Shown: positions 1-52,580 of the stretch, piece by piece
Position numbering within the stretch: position 1 is the first letter of the stretch
Layout: every line of letters starts with the position of its first letter
Source: Acidimicrobiaceae bacterium
Lineage (GTDB): Bacteria > Actinomycetota > Acidimicrobiia > Acidimicrobiales > Aldehydirespiratoraceae
Direction of reading: 5' to 3'
DNA length: 52,580 bases
Assembly: GCA_026710865.1 (NCBI GenBank)
Contig: JAPOQG010000049.1
Location: 1-52,580, forward strand
Translations under genes and position numbers: made by a program
Notes under the pieces: model-generated
What the model saw: only the letters and a program-made list of their open reading frames with translations
Databases searched by the model: none
What the model was told of the DNA's origin: nothing

Positions 1-1642
1 CCCGCCACAGCAGGTCCCGGCGCTCGGCGGGCGGCCGGGCGGCCCAGCCCGCCTGCTGCTCGGCGGCGGCCGCGACGACCCGGTCCACGCCGGCGACATC
101 TCCGGTGAGCGCGGCGGCCGGCCCGCTCCAATGCCTGGAGACGATCTCGCGGGCCCAGGCCCGGTTCGGGGCCAGCGCGGGGTCGGTGTCGGGCTCGTTG
201 AAGAAGCCGCCGGCCGGGTCGGCGGGCTCCGGCGGGCGGTTGCGGTCCTGGCGTCGGCGCGGGGCCCGCCCGACCGACCACCTCTCGGCGACCGAGGCAC
301 GGAACTTGGCCGCCTCGGCCTCGAAGGCGGCGCTGCCGGGCTGCAGGCCGAACAGGTGGTGGATGAAGTTCTCGTCGGAGGCGTTCTCCTCCAGGCGGCG
401 GAACAGGTAGGCGATGGCCACGTCGAAGTCCTCGGCGGCCACCGCGGGCGTGTACAGCAGCACCTCGGAGCCGTCGGATCGCAGCCTTTCGGCCTGGGCG
501 GGCGCCATGCCCTCGAGCATCTCGAACCCCACCCGGTCACGGACGTCGCGCTGGTCGGCCAGCAGGTCGGCCCAGGCCACGTCGAAGAGGTTGTGGCTGG
601 CCACGCCGATGCGCACTGAGTCGGTGCGGTCCGGTGTGAGCATCCAGTCGAGGCAGCGCTTGAAGTTGGCGTCGGTCTCGGCCTTGGTCGGATAGGGCGC
701 CTGCGGCCAGCCCCGCATGGCGGCTTCCACCCGCTCCATGGCCAGGTTGGCGCCCTTCACTAGGCGGATCTTGATCGAGGCCCGGCGGCGGCCCTCGACG
801 ACCAGGCCGTTGTGCCACTCGACCAGGTCCATCAGCGCGTCGAAGCAGTCGGGCAGGTAGGCCTGCAGCGCGATGCCGGCGTCGAGGGTCGCGAACTCGG
901 GCTCCTCCAGCAGGCGGCGGAAGGCGCCCACCGTCAGCTCCAGGTCGTGGTACTCCTCCATGTCGAGGTTGATGAACGTCGCCGGCGACGCGGACGCGGC
1001 GGCTCGAAGCAGGGGGCGCAGAGCCTCGCAGATCCGGTGCAGCGACCCGTCGAAGTCCCACGGGTTGAGCTGGGACACCACCGCCGACACCTTGACCGAC
1101 ACGTAGTCGACGTCGGGCACAGCAAGGGTGTCGAGCACCTCGGTGTGGCGGCGACGGGCCTCGGTCTCGCCCAGGACGGCCTCGCCCAGCATGCTCACGT
1201 TCAGCGAGTAGCCCTGCGCGGCCCGGGTCCCCAGGTGGGCCGACAGCCGCTGGGGCTCGGAGTCCACGACCAAGTGGCCGACGAGGGACCTCATGCGGCG
1301 CTGGGCGATCGGAATCACCAGCCGCGGCATCCGGGGGCCGAGCCGGGCCCCGAGCCGCAACAGCAGCCGGTCGAGCGGCGACAGGAATGCGGGCAGCCGC
1401 GCCTCGGCCACCAGCGAGGCCAGCTGGCCCGCGGCGGTCTCGGGATCCTCGGGCCGGATCACCCGGTCGACGAACCGCATGGCGAAGGCGGTGGCCGGCG
1501 GGTCCGTCACCACGCCCGACAGCCGTCGGGTCGCGGCGCTGTCCCGCCCGGACGCCCGCGGCCCGGCCGCCTCCAGCCATCCCGCGACGCGGGCCACAGC
1601 CTCCTCGGCCAGCAGATCGGCACCGTGGTCGTGGCGGTTCAC
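1..1642 (-). CDS. putA: Bifunctional proline dehydrogenase / P5C dehydrogenase PutA, 5' part (runs off left edge)
   Basis: Not in the ORF track because no stop falls in the window. Manual translation from GTG at 1642 gives PRODH motifs: RLVKGANLAMERVEA, ASHNLFD, FEMLEGMA, AIAYLFRRLEEN. Confidence 0.9.
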   Translation of the reverse strand, partial: MNRHDHGADLLAEEAVARVAGWLEAAGPRASGRDSAATRRLSGVVTDPPATAFAMRFVDRVIRPEDPETAAGQLASLVAEARLPAFLSPLDRLLLRLGARLGPRMPRLVIPIAQRRMRSLVGHLVVDSEPQRLSAHLGTRAAQGYSLNVSMLGEAVLGETEARRRHTEVLDTLAVPDVDYVSVKVSAVVSQLNPWDFDGSLHRICEALRPLLRAAASASPATFINLDMEEYHDLELTVGAFRRLLEEPEFATLDAGIALQAYLPDCFDALMDLVEWHNGLVVEGRRRASIKIRLVKGANLAMERVEAAMRGWPQAPYPTKAETDANFKRCLDWMLTPDRTDSVRIGVASHNLFDVAWADLLADQRDVRDRVGFEMLEGMAPAQAERLRSDGSEVLLYTPAVAAEDFDVAIAYLFRRLEENASDENFIHHLFGLQPGSAAFEAEAAKFRASVAERWSVGRAPRRRQDRNRPPEPADPAGGFFNEPDTDPALAPNRAWAREIVSRHWSGPAAALTGDVAGVDRVVAAAAEQQAGWAARPPAERRDLLWR

Positions 1643-1887
1643 GCCTTGCTCGCCCCTTCCTGCCGCGAGGCACTCGCTACAGCGTGCCGAACCATGATCG
1701 CACGAACCGGCCGCCGACGATGCAGCATTCGGGTGAACGGAGCGGCCGCGATTGTGCATCCTGGAGTGAGCACCCGCGGCCCGCCGGCGGCGCGGGCCCA
1801 CAACACCGTGCGGCAGCGAATTCCGGCAGAGTGGAGCCTCCCAAAGTACGCCAACGTTGACTCACCCGGTCCGAGGAGTAGTGAATC

Positions 1888-2077
1888 ATGACTATTGATA
1901 GTCTGTTGCTGCAAATTTCGAAGCAGAACAACCAGAGGACGGTCGATTTTGTATCACTCTTCCGGTGCTGGGAGTGATTCATCCACGACACACAGCCGAG
2001 ACTCGGGGCCTGGAGGCTGTTCATGGGGCTGCCCGGGTCCGCGCGAGCCAGCCGGTTGATATCTGGTAATGACTATT
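1888..2077. promoter_or_regulatory. AT-rich divergent putA/lrp control region with candidate operator sites
   Basis: Palindrome GACTAT-TG-ATAGTC at 1890-1903; ATGACTATT occurs at 1888 and 2069; visibly AT-richer than the flanks. Confidence 0.4.
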
Positions 2078-2284
2078 ATATTTCGAGTAATACTGATTCT
2101 CAGATGGGGGCTTCGCGCCTCCCCGCCCCAAGGGCTGCGACCTCGTCCGTCGGATCCTGGGCACTCACCTGAACGCTGAGGCTCGCGCAGACTATTCGAA
2201 TGAGGCATTCGATCGAGCTGTGTCATGCGTTCGAGAGAAGTTTCTCCAAGGAAATGACACCAGTGGTATTTGGTGGTTTGTAAC

Positions 2285-2764
2285 ATGACCGCCGTGCAGT
2301 TGGACGACATAGATCTAAGGATCGTTCGGACCCTGCAAGCGGACGGCCGGACGAGCTACAGCGACATCTCCAAGGCCGTGGGGGTCAGTGCCGGCACGGT
2401 CCGGAACCGGATCAACCAGATGCGGTCTTCGGGGATGCTCTCGGTCAACGTGTGGCTCGATCCGCACCTCACCGGCCTCTCTATCCACGCGACCCTGCTG
2501 CTCAAGGTTCGGCCCGGGCATCTGACGGAGGTGGCCGACGCGCTGTCCGGACTAGAGGAGACCGTGTATGTGGCCACCCTGGCGGGCGCCTACGACGCCG
2601 TCGCCGACGTGTTCTGCCGCGACACCGCCCACCTGCGCCTCCTCATCCATGACAAGGTGCAACAGATCGACGGCGTCGCCGAGGTGACGACCAACCTCGT
2701 GACCGAGCACAGGCACCGGTCGAGCCTCGACACCATTGCCGGCGCGCCGCCAAGCCGCTCCTGA
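2285..2764 (+). CDS. Lrp/AsnC family transcriptional regulator (PutR-like, divergent from putA)
   Basis: LDDIDLRIVRTLQADGRTSYSDISKAVGVSAGTVRNRI HTH, then RAM domain (GAYD...IDGV); ATG at 2285. Confidence 0.92.
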   Translation: MTAVQLDDIDLRIVRTLQADGRTSYSDISKAVGVSAGTVRNRINQMRSSGMLSVNVWLDPHLTGLSIHATLLLKVRPGHLTEVADALSGLEETVYVATLAGAYDAVADVFCRDTAHLRLLIHDKVQQIDGVAEVTTNLVTEHRHRSSLDTIAGAPPSRS

Positions 2765-2808
2765 GCGCCGTCGGCCCACGCCGGCCCGGTGACACACCCA
2801 GGTCGCCG

Positions 2809-3017
2809 GGTGACCCGAGCCCGCTAGCCGATCCGACCGGCGAGTGACCCGAGTCCGGTGGCCGATCCGACCGCCGGCCGTCTCAGCGACCGACCGGCGA
2901 GTGACCCGAGTCCGCTGGCCGATCCGACCGCCGGCCGTCTCAGCGACGGATCCGACCGCCGAGTGACCGGAGTCCGCTAGCCGATCCGACCGCCGGCCGT
3001 CTCAGCGACCGACCGGC
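2809..3017. repeat. Intergenic tandem repeat, ~57-62 bp unit, 3 full copies plus a partial copy
   Basis: Unit GAGTGACCCGAGTCCG(G/C)TGGCCGATCCGACCGCCGGCCGTCTCAGCGACCGACCGGC starts at 2842, 2899 and 2961; truncated copy from ~2809. Confidence 0.9.
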
Positions 3018-3023
3018 GCGGTG

Positions 3024-4460
3024 TCAGGGCCCCGGTGTGCCGCTCTCGGCGTGGAGGATGTCGGCGATGCAGCCGGTGAGCCTCTCGGCGTAGGCCATGT
3101 GCAGGAACTCGTTGGGGCCGTGGGCGTTGGACTCCGGGCCCAGCACGCCGGTCACCAGGAACTGCGCTCTGGGGAACATCGCGCCGAGCATCGCGATGAA
3201 CGGGATGCTGCCCCCCTCACCGAAGAGCTGAGCCGGCCGGCCGAAACGGCGCCGAGCGCTGTCATTGAGCGCTCCGGCCAGCCATGGCGACAGATCGGGG
3301 GCGTCCCAGCCGTCGGCGCACTCCACGTCCTCGACGCTCACCGACGCCCCCAGGGGCGGATCGGAGCTGAGCAGACGGACCAGTTCCGACTTGGCGGCCT
3401 CGGCACTCGCGGTGGGTGGGAGGCGCAGGCTGAGCTTGAGCGCGGTGTAGGGCCGCAGTACGTTTCCCGCCGACGCGGTCGGCGGCAGGCCGTCGGCTCC
3501 AGTGACGCTGAGAGCGGGGCGCCAGGTGCGGGCCAGCAGCCCCTCGGCGGCGTCCTGCTCCATCAGCCGGAGGTCCCCGACCAGGCCGAAGTCCTCGCCG
3601 GTTCCGCCGAGCAGGTCGGCCACCGCCCGAGCCTGCGAGACCCGATGGGGCGGGATGTCCACATTGGCCGAGTCCAGCAGCACCCGGCCGGTAGCGGAGT
3701 CCTCGATCCGGTCCAGCAGGATGCGGGCCAGCCGGAACGACGACGGCACCAGGCCGCCGGCCATGCCGCTGTGCCAGCCCTCGGTGATCACGTCCACCCG
3801 CAGGGTGGCCTGCACGATGCCCCGCAGCGACGTGGTGAGCCACATGGTGTCGTAGGTCGCGCAGCCGGAGTCGAGGCACACCAGCAGGGCCACGTCTCCG
3901 AGGCGATCCCCCAGCGCGTCGAGGTGAGCGATGAGGTCTGGACTGCCGGACTCCTCGGAGGCCTCGATCAGCACCAGGCACCGGCTGTGGCTGCCGCCGC
4001 AGGTCTGGACGGCCTCGATGGCGGCGATGCTGGCGAAGGCTGCGTAGCCGTCGTCGGCTCCACCGCGCCCGTAGAGGCGCTCGCCGTCGCGCACCGGTGT
4101 CCACGGCCCGAGCCCGTCGCGCCACCCCGTCATCTCCGGCTGCTTGTCCAAGTGGCCGTAGAGCACCACCGTGGAGTTGTCGTCGCCGTCCGCGGACCGC
4201 CCGCCGAACGGCTCCACCTCGGCGACGATCAGCGGGGTGCGCCCCGGCAGGCGCTGCACCTCAACCGTCATCCCGGCGACAGGCCGCGACGCCATCCATG
4301 ACGACACCTGCTGCACGGCCGCCTCGATGTGGCCGGCCTCCTCCCAGCCGGCGTCGAAGGCCGGCGACAGCGCAGGTATCGCGATGTAGCGCTCGAGCTC
4401 GGGAATGATCTGGTCGCGCCAGGATCTCGCGACTGAGGCCGAGACGGCATCTGTGTCCAT
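3024..4460 (-). CDS. M20/M25/M40 family metallopeptidase (dipeptidase-like)
   Basis: YGHLDKQP, YGRGGADDG, EASEESGS, GGSIPF and NAHGPNE motifs. Confidence 0.92.
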   Translation of the reverse strand: MDTDAVSASVARSWRDQIIPELERYIAIPALSPAFDAGWEEAGHIEAAVQQVSSWMASRPVAGMTVEVQRLPGRTPLIVAEVEPFGGRSADGDDNSTVVLYGHLDKQPEMTGWRDGLGPWTPVRDGERLYGRGGADDGYAAFASIAAIEAVQTCGGSHSRCLVLIEASEESGSPDLIAHLDALGDRLGDVALLVCLDSGCATYDTMWLTTSLRGIVQATLRVDVITEGWHSGMAGGLVPSSFRLARILLDRIEDSATGRVLLDSANVDIPPHRVSQARAVADLLGGTGEDFGLVGDLRLMEQDAAEGLLARTWRPALSVTGADGLPPTASAGNVLRPYTALKLSLRLPPTASAEAAKSELVRLLSSDPPLGASVSVEDVECADGWDAPDLSPWLAGALNDSARRRFGRPAQLFGEGGSIPFIAMLGAMFPRAQFLVTGVLGPESNAHGPNEFLHMAYAERLTGCIADILHAESGTPGP

Positions 4461-4553
4461 GCTCGAACGCTACTTTCTGGCCTCTGCTCGGCCGGCTTGC
4501 CGGCCGTCGCTCACACGGTGCGCCGGCCTCGGCGACAGACCGCCGACGCGATG

Positions 4554-4592
4554 AAGCCCACGTCAGGATACATGCTCTGACCTGGGCTTTTT
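4554..4592. terminator. Hairpin next to the left att copy (probable original tRNA terminator)
   Basis: AAGCCCA-CGTCAG...CTGAC-CTGGGCTT imperfect inverted repeat with a T run. Confidence 0.5.
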
Positions 4593-4594
4593 GT

Positions 4595-4639
4595 TGGTGG
4601 CGGGGGTAGGAATTGAACCTACGACCTTCAGGTTATGAG
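4595..4639 (-). repeat. Left att site: duplicated 3' 45 bp of tRNA-fMet
   Basis: TGGTGGCGGGGGTAGGAATTGAACCTACGACCTTCAGGTTATGAG matches 23623-23667 with one mismatch (4630) and stops just past the anticodon loop. Confidence 0.95.
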
Positions 4640-4650
4640 TTGCTTGCGGG

Positions 4651-4690
4651 CCGTGTCAGGCTGTGCCGGTCTGTGTCAGAGAGTGCCCCT
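4651..4690. promoter_or_regulatory. Four phased 10-bp repeats, candidate RDF/Xis binding sites
   Basis: ccGTGTCagg ctGTGCCggt ctGTGTCaga gaGTGCCcct, exact 10-bp period, starting 12 bp inside the att core. Confidence 0.5.
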
Positions 4691-4755
4691 GAAGTGAGCC
4701 TTCGCGAATTCGCTGTGCCGGCCGGTGCCTGTGGATAACGCTCCGTGCCGATCCG

Positions 4756-4778
4756 TCCATTAGAGAATCCATTAGAAG
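4756..4778 (+). repeat. Candidate integrase arm-type sites (left arm)
   Basis: TCCATTAGA twice in tandem; ATCCATTAGAAG (4767-4778) recurs exactly at 23553-23564. Confidence 0.65.
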
Positions 4779-4934
4779 CCTGCAGGCCAACCTCAGCGAG
4801 GCCGCAAGCCCGTAGCGGACCGCTGACTCCAGCATCCCGCCATCGCTCCGGCAGTCAACGTCGATGGCGCGCATCCACCGCCGGCGCGAGGCAAGTGACC
4901 GGATAGCGCCAAACTTGGGTGACTACTAACGTGG

Positions 4935-5093
4935 CTAGCCAGGATTGGGTAGCTGGCTGGAGTTTGGTTCGGGGTTCTTGCCGCGGCAGGTCTCGATGGA
5001 GACGGTGGCGACGACGGCGCGGCCTGCCTTCTCCCAAGTGTCGAGATCGACTGTTGGCTCTTTGCGTGTGGGCGGGTCGGGTTCAGGTGCCAT
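4935..5093 (-). CDS. Possible 52-aa small passenger ORF of the IS
   Basis: ATG 5093 to TAG inside the IR (MAPEPDPPTRKEPTVDLDTWEKAGRAVVATVSIETC...), downstream of and co-oriented with the transposase; below the ORF-track length cut-off. Confidence 0.3.
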   Translation of the reverse strand: MAPEPDPPTRKEPTVDLDTWEKAGRAVVATVSIETCRGKNPEPNSSQLPNPG

Positions 5094-5159
5094 GCTGGTC
5101 GCTGTGCGGTCCCGGCTGGGGCCTGTGCGCCGCGGCTGAGCCGGTGACGGTAGTGGCCC

Positions 5160-6122
5160 CTACGCGGCCCTTCCAGCCGCCACCAGTTCCCGCCACGGCA
5201 GCCGCCGGCGCTCCATCATGGCCGCGGCCTCGGCCATCCGGTCGGTGACATGGCGGTCGCGGCGGTTGTAGCGGAAGCTGTGCTCCTCGATGTAGCGGTG
5301 CAGATGATCGTCTGACATCCAGTGGTAGGTGCCGACGTAGGTCCGCTTCAAGTGGCTCCAGTAGTTCTCGATCCCGTTCGTCGAGACCGGCCCGCGGACG
5401 TACTCCCCGACCGAGTGCATGACCTTGGCGTGCAGGTATCCCATCTCTTTGAGCGGGTCGTAGCCGCGGTCGCCGTCGGTGAACACCGTCGATCCCGGCC
5501 GAGTCGTGTCGGCCACGATCCCGGTCAGCGTGTCCGACGCGGTGTCGGCTGTCGGCCGGGCTGTCACCTTGCCGCTGGCGCGGTCGCGGACTCCCACCAC
5601 CGGCGTCTTGTCCACCGCTCCGCGGCCGTGGATGCGCTCGCGGCGCTTGCTGGCGTGCATGTTCTTCGCTCTGCCGCCGATGAACGTCTCGTCGCACTCG
5701 ACCGGCCCCTCGAAACCCGGCAGCGACCCGTCGGCCAGCGCCTTGCGCAGCCGGTGGCCGACATGCCAAGCCGACTTCTGCGAGATGCCCAGATCGGCGG
5801 CGAGCTGCACCGACGACTTGCCCTTGGAGTTGGACAGGATCAGGAACAGCGCGAGCAGCCATGTCTGCGATCCCAGCTTCGACGCGTGCATCACAGTGTG
5901 ACTCATCACGCTGAAATGGCGGCGGCAATCCCGGCACCGGTACGGCATCGGGCGACGCTCCCGCACGCCGGCGACGTTGTGCGACTCGCAGTGCGGGCAC
6001 TGCGGTCCGCGCCGCCAGCGCCACGATTCCCACTGCTTCTCGGCAGCGGCGTCGTCGGGGTAGCGACGAAAGAACGCCGCCAGCGGCATCCCGGTCTTCA
6101 CGATCTCGTGCGGTTTGCTCAT
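5160..6122 (-). CDS. IS1595-family DDE transposase
   Basis: N-terminal Zn ribbon (CPHC...CRDC), HTH, VECDETFIGG, TVFTDG, STNGIENYW, EHSFRYNRR; probable ATG at 6122. Confidence 0.95.
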   Translation of the reverse strand: MSKPHEIVKTGMPLAAFFRRYPDDAAAEKQWESWRWRRGPQCPHCESHNVAGVRERRPMPYRCRDCRRHFSVMSHTVMHASKLGSQTWLLALFLILSNSKGKSSVQLAADLGISQKSAWHVGHRLRKALADGSLPGFEGPVECDETFIGGRAKNMHASKRRERIHGRGAVDKTPVVGVRDRASGKVTARPTADTASDTLTGIVADTTRPGSTVFTDGDRGYDPLKEMGYLHAKVMHSVGEYVRGPVSTNGIENYWSHLKRTYVGTYHWMSDDHLHRYIEEHSFRYNRRDRHVTDRMAEAAAMMERRRLPWRELVAAGRAA

Positions 6123-6276
6123 GCCCCCATGATCCCACAGGGGTACGACAACGGATTTGCCGTCCGACCTCACCTTTGGCTAGCCACGTTAGTAGTCACC
6201 CAAACTTGCAAAGGCTGCGCCGCACAGCCGCGACGGACTAGTCCCCCTCGAAGCCCTCGACCGCTTCGGCCGGTCG

Positions 6277-8133
6277 CTACTCCGGCACCGGGAGCCTGCT
6301 CGGTTTGGGGTCGATCTTTGGGAGACTCTGGAGCGCGGACATGATGCCCTTGCCGGAGTACGTGATCGTCAGCGTTTCAGTGGCCCGGGTGACCGCGACG
6401 TACAGCAGCCGCCGTTGGTCTTCGGCAAGCGTCTCTGGAGAGGTCGAGCGCACCCAGATGTGGTTGGCGCCTCCGATGATCACATGGCGGAACTCGAGGC
6501 CCTTGAGCAGTCCCAGAGTCGCCACCCGGACTCTGCCCTCTGCGTCGAAGATCCTGTCGCGGTTGCGTCCGGCCTTGGTGTCGAAGGCATCGGGCACAAG
6601 GCGCACCACATCGTGGCGCACGTCCTCGGTACCGAGCAGCACCGCGATCTGATCTGGGGGCGCGCCTGCAGCGCGCAGCTCCTGCACCCGCTCGGCGATC
6701 GCCTCTGCCTCGCCGCGGAGATCGGAGCAGTTCAAGGAAAGGGGCGGAAGACCGGTTCGCACGGCCTGGTCCGGCTCTACCAGCACATCCAGGTCGTCGG
6801 GTTGGTGCGTGCCGGGCTCCCGGCCGAGCCCCGCCAGCAACTCCCGGCCGAGGTCGAGTATCTGGCGGGTGTTGCGATAGTTGACGCTCAAGATGGTGGT
6901 ACGGCCCCGCGCCGTGATGCCGGGCGGATTCCAAGCCCTGCGGCGCCGGTAGATCATCTGGGCGCCGTCCAGGGCCATCACGAAGTGGTCCCGTCCCGGC
7001 TTGAGCATCGCCCAGGCCAGATCGAGGCCGGCCTCATCGAGGTCTTGGGCCTCGTCCACCAGCACCATGTCATACAGTTCGGCTTCGTCGAGGTCGGGCA
7101 CCGCCTGGACTGCATCGCGGCGCCGCCGGTCGAAATCGGGCCTGCGCTCATCATCGGGAGCGCGGCCCGCGTCCACCAGCACGTCCCGTGCCAGCGCATC
7201 CAGCGTGCGCACCCGGACGCCGTCATGCTCCGCCACTTGGTGTGTCAGCGCGAGCGACAGCGGTTTGTTGAAGCAGAGCAGGAGGATGCGCCAGTGCGGG
7301 AAGTGGCGGGCCATGTGCCGGGCCCGGTAGGTGAGGACGAGCGTCTTGCCGCTGCCGGCCACTCCCCGGATGAGGCGGTAGCCGGGGCCGAGGCTGTGGG
7401 CCAGGCGCTCCTGCCGACGGTCCAGGGTGCGGAGGATCTCGTCGTCGCTCTCGCGTTGCGGCGCGAACAGCTGCCCCTGCGTTCCCCGGATCACGATCCC
7501 AGGTCTGACCGCGGCCCGAGCCGCGGATTCCTTCTCCTGGGGCAGCGGTGCCCGGCGACCGCCGACGATCTCCTGAAGAGCCGGCCTCAAGGCCTCGATG
7601 TCGAAGTCGTCCGCGCACAGCACGGGAACATCCGCTCGGACGCTGGCCGCTTCGACGGCAGTCACATCGGGACAGGCCGCGGCCACCGCGACCGGCAGCC
7701 GCGCCACGTTGCGAGCGTCGAGACCTCGGCGCAACTCCGACGCCCGCTGTGCCGTCAGGTCCCGCAGCCGGTCGCGGTCGATCCTTCTGCGCCGGCTGCG
7801 CCGCTTGCCGGCCCGAATCCTCGCGGGAGCCTCCAAGACCACGATCCCGGACGACGGGTCGAGCACCACCAAGTACGCCTCGCCCTGGTCGTCGGCCGCC
7901 TCGATGCCCTCGAATCGCTGCTGCTCGAACTCCCTGCGCAGGGCGCGGTCCTCGCCGTCCCCGGTCCACTCCAGCCAGACCGTCACGTCGTCGGGCAGGA
8001 ACTCCCGCAGGCACTTGGCCACCGCCTGCAGCCGAGCCGGCACATCGTTGCGGCTCTGAATGTTGGCAGGCTGCAGGAAGGCCATAAGCACCTGCGACTC
8101 TAGTGCAGCCGTTGCGGCCGCAGCGGTTGACAC
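6277..8133 (-). CDS. Superfamily 1 (UvrD-like) helicase with degenerate N-terminal NERD-like domain
   Basis: GVAGSGKT, LCFNK, DEAQD, NYRN, KGLEF, LYVAVTRA; N-terminal YLVVLDPSSGIVVLEAP resembles a NERD core. Confidence 0.85.
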   Translation of the reverse strand: MSTAAAATAALESQVLMAFLQPANIQSRNDVPARLQAVAKCLREFLPDDVTVWLEWTGDGEDRALRREFEQQRFEGIEAADDQGEAYLVVLDPSSGIVVLEAPARIRAGKRRSRRRRIDRDRLRDLTAQRASELRRGLDARNVARLPVAVAAACPDVTAVEAASVRADVPVLCADDFDIEALRPALQEIVGGRRAPLPQEKESAARAAVRPGIVIRGTQGQLFAPQRESDDEILRTLDRRQERLAHSLGPGYRLIRGVAGSGKTLVLTYRARHMARHFPHWRILLLCFNKPLSLALTHQVAEHDGVRVRTLDALARDVLVDAGRAPDDERRPDFDRRRRDAVQAVPDLDEAELYDMVLVDEAQDLDEAGLDLAWAMLKPGRDHFVMALDGAQMIYRRRRAWNPPGITARGRTTILSVNYRNTRQILDLGRELLAGLGREPGTHQPDDLDVLVEPDQAVRTGLPPLSLNCSDLRGEAEAIAERVQELRAAGAPPDQIAVLLGTEDVRHDVVRLVPDAFDTKAGRNRDRIFDAEGRVRVATLGLLKGLEFRHVIIGGANHIWVRSTSPETLAEDQRRLLYVAVTRATETLTITYSGKGIMSALQSLPKIDPKPSRLPVPE

Positions 8134-8178
8134 CGCTGCGGCGCCCCTTCAAGCATCCCCAGAGGCGGGCAGCCGCGG

Positions 8179-11100
8179 CTAGTCGATCCCCCTCAGCTGT
8201 TCGCGGCCCTCGTCGGTGATCTCGAGGCGCTCGTAGCGGGTTCCGTCATGCTCGGCCGGAACAGAGCGAGCCAAGCCGTCGCCGATGAGGCGGTCGATGT
8301 GGAGTGCCACCGCCGATGCGCCCATGAAGGCGAGCCGGCCGGCGAGATGGTGGCGGGCGAGACGCGGGGGCAGGGCGTGCTCGGCCGATCCCAGGCTCCC
8401 GACCAGGGTCCGCTCCAGGTTGCGGCGCGAGTAGCCGGCGCCCCTGGTGTCGTCCAGCAGCTGCAGCACGATCCTACGGGCCGGCAGCGACTCCACCAGT
8501 CCCTCCCGGCTGATGTGGCTGGCCGCCCACCGGCGGTCCAGGTCGGCGCAGAGGTCGCATCGGTCACACACATCGAGAGCCTCGGCGTCGAAGTACTCCA
8601 TCATGGTGCGCACCCGGCAGCCGCTGCTCTGCCCCGCGTATCGTTTGGCCCGCTCCGACTTCGCTGCCACCTCGGCGTGCCGCCGCTCAGCCTGGGCTTC
8701 GATGACGGCCCAGCCGGGCTCCGCATCCGGCTTGCGCTCCAGCATCCAGGCGTGCTTCCACACCGAGAAGCCCAGGATGTCGCGCCGATTGAGCTCCAGC
8801 AGATCGGCGCCCACATCGCCTGCCGGGCGCCCCAGGCGCCTGCTCCACTCCCCGGCTCGGTAATCGCCGGTCCCGAGTCGTTCGATCAGCGCGACGAGGC
8901 TTCGGCCCCGCTCGGCCAATTCGGGCTCAGCAGTGCTCAACTCCTCCAGCCCCATCCCGGTGTCGGCCATCACCGACACCCGGCCGCGCCACGGCGTGTC
9001 GAGATGGCGGACAACCGCCCCAGACTGCTGCAAGTAGTGCACGGCCAGCGCGGCCGCCACCGACTCGCGGTCGGTCCCCGCGTCGTCGCTGGAGTCGAGC
9101 TCGTCCGGGTCGTAGGCGTGGACTCCCGGCCGCAGCCGCGACCATATGCGGCGCACCTGCTCGATGCCGGGGGCGGCGCCCTTCACGAAGACCCGGTGGA
9201 TCGAGCAGTCGCGGCGGGTTCTCAGCAGCACCGCGGTGCCGAAGGCCGGGCCCCTGCCCTCGACCGCGCCTCTGGCGGCCCGGCCGGTCTCCTGGACGTA
9301 CTCCTCGATGGTGGCGGGCATCTCGAGGTGCACGATCAGCGCGATGTCGGGTTTGTCGATGCCCATGCCGAAAGCCTTGGTGGCCACCACAACGTCGAGT
9401 TCGCCGTGGCGGAAGGCGTCCTCGATGTGGAGGCGCTCGTTGTCGTCCATTGCCCCGTGATAGGGCCGGGCCACATGGCCGGCGGCTCGGAGCAGCCCGG
9501 CGATGCGGACTGTGTCCCGGCGGGTGGGGACGTACACGATGGCCGGCTGGGACCGGAAGGCCTCCACAATCTGAACGGCTTTGACATCGCGGTCGGCCCG
9601 ATCGTTGCATTCCTCCACGAAATACCGGATCTCGGGCCGGTCCGGCGACAACGCCACCGGGGCGCCGGCCAGATCGAGGTCGAGGAGCTTCACGATGTCG
9701 CGGCGCACAGACTCGGTGGCCGTCGCCGTCACCGCAAGAACCGGAGGGCGGGAGCCGCCGGAGGCGATGCGCTTCAAAGCGTCGGGGATGGCGGCGTATT
9801 CGGGTCGGAACGAGTGGCCCCACTGCGAGATGCAGTGAGCCTCGTCCACTGCGACGCGGGCTGCGCCCATCGCGGCCAGCGTGCCGACGAACTCCTGGGA
9901 CCAGAGCCGCTCGGGGCTGATGTAGAGCAGCTTGTAGTCGCCTCGCGCCGCTCCGCGCAGGATGTCTCGCCACTCCGCCTGGCCCACCCCGCTGTGAATG
10001 GCCGCCACTGTTGTGATCCCGCGGGCGCGAAGGTTCTCGACCTGGTCGTTCATCAACGCCTTCAGTGGGGAGACCACCAGCGTGACGCCCGGTGACAGCA
10101 GAGCCGGGATCTGGAAGGTGATCGACTTTCCCGAGCCTGTGGGCAGCACAGCCAGGAAGTCTGATCCCTCGATGAAGCGGCTCATGGTCTCGAGCTGGCC
10201 GGGTCGCCAGCGCCGGAACCCGAACATCTGCCGCACCCGCTCAAGGCGCGCCGCCACGACCTCCCGGCGGTGTGCGTCTGTCTCGCTCAACTCGAGATCC
10301 GCGAGTGCGGCCCAGGGGTCCGGGCTCTCGACGGCGCCAATGCGCTCCAGCATCTGGTCGTTCAGTTCGATGTCGCCTAGATGTTCGGCGATGTGGCGGT
10401 AGGCGTCCTCGGCCCGCTTGGCTTGGACCCGTCGCGGTGGACCCGCAAGCGTGTCAAGAACCACGTCGCGGTAGGGAACCGCCCGGCAGAGGCGGCTGTC
10501 GAGCACGACGGTGACACCCCGGTCGTGTTCGGTGCGTATGAGCCGTCCGACGCCTTGGGCGAAGCGCAGCGCCGCCCGCGGAACCAGGTATTCGCCATAG
10601 GGGTCCTTGCCCCGCAACTCGAGGGCCTCCATGCGGGCGCCGGCCACGGGATCAGCCGGGGAGTCGAACGGGATCTTCTCGATCATCAGCAGGCTGAGAG
10701 CCTCGCCGGGGATGTCGACGCCCTCCCAGAACGAACGCAGCGCGATGAGACTGGTGGCTGTCTCGGCCCTCATCCGCTCCACCAGGGCAACCGCCGCATC
10801 GTCGCCCTGCGCCAGCAGCGGGAGGCCCTCGGCCTCGAGGATCGGCCGGGAGTGGTCGCGCACAACCCCCAGCCGGGCGCGCGCCGCCATGAGCACCAAC
10901 CCCCGCCCGGAGGTGAGCATCAGCAGTCGGGGGATCTCCGCCGCGGCGGAAACCTTGAACTCCTCCATGAGCCGGCTGCGCGGCGCCGGCAGGTAGTCGG
11001 TCAGCACCAGCAGGTGGTTGTCGCCGATCCAGGCGAACGGGCTTCCCAGAACCGACGTCTGAACAGAACCAAGTCCGAGGCTGTCAATGATGTAGTCGAA

Positions 11101-13362
11101 ACTCCCACCTGCTGTAAGCGTCGCCGAGGTGAGCACCGCGGCCTCCAGCGACTCCCACACGCTCGAGAGCGGTCCGGCCACCGACACCGGCGAGCGGCGC
11201 AGTTCCCACGCCCAACTCCGGGAGTGCGTCCCATAGGAGATGGCTGCGATCGCGATCAGCTTCTCGGGATCGGTCACCCACAGCACGTCCCCGACGGTGC
11301 GAGCGGCGTCGCGGGCGGCCCTTCCGTGGCGGCTTGCCTCGGCTTCGAGGCGGCTGCGCCGGTAACGGCCCGACAGTTCTGCGGGAAGGTTCACCTCATT
11401 GAGCGAGCCAGCGAGCCCGCGGAGGGCCTCGACCAAGTGCTGACCGCTGGTGAGGACCTCGCGGTAGTCGGGGTGCTGGGTGTCGTGGCCGCGCCTGATC
11501 CGGTAGGTCGCCGGATATGTGTCGGTGGCACTCGCTCCCGTGCGGATGCGCAGGTAGCCCACGAGCGTCTCCCCGAAGCGCTCGGACCGTTCCCTGACAA
11601 GATCCACGGCACGACGGATGGCGCCGAGGGGCTCATAGACGCCCGCCGACGACTCGCTGTCGAGCCTCTCGTCTGGCCCCAACCCCTCCCCCGTCCGGTC
11701 AGCGACCTCTTCGAGCCGGTTGCCGGTGTCGAGGACGACCCGGTTCGCGGCATCGTCGCGTAAGGACCATCCGGCGGCATCCGCCAGTCGGCGCACGGTT
11801 CCGCTGCGGCGCCGCGGATCCCACAGCGCGTCGCACAACGCAGCGAGATCGTCCCGAGACACCGCGTCGGTGAGGGCCTCGGTGGCGGCGTCCTCGAGAT
11901 TGTGGGCCTCGTCGAGGACCAGGTGCTTGGAGTGATGGATCCATTCGTGGTCCGAGACGACCAGCGCATGGTTCAGCACCGCAACATGGACGCTGTGCAG
12001 ACCCTGACGCGCCCGGCGATGAAAGTCGAGCCTGTCCAGCGCGGAAATCGGCGGACCCGTCGCATCCTCTCGACTGAGTACACGACGCAGATCGCTCAGC
12101 GCGGTCCGTCCGCCCTCCAACGCCCCGGCCCTAAGGTCGTCCCAATCCCCGGTCGCGGTCTGGGCCACCCAGCCGCACACCATCGCCAGCGCAAAGACCG
12201 CATCAGGTGTGAACACTCCCGGATTCTCCGCCAGGGCGTCGAGCTCGCCGGCCAGAGATTCCAGGTCTATGTAGTTGTTGCGTCCTTTCACGAGCACCCA
12301 CGCGAAGGGCTCCACTTCCTCCGAGAGATCCTCCAGGGTGGCCATCACCTGATCCTGGAGCACCTTGGAGTGCGGGGCGACAACCACCGTGCCGCCGCTG
12401 GCCCGTGCGTACTCGATGGCGGGCACGAGGTAGGCCAGCGTCTTGCCGGTGCCGGTGGGCGCCTCAATGAGAAGTCGGCCGCCTGCGTGCAGGCTCTCGG
12501 CGGTCCGTACGGCCATCTCCATCTGCTGGCGCCGCGGCCGGCGAGCATGACCCATCAAGGCGCCCCCATCACCGAACATCGCGGCGACATCGCCAGGGTT
12601 GAAACCGCCGGTGGAAGGACCCCGCTGCCGCCCAGCCGGCACGGGAACGACATCCTCCAGCGGCACCGGCTCGGACTCTTCGGTGAGCAACCCCGCCCAC
12701 GGATGGCGCCCGGCTCCCAGAACCCAGCGCTGCAGCCGTCGAGCCGGTCCCGAGCCGCCGACTCGTCTCAGCAGCGACGGCAGAACACGCAGGAGCAACC
12801 GGGAATCGTCCAGCGCCCGGTGCGCGCTCCGCGCTTGGATCCCCAGCAAGTAATGGGCCAATTCGTCAAGGCTGCGTGCCGCAGGCGGCCTACTGCCGTC
12901 CACGTTGCCGACAATGCCCTTGCCGGCCCGGGGGAACGCCAGATGCGCAAGTTCCAAGGTGTCGAGCCTGACAACCTCAGGCGTGGGCACTCCGGCGTCG
13001 GCTCCAACAGAGTCCAGCAGCACGAAGTCATAGCGCAGACCGTTGTGGGCGACCATCGGTCGGTCCCCCACGAAGCTGTAGAAGCCGCGAAGCGCCGCGG
13101 CCGGCATCGGAGCAGCAGCAAGCCCCTCGTCAGTCAAGCCCGTCAACTCGCAGGTGAAGTCGCGCAGCCGCCGAGTAGGACGAACCAGAGTCTCGAATGT
13201 GTCGACTTCGACCCCGTCACAGACCAAAACCGCGCCGATCTCGATGATCTCATGCGCGGGAGGGTCAGACCGGTCGGCGTTGGCCTCAAGATCGAAGACT
13301 ATGAACTCCCCGTCAACCCAACTCAAACCCTGAACCTCAACTCCCTGACCGGCCGACCTCAA
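8179..13362 (-). CDS. DEDDh 3'-5' exonuclease - DinG-family helicase - RecQ-family helicase fusion (1727 aa)
   Basis: Exonuclease: FDLEAN, AHNGLRYD, HRALDD. DinG: EAPTGTGKT, DEAH, TSATL, EGVDIPG, QGVGRLIR. RecQ: LPTGSGKS, DEAHCISQWGHSFRPEY, TATAT, AFGMGIDKPD, YVQETGRAAR, Zn site CR...CDRCDLC. Exact start codon uncertain. Confidence 0.9.
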   Translation of the reverse strand: MRSAGQGVEVQGLSWVDGEFIVFDLEANADRSDPPAHEIIEIGAVLVCDGVEVDTFETLVRPTRRLRDFTCELTGLTDEGLAAAPMPAAALRGFYSFVGDRPMVAHNGLRYDFVLLDSVGADAGVPTPEVVRLDTLELAHLAFPRAGKGIVGNVDGSRPPAARSLDELAHYLLGIQARSAHRALDDSRLLLRVLPSLLRRVGGSGPARRLQRWVLGAGRHPWAGLLTEESEPVPLEDVVPVPAGRQRGPSTGGFNPGDVAAMFGDGGALMGHARRPRRQQMEMAVRTAESLHAGGRLLIEAPTGTGKTLAYLVPAIEYARASGGTVVVAPHSKVLQDQVMATLEDLSEEVEPFAWVLVKGRNNYIDLESLAGELDALAENPGVFTPDAVFALAMVCGWVAQTATGDWDDLRAGALEGGRTALSDLRRVLSREDATGPPISALDRLDFHRRARQGLHSVHVAVLNHALVVSDHEWIHHSKHLVLDEAHNLEDAATEALTDAVSRDDLAALCDALWDPRRRSGTVRRLADAAGWSLRDDAANRVVLDTGNRLEEVADRTGEGLGPDERLDSESSAGVYEPLGAIRRAVDLVRERSERFGETLVGYLRIRTGASATDTYPATYRIRRGHDTQHPDYREVLTSGQHLVEALRGLAGSLNEVNLPAELSGRYRRSRLEAEASRHGRAARDAARTVGDVLWVTDPEKLIAIAAISYGTHSRSWAWELRRSPVSVAGPLSSVWESLEAAVLTSATLTAGGSFDYIIDSLGLGSVQTSVLGSPFAWIGDNHLLVLTDYLPAPRSRLMEEFKVSAAAEIPRLLMLTSGRGLVLMAARARLGVVRDHSRPILEAEGLPLLAQGDDAAVALVERMRAETATSLIALRSFWEGVDIPGEALSLLMIEKIPFDSPADPVAGARMEALELRGKDPYGEYLVPRAALRFAQGVGRLIRTEHDRGVTVVLDSRLCRAVPYRDVVLDTLAGPPRRVQAKRAEDAYRHIAEHLGDIELNDQMLERIGAVESPDPWAALADLELSETDAHRREVVAARLERVRQMFGFRRWRPGQLETMSRFIEGSDFLAVLPTGSGKSITFQIPALLSPGVTLVVSPLKALMNDQVENLRARGITTVAAIHSGVGQAEWRDILRGAARGDYKLLYISPERLWSQEFVGTLAAMGAARVAVDEAHCISQWGHSFRPEYAAIPDALKRIASGGSRPPVLAVTATATESVRRDIVKLLDLDLAGAPVALSPDRPEIRYFVEECNDRADRDVKAVQIVEAFRSQPAIVYVPTRRDTVRIAGLLRAAGHVARPYHGAMDDNERLHIEDAFRHGELDVVVATKAFGMGIDKPDIALIVHLEMPATIEEYVQETGRAARGAVEGRGPAFGTAVLLRTRRDCSIHRVFVKGAAPGIEQVRRIWSRLRPGVHAYDPDELDSSDDAGTDRESVAAALAVHYLQQSGAVVRHLDTPWRGRVSVMADTGMGLEELSTAEPELAERGRSLVALIERLGTGDYRAGEWSRRLGRPAGDVGADLLELNRRDILGFSVWKHAWMLERKPDAEPGWAVIEAQAERRHAEVAAKSERAKRYAGQSSGCRVRTMMEYFDAEALDVCDRCDLCADLDRRWAASHISREGLVESLPARRIVLQLLDDTRGAGYSRRNLERTLVGSLGSAEHALPPRLARHHLAGRLAFMGASAVALHIDRLIGDGLARSVPAEHDGTRYERLEITDEGREQLRGID

Positions 13363-13419
13363 ACGTTAGACACCTGGAATTATCTGGTGCACCAGAGCCG
13401 GCGCAATACCCGGTGAGGT

Positions 13420-14592
13420 TCAGTACGCCTCGCGTGTGAGCAGGTCGTCGAGGGAGTCGACCCAGGTGTCGTCGATTCGCTGGATGGCGCCGATCTTTGT
13501 GTTGTCCTTGGTCCACGGTGTGAGGTCGCGGGCCCACTTGAACTTGAATGTCCATCGCTTGGTGACCGGGAACATGCACGCTGCGACGATGTCGAAGGCG
13601 TCGTAGTCGTACTTCCTTCCTGCGCCCGAGTCGCGTGTCTTCTGGGTCTCGACCTTGGCGTCGCCGTCCTTGTAGGTCTCGCTGAGGGCGTTCTTGCATT
13701 CGATCGTCAGTTCGCGTCCGTCGCTGAGCCAGATCCGGAAGTCCGGCATTCCGTCCTGATCGATCGCCTCGCAGGCGGCGACGCACTGGTCGCCGTCGAG
13801 GAGGTTGCCCAAGTGGTGTTCTGCAATGCTCCCCCGCACCGCGACGCCGAGGCGGAAGTTCGAGTCGATGATGTCGAGGATGGTGGCCGCGCTGACCCCG
13901 TAGAGGGCTTCAAGGTCGTGGCGACCGATCCTGCCGTCGACGAAGTGTTCAGCGAGGCTGAGGCGCAGACCCGTGTCGAAGCCGAGGCTCGTTGCGAGCG
14001 CCTCGAAGCGGGCGTAGTCGAGCAAGCGGTCGGGACGGAAGCCGACCATGGATTCGATGCCGTCCCAGCCCTCGCCTTGGGCCGTGCGCGGTCTTGTCTT
14101 CTCCCTGGCCCACCAGGCCCAGCCCGTGGCCCTCACTGTTTCGGCGTTGATGTCCCGGTAGTAGCCCGAGATTCCCATCGGGAGCTGCGCGTAGACGAGG
14201 GGATCCAGACCGACGACGACGCCCGTCTCGGGGTCGACGGCGAGTATCAGGGTGATGTCCACTCCAGCGGGATCGTGGCCGACCGGGTTCAGTTCGCAGC
14301 GGACTCGTTCCGGGTCGCCGTACCGGATCTGGAAGCGGTGCTCTGTGGATGGTCGGTTTCGGGTGGCTCGTCTCGTCGTGGTGAACGGATAGACGACGAG
14401 GCCGAAGCGGTGGTTGTCGCTGTCTTCGGCGCCGAAAAAGATCGGTGCCAGCCTCTTGGCCGGGAAGGAGCACGAGACCACTCGTCCGCCCCCGTCCTCA
14501 ATGCCTTTGAGCAACAGGTCTACGACGGGTGTGCGGGACCTTGAGATGCGGTACAGCTTGGGGATGTAGCTGCGGCCGGCCAGATCCGCCAC
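13420..14592 (-). CDS. Putative restriction endonuclease, C-terminal PD-(D/E)xK domain plus N-terminal uncharacterised domain
   Basis: IAEHH...GMPDF...IECKN motif; GAGGAG RBS; 24 nt downstream of a C5 MTase. Confidence 0.75.
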   Translation of the reverse strand: MADLAGRSYIPKLYRISRSRTPVVDLLLKGIEDGGGRVVSCSFPAKRLAPIFFGAEDSDNHRFGLVVYPFTTTRRATRNRPSTEHRFQIRYGDPERVRCELNPVGHDPAGVDITLILAVDPETGVVVGLDPLVYAQLPMGISGYYRDINAETVRATGWAWWAREKTRPRTAQGEGWDGIESMVGFRPDRLLDYARFEALATSLGFDTGLRLSLAEHFVDGRIGRHDLEALYGVSAATILDIIDSNFRLGVAVRGSIAEHHLGNLLDGDQCVAACEAIDQDGMPDFRIWLSDGRELTIECKNALSETYKDGDAKVETQKTRDSGAGRKYDYDAFDIVAACMFPVTKRWTFKFKWARDLTPWTKDNTKIGAIQRIDDTWVDSLDDLLTREAY

Positions 14593-14616
14593 GGCCCACT
14601 CCTCAGTTCGGCCGCG

Positions 14617-15702
14617 TCAGCATGCGGCCGCCAGGGCCCGAGCCACTTGCTCAGCAAACAGCGGAGGCACAGAGTTCCCGATCTGAGCCTGAACTGATGC
14701 GCGCTTCCCGACGAACGCGAAGTCGTCCGGGAACGTGAAGAGCCTGCGTAGCTCGGGGACGCGCAGGCGGCGGTTGTCCCAGTGGAACGGGCCGACGTTG
14801 GGGCCGGGCTGGGCCTGGATCGTCGGTGACGGCCTGTGGGGATCGAGCTTCAACAGGAACGACCAATACCGGGACCGCCACTCGAAGATCGGCGCGGGGT
14901 GACCGCGCTTGTCGGTGAAGTAGAGGTAGTTGTCGCCAGGCGGGATCTCGGGCAGGAGGTGGCCCCAGCGTCCCCGCACCACCTCCTCGGGCTCGGGGTC
15001 GGTGATCAGCCCGGCGAGCGCCTCGCCGGCGGTGACGTGGGGCAGCGGCCCACCGGTCGCAGCTCGTCGTTCCCACGGTCCGTGATGAGTCGGATCCGGC
15101 AGATCCGGCAGCACGTCTCGCTTGCGACAGCCCACGAGGCACAACCGGGGCCGGGCCTGGGGCACCCCGAAGTCGGCGGTGTTGAGCACCTGCCATCTGA
15201 GGCGGTACCCGGCAGTCTCGATCTCTGCCAGCAGGCGGGTGAACGCCGGCCTGCTCGCCTTGTTGTTGAAGGTCAACGCGTACACGTTCTCGAGGATGAA
15301 GTACCGGGGCCTCGCCTCGGCAAGAACACGGGTATAGGCCTGCAGCAGACTCGCTGCGGGGTCGACGCCCTCGCGCTTCCAGTCGAGCCAGAAGCCGGAC
15401 TTGGAGAACGCAACGCACGGCGGTCCGCCCACGAGCAAGTCGGGCCTCTCCCGGCTCGACAGGCCTGCCGCCCGGAGGATGTCACCCGTGGTCAGTCCCT
15501 CGCCGGCGCCAGTGGCGAGCGGGTAGAGGTCGGCCCGGACCACCTCGCGGAGACCCGGAAAGCAGGTCGGGGCGTTCTTCTCCATGGTGTCGCAGGCATC
15601 GTCGTCCCATTCCACCGCAGCCAGGATGGCGAACCCTGCCGACTCGACCCCCAAGTCGAGGCCCCCGGCGCCAGAGAACAGCGAGATCGCGGAGCCAACC
15701 AT
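14617..15702 (-). CDS. DNA (cytosine-5)-methyltransferase
   Basis: SLFSGAGGLD (I), GGPPC (IV), ENV (VI), QARPR (VIII), QIGNSV (X); likely start ATG 15702 rather than 15822. Confidence 0.96.
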   Translation of the reverse strand: MVGSAISLFSGAGGLDLGVESAGFAILAAVEWDDDACDTMEKNAPTCFPGLREVVRADLYPLATGAGEGLTTGDILRAAGLSSRERPDLLVGGPPCVAFSKSGFWLDWKREGVDPAASLLQAYTRVLAEARPRYFILENVYALTFNNKASRPAFTRLLAEIETAGYRLRWQVLNTADFGVPQARPRLCLVGCRKRDVLPDLPDPTHHGPWERRAATGGPLPHVTAGEALAGLITDPEPEEVVRGRWGHLLPEIPPGDNYLYFTDKRGHPAPIFEWRSRYWSFLLKLDPHRPSPTIQAQPGPNVGPFHWDNRRLRVPELRRLFTFPDDFAFVGKRASVQAQIGNSVPPLFAEQVARALAAAC

Positions 15703-15953
15703 CACGCCCTCAGTCTGCACGCTGCGGTCGGCATGGACGCGCACCCTCTGCCCATCCCCAAGACGCAATTGCACGCCTCGGGCTCGCTGGTCAATGTGAG
15801 CGGAATCCACGCCAAGAAGCACACAGCAGGGGTGTGACAGTTGCGGCGGCCATCAGCTCAGAGCCGCAGTTCGCAGCCTCTCTGGACACGGAATCGGCGG
15901 TCCGCTCCGTTGACGCGACGGTGACCGAGCCACCGATCCCCTAACCGGATCAG

Positions 15954-16863
15954 GTAAGGCCGTCGACCGCATCTCGTATGATCGAACATCCGGCTGCACA
16001 TCAACCCCGACATCGAGGCCATCCCGCTGCAGAGGCTCCAGCCCGAGGACCTCGACGAGCTGTACGTCAGGCTCCTCACCGACGGCAAGCGCAACGGCGG
16101 CGGAGGCGGCCCGTCGGCCAAGTCGGTGCACAACGTCCACGCCACCTTGCAGAGCGCTCTGTCCGATGCGGCCGGCAAGGGCACCGTCGCCCGCAACGTG
16201 GCCGACACCGCTGATCCGCCCTCGATCAGCCGCAGCGGCCGATCGATCAGCGTGTGGACCGGCGACCAGCTGCGCTGCTTCCTCGACGCGATGGCCGACC
16301 ACGAGCTGTGTGCGCTGTATCTGCTCGCCGCGACCACCGGGATACGCCGCCGCGAGGTCGCCGGCCTGCTGTGGCACAACGTCGACCTCGAAGCGGCCCG
16401 GCTCACCACCAACCAGCAGATCGTGTCGGTTCAGTACCAGCTCATCGAGAGCGACCTCAAGACCCCCACCAGCCGCCGCAACATCGACCTCGACCCCCGA
16501 ACCGTCACCGAGCTGCGCCGCCACCGCCGCCGCCAGCTCGAAGAGCGCATGGCCACTGGCCAGCGCGGCGACGACGGCTACGTGTTCGCAAAGCCCGACG
16601 GCTCGCCCATCCACCCCGACCTGATCAGCCAGACCTTCGAGCGCGCCGTCGGCAAGCTCGACATCCCCCGCATCCGCCTACACGACCTGCGCCACACCCA
16701 CGCCACCATCCTGTTGCAACAGAACGTCCACCCCAAGGTCGTCAGCGAACGCCTGAGCCACGCCAGCGTCGCCTTCACCATGACTGTCTACCAACACGTC
16801 ATGCCCGGCCTACAGGCCCAAGCCGCCTCCACCTTTCAGGCTGCTGTCTTCGGAGAGCGATGA
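15954..16863 (+). pseudogene. Tyrosine integrase, N-terminally truncated and frameshifted
   Basis: Catalytic R (TGIRRRE), K (LKT), HDLRH, LSHA and Y (TVYQH) are intact. The frame is open upstream only to TGA 15979-15981; VRPST..SYD/RNIRLHI is split across frames; no arm-binding N-domain. Confidence 0.85.
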
Positions 16864-16984
16864 CCTTGGGCCCTCGCTCTGTCTCGTCGAGACGACACGT
16901 TCGGCGGCACGATTCACCCAAGCGAGCACAACGCAGGCCGACCTCCCACCCGGAACCGAACCCTCGAAGGGTCCGTTAACCGCC

Positions 16985-17638
16985 GTGGGCGCCACGAGCC
17001 TAGTGCAACAGGCGTTTAGGGATGCCGGGCGGTGTGGATGGTCCGAATGTCCCGTGCCGCTGACCCACGTACTCGATGTGATCGGCGAAAGATCGGAGGT
17101 CATTCCCTCAAGGCCCGGTGACTCGCCCGTCGGGGTGCTCCAGGCCACCGACCAGACTCATGCTCGTCGGCTATCGCTTAGCGGACGATTCGGACGTGGC
17201 GTGTTCCCCCTACATACCGACGGTGCCCATCTACTTGACCCTCCCGACATGGTGCTACTGGAGTTCCGGCAGCCCACATCACTAGCGCCGACTCTGCTGT
17301 TCACCCCTCAACTAGATGAAGTTCCCTCTGCCCTCAGCCACGCGCTCCATCAGGGGGTATTCGACACTGGCGTTGGCAGGACGACCTTTCTTACTCATGC
17401 GGTCACCAAGCAGCGTATGCGTTTCGATCCGGTGATAATGGCGCCGCGAGATGCTCTCGCTCGTTTGGTCACCTGGTTCTTTGGCGAATGCATCGGGCGC
17501 TCGATCAAGTACCGTGCGCGAGCACCCGGCGTGACGCTCATCATCAACAACAGGCGGACCCTCCACGGACGAGCAGCCGTGCCGGATGGCACCAGCAGAG
17601 AGGCCGACCGAGCGATGATTAGGTGGATTCCAGCATGA
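16985..17638 (+). CDS. TauD/TfdA-like 2-oxoglutarate Fe(II) oxygenase (minimal)
   Basis: FPLHTDGAH (HxD) and LIINNRRTLHGR (distal His + Arg). Confidence 0.75.
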   Translation: MGATSLVQQAFRDAGRCGWSECPVPLTHVLDVIGERSEVIPSRPGDSPVGVLQATDQTHARRLSLSGRFGRGVFPLHTDGAHLLDPPDMVLLEFRQPTSLAPTLLFTPQLDEVPSALSHALHQGVFDTGVGRTTFLTHAVTKQRMRFDPVIMAPRDALARLVTWFFGECIGRSIKYRARAPGVTLIINNRRTLHGRAAVPDGTSREADRAMIRWIPA

Positions 17639-18510
17639 GCCTCCCGTACGACCCCGAGGCTGTGTGGATGAAGGCCAAGAACTTCATCAATCGCAGCTTT
17701 GACGCTCTCGATGACGATGACTTCCCGCGAGCAGCGCTCTGGGCAGCGAACTCCTTGGAACTGCTCGCAGGTTCGACCCTGTGCCAGATCAACCCGCTGC
17801 TCGTCGCAGATCCATCAGACGACGGACGAAGTCTGATGCTGGCCGCCGGCCTGCCCGGAGACACGACCAGGTATCGCAGCATTCCAGCGAAGGCGCTCTT
17901 TAGTAGGTGTGCGCGTGCGTTCAGACCCTTCAACCGCGAGGAAGCGATGGAAATCGCGGCGCAGCGAAATGCCGAACTGCACTCGGGCGCAACCCCGTAC
18001 AGCGAGATCAAGGACCGTCAATCATGGTGGGAACGGTTCTGGTCGAACGCTGAGACGCTGCTGGACCATCGGGGATGCTCTATAGAAGACTTCGTCGGAC
18101 CCGGCCGTAGCGCCGACGTACAAGCACACCTGCTACGAGGCAAGCAGAATGTGCGGCGTCGGGTCGACTCGCTCGTGGAAGCAGCAGACCAACGCCTGGC
18201 GCTAGGCATAGCGCCACCCAAGCGGCTGGGCATCATTCCTGAATTGGACAGCTACGTCGAATGTCCAGTCTGCGGAGATGCCGCGCTATTGGGCGGTGAC
18301 GACATTGAGCACAGTGAGCTTGTTGTCGATGGAGATCAAGACGGCATATGGGGTTACGAGCTTGTCCAAGTTGAGGCCGATTGCTTCCAGTGCGAGAACT
18401 GCGGGCTCATGCTCGAAGGGTGGGCTTACATCAGTGCGGCCGGTCTTCCCACGACCTTTGAAATTGAGCGCCCATACGAGCCCGACGACGACTACTACCT
18501 AAACGAGTAG
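17635..18510 (+). CDS. Hypothetical protein, HEPN-like N-terminus and C-terminal Zn ribbon
   Basis: Helical N-terminus with LELLA and RNAELH (Rx4H); CPVC...CENC; ATGA overlap with the upstream gene. Confidence 0.65.
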   Translation: MSLPYDPEAVWMKAKNFINRSFDALDDDDFPRAALWAANSLELLAGSTLCQINPLLVADPSDDGRSLMLAAGLPGDTTRYRSIPAKALFSRCARAFRPFNREEAMEIAAQRNAELHSGATPYSEIKDRQSWWERFWSNAETLLDHRGCSIEDFVGPGRSADVQAHLLRGKQNVRRRVDSLVEAADQRLALGIAPPKRLGIIPELDSYVECPVCGDAALLGGDDIEHSELVVDGDQDGIWGYELVQVEADCFQCENCGLMLEGWAYISAAGLPTTFEIERPYEPDDDYYLNE

Positions 18511-18695
18511 TTCCGCGACCTCGACCATCGCCCGTCAAAGGGAGCCTGCCCGCCGCGGCGTGGAGATGACGCCCTTTTTCGGTGGCAACTGGCGCAAGCT
18601 GAGACGACCACGAAGCATGATCGATCGGCGTTACGGGCGTGAGCGCGGTGAATTCGCTCGTGCTGCAGGAAATACAGATGAAACAGGATCCTTAC

Positions 18696-19943
18696 TCATA
18701 CGGCTGGCTGTTGATACCTAGGCACCTCATTCACGAGTTCCGGTGTGTAGGCAAGCAGTATCGCGCCAGTGAGCCACCAGCCTCGGTAGATCAGGCGACG
18801 CGCAGTGCTGGGATCAACTCGCTTGAGTGTTGTGGGGTAGTTCGCGAGTTCTGCCACTCCATCGTCGGGCTCAGAAGGGTTCCTGTCAACGAAGTCGGAC
18901 AGAGCTGCAACGTTGGACGCTGGCACATCTCGGGGATGTGGGCTCCGCAACGTGAAGAGGCATCCATCAAGACCATTGAGATTCTGCGACTTGAATTCGT
19001 CGAGGAGGCTGCGCGAGCGCAGTGAGGCCACTTGCTGATAGAGAACGCTGTTCGCGCGCCATACGTCTCCAACGAGTGGCACGCGGCCGGCACGCGGCGA
19101 AGGGTTGAAACTCCCCCCGGCATTGACGACGATGCAGAACAGGTCCCGCATTTCGTCACGCACCTTCAGCGCGTCCGCCCCAAGGTTGTCGTAGACGCCT
19201 CCGTCAACAAGCTCGGGCGCGCCGACCTCTGCCTGACACGGTAGTGAGAGATCATCCAGGATGGTGGTGTTAAACGGTCCGGGCACGGCGCATGACCATG
19301 CAACCGCGTCAGCAACACGGAGTCCTAACGTCTTCGTTGCCTTGCTTCCGGTGATGTAGTCACCGACCAGATCTTGCGTGAATCGGAACCTTGTCCCTGC
19401 CGTGAGATTCGCGGCACTGATCTCAAACCAGGTCCCAGTCGGGAGTTCATCGAGTCGAGTGTGGCCGAACAGAGTCGTGGAAAGTCGTTGTGCGAGGAGG
19501 TCCGTGCGCGATCTCCAAGGCCCGAGCACTTGCCATGAACGAACGATGAGATCATGCTGCAGCGAGCGGCGCGTAACGATGCGTAGGAGCGGGACGGTGA
19601 CCAGCTCATCGAATGCACCACGAGTGAACCCGTGTGCCCGCAGTTGGTCCCATCTGAGAGCTACTAGGCCGGCAGCGATTGAGCCGCCGGACACTGAAGT
19701 CAAGTGACGGACATCCCCGAGACGACCGATGTCGGCGAGAAGCCGAAGCGTTCCAAGACCCACAAGAGTGGCTCGTAGGCCGCCACCAGAGAGCGCCACT
19801 CCAAGCGGTCGCTGTCCGGGCGCCAGGCAATCAAGGGCGCTACGCGCTGGTGCTGGAGCCTCGCAAGGTTGACGCCGAATGGACGGAGCGAGATCCTGGC
19901 CCGTTGTTATTCTTCTTCGTGGGAGGATGTGCCGTCGGCTCAT
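18696..19943 (-). CDS. Patatin-like phospholipase
   Basis: ALSGGGLRA, TSVSGGS nucleophile elbow, DGGVYDNLG; start ATG 19943 overlaps the JAB stop (ATGA). Confidence 0.9.
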   Translation of the reverse strand: MSRRHILPRRRITTGQDLAPSIRRQPCEAPAPARSALDCLAPGQRPLGVALSGGGLRATLVGLGTLRLLADIGRLGDVRHLTSVSGGSIAAGLVALRWDQLRAHGFTRGAFDELVTVPLLRIVTRRSLQHDLIVRSWQVLGPWRSRTDLLAQRLSTTLFGHTRLDELPTGTWFEISAANLTAGTRFRFTQDLVGDYITGSKATKTLGLRVADAVAWSCAVPGPFNTTILDDLSLPCQAEVGAPELVDGGVYDNLGADALKVRDEMRDLFCIVVNAGGSFNPSPRAGRVPLVGDVWRANSVLYQQVASLRSRSLLDEFKSQNLNGLDGCLFTLRSPHPRDVPASNVAALSDFVDRNPSEPDDGVAELANYPTTLKRVDPSTARRLIYRGWWLTGAILLAYTPELVNEVPRYQQPAV

Positions 19944-20422
19944 CGGCCCGGCACTTCTCTGACGATGCGGACTGCGCACGAACGGCTGCGTAGTCGGGTG
20001 GTGACGAGGCCGTATGGGATCCACTCGTTCTCATGTCTTGCGACGACGATGCTCGCCATCGTCCGGCCGTACTGTCGGCCTAGCCGTGCTACTGAGCGCC
20101 GATCGGTCAGGCTGGGCGGACTGTTCGCCAAGTGGAGGTGCCAATCGCCGATGAATCCGACGGGCGAGCCAGCCGGAAAGTGGCGTCGGACTTCGTCCAA
20201 GCGAGACTGCGCTGCTTCGCGGCGGAACATGTACGAGGTGGGGGTCGCGTCTTGATCTGGTACCTCCGCCACTCCGACCACTTGAACATCCCCGCGCTCG
20301 CGGAAGCCCAGCAGGATCCCGCCCGTCTCGACCGACTTGGCGCTGTCCACGACCTGGAGCAGGTCATGCCATGCTCTATCGGTGATGTCGATGCGAGGAG
20401 AACGTCGTCGCGTCGCAGTCAC
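19940..20422 (-). CDS. JAB/MPN+ metalloprotease (Cap3-like)
   Basis: ETGGILLG and GDWHLHLANSPPSLTD (E...HxH...SxxD). Confidence 0.92.
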   Translation of the reverse strand: MTATRRRSPRIDITDRAWHDLLQVVDSAKSVETGGILLGFRERGDVQVVGVAEVPDQDATPTSYMFRREAAQSRLDEVRRHFPAGSPVGFIGDWHLHLANSPPSLTDRRSVARLGRQYGRTMASIVVARHENEWIPYGLVTTRLRSRSCAVRIVREVPGR

Positions 20423-21960
20423 TAGGTCACCGTTCCTACTGCTTGATAGGGGACGTCAGGCTGGGGAATGCGGACTTGGACGATGCTGTCGGGGAGAGCA
20501 AGATCTCCGGTCAGCAGATCAATGACGTGGCGACTCGCTAGTCCTGCCGCCTCCATGACGGCTGCCGCCGGAGTCGTAGATACTGGATCACCGCATCCGC
20601 TCTCACGAAGTTCAAGCTCGCCATCCGGGTGCGCTGGGATTGGGCTTGGAGCTTGCTGGTCATGGCGGGGCCATCGATCGCTTCGAATGACACCCCCGGA
20701 TCGATGCACCGCTACAGTCACGACCGACGAGGGAATGTTGTTAGCTCTCGCCACGTCGTGGAGATGCACTAGTAGCCCTCGCACGTTGTCATCTGCTGTC
20801 GCGTCAACGACGACATCCGACTGCTCGAGCAACTCGGCGGCAAGGGCCGGATCAAGTTTCTTCGTCGTTTGGCGTGCGCGACCAGCAGTCATGAGCTTCG
20901 AGTTCGTTATCACTTCTTGGACTGCTGTGGTCTTCGGACTTCCGATGTGGCCGTAACCAGCAAGGTGACGTATGCAGTTCCCCGGTCTGAGCACATCGTC
21001 GTCTACGAGATGAAGACTCCCGATACCAGCCCGAGCTAGGAGATCGGCCAGGAACGACCCCACGGCCCCGACTCCCACAATCGCAACCGTGCTTCTCCTG
21101 AGTGCGCGGACCGTTCGAGGGTTGCCTGCCCGCATTCGCCGAGTGTCGTCGTCGTCCGCCGCAGAAGATGCGGCGTGAAGTTGGATCTCTGAGTGTTGAA
21201 CAGCAAGAAACAAGACCAGCACTCCCTGATGGCCTTGACGCTGATAGCGAAGAGCAAGGAACTCATATGCCCCGGCGCGGATCCTCTTCTCCACCCCGGT
21301 CGCATGAGGACCTAGTAGGGCACGCACGCTCGACCAGCTGTGAACGGGCTTGTCGAGTTCACCAATGTCGCCGACCCATCCCCACCGGCGCCTACGTCTT
21401 GTGCCCCGACGGCCAAAACGCTTGTTGCTCGGGAGCGAGCCGACCCGATCAATGTGAAGCCAGTTCTCTCGGCGCACGGCCGCCGAGACGGGCCTATGGA
21501 GAAACTCGGTGATGTCGCTATAGGTCACGAACATGTCAACTTGAGGGAAGTAGCGCTCCACATCTAGATCCGGTGGGTCGGCCGGCCAGCCATCGGCGGC
21601 GTTCTGGAACCAGGCCTGAATCCGACTGAAGAGTTGGTCAACATCCTGCCAGGGTCGATCAGCCACGTTGCGGCGCCCGTAGAGGCAGAGACCCCAGTCT
21701 GGATCGTGATGCCAAGTGTGCGCGGAGAGCATCGAGACATCCGTGACCTTCGGCGGCTCAAATGGGAATGCATCGGGAATCCAAATCTCGAGGTCAACGG
21801 TGGTAGGCATCCCGCTGAGGCCAACGACCTCAAGCTGGCCCTCCCACTTGCCTTCACTCTGCATCGGCGAGAAGCCGCGGGTCTCAAGCTCGGCTACGAA
21901 GCTCTTCTGTGTCTCGGCAAGTGACTCTGCCCATAGCGGACAGTGCGTTGGGTCGATCAC
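20422..21960 (-). CDS. E2 (UBC-like) - E1 (ThiF) fusion, Cap2-like
   Basis: E2: FPFEPPKV...WHHDPDWGLCLY. E1: GVGAVGS, DDDVLRPGNCIRH, VVDATAD, ESGCGDP. Confidence 0.9.
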   Translation of the reverse strand: MIDPTHCPLWAESLAETQKSFVAELETRGFSPMQSEGKWEGQLEVVGLSGMPTTVDLEIWIPDAFPFEPPKVTDVSMLSAHTWHHDPDWGLCLYGRRNVADRPWQDVDQLFSRIQAWFQNAADGWPADPPDLDVERYFPQVDMFVTYSDITEFLHRPVSAAVRRENWLHIDRVGSLPSNKRFGRRGTRRRRRWGWVGDIGELDKPVHSWSSVRALLGPHATGVEKRIRAGAYEFLALRYQRQGHQGVLVLFLAVQHSEIQLHAASSAADDDDTRRMRAGNPRTVRALRRSTVAIVGVGAVGSFLADLLARAGIGSLHLVDDDVLRPGNCIRHLAGYGHIGSPKTTAVQEVITNSKLMTAGRARQTTKKLDPALAAELLEQSDVVVDATADDNVRGLLVHLHDVARANNIPSSVVTVAVHRSGGVIRSDRWPRHDQQAPSPIPAHPDGELELRESGCGDPVSTTPAAAVMEAAGLASRHVIDLLTGDLALPDSIVQVRIPQPDVPYQAVGTVT

Positions 21961-23153
21961 CGCCGCGCGTAGGGTCGATCACCGCCGCGCACGTATTCCT
22001 CACCGGGATCAACCTTGGAGGCATTCCGGACGGTGCCGATGGATCGCCACCGTTCTGCCCGGTCTGCGCTTGACTCGCTGATGACACTCTTGCCATTCTC
22101 GTCCCAGCTGATGGTCAGGGGGTCGCTCTGGGAACCGTCGGCGTAGTCACTGGTGTAGTAGATGGCGTCATCGCCAACGATGCTCTTGTAAACATCCCGT
22201 GCGTCGTCATGGGGTGGGTCAGTGTCGTCGTCAGAAATGTCGTCGAACGATCGGGCGCTCACAACGACGACTGCACCATCGGCCGCGTAGCGCCGTAGAT
22301 CGTCCGCTGCGTCGGCATCGACCCAATCGTCTCCGTCCTTGCGCCGGACAGCGTTGCGGGAGCAATGATGCGGGGCTAGCAGTAGATCCCACCACAGGCG
22401 ACCGTCGTTCCCAGAGCGTTCGGTCTTGTCCACGAACGCCTCGATCTGCATGTACTCCAGATCACCCAGCAGCAAGAGTCGCTTGCCAGCCGCGTAACCG
22501 CTCATGAATTGTATCTGGACACCTAGCGACGACGAATTGCGGCTGCCGTCCTCGGTGTCGCTGCGGAACGGCGTATGGACGAAGACCTCAATTTCGTCGC
22601 TTCGATCTTCGGTGTTGATCGTAGCAAGGAGTTGTCCGGCACTCGTCAGTAGGGCCGAGGGAAAGTCCTTCCAGTCGTCGTCATCGAGGAGGTCAGCGTT
22701 GCCGATCACCTGCAGACGATCCCCAACGGCAGCGCGAGTGCCGGTAGCTGCAGCCTCGATCTCCTTCTCGCGGCGGCGGCACGCCTCGTCGTAGACCGCT
22801 TGACCAGCCTCGGTGAGGCCGTCCCCATCAACTTCGATGAAGCTGCGAAGCGTCACCCAGAGCTCCTCAACGACAACCTCTTCAATGAGCCGCTCGAAAC
22901 CCGAGCAGTGATCCTCGTCGTGATGGGTAATCGCCAGCACCGACAAGCGAGGTTCACCATCTGCTGCGAGGGGCAGAACCTCTACCAGCCGATCTACGAC
23001 AGGTACTCGTTCATCGTCCTCTTCATCAGCAGCAGCCCGATGATTGACATCGATTTGAAGGACCGTGGCATCGTCCACCACGATCGTAGTTGCGTCGCCA
23101 TTTCCGACTGGCCAAAAGACCACTCCCATTTGTGGCAGCTGCCATGAACTCAT
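21957..23153 (-). CDS. ComEC/Rec2-like metallo-beta-lactamase-fold hydrolase with C-terminal tail
   Basis: PVGNGDA, THHDEDHCSG, LLGDLE, PHHCS; strong RBS GAGGAGG upstream. Confidence 0.9.
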   Translation of the reverse strand: MSSWQLPQMGVVFWPVGNGDATTIVVDDATVLQIDVNHRAAADEEDDERVPVVDRLVEVLPLAADGEPRLSVLAITHHDEDHCSGFERLIEEVVVEELWVTLRSFIEVDGDGLTEAGQAVYDEACRRREKEIEAAATGTRAAVGDRLQVIGNADLLDDDDWKDFPSALLTSAGQLLATINTEDRSDEIEVFVHTPFRSDTEDGSRNSSSLGVQIQFMSGYAAGKRLLLLGDLEYMQIEAFVDKTERSGNDGRLWWDLLLAPHHCSRNAVRRKDGDDWVDADAADDLRRYAADGAVVVVSARSFDDISDDDTDPPHDDARDVYKSIVGDDAIYYTSDYADGSQSDPLTISWDENGKSVISESSADRAERWRSIGTVRNASKVDPGEEYVRGGDRPYARR

Positions 23154-23530
23154 GAGATCTCCTCCTCACTGGTCGTACGTCTTGTGAAACATCCCACCCC
23201 ACCCTCCAGTGTGGTGATGGGGTGTGACAAGCTTCTGCCCCGCTCGGCAAATGCCCCGTGTCGTCCCGTGCTCTACTTCTAGGACGCCCACTCCTCAGCA
23301 TGGATTCGATTGCCGAATCCCGAGATGGCTACCAGTTGACCGGCTTGCGCCACAGTCATGGCTTCCGTCTCGCCTGCAGCGTCCCTTAGAGGCAAATCAC
23401 AGGGATGTAGCCCGAGTGTACGTGGACAGGACTCCCAAGGCAACGCTGCCCGCCAACCAAGCTGTCGCCCTAGTCGAAGTAGGCTCTACGCGAACCCTCC
23501 ACACAGGCCAGCGGCTCTCGCACACGACCC

Positions 23531-23564
23531 TCCATTGGATCTATATTAGAATATCCATTAGAAG
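23531..23564 (+). repeat. Candidate integrase arm-type sites (right arm)
   Basis: TCCATTGG, TATATTAGAA and ATCCATTAGAAG in tandem; same motif as 4756-4778. Confidence 0.65.
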
Positions 23565-23581
23565 ATCGGCTTGAGCGCGAC

Positions 23582-23619
23582 AAAGCCCAGACCAGCGCAT
23601 GTGCTCTGACCTGGGCTTT
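23582..23619 (-). terminator. Hairpin downstream of tRNA-fMet
   Basis: AAAGCCCAG...CTGGGCTTT inverted repeat directly after the CCA end. Confidence 0.6.
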
Positions 23620-23622
23620 CTT

Positions 23623-23699
<77 letters not shown>

Positions 23700-23757
23700 G
23701 AGCGATTCTACCGGCCGTCGCTTGCGGCCCGCAACGCCTCGGAGCCTGTTGGTGGCG

Positions 23758-24528
23758 CTACTTCGGGGGTAGGCGGATCCCGGCGTCGACCCTGATGGTC
23801 TCGCCGTTGAGGTAGTCGTTGGTGAGGAGCTCCATCACCATCGAGGCCAGCTCGTCGGCGGTGCCCAGCCGTTTGGGGAACAGCACGCCCTCGGCCAGGC
23901 GGGCCTTGAACTGCTCGGCCTCCTCCCCTTTGCCGTAGATGGGCGTGTCGATCAGCCCCGGCGCGATGGTGTTGATCCTCACCCCGATGGGCACCAGGTC
24001 CCGGGCTATCGGCAGGGTCATGCCCACCACGCCGCCCTTGGAGGCCGAGTAGGCGTTCTGGCCGGTCTGGCCGTCGAAGGCTGCCACCGACGCCATGTTC
24101 ACGATCGCCCCCCGCTGGCCGTCGGCGTCCACCGGCTCGGTGCGGGCCATGGCCGCGGCCGCCAGGCGGATGCAGTTGAACGTTCCGATCAGGTTGGTGG
24201 CCACCACCCGCTCGAACCGCTCCAGCGGCATCGGCTGGCCGTGGCGGTCCACCGTGCGCACCGCGGAGGCGATCCCGGCCGAGTTGACCAGCACCCGCAG
24301 CGGCCCCAGCTCGCCGGCGGCGTCGACCGCCGCCTGCACCGGCTCCTCCTCGGCCACATGGCCCTCCACGAACAGGCCGCCGACCTCGCGGGCCGCCTCG
24401 GCGCCCTGGGTCGCCTGGAGGTCGATGATCACGCACTGCGCGCCCAGCCCCGCCAGCCGCCGAGCGCACGCCCGCCCGATACCCGACGCGCCGCCGGTGA
24501 CGATGGCCGCAGCCCCTGACAGTTCCAT
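23758..24528 (-). CDS. SDR oxidoreductase, 3-hydroxyacyl-CoA dehydrogenase type 2 (HSD10-like)
   Basis: TGGASGIG, ASVAAFDGQ, YSASKGG, YLNGETIRVD. Confidence 0.92.
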   Translation of the reverse strand: MELSGAAAIVTGGASGIGRACARRLAGLGAQCVIIDLQATQGAEAAREVGGLFVEGHVAEEEPVQAAVDAAGELGPLRVLVNSAGIASAVRTVDRHGQPMPLERFERVVATNLIGTFNCIRLAAAAMARTEPVDADGQRGAIVNMASVAAFDGQTGQNAYSASKGGVVGMTLPIARDLVPIGVRINTIAPGLIDTPIYGKGEEAEQFKARLAEGVLFPKRLGTADELASMVMELLTNDYLNGETIRVDAGIRLPPK

Positions 24529-24606
24529 GTCGATCCCCTTCGGTCGGAGCCCGCCAACCCGCACAACCTAGAGGTCGAACAGACGCCTCGCAGGACGCGG
24601 AGGCCC

Positions 24607-26700
24607 TCAGTCGGCCAGGACCCGGGCCACGTCGTCCATCAGCGGCAGGCCGCCCGGCGGGCCCAGCACGGTGATCTGGTCGTCGGCCTCCAGCACCAGG
24701 CCGGCCTCGGCCCGCAGCACCCGGCCCTCGCGGCTCACCGCCTCCAGGAAGAAGCCGCTGTCGATGCTCAGCGCGTCCACCCGGCGGCCGATCAGCGCCG
24801 CGGTCGACAGCTCCGGCAGCAGCGGGTACTGGCCGATCGACAGGTCCGGCAGCAGGGCCTCCTTCACCTCGGCCTCATACGCGGCCTCGGCCACCGCCTC
24901 AGCCCGGTCCGAGTGCAGGTAGGCGGCCAGCTCGCCGGCCAGGCGCAGCACCCGGCCCGGCTCCGCACTGCACCCGGCCAGGAAGAACAGCGCCTTCACC
25001 TGCTCGTCCCGGCCGCCCCAGGCCGCCGGGATGCGGATGCCGCCCGCGGCCCGCACGATCACCAGGTAGTCGTCGTCGGTGTCGAAGAAGGCCACCGGCG
25101 TGGCGGTGGGATGCAGCTCCGAGGGCTGGATCCACAGCGACCCCGACTCCAGGAACCGGTCGGTCACCGTGGCCACGTCCACGCTCGTCTGGGTCGACAG
25201 GACCTCGGAGGCTCGCACCGCAGCCTCGTTGATGTCGGTGCCCTGGGGGATGCTCACCACCGCGGCCCGGGCGATCAGCCCCGGGTACTCGTCGCCGGCC
25301 CGCACGCCGTGGCTCTGCACTGCGGCGCTCAGCTCGCGGTCGAGGCCCCGGTCCACCAGCTTCCCCCAACGCTCGAACACGTGGTAGATGGCGCCGCCGT
25401 GCAGCGAGCGGGTGCGCCCGTAGAACAGGTAGCCGGCCACCCCCAGCACCACCGACGCCCCGGTCAGCAGCAGCGCCACCGCTCCCAGCTCGACGATCAG
25501 GTACACGTCGATGACGATCCCGGCCAGCTGCAGGTAGGGGAACAGCGGAGCGGTGAACCCCGGCGCGTAGGAGGCGATGCGCGACGCCCGCAGCACCAGC
25601 ACCGCCGAGTTCACCAGCGCCAGCGTCAGCAGCACGAAGGCGCTGGCCACCTTGGCGATGGCGGCCACATCCAGGGCCAGGACGACCACGGCCATCCCCG
25701 CCCCGGTGAGCGCCACCCCCCAGGCCGGGGTGTTGAACCGGTTGAGCCGGCCGAGCCTCTCGCCCACCAGCCGGTCCCGGCTCATGGCCAGCGGGTAGCG
25801 GGCCGCGGCCAGGAGCCCGGCGTTGGTGGCCGACGAGAAGGCGGCCAGCGCGGCCATCACCACCAGCACCGCGCCCGCGGTGGGCAGCACCTCCTCCGCG
25901 GCGGTGTAGATCGGGGCCAGGTCGTCGTGCAGCTGCGACGGCGGCACCACCGCCACCGCCACCAGCACCCCCAGGGTGTACAGGGCGGTGCTCACCAGCA
26001 GCGACAGCGCCATCCCCAAGGGGATGTTGCGGGACGGGTCGTTGATCTCCTCGGCCGCGCTGGCCACCTTGGTGAGACCTCCGTAGGACACGAACACGAG
26101 CCCGATCACGCTGACCAGCCCGCCCACCCCGTCGGCGAAGAACGGATCCAGCGCACCGCCGCCCCCCGAGCCCGCCTGGCCGAGTCCGGCCACGACGAAC
26201 CAGCCCATCACGGCCAGCACGAAGCCCACCAGCAGAAGCTGCACCAGGGCGCTGGCCCGGGTGCCCAGGATGTTGACGACGGTGAAGCCCGCGATCAGCA
26301 CCACCGCCAGCGGCTTGGCCGGCACGTCGAGGACGATGTTGAGGTAGGCGCTCATGCCGACCAGCGCGAAGGCGTCCTTGAGCACCAGCGACAGCCAGGT
26401 GGCCATTCCCGAGACGGTCCCCACCGCCGGCCCGTAGGCCCGCACCAGGAAGTAGTAGGCGCCCCCGGCCCGGGGCATGGCGGTGGACAGCTCGGCCACG
26501 CTCAACATGGCGGGCACGGCCACCACCCCGGCCAGCGCGTAGGCCAGCACCGCGCTGGGCCCGGCCTCGGCCGCGGCCAGCCCCGGCAGCAGGAACAGGC
26601 CCGAGCTGAGCATCGCGCCGGTGCTCAGGACGAACACATGGCGAAGCCCCAGCGAGCGGGCCAGCCCGCCGGCCGGCCCGCCTGCGCCGCGCTCGTTCAC
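24607..26700 (-). CDS. APC-family amino acid permease with C-terminal cytoplasmic domains (PTS-IIA-like, TrkA-C-like)
   Basis: GAMLSSGLFLLPG, AELSTAMPRAGGAY, EEINDPSRNIP, ~12 hydrophobic segments, then a soluble tail ending in LVLEADDQITVLG. Confidence 0.85.
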   Translation of the reverse strand: MNERGAGGPAGGLARSLGLRHVFVLSTGAMLSSGLFLLPGLAAAEAGPSAVLAYALAGVVAVPAMLSVAELSTAMPRAGGAYYFLVRAYGPAVGTVSGMATWLSLVLKDAFALVGMSAYLNIVLDVPAKPLAVVLIAGFTVVNILGTRASALVQLLLVGFVLAVMGWFVVAGLGQAGSGGGGALDPFFADGVGGLVSVIGLVFVSYGGLTKVASAAEEINDPSRNIPLGMALSLLVSTALYTLGVLVAVAVVPPSQLHDDLAPIYTAAEEVLPTAGAVLVVMAALAAFSSATNAGLLAAARYPLAMSRDRLVGERLGRLNRFNTPAWGVALTGAGMAVVVLALDVAAIAKVASAFVLLTLALVNSAVLVLRASRIASYAPGFTAPLFPYLQLAGIVIDVYLIVELGAVALLLTGASVVLGVAGYLFYGRTRSLHGGAIYHVFERWGKLVDRGLDRELSAAVQSHGVRAGDEYPGLIARAAVVSIPQGTDINEAAVRASEVLSTQTSVDVATVTDRFLESGSLWIQPSELHPTATPVAFFDTDDDYLVIVRAAGGIRIPAAWGGRDEQVKALFFLAGCSAEPGRVLRLAGELAAYLHSDRAEAVAEAAYEAEVKEALLPDLSIGQYPLLPELSTAALIGRRVDALSIDSGFFLEAVSREGRVLRAEAGLVLEADDQITVLGPPGGLPLMDDVARVLAD

Positions 26701-27145
26701 GTACCTCTCGCGGGACCGGCCATCTCCAAACCTAACCCGGCCGGCGGCAGCCGCTCAAACACCACCGGCGCGACCTGCTGCGGGACACTTCATCAACGGC
26801 ATCGACTCCAACCCGGCCACCGGAAGCCGCTCGACCACCACCCGCGCCAAGGCCGGGCCCGCACCGGTCTGCGGCAACAGAACGCATCGGAACCGACGGC
26901 GGGATTGCCTTCAGCGCGCTCGCAGCCGGGCTCGCTGCGGGCCTGGGCGAAGGAGTCCCACCTGGCACGCCCCACGAACACGCCCGTCGAGCACAGCCGC
27001 ATGGGTGGCGCCATCGTCCCAGCCCTGCTCGCCCCGGGCGCCCCGCGCTCAGTGAACGGGGACTCCCCGATCAATTCACCCAGCCCTGCCCGCCCCGGGC
27101 GCCCCGCCGTGGCGCGGGCCCGGTAGCGGGGCTGACGCCGCTAGC

Positions 27146-28678
27146 GTGCTGATTGTGAGTTGGTGGCTGTGGGCGCTGGCCGCGGTAGGCGCCGTGCTCA
27201 TCGTCACGACGGTCTACGACATGGCGCAGAAGCGCCACGCCATCCTGCGCAACTTCCCGATAATCGGCCATCTGCGCTACCTGCTGGAGTCGTTCGGCCC
27301 GGAGCTGCGCCAGTACATCGTCAGCGACAACGACGAGGAGCGGCCCTTCAACCGCAACCAGCGCCGCTGGGTGTACGCCACCGCCAAGCGGGAGAACCCG
27401 TACTTCGGGTTCGGCTCCGACAACCGGCTCGACGCCGACGGCTACGTCTTCTTCCGGCACTCGGCCTTCCCGGTCAGCTCCGACGTCGCCCACGGCGAGC
27501 TGCGGGCGGCCAAGGTGCTCGGAGCCTGGCGCAACCGGCCAAGGGCGTTCCGGCCCGCCTCGGTGGTGAACATCTCCGGCATGTCCTACGGCTCCCTGTC
27601 GGGTCCGGCGGTGGAGGCCCTCAACCGGGGCTCGGCCGTCGCCGGATGCCTGCACAACACCGGCGAGGGCGGGATCAGCGACTACCACCGCCACGGCGCC
27701 GACCTGGTGTTCCAGCTGGGCACGGGATACTTCGGCGCCCGCGACGCCGAAGGTCGCTTCTGCATGGACACCTTCCTGGCCAGCCTCGAGTCGGCCCCCG
27801 TCAAGGCGGTGGAGTTGAAGCTGAGCCAGGGAGCCAAGCCGGGCCTGGGCGGGGTGCTGCCCGCCGCCAAGGTCACGCCCGAGATCGCCGAGGCCCGGGG
27901 CGTGCCCGTGGGCGTCACCGTTCGCAGCCCCAACCACCACCCCGAGTTCGACGACGTGGCCGGCCTCGTCAGCTTCGTGGAGCGGATCGCCGAAGCCTCC
28001 GGGGTCCCGGTGGGCATCAAGTCGGCCGTCGGCGACCGCCGCTTCTGGGTGGAGCTCGCGCACCATATGTCCGACACCGGCCGGGGACCCGACTTCATCA
28101 CCGTCGACGGCGGCGAGGGCGGCACCGGCGCGGGACCGCTCACGTTCACCGACCACGTCTCGCTGCCCTTCCGGGTGGGCTTCTCGGAGGTCTACCAGGC
28201 CTTCGCGGAGGCCGACCTGCATGAGGCCGTCGTGTTCGCGGGCTCGGGCAAGCTCGGGCTGGCGCCCGACGCCATGGTGGCCATGGCCATGGGCGTCGAC
28301 CTGATCAGCGTCGGGCGGGAGGCGATGATGGCGGTCGGCTGCATCCAGGCCCAGCGCTGCCACAGCGGCCGCTGCCCGACCGGCGTGGCCACCCAGAGCA
28401 AGTGGCTGACCCGGGGGCTCGACCCGACCAGCAAGGCGGTGCGGGTGGCCAACTACGTGTCCGGGCTGCGCAACGAGTTGAGGATGCTGGCCGAGGCGAT
28501 GGGCGAGGAGCATCCGTCGCTGGTCGACCCGGCCGCGGTGGAGATGCGCATCCGCCGCGGAGAGCTGCTGCCGATTCTCGATGCCGTCGGCTACTCGGCC
28601 GCAGCCAAGGAGGCTCGCATCGCCCTGGGCGACGTGGCCCGGGAGGCCCGCATCTTCGCAGACTCGACGGGCTCGTAG
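27146..28678 (+). CDS. FMN-binding glutamate synthase family protein
   Basis: MSYGSLS, NTGEGG, KLSQGAKPGLGG, DGGEGGTGA, CIQAQRCHSGRCPTGVATQ. Confidence 0.93.
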   Translation: MLIVSWWLWALAAVGAVLIVTTVYDMAQKRHAILRNFPIIGHLRYLLESFGPELRQYIVSDNDEERPFNRNQRRWVYATAKRENPYFGFGSDNRLDADGYVFFRHSAFPVSSDVAHGELRAAKVLGAWRNRPRAFRPASVVNISGMSYGSLSGPAVEALNRGSAVAGCLHNTGEGGISDYHRHGADLVFQLGTGYFGARDAEGRFCMDTFLASLESAPVKAVELKLSQGAKPGLGGVLPAAKVTPEIAEARGVPVGVTVRSPNHHPEFDDVAGLVSFVERIAEASGVPVGIKSAVGDRRFWVELAHHMSDTGRGPDFITVDGGEGGTGAGPLTFTDHVSLPFRVGFSEVYQAFAEADLHEAVVFAGSGKLGLAPDAMVAMAMGVDLISVGREAMMAVGCIQAQRCHSGRCPTGVATQSKWLTRGLDPTSKAVRVANYVSGLRNELRMLAEAMGEEHPSLVDPAAVEMRIRRGELLPILDAVGYSAAAKEARIALGDVAREARIFADSTGS

Positions 28679-28680
28679 AG

Positions 28681-31593
28681 CTAGCTCTCGAGTTGCTGGA
28701 GCAGGCGGGCCAGGATCTCGTCCTGGCGGCGGCGCAGCTCGGCCAGCTCGTCGATCAGCTGCTGGGTCTCCGACGGGGTCAGCTCGCCCAGATCGACACC
28801 GGGCGTGCCCGAGACGGAGGGCGCGCCGTCACCGGTCGGATCGGCGAGGCCGGTGTCGCCCACCAGGGGCGCGTCGCCGTCGGTGACTATCGGGGGCAGC
28901 ACCACCCCTTCGAAGTCGACGCCCGGATAGAGCTTGCCGAGGGCCTCGCCCAGGGTCTTGCCCAGCGCGGTGCGATTGCCGACCGAGGCGATCACACCGG
29001 CAAGCAGCGGGATCTGGGTTCCCTGGGCCCGCACGTACATGGGACGCACGTACAGCACCGAGTCCTCGATGGGCAGCAGCAGCATGTCGCCGAAGTCGAC
29101 CTGCGAGCCCTGGTCGTTGAGCAGGGTCAACTCCCGGCTGATCTCAGGGTTGGTGGAGACGTTGGAGGCCACGATGGCCGGCCCCGGCGCCAGCAGGTTT
29201 GACATCTCGTAGGACACCAGCCGCGACGTGCCGTCGGAGCGGGTCTCGCCCACCATGAAGGCGGTCAGCTCCTTGCGGCTGTCGTCGTCGGAGGTGGGCA
29301 CGAACGAGCGCAGGGCCACGAACGACGCCTCCTCCTCGCCGGGGAGCTGGATCAGCGAGTAGTAGGCGGGCACGCGGCGCTCCCGGCTGGTCAGCAGACC
29401 CCGGTCCCCGACCACGGCCTCGGCGGTTCCGCCGGCCAGCACGCTGCGGCCCGGGTCCTGGGCCACCGCCCAGCGCTCGGTGCCGATGATCAGCGCCACG
29501 GGCTCCGACACCTGGTACGCCGCCCACATGTTGGTCTGCACGGTGAACAGGTCGGTCGGGAAGCGCAGATGGTCGCGCAGCCCGTCGGGCATCTCGGAGA
29601 AGTCGGTGAACAGGTCGGGGAAGGCCGACTGCCATGCCTCGATGATCGGGTCCCGCACCGGCATGACGTACAGCGTCACATCGCCGTCGTAGGCGTCGAC
29701 CACGGCCTTGACCGAGTTGCGGATGTAGTTGGCGCCCGAGCTGCCCAGTTCCGAGCCGATACCCAGACCGCTGACGTCGGCATGCTGGGAGTACGGGTAG
29801 CGGTCGGTGGTGGTGTAGGCGTCGAGCACGTAGTGGATACGGCCGTCGAAGACCACCGGGTAGGCGTCGGAGTCGAACTCCAGGAAGGGGGCGACGCTAT
29901 TGACCCGGTCCTGCGCGTCGCGGATGTAGATGATGCGGGTGTCGCTGCTCACGAAGTCGGAGATGAGCGGGTCGAGCTGCCCGAAGCGCAGCGCGAAGGC
30001 GCTCTGGCGCACGAACGACCCCATGCCGACGCCGCCCTCGCCGTCATAACGGAAGCTCTCCTCGTTGCCCTGGCCGTCCACGTAGTCGACCTCGTCGCGG
30101 GTGGCGCCCACCAGCGCGTAGCCCTCCAGATTCTCGCCGACGTATATCTGCGGCTCGTCGAGCGTCAAGCCGATGGCCGGGTCCACCTCGACGGGAAGGC
30201 CGCCGGTGATGAACACCGGGCTGCCCCGGACGTCGGTGACGTTGGCCCGGGCGACCGCGGCTCCGTAACCGTGGGTGATGGCCACGTGCCGGCGCTCCCA
30301 GGACCCCAGCTCGCCCAGGTTGAGCTCGCGGGCGGCCAGCACCACCTGGGTCAGCTCGCCGTCCACCTCGTAGCGGTCGACGTCGAGCACGTTCGAGAAG
30401 CGGTAGAAGTCGCGCTCGCCCTGGTCCTTCTCGAAGGTGTCGGTGAGGGTGAGCGGGTCGAGGATCCGGGCGTTCCGGACTGTCGCGGCCGCGGCGCGCA
30501 ACTGCGCAGGCGAGGGGTTCTCCGTGTAGTCGAACACTTCCAGGGACACATCGGCGTCGGGCACAAGCCCGTAGGCCGCTCGGGTGGCCTCGATGTTGCG
30601 GTCGGTGTAGACCGCCTCGCGGTCGGTGGTGTTGGGATCCACCTGGAACCGCTGCACGAACGCGGGGTACATGTTGCCCGCCACCAGCGCGGTGAAGGCC
30701 CACAGGACCACAGCCAGCACCGGCAGCACCCAGCCCCGGCGGCGCAGGTTCACCACCAGCAGGATCGCCGCGGCCAGCGAGATGAGCAGCAGCAGGTTGA
30801 GCGCGGGCAGCTTGGCCTTCACGTCGGTGTAGAGGGCGCCGTCGACCACGCCCCGGCCCGACACGGTCAGCTCGTAGCGGGACAGCCAGTAGTCGGCCGC
30901 CTTGACCAGCGCCAGCACAGCCAGGATGGCCGACAGGTGGACCTTCACCGACGGCAGCACCCGCTGCGCCCCGGGGGCGACCTGCAGCCTGATGCCGCCG
31001 TGGAGGTAGTGGCCGATGCCGACCACCACCAGCAGGATCATGATGGCGGCGAAGCCCCAGTTCACGAGGAACGACAGGAACGGGAGCCGGAAGACGTAGA
31101 AGCCGATGTCGGTGTTGAACAGCGGATCGGCTATCCCGAAGTCCTTGCGGTTGACGAAGAGCAGCCACTCCTCCCACTGGCTCGACACGCCCGACGCGGC
31201 CAGCAGCGAGAACAGCACCGACACCGCCAGGCGCACCAGCCGGGTGCGGCCCGACACCATGCCGTGGTAGCGGCTGAGGAGCTCCTCCTCGGGTCCGGGC
31301 GGGCGCACCTTGGGCGCGAGCCGCTCCACGATCGTCAGGTTGATCCAGATCAGGATGAAGAACGCGACCGCGAAGATCAGGAACAGTGCGACCTTGGCCA
31401 GCAGGACCCGCCCCCACACATCGGTCCGGTCGAGCGAGTCGAACCACAGGTAGTCGGTGTAGAAGCGGGCGATCCCCCGCAGCGACAGCAGCAGGACCAA
31501 CAGGCCGCCGGCTACCAGCAGCGCGACGATTCGGACTCTTCTATTGCCGAAACGCGGTCGGCCGCCGGAGGGAGGGGTTGAAACTGTGCGCAC
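28681..31593 (-). CDS. UPF0182 family membrane protein
   Basis: YTDYLWFDSL, DPLFNTDIGFYVFRLP, THGYG, YTTTDRYPYS, NYIRNSVKAVVDAYDG. Confidence 0.93.
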   Translation of the reverse strand: MRTVSTPPSGGRPRFGNRRVRIVALLVAGGLLVLLLSLRGIARFYTDYLWFDSLDRTDVWGRVLLAKVALFLIFAVAFFILIWINLTIVERLAPKVRPPGPEEELLSRYHGMVSGRTRLVRLAVSVLFSLLAASGVSSQWEEWLLFVNRKDFGIADPLFNTDIGFYVFRLPFLSFLVNWGFAAIMILLVVVGIGHYLHGGIRLQVAPGAQRVLPSVKVHLSAILAVLALVKAADYWLSRYELTVSGRGVVDGALYTDVKAKLPALNLLLLISLAAAILLVVNLRRRGWVLPVLAVVLWAFTALVAGNMYPAFVQRFQVDPNTTDREAVYTDRNIEATRAAYGLVPDADVSLEVFDYTENPSPAQLRAAAATVRNARILDPLTLTDTFEKDQGERDFYRFSNVLDVDRYEVDGELTQVVLAARELNLGELGSWERRHVAITHGYGAAVARANVTDVRGSPVFITGGLPVEVDPAIGLTLDEPQIYVGENLEGYALVGATRDEVDYVDGQGNEESFRYDGEGGVGMGSFVRQSAFALRFGQLDPLISDFVSSDTRIIYIRDAQDRVNSVAPFLEFDSDAYPVVFDGRIHYVLDAYTTTDRYPYSQHADVSGLGIGSELGSSGANYIRNSVKAVVDAYDGDVTLYVMPVRDPIIEAWQSAFPDLFTDFSEMPDGLRDHLRFPTDLFTVQTNMWAAYQVSEPVALIIGTERWAVAQDPGRSVLAGGTAEAVVGDRGLLTSRERRVPAYYSLIQLPGEEEASFVALRSFVPTSDDDSRKELTAFMVGETRSDGTSRLVSYEMSNLLAPGPAIVASNVSTNPEISRELTLLNDQGSQVDFGDMLLLPIEDSVLYVRPMYVRAQGTQIPLLAGVIASVGNRTALGKTLGEALGKLYPGVDFEGVVLPPIVTDGDAPLVGDTGLADPTGDGAPSVSGTPGVDLGELTPSETQQLIDELAELRRRQDEILARLLQQLES

Positions 31594-31599
31594 CGCCGA

Positions 31600-33246
31600 T
31601 CACGATACCGTCTCTGGCCAGCTAGCGGATAGGGCGGCTTCCGCAGCGGCCTCGGACCGGCGTGATCGCGACTCCCTGTAGATGGCCCGCACCGCCCGGG
31701 CGAGCTCGTCGGGGTCGTCGGTGCCCTCGACCAGATCGTTCAGGCGGGCCCGCACCGGCTCGACCAGAACCGACATGATCGCCGCGGTGGCCGCCTTCAT
31801 GTCGATGTCGTCGATACTGACGTCGATATCGGACGCGAAGTCCTGCAGCGGCTCGACGATGGCACGCCTGTAGGGGCCGGCGTCGGCGGAGAGGACATTG
31901 CGGGCGGCTCGGGACCCGCCGCGGCGGACCGCGTCCAGCAGCTCGCCCTGCTCGTCCACGACCAGCCGCTTGAGTCTGCGGGCGATTCCGCCCACGGCGA
32001 CGGCTCGGGCCGCGCCGACAAGGTCATCGGGCCCGGCGCCCTCGCCCGGTGCCGCGCCGAACGGCGGCTGTGCCGCCGATCCCTCGTCGGCGGCCGCATC
32101 GGACGGCGGCTCCGTCACGGGCTGGCTCGTGATCGACCGCAGGCGGGCGAATATCGCTCCCGCGTCCGCAGCGGCCTCAGGGGCTGCCTCGGGCTCCGCA
32201 GCCGGCTGCGGCTCGACTCCCAACTCCGGCTGGGGCATGGCACCGGGTGCGCCGTCGGACTCGAACCGGGGCTCGGCCTCCACGTCGTAGAGGCCGACCG
32301 CAGCGCGCTGCGACGGCTCCCGCGGCTTGTCCTTGTAGCCGACGATCTCCACATAGTCGCTGCGCCCGAAGTCAACGACCTCGTCGCCAGTGCGGGGAGC
32401 CTCTTCCTCCAGCTCATCCAGCTCCTCGAGTTCAGCCGGCGCGGCGGTCTCGACACTGCCGGCGTCAGCGGTCCGGACTTCAACGTCGGGATCCTCCGCG
32501 GGTTCCGAGGCGTCGGCGGCCTCATCCTCGCCGTCGGAGACGACCTCTTCGGGCTCTTCATCCGGGGGCAGCTCCGCAGCGCGGGCAGCCCGGATCTCCG
32601 CCTCCATCTCGCCGACGGTGGCCTCGGCCTCGGCCGCTACCAGCAGTCCTGCCCTCGCGGCGGCGGCCTCGGCTTGAGGACCCGCCTGCACGAAGTCCGC
32701 GATCCAACCGTCCAGCCCCTCGCGGCAGATCGACACCGCCTCCAGCAGGCGGTCTCGAATGACTCGGAGCTGGGTCACCTCGACCCGATGCGCATGGCGC
32801 TTGAAGGCCAAGTCCGAGAGGATCCGCTCCCTCACGTCGCGGGCCTCGGCCACGAGCTCACGGCCCTGCTCGCGGCTCTCCTCCACGATGGCGGCCGCGG
32901 CCGTCCTGGCGTCCGCGGTGATCTCCTCGCCCTGAGCATCGGCCCGCTCCAACCTCTCACGAGCCGCATCCCGGGCCGCCTGCAACACACGGGCCGCCTC
33001 GTCGCCCAGGGCCTCCACCACATGGGCCATCTCGATCTTCTCCGCCGGGGTTGACTCGAGCTCGACGATGCGCTGCTGGAGCGAGTCGACCAGACCATGG
33101 AGACGGCGAAGCTCCGACGCGGCCTCACGCAGCCGTCTGCGTACGGATTCCGGCTCGAAGCCGCGGCGGACGGTTCCAAAATCGGCGCGCTCGAGTTCCT
33201 CGGGGACGAGCCCGTCCACCGGATCCGATGCGTCGCCGTTTGCCAT
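31600..33246 (-). CDS. DivIVA-domain coiled-coil protein
   Basis: PEELERADFGTVRRGFEPESV N-terminal motif, then coiled coil and an acidic low-complexity region. Confidence 0.75.
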   Translation of the reverse strand: MANGDASDPVDGLVPEELERADFGTVRRGFEPESVRRRLREAASELRRLHGLVDSLQQRIVELESTPAEKIEMAHVVEALGDEAARVLQAARDAARERLERADAQGEEITADARTAAAAIVEESREQGRELVAEARDVRERILSDLAFKRHAHRVEVTQLRVIRDRLLEAVSICREGLDGWIADFVQAGPQAEAAAARAGLLVAAEAEATVGEMEAEIRAARAAELPPDEEPEEVVSDGEDEAADASEPAEDPDVEVRTADAGSVETAAPAELEELDELEEEAPRTGDEVVDFGRSDYVEIVGYKDKPREPSQRAAVGLYDVEAEPRFESDGAPGAMPQPELGVEPQPAAEPEAAPEAAADAGAIFARLRSITSQPVTEPPSDAAADEGSAAQPPFGAAPGEGAGPDDLVGAARAVAVGGIARRLKRLVVDEQGELLDAVRRGGSRAARNVLSADAGPYRRAIVEPLQDFASDIDVSIDDIDMKAATAAIMSVLVEPVRARLNDLVEGTDDPDELARAVRAIYRESRSRRSEAAAEAALSASWPETVS

Positions 33247-33354
33247 GGCTCCTCCGACGCGGCCCCCACCGCGTGAGCCGCGGACGGGACCAATCCTCAT
33301 GATCGTACGCCGAGCAGCCCTCCTGAACGACTATCCCGGCCGAGCGGGCCCGGC

Positions 33355-34548
33355 TCAGCCGTACAGGAGTCCTACGGGATCGCCTCCCTGGGCGGCCAAC
33401 GCCTCCAGCGCGTCGTCGAGGTTCTCGACCCCCACCACGGGGACGTCGCCCGCACCTGATCGAGCCTCGTCCACCAGAGCTGCCGGCACCATGATGATCT
33501 CGGCGCCCGCGTTCCGAGCCGCCACCGACTTCTGGGCCACCCCACCCACATCCCCGACCGAGCCGTCCAGGCGGATCGAGCCGGTGACCGCTACCCGCTT
33601 GCCCCCCGTCAGCTCGCCCGGTGTGAGCACGTCGAGCACCAGCAGGGTGAAGGCCAGACCGGCGGAGGGGCCTCCCACGTTGCCGGAGCTGATGTCGATC
33701 TCGAACGGGAGCGGGGACCGCTGGACCCGCTCGGTCACGCCGCTCACCCCGATGTAGGCCCCGCCGCTGTCGGGATGGGTGCCGAGCGTCACCCCGACGT
33801 CACGCCGCTCGCGGGTCTCGGAGTCCTCCACCGTGATGGTCGCCGTCGTTCCCGGATCCAGGCCGCCCAGCACCGCCAGCAGCGACGCGACGGTGGTCAC
33901 CGGCAGGCCGTCTATCGACAGGATCACGTCGGAGCTCGACAGCAGGCCGTCGGCAGGACCGCCCGCGACCGCCTCCACGAACAGCACGCCGGTGAAGTCC
34001 GCAGCGTGAACGCCGAGACGCTCCAGCGCCACGATCGTGGCCGTGTCCTTGGCGCTGCTCATCAAGTGCCGGTTGAGGTCGCGCTGCTCCTGGTTGGACC
34101 GGTCGCCGAACACCGACTCGCGGCTGCGCAACTCGACCGAGTCGTCGACCGCGGACCTGATCCAGTCGACGACGGTCAGCTCGTTGTCGATCGACACGGT
34201 GAGCAGCAGGATCTCTCCGCTGGACTCGTAGATGTCGATGCCGTCGGCTTCGATGCGGTTCGATGTGGTGAGGGCGGCGCCGGGCAGGAAGGCCACCGCC
34301 TCGGAGTCGACCACCGAGTGGCCGGGAATCACGCGCCCGGCCCACTGGGCCGGCACGAAGAAGGACGCGGCCGAGGCCGCCACCACCAGGACGAAGACCG
34401 CGCCCAGCAGCCACCACAGCCGGCGCCGGGGCCTGCGACGGCCGAACCGGCGCGTGGACCGCGTGGACCGGGATGGGGGCGCCGGAGTGCTCGGGGGGTT
34501 CGAGTCCGGCGCCGGGGAAGTCGGCGGTGGGGAAGCTAGCGTGGCCAA
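33355..34548 (-). CDS. PDZ domain + Lon-type S16 protease (YlbL-like)
   Basis: TM anchor, PDZ (GGPADGLL...DVILSIDG), VGGPSAGL, TGSIRLDGSVGDVGGVAQK. Confidence 0.9.
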   Translation of the reverse strand: MATLASPPPTSPAPDSNPPSTPAPPSRSTRSTRRFGRRRPRRRLWWLLGAVFVLVVAASAASFFVPAQWAGRVIPGHSVVDSEAVAFLPGAALTTSNRIEADGIDIYESSGEILLLTVSIDNELTVVDWIRSAVDDSVELRSRESVFGDRSNQEQRDLNRHLMSSAKDTATIVALERLGVHAADFTGVLFVEAVAGGPADGLLSSSDVILSIDGLPVTTVASLLAVLGGLDPGTTATITVEDSETRERRDVGVTLGTHPDSGGAYIGVSGVTERVQRSPLPFEIDISSGNVGGPSAGLAFTLLVLDVLTPGELTGGKRVAVTGSIRLDGSVGDVGGVAQKSVAARNAGAEIIMVPAALVDEARSGAGDVPVVGVENLDDALEALAAQGGDPVGLLYG

Positions 34549-34606
34549 CCGTCCAGTCGTCTTCGCTCAGGCGCCCTGGCGAGGCGCCGGACACCAAGGT
34601 ATCCCC

Positions 34607-34984
34607 ATGGCGACAGCCCCGACCACCGGCGAAGCCCCCCAGACAGCACCGGCAGGAGACGAGCGGCGGGCGCGGACCACCCGGTCGGCCCGGCAGCTCG
34701 CTCGGGCCGTCCTCCGGCTGGCGCGCCGAGCGCTGCGATCGGCGTGGGCGGCCCGGCCCCGCGGACGCGTCCGGCTGATCGACGTGCTGCGGCTTCTGGG
34801 GCTGGCCAGGCGGGCCGTGCCCCAAGCGGTAGTGGGACCGAAGGCCTACCCCCAGTGGTGGCAGCGCCTGCTGGCGCTGGTCGCGCTGGCCGGGCTGGTC
34901 GTGGCCATCGGCTTCGTGTTGGCGGCGGCCGTGGGCATCATGGTCGTGGTCGCCGGATTCCTGCTCGAGAACGCCATCTCATAG
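34607..34984 (+). CDS. Hypothetical membrane protein
   Basis: ATG 34607; long C-terminal hydrophobic segment; stop overlaps the next start. Confidence 0.6.
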   Translation: MATAPTTGEAPQTAPAGDERRARTTRSARQLARAVLRLARRALRSAWAARPRGRVRLIDVLRLLGLARRAVPQAVVGPKAYPQWWQRLLALVALAGLVVAIGFVLAAAVGIMVVVAGFLLENAIS

Positions 34985-35646
34985 TGGCCGAGGCGCCGGA
35001 GCCGCCCGAAGGGGCCGACGCCATGACGCGGCGCCGGGCGGCGGCCATGGCCGGCCACCGCGGTGACCGCGCCCGGGCCCGTGCCTACCTCGACGACGAC
35101 GAGGCGGCGGTCCGTGCCGGCGCGCTGCGGGCTCTGGAGCGGGCCGGCGGCCTCGACGCCGGTCGGCTGGCCGCGGCCCTCGAGGATCCCGCGCCCGCCG
35201 TGCGCATCACTGCGCTGGAGCTGGCTGCCAGCCGCGACGACGTGGCGGTCGGCGCGGCCGCGGCCCGACTGGACGACCCCGACCAGCGGGTGGTGGAGGC
35301 CGCGGCGTGGGCCTGCGGCGAGAAGGTCTCAGCTGTGGGCGCGGACCCGGTCGACCCGGCCCCGGTGGTGGCCGCGCTCACCCGGGTGGCCCGATCCCAC
35401 ACCGATCCGCTGTGCCGGGAGTCGGCCGTCGCGGCTCTGGGCGCGATAGCCCATCCCGACGGGCTGGCCGCGGTCCTCGCGGGGTTGGACGACAGGCCCG
35501 AGGTCCGTCGCCGGGCGGTGATCGCCCTCGCCCCCTTCGACGGCCCCGAGGTGGAGGCCGCGCTGGCCAAGGCCGGCAACGACCGGGACAAGCAGGTGAG
35601 GGCGGCCGTCACCGAACTGCGCGGCCCGGCCCCCGGCCCGGACTGA
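34984..35646 (+). CDS. HEAT-repeat domain protein
   Basis: Repeated D-x-x-x-x-VR-x-x-A helical units (DPAPAVR, DPDQRVV, DPLCRESA, DRPEVRRRA). Confidence 0.8.
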   Translation: MAEAPEPPEGADAMTRRRAAAMAGHRGDRARARAYLDDDEAAVRAGALRALERAGGLDAGRLAAALEDPAPAVRITALELAASRDDVAVGAAAARLDDPDQRVVEAAAWACGEKVSAVGADPVDPAPVVAALTRVARSHTDPLCRESAVAALGAIAHPDGLAAVLAGLDDRPEVRRRAVIALAPFDGPEVEAALAKAGNDRDKQVRAAVTELRGPAPGPD

Positions 35647-35649
35647 GAG

Positions 35650-36654
35650 CTAGTCGAAGTCGTCGCTGAAGATCGAGATGTCCATGCCGAGGTGCTCCAG
35701 GCAGCGGCCCGCTCCCCGGACCACCGTCTCCAGCGGCGCGTTGACCCGGCGGACCCGCAGCGACATCTCCCGCGACAGGCGTATGTCCATGCCCCTGAGC
35801 AGCCCTCCCCCGCCCACGAGATGGACGCCCCGGGCGATCAGGTCCTGGGCCAGCTCCGGCGGCGACTGGGACAGGCAGCTCAGCACCGAGTCGACCATGG
35901 CGCTCACCGGCTCCTCGATGGCCTTGCGGATCTCCTCGGGGGTGACCACCGTGGTCTTGGGCATGCCCGACATCAGCTCCCGGCCCCGGATCTCCGCGGC
36001 GGTCTCGTTGCGGGTGGCTGCCGCCGAGCCGACCACGATCTTGGTGTGCTCGGCGGTGGGCTCCCCGATGGCCATGCCGTACTCGCGTCTCATGTGGGCC
36101 TGGATGGTGTCGTCGATGTCGAACGAGCCCACCCTCACGGCCTCCAGGGCGACCACTCCGCCCAGGCTCAACAGAGCGGTCTCGGTGGTTCCGCCGCCGA
36201 TGTCCACCACCATCGACCCGACCGGCTCGTCGATGGGAAGACCGGCGCCGATGGCGGCGGCCAGGGGCTGATCGATCAGGCGCACCTCGATGGCGCCGGC
36301 CCGGCGGGCGGCCTCCATCACCGCCCGGCGCTCGACCGGCGTGATGGCCGAAGGCACGCACACCACGATGCGGGCCCGGTTGATGCGGCTGACCCCCACC
36401 TGCCTCAGCAGGATCCGGATCATGTCCTGAGTGATCTCGAAGTCGGTGATGGCGCCCTTGCGCAGCGGGCGCCGGGCCACGATGTACCCGGGCGTGCGGC
36501 CCAGCATCCGCCGGGCCTTGTGGCCCACCGCCAGCAGCTGGTTGGTGTTGGTGTTGAGGGCCACCACTGACGGCTCGTTCAGCACCACGCCCTGCCCGCG
36601 GGCGTACACAAGGGTGTTGGCCGTCCCGAGGTCGATGGCCAGGTCGCGGGGCAG
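35650..36654 (-). CDS. mreB: Rod shape-determining protein MreB-like
   Basis: DLAIDLGTANT, EPSVVA, VVDIGGGTT, VGGGGLL; the conserved N-terminus requires a start at CTG 36654. Confidence 0.9.
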   Translation of the reverse strand: MPRDLAIDLGTANTLVYARGQGVVLNEPSVVALNTNTNQLLAVGHKARRMLGRTPGYIVARRPLRKGAITDFEITQDMIRILLRQVGVSRINRARIVVCVPSAITPVERRAVMEAARRAGAIEVRLIDQPLAAAIGAGLPIDEPVGSMVVDIGGGTTETALLSLGGVVALEAVRVGSFDIDDTIQAHMRREYGMAIGEPTAEHTKIVVGSAAATRNETAAEIRGRELMSGMPKTTVVTPEEIRKAIEEPVSAMVDSVLSCLSQSPPELAQDLIARGVHLVGGGGLLRGMDIRLSREMSLRVRRVNAPLETVVRGAGRCLEHLGMDISIFSDDFD

Positions 36655-36657
36655 CGC

Positions 36658-36906
36658 TCAGCGCTCCTCGGCTGCGACCGGCGCGTCGGCGGTCGGATCG
36701 CCTTCGGAGTCGGGCGTCAGCGGATCGACCCTGGAGATGCCGCTGGCCGGTCCCACCGGGCGTCCCGAGGTGGGCGACACCGCCTCGAGCTGCTTCAGGT
36801 ACGAGGCGGGGCGGCGCCACGTGATCTTGCGGACCAGCCACAGCAGGGCAGAGCCGACGGTGGCCAGGCCGAGCGAGGCGAGGACCAGCAGAACGGAGCC
36901 CCTCAC
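36658..36906 (-). CDS. Small hypothetical membrane protein
   Basis: GTG overlapping the moaE stop (GTGA); N-terminal TM helix; fills the gap between moaE and mreB. Confidence 0.6.
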   Translation of the reverse strand: MRGSVLLVLASLGLATVGSALLWLVRKITWRRPASYLKQLEAVSPTSGRPVGPASGISRVDPLTPDSEGDPTADAPVAAEER

Positions 36907-37445
36907 CGGGCCGCCTCCGCCACCGACGGCGGGGTGCTTGGGGCCGCGGCCCCATCTCCGCCGCCGTCGAGTGAGGGCACACCGGCAATGTGCTGGGGCT
37001 CCAAGCCCCAGCTCTCCCCGCCCTGCCAACGCTCGCGCTTCCAGATCGGCACGGTGGACTTGAGCGTGTCGATGGCGAAGCGGGCCGCTTCGAAGGCCGC
37101 TTCCCGGTGGGGCGACGACACTGCGACCACCACCGCCGGATCGCCGACGGCCACACAGCCCACCCGGTGCAGCACCGCGATGCGGCCCAGGTCGTCCCAC
37201 CGCCGGCGCATCTCGGAGACGATGGCGTCCAGGCGGGGCCCCGCCACCTCGTCGTAGGCCTCGTACTCCAGCCGGTCCACCCCCGGGCGGTCGACGGAGT
37301 GGTCGCGGGCCGTTCCGCTGAACTGGACCACGGCCCCGCATCCAGGCATCACCACCCAATCGGCCACCTCCGAGGAGGGAAGCGGATCAGGTGACAGCCC
37401 TAGCCAGGTGTCGCCGTTGTCGGGGGGTGCCAGCACCGCCCTCAT
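36903..37445 (-). CDS. moaE: Molybdopterin synthase catalytic subunit MoaE
   Basis: GAVVQFSGTARD, LEYEAY, HRVG, SSPHREAAF, LKSTVPIWKRE. Confidence 0.95.
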   Translation of the reverse strand: MRAVLAPPDNGDTWLGLSPDPLPSSEVADWVVMPGCGAVVQFSGTARDHSVDRPGVDRLEYEAYDEVAGPRLDAIVSEMRRRWDDLGRIAVLHRVGCVAVGDPAVVVAVSSPHREAAFEAARFAIDTLKSTVPIWKRERWQGGESWGLEPQHIAGVPSLDGGGDGAAAPSTPPSVAEAAR

Positions 37446-37489
37446 CGTAGGTCACCCATCCCCCAAGCACGACCACGAGAAGAGTCCCC

Positions 37490-38584
37490 CTAGGCGCGGC
37501 GGCGCCTGCGCCAGGCCCGGACGGCCAGGACGGCCGTGACCAGGGACCCCGCCACCAGCACCACCGCCCCGGCCAGCAGCAGCTCCTGGCGGCGCCGGGC
37601 CGGCAGCGACTCCAGCGGCCCGGGCTCGTGGGAGACCACCCAGGCCTCCTCGTTGGTGTAGGCCGCCCGCCAGCCGAGAGCCCGCAGCCGGTCGTTGGCG
37701 ACAACCCACGGATGGATGGTGTAGGGCACGACCCCCGGCGGCGTCGGAGCCCACCCCGAGCGCCAGCGCAGCGCGCTCAACAGCCGCGCCAGATGCGACC
37801 GGACCCGCAGGCGCGGCCGCGGCCCCTCCAACTCGGCGAGGGTGTCGGGAGGGATCCAGCCGTCGGGGGCCACGTTGAGGATCCCGTCGTAGCGGGCGTT
37901 CACCGCAGTGACCACGGCCGCGGCCAAGTCGTCGGCGTGGAGGTACTGGACCGGGGGACCGCCGTCGGCGGCAAGGCCGGACCGGGCGGCCCGCAGCGTG
38001 TGGGCGAGCCGTCCCAAGCGGGCCTCGGCGACCACGGCCGCCGGTCGCAGCACGGTGACCGAGCGTCCCGGTCCCGTCGCCCATTGCTGGGCCAGCCCCT
38101 CGAGTCGGTGCCGCTGGACTGCCCAGTCGAAGTCGGGGATCGGGCGGACCGTGGCGTCCTCGGTGATGGGGACCGGGTTGTCCCTCCAGGCGCCGTAGAC
38201 CATGGCCGACGACATGACGACCAGATGGGGGACACCCGCGGAGCTCGCCGCGTCCAGCACCCGGCGCAGCAGGGCCGCCTCCAGCTCGACCTCGGCCGGG
38301 TTCAGTGTGCCCGCGGTCGCGGTGGAGGCCAGGTGCACCACCGAGTCGGCTCCCGAGAACAGGGCGCCCAAGTCGGCATCCGCCAGGTCGGCCTGCTTGG
38401 TCGTGACCGAGTTGTAGGGAGCCGGGGAGGCCTCCTTGTCGATGGCGACCACGGCCACGGACGGCTGCTGGCCGGCCAGCCGGATGACGACGCGCCGTCC
38501 CACCGAGCCGTGGGCGCCCGTCACCACCACCCGCGCCGGCCGGTACCCGCCGCCATTCGAGCCGCGGCCCGGCGGTGGGGTCAC
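37490..38584 (-). CDS. NAD-dependent epimerase/dehydratase family protein
   Basis: VTGAHGSVG, VVHLA, SSAMVYGA; C-terminal TM segment. Confidence 0.85.
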   Translation of the reverse strand: MTPPPGRGSNGGGYRPARVVVTGAHGSVGRRVVIRLAGQQPSVAVVAIDKEASPAPYNSVTTKQADLADADLGALFSGADSVVHLASTATAGTLNPAEVELEAALLRRVLDAASSAGVPHLVVMSSAMVYGAWRDNPVPITEDATVRPIPDFDWAVQRHRLEGLAQQWATGPGRSVTVLRPAAVVAEARLGRLAHTLRAARSGLAADGGPPVQYLHADDLAAAVVTAVNARYDGILNVAPDGWIPPDTLAELEGPRPRLRVRSHLARLLSALRWRSGWAPTPPGVVPYTIHPWVVANDRLRALGWRAAYTNEEAWVVSHEPGPLESLPARRRQELLLAGAVVLVAGSLVTAVLAVRAWRRRRRA

Positions 38585-38627
38585 GGCTGGCGGGTCATTC
38601 CGGGCTGCACCCCCCTACGATGCCTCC

Positions 38628-39926
38628 ATGAGCGAGGTGCCGCCAACCGGAGACAGCCCCGACGATCCATTCGAGGGGCTGGAGGGGTTCGAGGGGTTGG
38701 AGGACCTCTTCGAGGCCAGCGGCCTGGGCGAACCGGGCTCCACCGGCGAATCCGGCGCCGGAGGCGGGCCGGGCGACCTGGGCGACATGCCCGTGATCGG
38801 AGACCTGATGCGGGTCCTGCAGGGGGCGGCGCCCGGGTCCAGCCATGCCCGCGAGGTGGCTCGGGCCATCGCCTCGGGCGGATCCTCGGAGCCCAATATC
38901 GACCCCACCGACCGGATCGCTCTGGAGCAGCTCGTGCGGGTGGCCGAACTGAGGGTCACCGACGCAACCGGTCTTCGGCCGTCGCGGGGCGCCCCGCTGC
39001 GGGTCGAGGTCGTCAACCGGGTCGGTTGGTCCGATCGCACCACCGGCGACTACGGGGAACTGTTCGACGCCCTGGGAGAGTCGATCGGCGCCGGAGGAGA
39101 CCCCGACCCCGACGACGCCGACCCCATGACATCCATGCTCGCGGGCCTCACCCGCATGATCGGACCGGCGATGCTGTCGCTGACCACCGGAGCGATGGTG
39201 GGTCGTCTGGCCCAGCACGCTCTGGGCGGCTACGTGCTGCCCGTGCCGCGGCCGCCCGGCAAGCCGATGCTGATCGCGTTGCCGAACGTGGAGCAGTTCG
39301 GTCGGCAGTGGTCCCTCGACCCTGACGACCTCCGCTTGTGGGTGTGCCTGCACGAGGCCCTCTACCACGCCGTCTTCGGGGTCGACCATGTGCGCGACGC
39401 CGTCCGCGACCTGCTGCTGCGCCACGCGTCCTCCTTCGAGACGAACCCCCGCCGCCTGGAGGAGATGCTGGACGACTTCGACCCCATCTCGGGCGGCCCC
39501 GAGGCCCTCGCCGAGCTCCAGCAGGCGATCGGCAGCCCCGACGCCATCCTGGGAGCGGTGCGCTCCGAGGTCCAGGAGGCGCTGCTGCCCCGGATGACGG
39601 CACTGGTCGCGGCCATCAGCGGATTCGTCGACCACACCATGGACCACATAGGAGCCCAGTTGATCGGCTCCTACGACCGGCTCGCCGAGGCTCTGCGGCG
39701 CCACCGGGTGGAGACCAGCGAGTCCGACCGCTTCGTGGAGCGGCTGCTCGGCCTGGAGCTCGACCAGGACCAGTACGAGCGGGGCGCCGCGTTCGCCGCG
39801 GGGGTGGTGGAGCGGGCCGGGCACGACGGGCTGCGACGGCTGTTCACCGATCCGGCCAACCTGCCCACGCCGGCCGAGGTGGACGCGGCCGGGCTCTGGC
39901 TGGCCCGGATCGACCTGCCGCGCTGA
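38628..39926 (+). CDS. Zincin-like putative zinc metalloprotease (actinobacterial family)
   Basis: RLWVCLHEALYHAVF, LLGLEL, NLPTPAEV; likely start ATG 38628. Confidence 0.8.
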   Translation: MSEVPPTGDSPDDPFEGLEGFEGLEDLFEASGLGEPGSTGESGAGGGPGDLGDMPVIGDLMRVLQGAAPGSSHAREVARAIASGGSSEPNIDPTDRIALEQLVRVAELRVTDATGLRPSRGAPLRVEVVNRVGWSDRTTGDYGELFDALGESIGAGGDPDPDDADPMTSMLAGLTRMIGPAMLSLTTGAMVGRLAQHALGGYVLPVPRPPGKPMLIALPNVEQFGRQWSLDPDDLRLWVCLHEALYHAVFGVDHVRDAVRDLLLRHASSFETNPRRLEEMLDDFDPISGGPEALAELQQAIGSPDAILGAVRSEVQEALLPRMTALVAAISGFVDHTMDHIGAQLIGSYDRLAEALRRHRVETSESDRFVERLLGLELDQDQYERGAAFAAGVVERAGHDGLRRLFTDPANLPTPAEVDAAGLWLARIDLPR

Positions 39927-39964
39927 GATCGGCCCGGGAGTCCCTTCCGGGGGTCTCCCGAATG

Positions 39965-41293
39965 TCACGGGTCGTCGCCGCGGTCGCCGCGACGGCGCAG
40001 ATTGCCGCGAACCGCGATGCGGCGGCGTCCGACGATGAACGAGACCACCGCGAAGGCGGCCAGCGCCGCCACGAACCCCGAGCCCAGCCGCACCGGTATC
40101 GGCAGGATCACCGGAATGAAGGCCCCGACCACCCAGGCGACCTGGAAGCGCGCCTCGAACCGGGCGAACGACCGTCCGTGGTTGGCGTCGGGGGCGTCGC
40201 GCTGCACCAGCGAGTCGAAGGCGAGCCGGGCCACCGCGGCGGCCAGGGCCACCCCGCCCGACAGCAGCGCCATTCCCATCAGCCCTCCGGTCATCGACCC
40301 CAGGACGGCCGCCACCAGACCCAGTCCCAGCGCCCCGAGCAGCATCAGCTCCTCCACCACGCTGCGCCGCAGGATGGGGGCGACCTGCACCCCGGTGAAG
40401 GCCGAGAGGCCGGCCACCGCCACCACGACCGCGTACTGCCAGGCCGGAGCGCCCGGATCGCCGACTATGTCGATGCCCCGCTCCGCGGCCACCGCCCCGC
40501 CGAGCGCGGCCCCCTGCTGGCTCACGTCCAGGCCCTCCTCGCCGCCGCGCAGCTCGAAGGCCAGCAGGAAAGTGACGAAGCCCACCGCGCCCCGCATCAC
40601 CGCCATGGCTGACGCCGACAGCAGGATGGTGGACGCCCGCAGCGCCGAGCGCTCCGTCGAGGTGGCCTTGTTCCGTGCCACCGGGATGCGGGGGAGTTGG
40701 AGGGTGATGGCGGTGGCGACGCCGTAGCCCGCGGTCGCCACACCCGCGGCGACCGCCGGGCTGCCCAGGAAGACCAGGGCGGCGCCCACACCCGCCCCGA
40801 GGAGGCTCATCACCGCGCTGATGAGGGCCAGGCGGCTGTTGGCCTGCACCAGGTTCGACTCCGACGGCACGTAACGGGGCACCACTGCGCTCTTGGCCAC
40901 CGCGTAGCTCTTCTGCAGCACCAGCAGCGCGAAGGCCTCCGGGAACAGCCACAGGGTGTCGATGTGGCGGATCATGAGCAGGGCCACCACCAGCCGGCCC
41001 ACGTTGGTGACGAGGATCATGGCCCGGCGCCCGCCCGGCATCCGGTCGATGATCGGGCCTATCAGCGGAGTGACCAGCGCGAACGGCGCCATGGTGAGGG
41101 CCAGGTACAGGGCTATCCGGTCCCGGGCCGCGTCGGGGCTGATGGAGAAGAAGATCGATCCGGCCAGGGCGACCGCGATGACCGCGTCGGTTGAGGTGGC
41201 CGCGGCGTGGACCCGGGCCAGGCGTTGGAAGGGGCTGAACCCCGGCGCGGGGCGCGGCGGCTGCCCCCAGTCACTTACGCCGTCGTGGGCCAC
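39965..41293 (-). CDS. MFS transporter
   Basis: ALAGSIFF, TMAPFALVTPLIGPIIDR, FDSLVQRDAPD; ~12 TM segments. Confidence 0.85.
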   Translation of the reverse strand: MAHDGVSDWGQPPRPAPGFSPFQRLARVHAAATSTDAVIAVALAGSIFFSISPDAARDRIALYLALTMAPFALVTPLIGPIIDRMPGGRRAMILVTNVGRLVVALLMIRHIDTLWLFPEAFALLVLQKSYAVAKSAVVPRYVPSESNLVQANSRLALISAVMSLLGAGVGAALVFLGSPAVAAGVATAGYGVATAITLQLPRIPVARNKATSTERSALRASTILLSASAMAVMRGAVGFVTFLLAFELRGGEEGLDVSQQGAALGGAVAAERGIDIVGDPGAPAWQYAVVVAVAGLSAFTGVQVAPILRRSVVEELMLLGALGLGLVAAVLGSMTGGLMGMALLSGGVALAAAVARLAFDSLVQRDAPDANHGRSFARFEARFQVAWVVGAFIPVILPIPVRLGSGFVAALAAFAVVSFIVGRRRIAVRGNLRRRGDRGDDP

Positions 41294-41297
41294 CCGC

Positions 41298-43391
41298 TCA
41301 TGGTAGGACCCGCTCAACTGGGTGAGCCCGGTTCATGGCCAACTGCTGGAGCCTCACATGGGGGTCGTCGTCGGCGCCGCCGCAGCGGGTCCATACCCCG
41401 TCGGAGTCGAGAGTCCAGGCGAGGCGCTCGTCGGACAGGCACACCTCGGCCACCTCCAGCACCCGGGCGGCCAGCGCTTGATCGTCCACCCGCACCAGGG
41501 CCTCTATGCGCCGGTCGAGGTTGCGGGGGAGCAGGTCGGCGGAGCCGATGTAGGTGGCGGGGCTGCCCGGGCCGTCGCCGTTGGCGAAGTGGTAGATGCG
41601 GGAGTGCTCCAGGAACCGTCCCACGATCGAGCGGACCCGGATGCGCTCCGACAGGCCGGGCACACCGGGCCGCAGGCTGCAGAGGCCCCGCACGACCAGG
41701 TCGATCTCCACGCCGGCCTGCGACGCCTTGTAGAGGTGGTCGATCATCGATCCGTCGGCCAGCGAGTTCAGCTTCAGGATGATGCGGCCACCGCCGGGCA
41801 TGTGCGCCTCCTGCTCGATCAGCTCGGCCAGGCGGGTGCGCAGCTGCTCGGGCGCGGTGATGAGGCGCTTGTGGTCGACGCTGCGGCCGTAGCCGGTGAG
41901 CCGGTTGAAGAGACCGGCGATGTCCGCGCCGACCTCGGCGTCCGCGGTGAGCAGGCCGAAGTCCTCGTAGAGCCGGGCGGTCCGGTGGTTGTAGTTGCCG
42001 GTGCCGACGTGGCAGTAGCGGCGGATGCCGTCGGACTCCTCGCGCACGATCATGGCGATCTTGGCGTGGATCTTGAGGCCGACGAGTCCGTAGGCGACGT
42101 GGGCACCCGCCCGCTCCAGCCGTTTGGCCCAGCTGATGTTGCGAGCCTCGTCGAACCGGGCCTTCAACTCCACGAGCACGGCCACCTGCTTGCCGCTCTC
42201 GGCCGCCTCCACCAGCGAGTCGATGATGGGGCTGTCGCCCGACGTGCGGTACAGCGTGAGCTTGATGGCGAGCACCGCCGGGTCGGCAGAGGCCTGGTGG
42301 ATCAACTCGCCCACCGAGCGGCTGAACGACGAGTACGGATGGTGCACGAGCACGTCACCGGACCGCAGCACCTTGAAGAAGTCGGCCCGGCCCTCGTCGC
42401 TCGACAGTTCCGGCTCGGTGATGCCGCTCCAGTGCGGCCACCTGAGCTCGGGCCTCCGCAGGTCGGCGATCTCGTTCAGTCCGCTCAGATCGACCGGACC
42501 CCGGATGCGGTCGACCGCGCCGGCGGTCAGCTGGAGCTCCCGCAGCAGCAGTTCGAGCAGCTCCTCCGACATCGAGTCGGCCACCTCGAGGCGGATCGCC
42601 CACTGGAAGCGGCGGCGGCGCAGCTCCATCTCAACCGCGATCAGCAGGTCCTCGGCGTCCTCGTCGTTGAGGGTGAGGTCGGCGTTGCGGGTGACCCGGA
42701 AGGCGTGGTGCTCCAGCAGCACCATGCCCGGGAAGAGCATGTCGAGATGGGCGGCGATGACGTCCTCGAGGGCGACGAACCGGTTGGTCCCCTCGGCGGC
42801 GGGAACCCACCGGGCGAGGGTGTTGGGGACCTTCACCCGGGCGAAGCGACGCTCGGAGTCGACGGGGTCGCGCATGAGCACGGCCAGGTTCAGCGACAGG
42901 TCCGAGATGAACGGGAAGGGGTGGCCGGGGTCGACGGCCAGCGGGGTGAGCACCGGGAAGACCCGCTCCTCGAAGTGCTTGCGGAGCTGGTCGCGCTCCC
43001 GCGGTTCGAGGTCGGCGACCGAGAGCAGGTGGATTCCTTCGGCCGCAAGCTCGGGCTGCACGTGCTCGAGGAACAGGCGCTGCTGCTCGCAGCACAGCTC
43101 CGACGTGACCTGGCGGACCTCGCGGAGCTGCTCGGCCGGGGTGTGCCCGTCGAGGCTGCGCTCGGTGAGCTCGGCGGCCACCCGGTCGGCGAGGCCCGAC
43201 ACGCGGACCTGGAAGAACTCGTCGAGGTTGGTGGAGAAGATGCTCAGGTACCGGGCCCGCTCCAGCAGCGGCACCTCCGGGTCGCCGGCGAGGCTCAGAA
43301 CCCGGGCGTTGAAGGCGAGCCAGGACAGTTCCCGGCTGAAGTAGTCAGTGAAGGGCCGGCCCCATCCGCCGACGCGCGTGATGGGCGACAC
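41298..43391 (-). CDS. ppk1: Polyphosphate kinase 1
   Basis: RELSWLAFNARVL, NLDEFFQVRV, ELKARFDE, LKIHAK, GTGNYN, GRFLEHSR. Confidence 0.97.
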   Translation of the reverse strand: MSPITRVGGWGRPFTDYFSRELSWLAFNARVLSLAGDPEVPLLERARYLSIFSTNLDEFFQVRVSGLADRVAAELTERSLDGHTPAEQLREVRQVTSELCCEQQRLFLEHVQPELAAEGIHLLSVADLEPRERDQLRKHFEERVFPVLTPLAVDPGHPFPFISDLSLNLAVLMRDPVDSERRFARVKVPNTLARWVPAAEGTNRFVALEDVIAAHLDMLFPGMVLLEHHAFRVTRNADLTLNDEDAEDLLIAVEMELRRRRFQWAIRLEVADSMSEELLELLLRELQLTAGAVDRIRGPVDLSGLNEIADLRRPELRWPHWSGITEPELSSDEGRADFFKVLRSGDVLVHHPYSSFSRSVGELIHQASADPAVLAIKLTLYRTSGDSPIIDSLVEAAESGKQVAVLVELKARFDEARNISWAKRLERAGAHVAYGLVGLKIHAKIAMIVREESDGIRRYCHVGTGNYNHRTARLYEDFGLLTADAEVGADIAGLFNRLTGYGRSVDHKRLITAPEQLRTRLAELIEQEAHMPGGGRIILKLNSLADGSMIDHLYKASQAGVEIDLVVRGLCSLRPGVPGLSERIRVRSIVGRFLEHSRIYHFANGDGPGSPATYIGSADLLPRNLDRRIEALVRVDDQALAARVLEVAEVCLSDERLAWTLDSDGVWTRCGGADDDPHVRLQQLAMNRAHPVERVLP

Positions 43392-43414
43392 GCCGTCACC
43401 TGACCGAGCCGCGG

Positions 43415-43714
43415 TCAGGCCCGCTCCCGGTGGGAGTAGGCGTCCTCTTCCTCGGGGTAGCCCAGGTCCCAGTCCACGATGATGCGCTCGCGCTCGGCGT
43501 CGCGGTTGACCCGCTCGCGGTTGCGCCGGAACTGGGGATCGTGGGGGGGCAGCAGCAGCAGGCGGGCGTGGACCCGGTCGCGGAAGGCGGCCATGAAGTC
43601 GGTGTCGCCGTAGACTGGCCGGATCTCCCAGTGGGGCGCGACCGGACCGAGGTAGGTGATGGTGGCCTGACCTACCGGCGGCTCGTCTACCGCTTCAACG
43701 TCGGTGACCGTCAT
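43415..43714 (-). CDS. Hypothetical protein
   Basis: GGAGG RBS, co-oriented in the tatA-ppk1 run, protein-like composition. Confidence 0.7.
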   Translation of the reverse strand: MTVTDVEAVDEPPVGQATITYLGPVAPHWEIRPVYGDTDFMAAFRDRVHARLLLLPPHDPQFRRNRERVNRDAERERIIVDWDLGYPEEEDAYSHRERA

Positions 43715-43741
43715 GACACCCTCCGCCTCGGGGCGAGGCCC

Positions 43742-43990
43742 TCAGGCAGAGCCGTTCTTGCCCGGAGCGCCCTTGCTGCTGTCGCTGCCGGTGGCCTTGC
43801 TTGCGCCCTCGGAACCGTCGCCCTCGTTGGCGCTCTCGCTCAGACCGTCCTTGAACTCCTTCTGGGCCTGGCCCAGCGAGCGTGCGAGCTTGGGGAGCTT
43901 CGCCCCTCCGAACACCAGCAGGACGAGGACGAGAATGATGATGAGCTCAGGTGTACCGATGCTGGGCACGATCGAGTAGATGTTCGTCAT
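43742..43990 (-). CDS. tatA: Twin-arginine translocase TatA/E subunit
   Basis: IGTPELIIILVLVLLVFGGAKLPKLARSLGQAQKEFK. Confidence 0.95.
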   Translation of the reverse strand: MTNIYSIVPSIGTPELIIILVLVLLVFGGAKLPKLARSLGQAQKEFKDGLSESANEGDGSEGASKATGSDSSKGAPGKNGSA

Positions 43991-44068
43991 CGCCGGGAAG
44001 CATACCGCGCTTTTTCCACAGCCGCATCCCTGGCCTGCGGCTCGGGACTTGGCTGGGGCCGGTCGTGC

Positions 44069-44344
44069 CTAGGCGGTGGCGGCCGCTCGGCGCTGCATCG
44101 CCCGGGCGCGCCGTATGCGGCGTCGCTCGCGCTCGCTCATGCCTCCCCAGATGCCGAACTTCTCGCCGTTGTTGAGCGCGAACTCCAAGCACTGGTCGCG
44201 TACCACGCAGCCCCGGCAGACCTCCTTGGCCTCCCGGGTGGATGCGCCCCGCTCGGGGAAGAAGAGGTCGGGATGCACCCCCAGGCAGTTGGCCTCGCGC
44301 TGCCAGGACATGTCTTCTGCGGGAAATATGCCGTGTAGCTCCAT
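44069..44344 (-). CDS. whiB: WhiB-family Fe-S transcription factor (WhiB/WhiB2-like)
   Basis: WQREANC...FFPERGASTREAKEVCRGC...C...GIWGGMSERER. Confidence 0.93.
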   Translation of the reverse strand: MELHGIFPAEDMSWQREANCLGVHPDLFFPERGASTREAKEVCRGCVVRDQCLEFALNNGEKFGIWGGMSERERRRIRRARAMQRRAAATA

Positions 44345-44497
44345 TGGATGTTCCTCCACGATGAGCATTCCGGGCCCCAGCGGTGGGGCTCGAGCCCGGC
44401 CCCGCCCGGGTGCCATCGATGTAATTACACCACTGTCATACGACAAATGCCAACCCGGAGCGCAAGAAATCCTCCCTCCGGTGCCATTCGCTCGGCC

Positions 44498-46567
44498 TCA
44501 GCGGCGGGCCCGCACCAGGCTGCGCTTGTGCTCCACGAAGTCCACGAGCACGTAGTCGCCGAGGTTCTCGTTGGTGGTGAAGAAGGCCCGGCCCCCGTTC
44601 ATCTCGGTGATGCGCTCCACGAAGTTGGTGAGGTACGACGTGGCGTCGAGCATGAACGTGTTGATGCGGATGCCGTCGCGGGTGCACCGGCCGACCTCGG
44701 CCAGGGTGAGATCGACGGTCTCGCGGGTGGGCGGGTAGCTGAAGAAGGGCCGGCCCGACGGGGTGATGTGGGCGGTGGGCTCGCCGTCGGTGATCATGAT
44801 GATCTGCTTGGTGCCGGTCTGGCGGTTGAGCATGCGGCGGGCGAGCATGAAGCCGTGCTGCATGTTGGTGCCGTACACGTAGTCCCATGAGACCTCGGGA
44901 AGCTTCTCGGGCCGGAACTCCCGGGCCACCTCGCTGAACGACACCAGGCCCAGGTAGTCGCGGGGATACTGGCTGGAGATCAGCGCGTGCAGGGCCATGG
45001 CCACCTTCTTGGCCGGCAGGAAGTTGTTGCGCATCGGCATCGACAGCGACAGGTCCAGCATCAGCACAGTCGCTGAGCGGACCTGCTGCTCGGTGCGCTC
45101 GACCTCGAAGTCCTCGGGCTGCAGCTGCACGGGCACGCCGCCGCCGGTGCGGGTCAGGGCGTTGCGGATGGTCCGGCCGATGTGGAGGTTGAAGGCGTCG
45201 CCGAACTCGTAGGGCTTGGTGTCGGGCTCGCGCTCGTGGCCCATCCCCTCCCGGTGGATGGCGTGGCGGCCGAGCTTGTCCGCGTCGAGCTTGGCGAACA
45301 GGTCCCGCAGCGCGCCCAGGCCGATCTTGCGGATGGCTCGGGGGGTGAGGTCGAAGCGGCCCTCGTGATTCTCGATCAGACCGGCCTCCTCCAGCATGCG
45401 AGCCACCTCGGCCATGCGCTCGAGGCTCTCGGCCGAGTCGTCTCCCAGCAGCCGGCGGACGGCCTCGGTGTCGGCCTCGGCCAGGGCGCCGGGGCTGGGC
45501 GAGCCCCGCAGCAGGTTCTCCAGCTGGTCGATGTCCCCCAGCTCGGACAGCATGTCGGTTGCGTCGCTGAAGTCGAGCGGGTCCGCGCCGCCGAACTCGT
45601 AGCGCCGGTCCCAGTTGAGATCAGGGAACTCGTTGCGGAGGTGTCCGGCCAGCTCGTTCATCTGCCAGTTGAGGTCCATGTCGGACAGCAGCTGGTCGGA
45701 CAGTTGCTGGAGCTGGTCGCGCTGGGCGGGGGTCATCGAGTTGAGCAGCGACTGGGCTGCGGCCATGCGGCGGGCCATCACCTCCAGGAGCTCGTCGAGG
45801 GTCTTGGGGTTCTCCGGGAAGAAGTCGCCGTAGCGCTCCATGAACCCCTCGAAGTCGGGCTCCTCGCCCCGGGCCCGCTGGGCCAGCATGGCGTTGAGCT
45901 CGGCCAGCATGTCCTTGAGCCGCTGCATCTCCTCCGGCGCCGAGCCCTCGGTGGCGTCATCGACTGCGCCGGCCATGCGGTCCAGGAACTGCTGCATGAG
46001 CTGCTCGCGCAGCTGCTCGGCCAGCTCGGAGAACTGCTGGCGGGCCTCGTCGCTCTCGAAGTCGTAGTTGTCGAGGGCCTTGAACTGGCCGGCCAGGTCG
46101 GGGGGCAGCATGTCGAGCTGGAGGTTCTTGGCGGCTGCGGTCTGGGCGGTGAGGTCGGCCCGGCGCTCGTCGCCTTCGGCCCGGGCCTGGGCCGCGGCCG
46201 CGTCCAGCCCGTCCAGCGCCCGGCGCTCGGTGCGGACCACATCGCGCAGGGACTCGGCGATGTCGTCGTACACGCCGCCGAGGTCGTGATTCTCCAGCAG
46301 CTCGCGGCGACGCTCCCGCAGCCGCTCGAGCATCTCGCGCAGGCCCTCGATCCTGCGGCCCGAACGGTCCTCGAACCCGTCGGCCATGAGACGGCGCAGC
46401 GCACTGGCGAGATCGCCGTGGTAGAGCAGGTCGTCGGCCAGCTCATCGAAGATCGAGTCGGCGTCGAGGTCGAAGCCGGTCTGGGTGCCGTCCCAGCGCC
46501 AGTAGGCGAAGTGGGCCGGCTCGGGCTGCGCCCGCAGACGGCGGAGCCAACGCTTGGGCAGAGCCAT
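44498..46567 (-). CDS. VWA-domain protein (Rv0959-like partner of AAA+ ATPase)
   Basis: YWRWDGTQ N-terminus, MIDAS DLSLSM, ITDGEPTAH. Confidence 0.88.
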   Translation of the reverse strand: MALPKRWLRRLRAQPEPAHFAYWRWDGTQTGFDLDADSIFDELADDLLYHGDLASALRRLMADGFEDRSGRRIEGLREMLERLRERRRELLENHDLGGVYDDIAESLRDVVRTERRALDGLDAAAAQARAEGDERRADLTAQTAAAKNLQLDMLPPDLAGQFKALDNYDFESDEARQQFSELAEQLREQLMQQFLDRMAGAVDDATEGSAPEEMQRLKDMLAELNAMLAQRARGEEPDFEGFMERYGDFFPENPKTLDELLEVMARRMAAAQSLLNSMTPAQRDQLQQLSDQLLSDMDLNWQMNELAGHLRNEFPDLNWDRRYEFGGADPLDFSDATDMLSELGDIDQLENLLRGSPSPGALAEADTEAVRRLLGDDSAESLERMAEVARMLEEAGLIENHEGRFDLTPRAIRKIGLGALRDLFAKLDADKLGRHAIHREGMGHEREPDTKPYEFGDAFNLHIGRTIRNALTRTGGGVPVQLQPEDFEVERTEQQVRSATVLMLDLSLSMPMRNNFLPAKKVAMALHALISSQYPRDYLGLVSFSEVAREFRPEKLPEVSWDYVYGTNMQHGFMLARRMLNRQTGTKQIIMITDGEPTAHITPSGRPFFSYPPTRETVDLTLAEVGRCTRDGIRINTFMLDATSYLTNFVERITEMNGGRAFFTTNENLGDYVLVDFVEHKRSLVRARR

Positions 46568-46616
46568 GCTCCGACCCTACCCCGGCCCGCTAGCGGGGGC
46601 GGCGGCGGACGCCCCG

Positions 46617-46742
46617 CCGCGAACTGGCAGCAGAATGCACGCATACCGAGCAAAACGCTGCCAATTCCGGACAAGGACCCAGCCCCACCGCGAACTGGCA
46701 GCAGAATGCACGCATACGGAGCAAAACGCTGCCAATTCCGGA
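46617..46742. repeat. Two 55-bp direct repeats, each a REP-like hairpin
   Basis: CCGCGAACTGGCAGCAGAATGCACGCATAC(C/G)GAGCAAAACGCTGCCAATTCCGGA at 46617 and 46688, 16-bp gap; internal stem GAACTGGCAGC/GCTGCCAATTC. Confidence 0.9.
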
Positions 46743-46748
46743 GCGTGG

Positions 46749-48470
46749 TTACGGGTGCGGCTGCGCCACCTCGGTGATGGGCAGGCCGGCGGCGGCCCAT
46801 CCCTCGACTCCGCCCTCGAGGTCGGCGGCCCGCGAGAAGCCGAGACGGCGCAGCGATGCCGCTGCGAAGCTCGACGTGTAGCCCTCGTTGCACACCGTCA
46901 CCACCGGCTGGTCGAGCGACCGGACCGCAGGATGCGAGTGTCCCGAGGATGGGTCGCAGCGCCACTCCAGCACCAGCAGCGGGATGCTGATCGAGCCCGC
47001 GATCATGCCGGTGCGCTCGCGGTCGTCACGGTCCCGGATGTCGATCACCAGCGGAGGACCGTCCGGGCCGGGCTCGGCTCCTGACTCCATGGCGGCGGCC
47101 AACTCCCCCGGGGTGAAACGTCGGAGACCCTCACGGGCCTGCGCGAGCAGCTCGTCCACCGTGGTCCGAGCAGCCGGGTAGAGACCACCGGCGGCCACGG
47201 CAGTCGCCGCGCCGGCCGGCGCGGCGTCCTCGTGCGCCGGTGCGTCCTCGTGCGCCGGTGCGTCCTTGAGGCCGCGACCCCAGCCGTCGGGCCCCGCCGT
47301 GCTGCGATGTCGCTCGGCGTGCCGGTCGAGTTCGTGCCGCAGCCGCTCGGGGCTCCAGTCCTCGTCGAGGGCCCGGTTCATCAGATCGGCCTGCGATGGG
47401 GGCGCCAGCCCGTCCACCGGCTGGTCCCTGTCCAGGTTGGTCGGGAACGCATACCCCTCGGCGCAGGCGGACACCACGTTGGCGGCCGCGCCCCGGTCCA
47501 GGCCCGAGGCCAGCCGGGTCCGCAGCGACGGGTACACGGCCTTGACCATGCGGGCCCGGTCCACAGCCTCGGTCGCCCGGCCGAACGCGGAGGAGATCTG
47601 CAGCAGGTTGGCCATGCGGCGCACGCCGGCGGTGCGGTTGTGGCCGGCGGCGTGGAACATGGCCGGGCTGAAGAACACCGCGTCGCCGGTGCGCAGCGGC
47701 AGCTGCACCCGGTGCTGCGCGAAGTGCTCGATGAACTCGGGGCGGCGCCACGCCAGGTAGCCCAGTTCGTACTTGTGGGAGTGGGGCAGGTACATGGTGG
47801 GGCCGGTCTCGGTGCCCATGTCGCAGTGGGCGATGGCGCCCTGCAGGGTGAGCAGCGGCGACAGCCGGTGGGCGTGGAGGGGGAACTGCTCGGCCTCGTC
47901 GTCGGTGAGGAAGCCCATGTGGTAGTCGCGGTGGGGGTGCTGGGCCTCGCCGCCGGGGTTGACCACGTTCACCTGCTCGGTGAGCTGGTAGCGGGGACCC
48001 AGCCATGCCTCGCAGGCCACCGCGACGGCATCGGAGCGGTGGTAGTCGACGAAGGCGTCGGGGTCGGAGACAGCCAGCTTCTCAAGGGCGTTCCATACCC
48101 GGTCGTTGGCCCCCGGCTTGGCGAAGTGGTCGCCGGCGGGACCGCCGCTGGCGTGCTGGGCCGCGATCAGGTCCCAGAACACGTCCGACGCCCGGTCGAC
48201 GGCGGCGGCTGGCACGGCCGATTCGAGCAGCACTATGCCGGGTCCCTGGACGAGGGCTCTGGAGAGCTCGTCGCGCAGGGCGGCCCGGTGCTCGGCGTCG
48301 GCGGTGGGTCCGTGGGCCAGGGCGCTCACGTCGTAGGCCGGGACGCCCTGGGTGATCCGCACGGCCAGCGGGTAGTCGGCCGGGTCGGTGGGCTGCTCGA
48401 CCAGCGCGGCGAACGCTTCGATATCGCACTGGTGGCGCGACGGGAACGCGGCGTCGCGACCGGCTCTCAT
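46749..48470 (-). CDS. Phytanoyl-CoA dioxygenase family protein fused to a C-terminal rhodanese domain
   Basis: QHPHRDYH, FHAAGHN; C-terminal VIDIR...VCNEGYTS...DLEGGVEGW. Confidence 0.85.
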   Translation of the reverse strand: MRAGRDAAFPSRHQCDIEAFAALVEQPTDPADYPLAVRITQGVPAYDVSALAHGPTADAEHRAALRDELSRALVQGPGIVLLESAVPAAAVDRASDVFWDLIAAQHASGGPAGDHFAKPGANDRVWNALEKLAVSDPDAFVDYHRSDAVAVACEAWLGPRYQLTEQVNVVNPGGEAQHPHRDYHMGFLTDDEAEQFPLHAHRLSPLLTLQGAIAHCDMGTETGPTMYLPHSHKYELGYLAWRRPEFIEHFAQHRVQLPLRTGDAVFFSPAMFHAAGHNRTAGVRRMANLLQISSAFGRATEAVDRARMVKAVYPSLRTRLASGLDRGAAANVVSACAEGYAFPTNLDRDQPVDGLAPPSQADLMNRALDEDWSPERLRHELDRHAERHRSTAGPDGWGRGLKDAPAHEDAPAHEDAAPAGAATAVAAGGLYPAARTTVDELLAQAREGLRRFTPGELAAAMESGAEPGPDGPPLVIDIRDRDDRERTGMIAGSISIPLLVLEWRCDPSSGHSHPAVRSLDQPVVTVCNEGYTSSFAAASLRRLGFSRAADLEGGVEGWAAAGLPITEVAQPHP

Positions 48471-48521
48471 CCTGCCGATACTACGCGGCCGGCCCGCACG
48501 ACAGTACCGCTGGGTCCCCCG

Positions 48522-48573
48522 GAATCTCGGGTTGGTTCTATGTCCTCTGTCGATAGAACTCGCACCGAGATTC
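48522..48573. repeat. Intergenic palindrome (REP-like)
   Basis: GAATCTCGG...GTTCTAT / ATAGAAC...CCGAGATTC. Confidence 0.7.
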
Positions 48574-48640
48574 TGTCGCGGCCGGGCTGGCGAGAGTGTG
48601 GGGCGGTTAGCGTGGGCGACCGGCGACGAGTGGAGGTGCG

Positions 48641-49480
48641 ATGCCCATCAATCCGGATGCCGCGGGCGCCGTGGGGGAAGAGACCGAGATCAGCTGGACC
48701 TCGAAGGACAGCCTGCTCTACGCCCTCGGCGTGGGGGCGGGAGCGTCGGACCCCACCGGCTTCGAGCTGGAGTTCACCACCGAGAACACACGGGGCACAC
48801 CCCAGCGGGCGCTTCCCACCCAGGTCGTGGTGCTGGGCATGGGCAGCTCACCCGACTACGGCGACTTCAACCTGGCCGCGCTGCTGCACGGCGATCAGCG
48901 CATCGAGCTTCACCAGGAGTTGCCCGTCGAGGGCTCCGCAGTGGCCCAGGCCCGGGTGGCCGGCATCTACGACAAGACCAAGGCCGCCCTGGTGGTGCTC
49001 GAGACCAATGTCCGAAGCCACGACGGCGACCCGATGTGGACCAGCCGGGCCGGCCTGTTCATATCGGGCGAAGGGGGCTGGGGCGGCGACCGGGGCCCGT
49101 CCAACACCTGGCGCAGGCCCGACCGGGAGCCCGACCATGTGACCGGCTACGACACCCGCACCGACCAGGCCCTGCTCTACCGGCTCAACGGCGACCGCAA
49201 CCCGCTGCACTCCGACCCGTCGTTCGCGGCCATGGCCGGCTTCGACACGCCCATCCTGCACGGTCTGTGCACGTTCGGCGTGACGGGACGGGCCCTGCTG
49301 CACACGCTGTGCGACGGCGACCCGGCCCGGTTCGGGTCGATGGGCGGGCGCTTCAAGGCGCCGGTGCTGCCCGGCCAGCGCCTCGACGTCTGCATGTGGG
49401 TCGAGGACGACACCACTCTGTTCCAGACCTGCGTGGGCGACCGGGTGGTGTTCGACGCCGGCGTGTTCACCGCCCGCTGA
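48641..49480 (+). CDS. MaoC-like double hot-dog (R)-enoyl-CoA hydratase
   Basis: LLYALGVG, LLHGDQ, YRLNGDRNPLHSDP, ILHGLCTFG. Confidence 0.92.
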   Translation: MPINPDAAGAVGEETEISWTSKDSLLYALGVGAGASDPTGFELEFTTENTRGTPQRALPTQVVVLGMGSSPDYGDFNLAALLHGDQRIELHQELPVEGSAVAQARVAGIYDKTKAALVVLETNVRSHDGDPMWTSRAGLFISGEGGWGGDRGPSNTWRRPDREPDHVTGYDTRTDQALLYRLNGDRNPLHSDPSFAAMAGFDTPILHGLCTFGVTGRALLHTLCDGDPARFGSMGGRFKAPVLPGQRLDVCMWVEDDTTLFQTCVGDRVVFDAGVFTAR

Positions 49481-49514
49481 GCGGCCCGAGCCGACAACCC
49501 CGTCCCCCCTCCCT

Positions 49515-49563
49515 GGAATTCCTGTAGTTGTGGACGCCACAGGTCGTCTGCTACAGGGATTCC
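49515..49563. repeat. Intergenic palindrome (REP-like or terminator)
   Basis: GGAATTCCTGTAG...CTACAGGGATTCC, one mismatch. Confidence 0.65.
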
Positions 49564-49583
49564 TTCAGGGGTGAGGTGACGGC

Positions 49584-50807
49584 GTGACCGAGTCCGGTTC
49601 GGGCCGGAGGTTCCTGTGGGGCGCGGGAGCGTCATCGGTGTCGGCCGAGGGGGTGGCACCCGCGGCCGACTGGTCGGTGTGGGAGCGAGACGGGCGGGCA
49701 CCACGCTCCGGCGACGGCGCCGGCCTCGCCCGGGACTTCCGGGACGATCTGGCCCAGCTGCGCGGGCTGGGGCTCAACAGCCTGCGCCTGACCGTGGAGT
49801 GGGCCCGGGTGGAGCCCGCTGCGGGCCGGCCCGACAGCGACGCGCTGGACCGCTACATGGACATCGCCGACGCTGCGGTGGCCGAGGGTCTCGGGGTGTG
49901 GATCACTCTGCAGCACACATCGCTGCCGGGCTGGTACGTCGACGACGAGGGCGGCCACGCCGACGAGGTGGCCCGGCGCCGTTGGTGGGCCCGGCACACC
50001 GACCGCATGGCCGAGGTCTTCGACGGCCGGGCCGCGGGCTGGTGCCCGATCGAGGACCCCATCGGCTGGGCGGTGCGGGGCTACGGGCTGGGCACCCGGC
50101 CGCCGGGCCAACGCAGCGCCGAGGCTGCCGCCGAGGCGGCCGAGGGGGCCATGCTGGCCCTGCACGAGGCGTGCCGGCTGCTGGAGTCGGGTCCCCAGCC
50201 GGTGATGGCGACCTTCGGAGCCCCGACGCTGCACGCCGCGCCGGTCGAGCGCGAGCACGCCGGCGCGGCCGCGGTCGAGACCCGCCGCTGGGACGAGTTG
50301 CTGTGGGGCACCTGGACGAGGGCCCTGCGGGAGGGTGCAGTCGAGGTGCCGGGCCGGGCGCCGGTGGCCGCTCCGTACTTCGAGAAGGGGCCGGAGCTGG
50401 TGGGATTGAGCCACGACCACCCGGTGGGCGTGACCGAGGCGGGCCGGCTGGTGAGCTGGCCTGCGTCGGCGAGACGCTCGACCGCGGGCTTCGCCCCGGA
50501 GCCGGCCGAGTTGGGCGAGGCGGTGCACCGGGCCATCGACGCCGTGCCCGGGCGGGGCGTGGTGGTGGCCGCCCACGGGGTGCCCACCGCCGACGACGAT
50601 TGGCGCGACACGGTGCTGGACCGGTCGCTGGCGGTGGTGGCCGACGCCCGGGCCCCAGGCCTGCGGGGCTACTTCCACGACAGCGCGGTGGACGGCTACG
50701 AGTGGGCCCTGGGCTTCGGCGCGCCGCGGGGCCTGATCGGCCGCGATCGGGTGGTCAAGCCCTCAGCCGAGCGTCTGGCCGCCGCCATCTCCGGCAGCGA
50801 CGTCTAG
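49584..50807 (+). CDS. Glycoside hydrolase family 1-like protein with degenerate catalytic motifs
   Basis: FLWGAGASS..AEG, RLTVEWARVEP, TLQHTSLPGW, DGYEWALGF; the NEP and ENG motifs appear as EDP and AHG. Confidence 0.8.
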   Translation: MTESGSGRRFLWGAGASSVSAEGVAPAADWSVWERDGRAPRSGDGAGLARDFRDDLAQLRGLGLNSLRLTVEWARVEPAAGRPDSDALDRYMDIADAAVAEGLGVWITLQHTSLPGWYVDDEGGHADEVARRRWWARHTDRMAEVFDGRAAGWCPIEDPIGWAVRGYGLGTRPPGQRSAEAAAEAAEGAMLALHEACRLLESGPQPVMATFGAPTLHAAPVEREHAGAAAVETRRWDELLWGTWTRALREGAVEVPGRAPVAAPYFEKGPELVGLSHDHPVGVTEAGRLVSWPASARRSTAGFAPEPAELGEAVHRAIDAVPGRGVVVAAHGVPTADDDWRDTVLDRSLAVVADARAPGLRGYFHDSAVDGYEWALGFGAPRGLIGRDRVVKPSAERLAAAISGSDV

Positions 50808-50986
50808 CGGGAGCGGCTGGTCCGCAGGATGCGAGAGCCGGAGCGTCCCCGCACGCCGTCGGAGACCGGTCGAGTGCGCTCCGGCACCTGTGACATCACA
50901 GCAGATGATCACGGTACCGAACTCGAGGCGCAGCGACCGCGGCCACCGAGCGTCTTGAGGTCCGGCACCACCGCCGGCAGCAAGGG

Positions 50987-52580
50987 TCAGCGGGAGCGGT
51001 ACTGGGCCCTAGGCCCCTGGGCGTCCTTGTTGAGGCGCTTGGACAGGTGCAGGCCCTCGAGCACCAACTCCACCGCGGCGGCGACCATGGCCGGGGACTC
51101 GGCGGCCTCGTCGCCGGCCAGCAGCGCCTGGACCGGAGCGGTCAAGGCGGGGATCTGGGCCAGCAGCGCGGCGTAGTCGGCGTCGGTCACGTCGTCGCCC
51201 ACGTCGACCACCAGGTCTTCGTCGAAGGCGTCCACGACCTCGCGGTGCATGTCGGGCGGCACGCAGTCCTTGAACACCGACAGCACCGCCGAGCTGACCA
51301 GCCGCTGGAGGATCTCGCCCTCACGGCCCTCCTCCAGCGTCTCGATCTCCACCTTCCCCGAAGTCGACGACGACAGCGCGTCGAGGTCGGTGACCCGGGG
51401 CACCACATGGTCGCCGCCGGTGCGCAGGGTGCGTCGCATGGCGTTGGCCACCAGGGTCTCGGCGTTGGAGATGCTGAGGCGCACCGACACGCCCGAGCGC
51501 TGCGACACATGGGGGCTGGACCGGGCCGCCCGGGTGATGGCCACCACGATGCGGGTCATGAACTCCGGCACGGTGACCATCAGGTCTGCGGTGCCGGACA
51601 CGCCGGTGTCGCTGGTCGTGTCGGCCGCGCCGGGGCCGAGGTAGGCCTCCTGTGCGACGATGTCCATCTCGGTGCCGGCGTCGTGCGGGTAGTGGGTGCG
51701 GACCTGGGCTCCGAAGCGATCCTTCAGCGGGGTGATGATGCGGCCCCGGTTGGTGTAGTCCTCGGGGTTGGCCGAGGCCACCAGCACCACGTCCAGCGGC
51801 AGGCGGACCTTGTAGCCCCGTATCTGCACGTCGCGCTCCTCGAGCACGTTGAGCAGGCCCACCTGGATGCGCTCGGCCAGGTCGGGGAGCTCGTTGATGG
51901 CGAATATGCCCCGGTTGGTGCGGGGCACCAGGCCGTAGTGCAGGGTGAGCTCGTCGGACAGGTAACGGCCCTCGGCCACCTTGATCGGGTCGACCTCGCC
52001 GATCAAATCCGCGATCGAGGTGTCGGGCGTGGCCAGCTTCTCGCCGTAGCGGTCCCTGCGGTGAACCCAGTCGATCGGGGTGTCGTCTCCCTGCTCGGCC
52101 ACCAGGGCTCGGGCGTGGGCCGAGACCGGGGCGTAGGGGTCGTCGTTGATCTCGGATCCGGCGATGATCGGCATCCACTCGTCGAGCAGGCCGACGAGGC
52201 CGCGGATCATGCGGGTCTTGGCCTGGCCCCGCTCCCCCAGCATGATCATGTCGTGGCCGGCCAGCAGGGCGTTCTCGACCTGGGGGACAACGGTGTTGTG
52301 GTAGCCGAGCACATCGTCGAACAGCGGCTCCGACGAGCGGATGCGGGCCACCGCGTTGCGACGCAGCTCCTGGCGCACCGGCACCGATGTCCAGCCGCTG
52401 GCCCGCAGTTCGCCCAGCGTGGTCGGTCGGAACCGCACAACGAAGGAGAGAATCCCCGACGAGCGCAACTGGTTGATCCGATCGCGCACAGTTCCGGCAC
52501 TTGCGCCGACCATCCGGGAGATGTCGCTGTAGCTAGCCCGGGCGTCCTCTCTCAGGACCCGCAAAATCTCACGATCGACG
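50987..52580 (-). CDS. Mg-chelatase/MoxR-like AAA+ ATPase (Rv0958-like) with N-terminal Lrp/AsnC-type HTH; 5' end beyond window
   Basis: GERGQAKT, NELPDL, ANPEDYTNRGRII; the frame stays open to the window edge (VDREILRVLREDARASYSDIS...). Confidence 0.88.
   Translation of the reverse strand, partial: VDREILRVLREDARASYSDISRMVGASAGTVRDRINQLRSSGILSFVVRFRPTTLGELRASGWTSVPVRQELRRNAVARIRSSEPLFDDVLGYHNTVVPQVENALLAGHDMIMLGERGQAKTRMIRGLVGLLDEWMPIIAGSEINDDPYAPVSAHARALVAEQGDDTPIDWVHRRDRYGEKLATPDTSIADLIGEVDPIKVAEGRYLSDELTLHYGLVPRTNRGIFAINELPDLAERIQVGLLNVLEERDVQIRGYKVRLPLDVVLVASANPEDYTNRGRIITPLKDRFGAQVRTHYPHDAGTEMDIVAQEAYLGPGAADTTSDTGVSGTADLMVTVPEFMTRIVVAITRAARSSPHVSQRSGVSVRLSISNAETLVANAMRRTLRTGGDHVVPRVTDLDALSSSTSGKVEIETLEEGREGEILQRLVSSAVLSVFKDCVPPDMHREVVDAFDEDLVVDVGDDVTDADYAALLAQIPALTAPVQALLAGDEAAESPAMVAAAVELVLEGLHLSKRLNKDAQGPRAQYRSR

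Follow-up and report, generated by a model that had tools for sequence, protein, structure and literature searches.

A sponge-associated bacterium carries, side by side in a tRNA-Met genomic island of the defence type, four genes that probably make up a restriction-modification (RM) pair and a separate, mobile helicase-nuclease cassette. An earlier note on this DNA had proposed that the four genes form one defence system, and had offered as its alternative that the helicase genes form a module of their own, with an ordinary type II RM pair next to it. The proposal largely falls, since the methylase and nuclease genes adjoin the fusion and SF1 helicase genes in only 2 of 16 loci, the other 14 (two of which, L001 and L048, have no upstream flank) holding no homologue of either RM gene, and in none of 80 metagenome loci. 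Homologues of the fusion thus generally occur without the RM genes, and the alternative is the best fit. In our judgement the locus very likely consists of two separable modules rather than one system. What the note had otherwise observed is borne out: the co-oriented layout is real, and the spacing that it reported between the open reading frames (ORFs) is right (45, 57 and 24 nt); its domain calls (C5 methylase, PD-(D/E)xK nuclease, Exo-DinG-RecQ fusion, SF1 helicase) hold; the island is indeed tRNA-integrated; and Pfam and PADLOC searches find no signature genes of DISARM or BREX. PADLOC, among the checks it had suggested, gave domain-level matches only and called no system.

The features of the locus are collected in Table 1, where positions are those of the window, the whole 52,580-nt stretch of DNA that was analysed. 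Homologues favour later starts for the SF1 helicase (from M17) and for the fusion (a TTG, giving 1715 aa against the 1727-aa ORF), and the methylase probably starts at the ATG at 15702; with these later starts the true spacers are about 24, 93 and 93 nt. The island measures about 19 kb, bounded by the tRNA-Met and a 51-nt direct copy of its 3' part. It also holds an E1-E2/JAB/patatin cluster, an integrase-like gene (the short tyrosine recombinase) that lies mid-island and not beside the tRNA, and an IS1595-family element whose arms (4910-4941 and 6177-6208) are 94% complementary and whose transposase matches DDE_Tnp_IS1595 (2.4e-39).

Table 1. Features of the four-gene locus and its island.
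Feature	Coordinates	Strand	Evidence or remark
Direct repeat of tRNA-Met 3' part	4589..4639	.	Far island end; 51 nt, 94% identical to 23617-23667
IS1595-family insertion sequence	4910..6208	-	32-nt terminal inverted repeats; transposase gene 5160-6173
SF1 UvrD-like helicase, 602 aa	6277..8085 (ORF open to 8133)	-	Degenerate NERD-like N-terminal domain; Pfam, PADLOC
Exo-DinG-RecQ fusion	8179..13326 (ORF open to 13362)	-	Pfam, NCBIfam and PDB matches, conserved motifs
Leader kept with cassette, about 55 nt	13327..13380	-	blastn blocks of L002, L003 and L005 end at 13378-13380
Perfect 14-nt palindrome	13383..13396	.	Nuclease-fusion spacer, RM side of boundary
Putative restriction endonuclease	13420..14592	-	N-terminal MTaX1 + C-terminal PD-(D/E)xK nuclease
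C5 cytosine DNA methyltransferase	14617..15702 (ORF open to 15822)	-	PF00145, TIGR00675
Short tyrosine recombinase, 245 aa	16126..16863	+	Divergent from methylase; Phage_integrase 5.2e-20
tRNA-Met	23623..23699	-	Island integration site

Judged by sequence, the genes at 13420-14592 and 14617-15702 are an ordinary-looking, type II-like RM pair: a methylase with its catalytic motifs and, 24 nt downstream, an adjoining nuclease with an intact predicted catalytic site. The methylase (401 aa) matches Pfam DNA_methylase PF00145 over residues 45-397 (7e-50) and NCBIfam TIGR00675 (5.5e-45, 154.4 bits vs a cut-off of 100.65), and shows the GGPPC and ENV motifs; among PADLOC models those of the DruM/MTase_II type match, DruM best (3.2e-102). 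Pfam recognises MTaX1 (1e-12) in the 390-aa nuclease, whose sequence matches nothing in PADLOC, NCBIfam or PDB. We call it a PD-(D/E)xK enzyme because E258, D284, E298 and K300 (E298-C-K300) are conserved across 21 aligned homologues and because its structure model (pLDDT 90.5) is closest in fold, among PDB entries, to PD-(D/E)xK enzymes, namely I-Ssp6803I (E 2.3e-4) and Hjc resolvase. A C5 methylase adjoining an MTaX1-domain protein with an intact PD-(D/E)xK site is also the likeness to type II RM systems with an MTaX1 protein (PF20296), as far as the cited portion of their description goes (PMC10853773). The adjacency of methylase and nuclease occurs in three places, two of them related: the window, its closest relative L004, and the Rathayibacter plasmid NZ_CP047178, where the genes of a 42%-identical MTaX1 nuclease and a C5 methylase are divergent and helicase genes are absent from the vicinity. 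Going by what is known of these families, the C5 methylase would mark the cell's own DNA and the endonuclease would cut unmarked DNA. The palindrome beside the nuclease gene (1 match vs 0 in 100 shuffles), shared with L004 only, might conceivably be an operator or terminator stem.

The larger helicase gene encodes a fusion of a DEDDh 3'-5' exonuclease (residues ~1-205), a DinG-type SF2 helicase (~275-985) and a RecQ-type SF2 helicase with a 4-Cys zinc module (~1040-1605), followed by a C-terminal tail. Pfam recognises RNase_T at 21-193 (9.1e-19), DinG-type ResIII/Helicase_C_2 at 276-362 and 812-960 (1.2e-28), and, in the RecQ part, DEAD (2.2e-39) and Helicase_C (7.6e-22) at 1054-1364 together with RecQ_Zn_bind (3.3e-5). 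Across 41 sequences the DEDDh residues D24, E26, D112, H181 and D186, both Walker A motifs, both motifs VI and the cysteines C1582/C1599/C1602/C1605 are invariant, as are both DEAH boxes, except that H1176 of the RecQ box is kept in 90% or more.

Omelchenko et al. (2005) noted a fusion of the same domain content and order on the megaplasmid of Thermus thermophilus HB27, and the portion of that paper cited here assigns it no function (PMC1274311). The homologue on T. thermophilus plasmid pHC11 (1649 aa) carries RNase_T, DinG-type Helicase_C_2, DEAD/Helicase_C and RecQ_Zn_bind and is 30% identical to the window fusion over 1463 columns; a further ~25 full-length examples of the three-domain layout (~30% identity) are found among the 80 metagenome loci. 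The Thermus fusion is strain-variable and plasmid-borne, and thus accessory like that of the window; its clade differs in having no SF1 partner, three conserved proteins without a Pfam family following instead (6 loci, the middle protein in 5). The N-terminal ~985 residues share their architecture with ExoDinG, the DinG of Staphylococcus aureus and Bacillus subtilis with an N-terminal DEDDh exonuclease, and match PRK08074 (6.3e-111) and TIGR01407 (7.7e-97) in NCBIfam and PDB 8zef, '3'-5' exonuclease DinG' (4.6e-35). ExoDinG lacks the RecQ module, however, and in the window's class is syntenic and housekeeping-looking (L051/L052); the word RecQ does not occur in a 2025 review of DinG-like proteins. 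The S. aureus enzyme is described as a 3'-5' exonuclease and 5'-3' helicase (PMC12345164), and the characterised ExoDinG proteins, in the accounts cited, act in crosslink and replication-stress tolerance (PMC12345164, PMC12525004). The window's genome encodes separate RecQ-like and DinG-like genes as well.

The SF1 helicase (618-aa ORF) matches UvrD_C (7.8e-13) and UvrD-helicase (8.1e-11) in Pfam, and all 43 sequences compared keep its Walker A GSGKT, DEAQD and TRA motifs unchanged. It resembles NERD+UvrD nuclease-helicases in profile (PADLOC C3a187 'NERD+UvrD', 1.5e-49), in its end-to-end alignment with a genuine NERD-UvrD protein (hhalign probability 99.7) and in fold, the best matches being nuclease-helicases and UvrD/Rep/PcrA. 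Pfam NERD does not match it, and where those enzymes have a catalytic D...ExK, the D and K positions hold Y and P. The protein is thus, as far as its residues tell, probably a NERD-UvrD member by descent and not by activity. Nhi-type proteins are single-protein defences of the NERD plus UvrD kind.

The pairing of the fusion with this SF1 helicase is strict and seems undescribed. The next gene downstream is that of the SF1 helicase in each of the 16 loci with a fusion at least 41% identical to that of the window (the window, L001-L006, L044-L049 and L055-L057), and among 401 sampled genomes of the class both genes occur in the same 7, with one additional weak SF1 match (G004, 31% identity) that has no fusion. 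That match apart, an SF1 partner of this family was never found without the fusion upstream in the loci and genomes sampled. The identities of the two proteins to those of the window correlate across loci (r = 0.99, n = 15; r = 0.91 for the 9 distant loci), and 39 of the best 120 protein clusters of each family come from contigs of equal size, 11 of them below 15 kb. The RM genes behave otherwise: they have no match in L044-L052, and in L004 they belong, with the cassette, to a single 9.6-kb block 90% identical to the window. In blastn comparisons with relatives that lack the RM pair, homology extends from ~55 nt ahead of the fusion start as far as the SF1 stop codon.

The methylase-and-helicase defence systems that we compared do not match the locus. 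The likeness to DISARM, Druantia type II and, going by the part of its description cited, ARMADA type II (PMC12458937) is that of one methylase with several helicases, one of them UvrD-like; a difference is that the methylase does not accompany the helicases consistently. For DISARM, Pfam finds no DUF1998 or PLD, DrmA, DrmB and DrmC are absent from the best 25 of 56 PADLOC matches of the fusion and the best 25 of 34 of the SF1 helicase, and the only matches are generic ones to DrmMII, on the C5 methylase. DruE, DruF and DruG of Druantia type II are not among the matches listed, and DUF1998 is missing there too. ARMADA, compared by description, is rejected, the methylase being C5 and not of the PglX type and the four proteins having no DUF1998/YprA or SNF2 domain. 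Pfam and PADLOC find no PglZ, BrxC or PglX of BREX in the four proteins or in ten scanned island neighbours, and the BrxHI/BrxHII matches on the fusion cover the helicase core only.

Single-component likenesses fare no better. The SF1 helicase matches GajB models of Gabija weakly (best 2.3e-16), and the island has no GajA-like gene. The type IV-A CasDinG model typeIV_DinG matches the DinG part (2.7e-90), but TIGR03117 scores 78.6 against a 400-bit cut-off; there is no cas gene among the scanned neighbours and no array in a repeat search of positions 1-26000. PsyrT of PsyrTA matches the RecQ core alone (2.1e-94, residues 1040-1423). RqlHI is described, in the part of the source cited, as a RecQ-like helicase of 3'-5' polarity fused to a phosphoribosyltransferase-like C-domain, with an antitoxin (PMC3378886); Pfam finds no PRTase domain in the fusion. 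The fusion's layout of a linker and then a zinc module resembles that of RqlH.

RecBCD, AddAB and AdnAB are helicase-nuclease machines with motors of opposite polarity. A combination of such motors with a nuclease, which by analogy the fusion may share, suits processive destruction of DNA or resection from its ends. Sequence kinship is confined to the SF1 core, the cassette having instead two SF2 motors and a DEDDh exonuclease in one chain, and we know of no Chi-type control for it.

The cassette appears to move as a unit between unrelated places. Its flanks differ between loci even inside one genus (L047-L049), giving about ten contexts, its GC3 is 0.81-0.84 vs 0.92-0.97 in flanking or core genes, and none of three other genomes of the window's own family has it. 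IetA and IetS lie directly downstream in L004 (2.1e-130, 1e-255), HipA adjoins the cassette in L044 and L057, a PIN toxin in L047 and MazF in L048. In L002 and L003 it is co-oriented between pafB (WYL+WCX) and pafC (HTH_PafC+WYL+WCX), with the Pup ligase gene lying upstream; PafB and PafC are regulators of the actinobacterial DNA-damage response. L006, L046 and L049 have housekeeping neighbours only, among them the methyladenine glycosylase Tag in L049, and in L045 the neighbour is a calcineurin-like phosphoesterase gene. Three of the 16 loci contain disrupted-looking genes (frameshifts in the L006 fusion and the L044 SF1 gene, stops in that of G182/L048), which may be assembly errors of metagenome-assembled genomes. 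A Mu-type transposase (rve + Mu-transpos_C_2) stands 4 kb off in L004, where the same tRNA-Met 3' fragment as at the far island end of the window adjoins an AsnC-type regulator; homology between L004 and the window ends at 6204. More distantly, a SNF2 clade (L050, L074, L076, L077) pairs its fusion with a 2100-2650-aa DrmD/BrxH-like SNF2 protein, and L050 lies beside a type III methylase and a Res-like gene, a second RM adjacency.

That the four genes are one integrated system, in which 5mC marks self, the nuclease cuts the invader and the helicase-exonuclease must process the break, draws on their co-orientation and short spacers and on the 9.6-kb block, which has at least persisted together although both its flanks differ between the window and L004. 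Near-identical copies in other sponge-sample contigs span all the junctions, those of nuclease and fusion and of methylase and nuclease included, L050 supplies the second example just given, and defence by a methylase with several helicases exists, ARMADA type II being described, in the part cited, with three helicases (PMC12458937). We nevertheless consider a single system improbable, given how rarely the RM genes accompany the cassette. The window and L004 share the tRNA-Met/AsnC site and so count as one event; the RM pair occurs alone on the Rathayibacter plasmid, the cassette retains its own conserved leader, and the methylase of L050 is not constant in the SNF2 clade, being found in none of L074, L076 and L077. 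Slighter still is the chance that the cassette benefits not the host but a mobile element, for instance in its replication, transfer or counter-defence. It changes sites, lies in the window between the IS1595 element and the tyrosine recombinase, has the Mu-type transposase near it in L004, and has three-domain relatives on Thermus megaplasmids. Yet the conserved DNA is only the two genes and ~55 nt, with no terminal repeats or recombinase travelling along; no full-length copy occurs in 50,697 phage records (none of 37 matching records covers at least 80%), and three loci sit among housekeeping genes.

A more serious contender, which we still hold to be somewhat unlikely, is that the cassette is an accessory machine for repair, recombination or replication restart (end resection or fork rescue, possibly under PafBC control) that hitch-hikes in islands. 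Insertion between pafB and pafC, the Tag and phosphoesterase neighbours, the derivation of all its domains from the classical repair helicase families of DinG, RecQ and UvrD, the purifying selection on all catalytic sites and the roles reported for ExoDinG proteins speak for it. Its rarity in the class and family, its different sites within one genus, its GC3 below that of the flanks and the stand-alone RecQ-like and DinG-like genes already in the genome speak against it, as do the adjoining RM, Iet and toxin-antitoxin genes, which favour a defence role; the disrupted-looking genes, assembly errors aside, fit a dispensable gene.

In the explanation that we prefer, with moderate confidence, an RM pair beside a separate cassette, the second module (13380-6277) would be self-contained and horizontally mobile. 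The fusion would combine three activities in one chain: a 3'-5' DEDDh exonuclease, a 5'-3' DinG-type motor, as in characterised ExoDinG proteins, and a 3'-5' RecQ-type motor. By analogy with RecBCD, the two SF2 motors of opposite polarity would travel in one direction on the two strands of a DNA end or fork, the exonuclease would degrade the 3' strand, and the SF1 partner may be a third motor, a loader or a sensor. The most likely role is a defensive one, the breakdown of foreign DNA that is linear or replicating; cleavage by the neighbouring RM pair could supply ends and would not be required. Between immunity and accessory repair as the function of the cassette we regard the odds as about even. 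The partners of the fusion differ by clade, being a catalytically dead-looking NERD-SF1 protein in sponge-associated Acidimicrobiia (16/16), an SNF2 giant (4 loci) or the three family-less proteins of the Thermus type (6 loci). We suggest tentatively, and with less than even confidence, that the fusion is the shared core of a widespread, so far unrecognised superfamily of immune modules that target DNA and exchange partners from clade to clade, and that the Acidimicrobiia cassette is a new two-gene defence system, a bipolar helicase-exonuclease destroying invader DNA while its partner senses or loads.

What looked like a four-gene methylase-helicase system thus comes apart into an RM pair and the cassette beside it, a guard against over-calling systems from adjacency in islands. 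There remains a compact, mobile and strictly paired helicase-nuclease cassette with three apparently intact motors and an exonuclease, which seems common in sponge-symbiont Acidimicrobiia. If immune, it would enlarge the defence catalogue by a RecBCD-like module that degrades DNA from its end, and would supply a function for the three-domain fusion, which has lacked an explanation since its first mention in Thermus in 2005; if a repair device, it would be an unusual, horizontally traded one, able to land inside a pafBC locus. In both cases, comparing the partners that the fusion has in different clades offers a handle on the role of the core.

The four minus-strand genes form one co-oriented row, as first described, with gaps of 45, 57 and 24 nt between open reading frames for an SF1 UvrD-like helicase, an exonuclease/DinG/RecQ fusion, a putative nuclease with an MTaX1 domain, and a C5 DNA methylase. 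Comparison with homologues shifts the helicase start to M17 (602 aa) and the fusion start to a TTG at 13326 (1715 aa), and the methylase probably starts at the ATG at 15702; after revision of the starts, the spacers are roughly 24, 93 and 93 nt. The location of these genes in a tRNA-integrated island is borne out by a tRNA-Met gene and a 51-nt partial copy of it, which enclose ~19 kb, and by deviating composition. GC in the low-GC block of the island is ~0.60, against ~0.72 outside, and GC3 of the four genes is 0.83–0.84, against 0.93–0.97 for genes outside. The genes in a row adjoining the tRNA encode an MBL-fold protein of 398 aa, a 512-aa E1-E2 fusion (PADLOC E1-E2, 4.4e-135), a JAB peptidase of 160 aa (1.7e-16) and a 442-aa patatin-like phospholipase. 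This row resembles the accessory and effector part of a type II CBASS-like or ubiquitin-like conflict system, and a Pfam and PADLOC scan of its genes recognised no nucleotidyltransferase. As a whole, the island resembles a defence island. Beyond it, between the AsnC-type regulator and an M20 peptidase gene, lies an array of tandem GC-rich repeats (2804–3018; ~57–62 nt, 3–4 copies, 85–94% alike). A scan of 4500–17000, poorly suited to this high-GC host, found no promoter-like site and, against 3.4 expected, four terminator-like sites, all on the plus strand.

Features of the window and interrupted cassette genes at related loci (L006, a genome locus with a close fusion; L044 and L048, loci of the class sample)
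Sequence	Feature	Position	Strand	Detail
Window	Direct copy of tRNA-Met 3' part	4589–4639		51 nt, 94% identical; one limit of island
Window	IS1595 element	4910–6208		32-nt inverted repeats; inside island
Window	SF1 UvrD-like helicase ORF	6277–8133	minus	Pfam
Window	Exonuclease/DinG/RecQ fusion ORF	8179–13362	minus	Pfam
Window	MTaX1-domain protein (putative nuclease) ORF	13420–14592	minus	Pfam
Window	C5 DNA methylase ORF	14617–15822	minus	Pfam
Window	Short tyrosine recombinase	16126–16863		inside island
Window	MBL-fold, E1-E2 fusion, JAB peptidase, patatin-like phospholipase row	18696–23153	minus	adjoins tRNA-Met
Window	tRNA-Met	23623–23699		other limit of island
L006	Frameshift in fusion	~11150
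L044	Frameshift in SF1 gene	~12975–12986
L048 (G182:C13)	Two TAG stops or truncation in SF1 gene	5409–7247

The gene content of relatives does not support a four-gene system. Six loci from Acidimicrobiia MAGs (L001–L006) encode fusions 72–91% identical to that of the window; the SF1 helicase lies directly downstream in all six, and the methylase and nuclease are present in one, L004. The window and L004 share a single uninterrupted 9.6-kb block of 90% identity (window 6204–15839) that spans exactly the four genes, and because it has the same neighbours in both genomes, a tRNA-Met fragment and an AsnC-type regulator, we count the two copies as one historical event. Among 401 evenly drawn genomes of the class, including the unpublished G275, which shows only a RecQ-type match, seven, G000 among them, carry a full-length fusion, and one distant form was found besides. 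In each of the six other than G000 (fusion identity 41–50%; 6/6), the SF1 gene directly follows the fusion, and methylase and nuclease are both missing at the fusion locus. When these genomes were searched with the SF1 helicase (E<=1e-30), exactly the seven fusion genomes came up, along with one weak match of 31%. A metagenome scan yielded 80 loci, of which the three closest (47–59%) also carry the SF1 partner. Furthermore, identities of fusion and SF1 to the window proteins co-vary (r = 0.99, n = 15), and of the 120 top-ranking clusters in each of the two families, 39 come from equally long contigs, 11 of these under 15 kb. Several hundred protein clusters represent the cassette.

In total, the SF1 partner is present at 16/16 loci and the methylase and nuclease, hereafter the RM pair, at 2/16, or 2/14 assessable loci, since L001 and L048 have no upstream flank; none of the 80 metagenome loci has a methylase or nuclease homologue (E<=1e-5). 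On a Rathayibacter plasmid, genes for an MTaX1 protein (42% identity) and a C5 methylase lie in divergent orientation, and no helicase gene is close to them. The earlier note had proposed the four genes as a candidate defence system and had set the neighbour count of fusion homologues beforehand as the test. Given that count, the single event behind both positives and the pair standing alone on a plasmid, the proposal is largely refuted; the alternative raised in the same note, helicase genes independent of a type II RM pair, fits the co-occurrence data. As judged from the sequences of relatives, the locus is two modules, one an ordinary RM pair and the other a well-defined mobile cassette of fusion and SF1 genes with a putative function.

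The RM pair makes up an ordinary type II-like module, and its nuclease belongs to a family not studied before. Alignment of 21 homologues of the 390-aa protein shows conservation of E258, D284 and E298-C-K300, and the best PDB fold matches of its AlphaFold model (pLDDT 90.5) are the PD-(D/E)xK enzymes I-Ssp6803I (E 2.3e-4) and Hjc; together, motif and model support its prediction as a nuclease. The sequence has no PDB match at E<=1, the family has no match in PADLOC or NCBIfam, and the MTaX1 domain finds no convincing counterpart by PDB fold comparison. The family comprises 420 representative clusters at E<=1e-3. A contig of sequencing run X9 has a 462-nt in-frame deletion in the nuclease gene (window 13882–14345), with the methylase and helicase genes covered; a related strain may have lost its restriction gene.

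The borders of the cassette are sharp. In relatives without the RM pair, DNA homology sets in ~55 nt before the fusion gene and breaks off at the SF1 stop codon (window ~6270–13380), and a perfect 14-nt palindrome common only to L004 lies just beyond (13383–13396). Neither a repeat search nor comparison of relatives revealed terminal repeats at the cassette ends, and inspection of the conserved leader by eye showed no PafBC/RecA-NDp-like or LexA-like box that fits the consensus. Annotation of two or three genes per side at most loci shows that flanking genes are unrelated between loci, with the exceptions of L002 and L003, a trio shared by L001 and L005, and HipA at L044 and at L057, a metagenome locus; in three genomes of one genus, the cassette occupies three different sites. 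Composition also sets it apart, with GC3 at L006 of 0.67–0.70 against 0.77–0.91 for neighbours, and separate RecQ-like and DinG-like genes lie elsewhere in the window's genome. The full-length fusion is absent from the phage records searched, and the only plasmid matches of SF1 are distant Ralstonia megaplasmid helicases (30–32%). A cassette gene appears broken at 3/16 loci, either through the decay expected of dispensable genes or through assembly error.

The shared trio encodes a Macro domain protein, a class I methyltransferase and a DUF222-HNH endonuclease; it is found downstream of the cassette in L001 (7205–10098) and upstream in L005 (6931–9857). The opposite sides could point to a repeat, to a copy in tandem or to a circular form. 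The 10-kb contig of L001 starts at the fusion and stops within the HNH gene, and the assembly may have broken at a multicopy HNH gene, which is a simpler reading than a circular or tandem element.

By Pfam, the fusion (residues numbered on the 1727-aa open reading frame) consists of an RNase_T/DEDD exonuclease (residues 21–193), a DinG-type helicase (ResIII 276–362, Helicase_C_2 812–960), a RecQ-type helicase (DEAD and Helicase_C, 1054–1364) and a RecQ zinc-binding module (1556–1605). The NCBIfam models for DinG, RecQ and 'putative DnaQ family exonuclease/DinG family helicase' all match below their equivalog cut-offs, as expected of a fusion protein; the RecQ-family subfamily model TIGR00614 alone exceeds its cut-off. 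Across 41 aligned fusions, the DEDDh residues (D24, E26, D112, H181, D186), Walker A, DEAH box and motif VI of DinG, Walker A, DEA(H) box and motif VI of RecQ, and the four zinc-binding cysteines are invariant, which suggests that all three predicted activities are maintained. A linker of ~150 residues precedes the zinc module, a layout also described for RqlH (PMC3378886).

The SF1 helicase keeps Walker A, DEAQD and motif VI in 43 sequences, and its best fold matches are SLFN11, UvrD, Rep, PcrA and Dna2. Its N-terminal ~200 residues are modelled as an alpha/beta domain (pLDDT 79.8) that aligns to the NERD of a NERD-UvrD protein at the class-sample locus L045 (full-length profile match, probability 99.7), with the catalytic D and K replaced by Y and P. 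That protein, another SF1 helicase whose Pfam NERD is intact (1.6e-11), is encoded divergently from the cassette (L045 12811–14535), and a calcineurin-like phosphoesterase gene lies downstream of the cassette there. Some SF1 partners (P0209, P0218, P0225; 796–886 aa) have a C-terminal HRDC (PF00570), a domain typical of RecQ proteins; Pfam finds none in the RecQ part of the fusion, which hints at functional complementarity of the two genes. A complex prediction for fusion 985–1727 with SF1 1–215, both as alignments, scored 0.00 (mark 0.32) and gave no answer either way.

The three-domain architecture is not new, having been noted in Thermus by Omelchenko et al. (2005; PMC1274311). A homologue of 1649 aa on the T. 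thermophilus plasmid pHC11 shares the Pfam domains and aligns at 30% identity across 1463 columns, and the metagenome loci include ~25 more full-length fusions at ~30% identity, without the SF1 partner and with other constant neighbours. Thermus-type fusions (L053 on pHC11, 7669–15514; L080–L082, L084, L130) are followed by three conserved proteins of ~280–400, ~160–205 and ~500–550 aa, the middle one in 5/6 loci; those scanned match no Pfam family above threshold, and on pHC11 the distance between the operon and a type III-B cmr cluster is ~4 kb. Another clade of distant fusions (29–37% identity) is followed by a giant SNF2 protein of 2163–2646 aa with DrmD/BrxH/HmaA-like PADLOC matches (L050, 7461–19998; L074, 10001–22313; L076; L077), which looks like a second conserved two-gene module. 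A further protein of no recognised family adjoins the fusion in six loci. Upstream in L050 are a type III methylase (MTase_III, 7.7e-273) and a Res-like gene; these were not found in L074, L076 or L077, so RM adjacency is again sporadic.

Judged by their defining components, DISARM, BREX, Druantia II, ARMADA, Gabija, PsyrTA and type IV CRISPR do not include this locus. The nearest known kind to the proposed four-gene system is ARMADA type II, which has one methylase and three helicases, one UvrD-like (PMC12458937), but no defining component is common to both. We found no description of a cassette of fusion and degenerate-NERD SF1 helicase in the main texts of the open-access literature searched.

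Beyond its established pairing, mobility and intact catalytic motifs, the cassette has about an even chance of serving in defence. L004 carries RM genes on one side and, directly after SF1, a complete IetA/IetS pair on the other (17315–21042; AAA ATPase 2.1e-130, S8 protease 1e-255), with a Mu-type transposase a few kb beyond; the window's island holds the E1-E2/JAB/patatin cluster; HipA lies beside L044 and L057, PIN beside L047 and MazF beside L048; and the distribution of the cassette is patchy. Other contexts argue against an immune role. In two Acidimicrobiales genomes (L002 8765–18772, L003 8777–18912), the cassette sits just after the Pup ligase gene, between and co-oriented with pafB (WYL+WCX) and pafC (HTH_PafC+WYL+WCX), at a lower GC3 (0.81–0.83 vs 0.92–0.96 for neighbours). 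Moreover, a methyladenine glycosylase adjoins L049, neighbours at L006 and L046 are housekeeping genes, and all domain families are classical repair families. A role in repair is less likely than one in defence, and the remaining probability falls to a role other than defence or repair.

A characterised ExoDinG combines a 3'-5' exonuclease with a 5'-3' helicase (PMC12345164), and the RecQ-like RqlH moves 3'-5' (PMC3378886). By analogy, the fusion would combine motors of opposite polarity. The motors of RecBCD run jointly along two strands from a DNA end. In a similar manner, the two fusion motors might travel together on both strands from a DNA end or fork, the exonuclease removing the 3' strand, and the SF1 helicase, with its apparently inactivated nuclease domain, could act as loader, regulator or third motor. 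We rate the cassette among the helicase-nuclease modules of defence islands.
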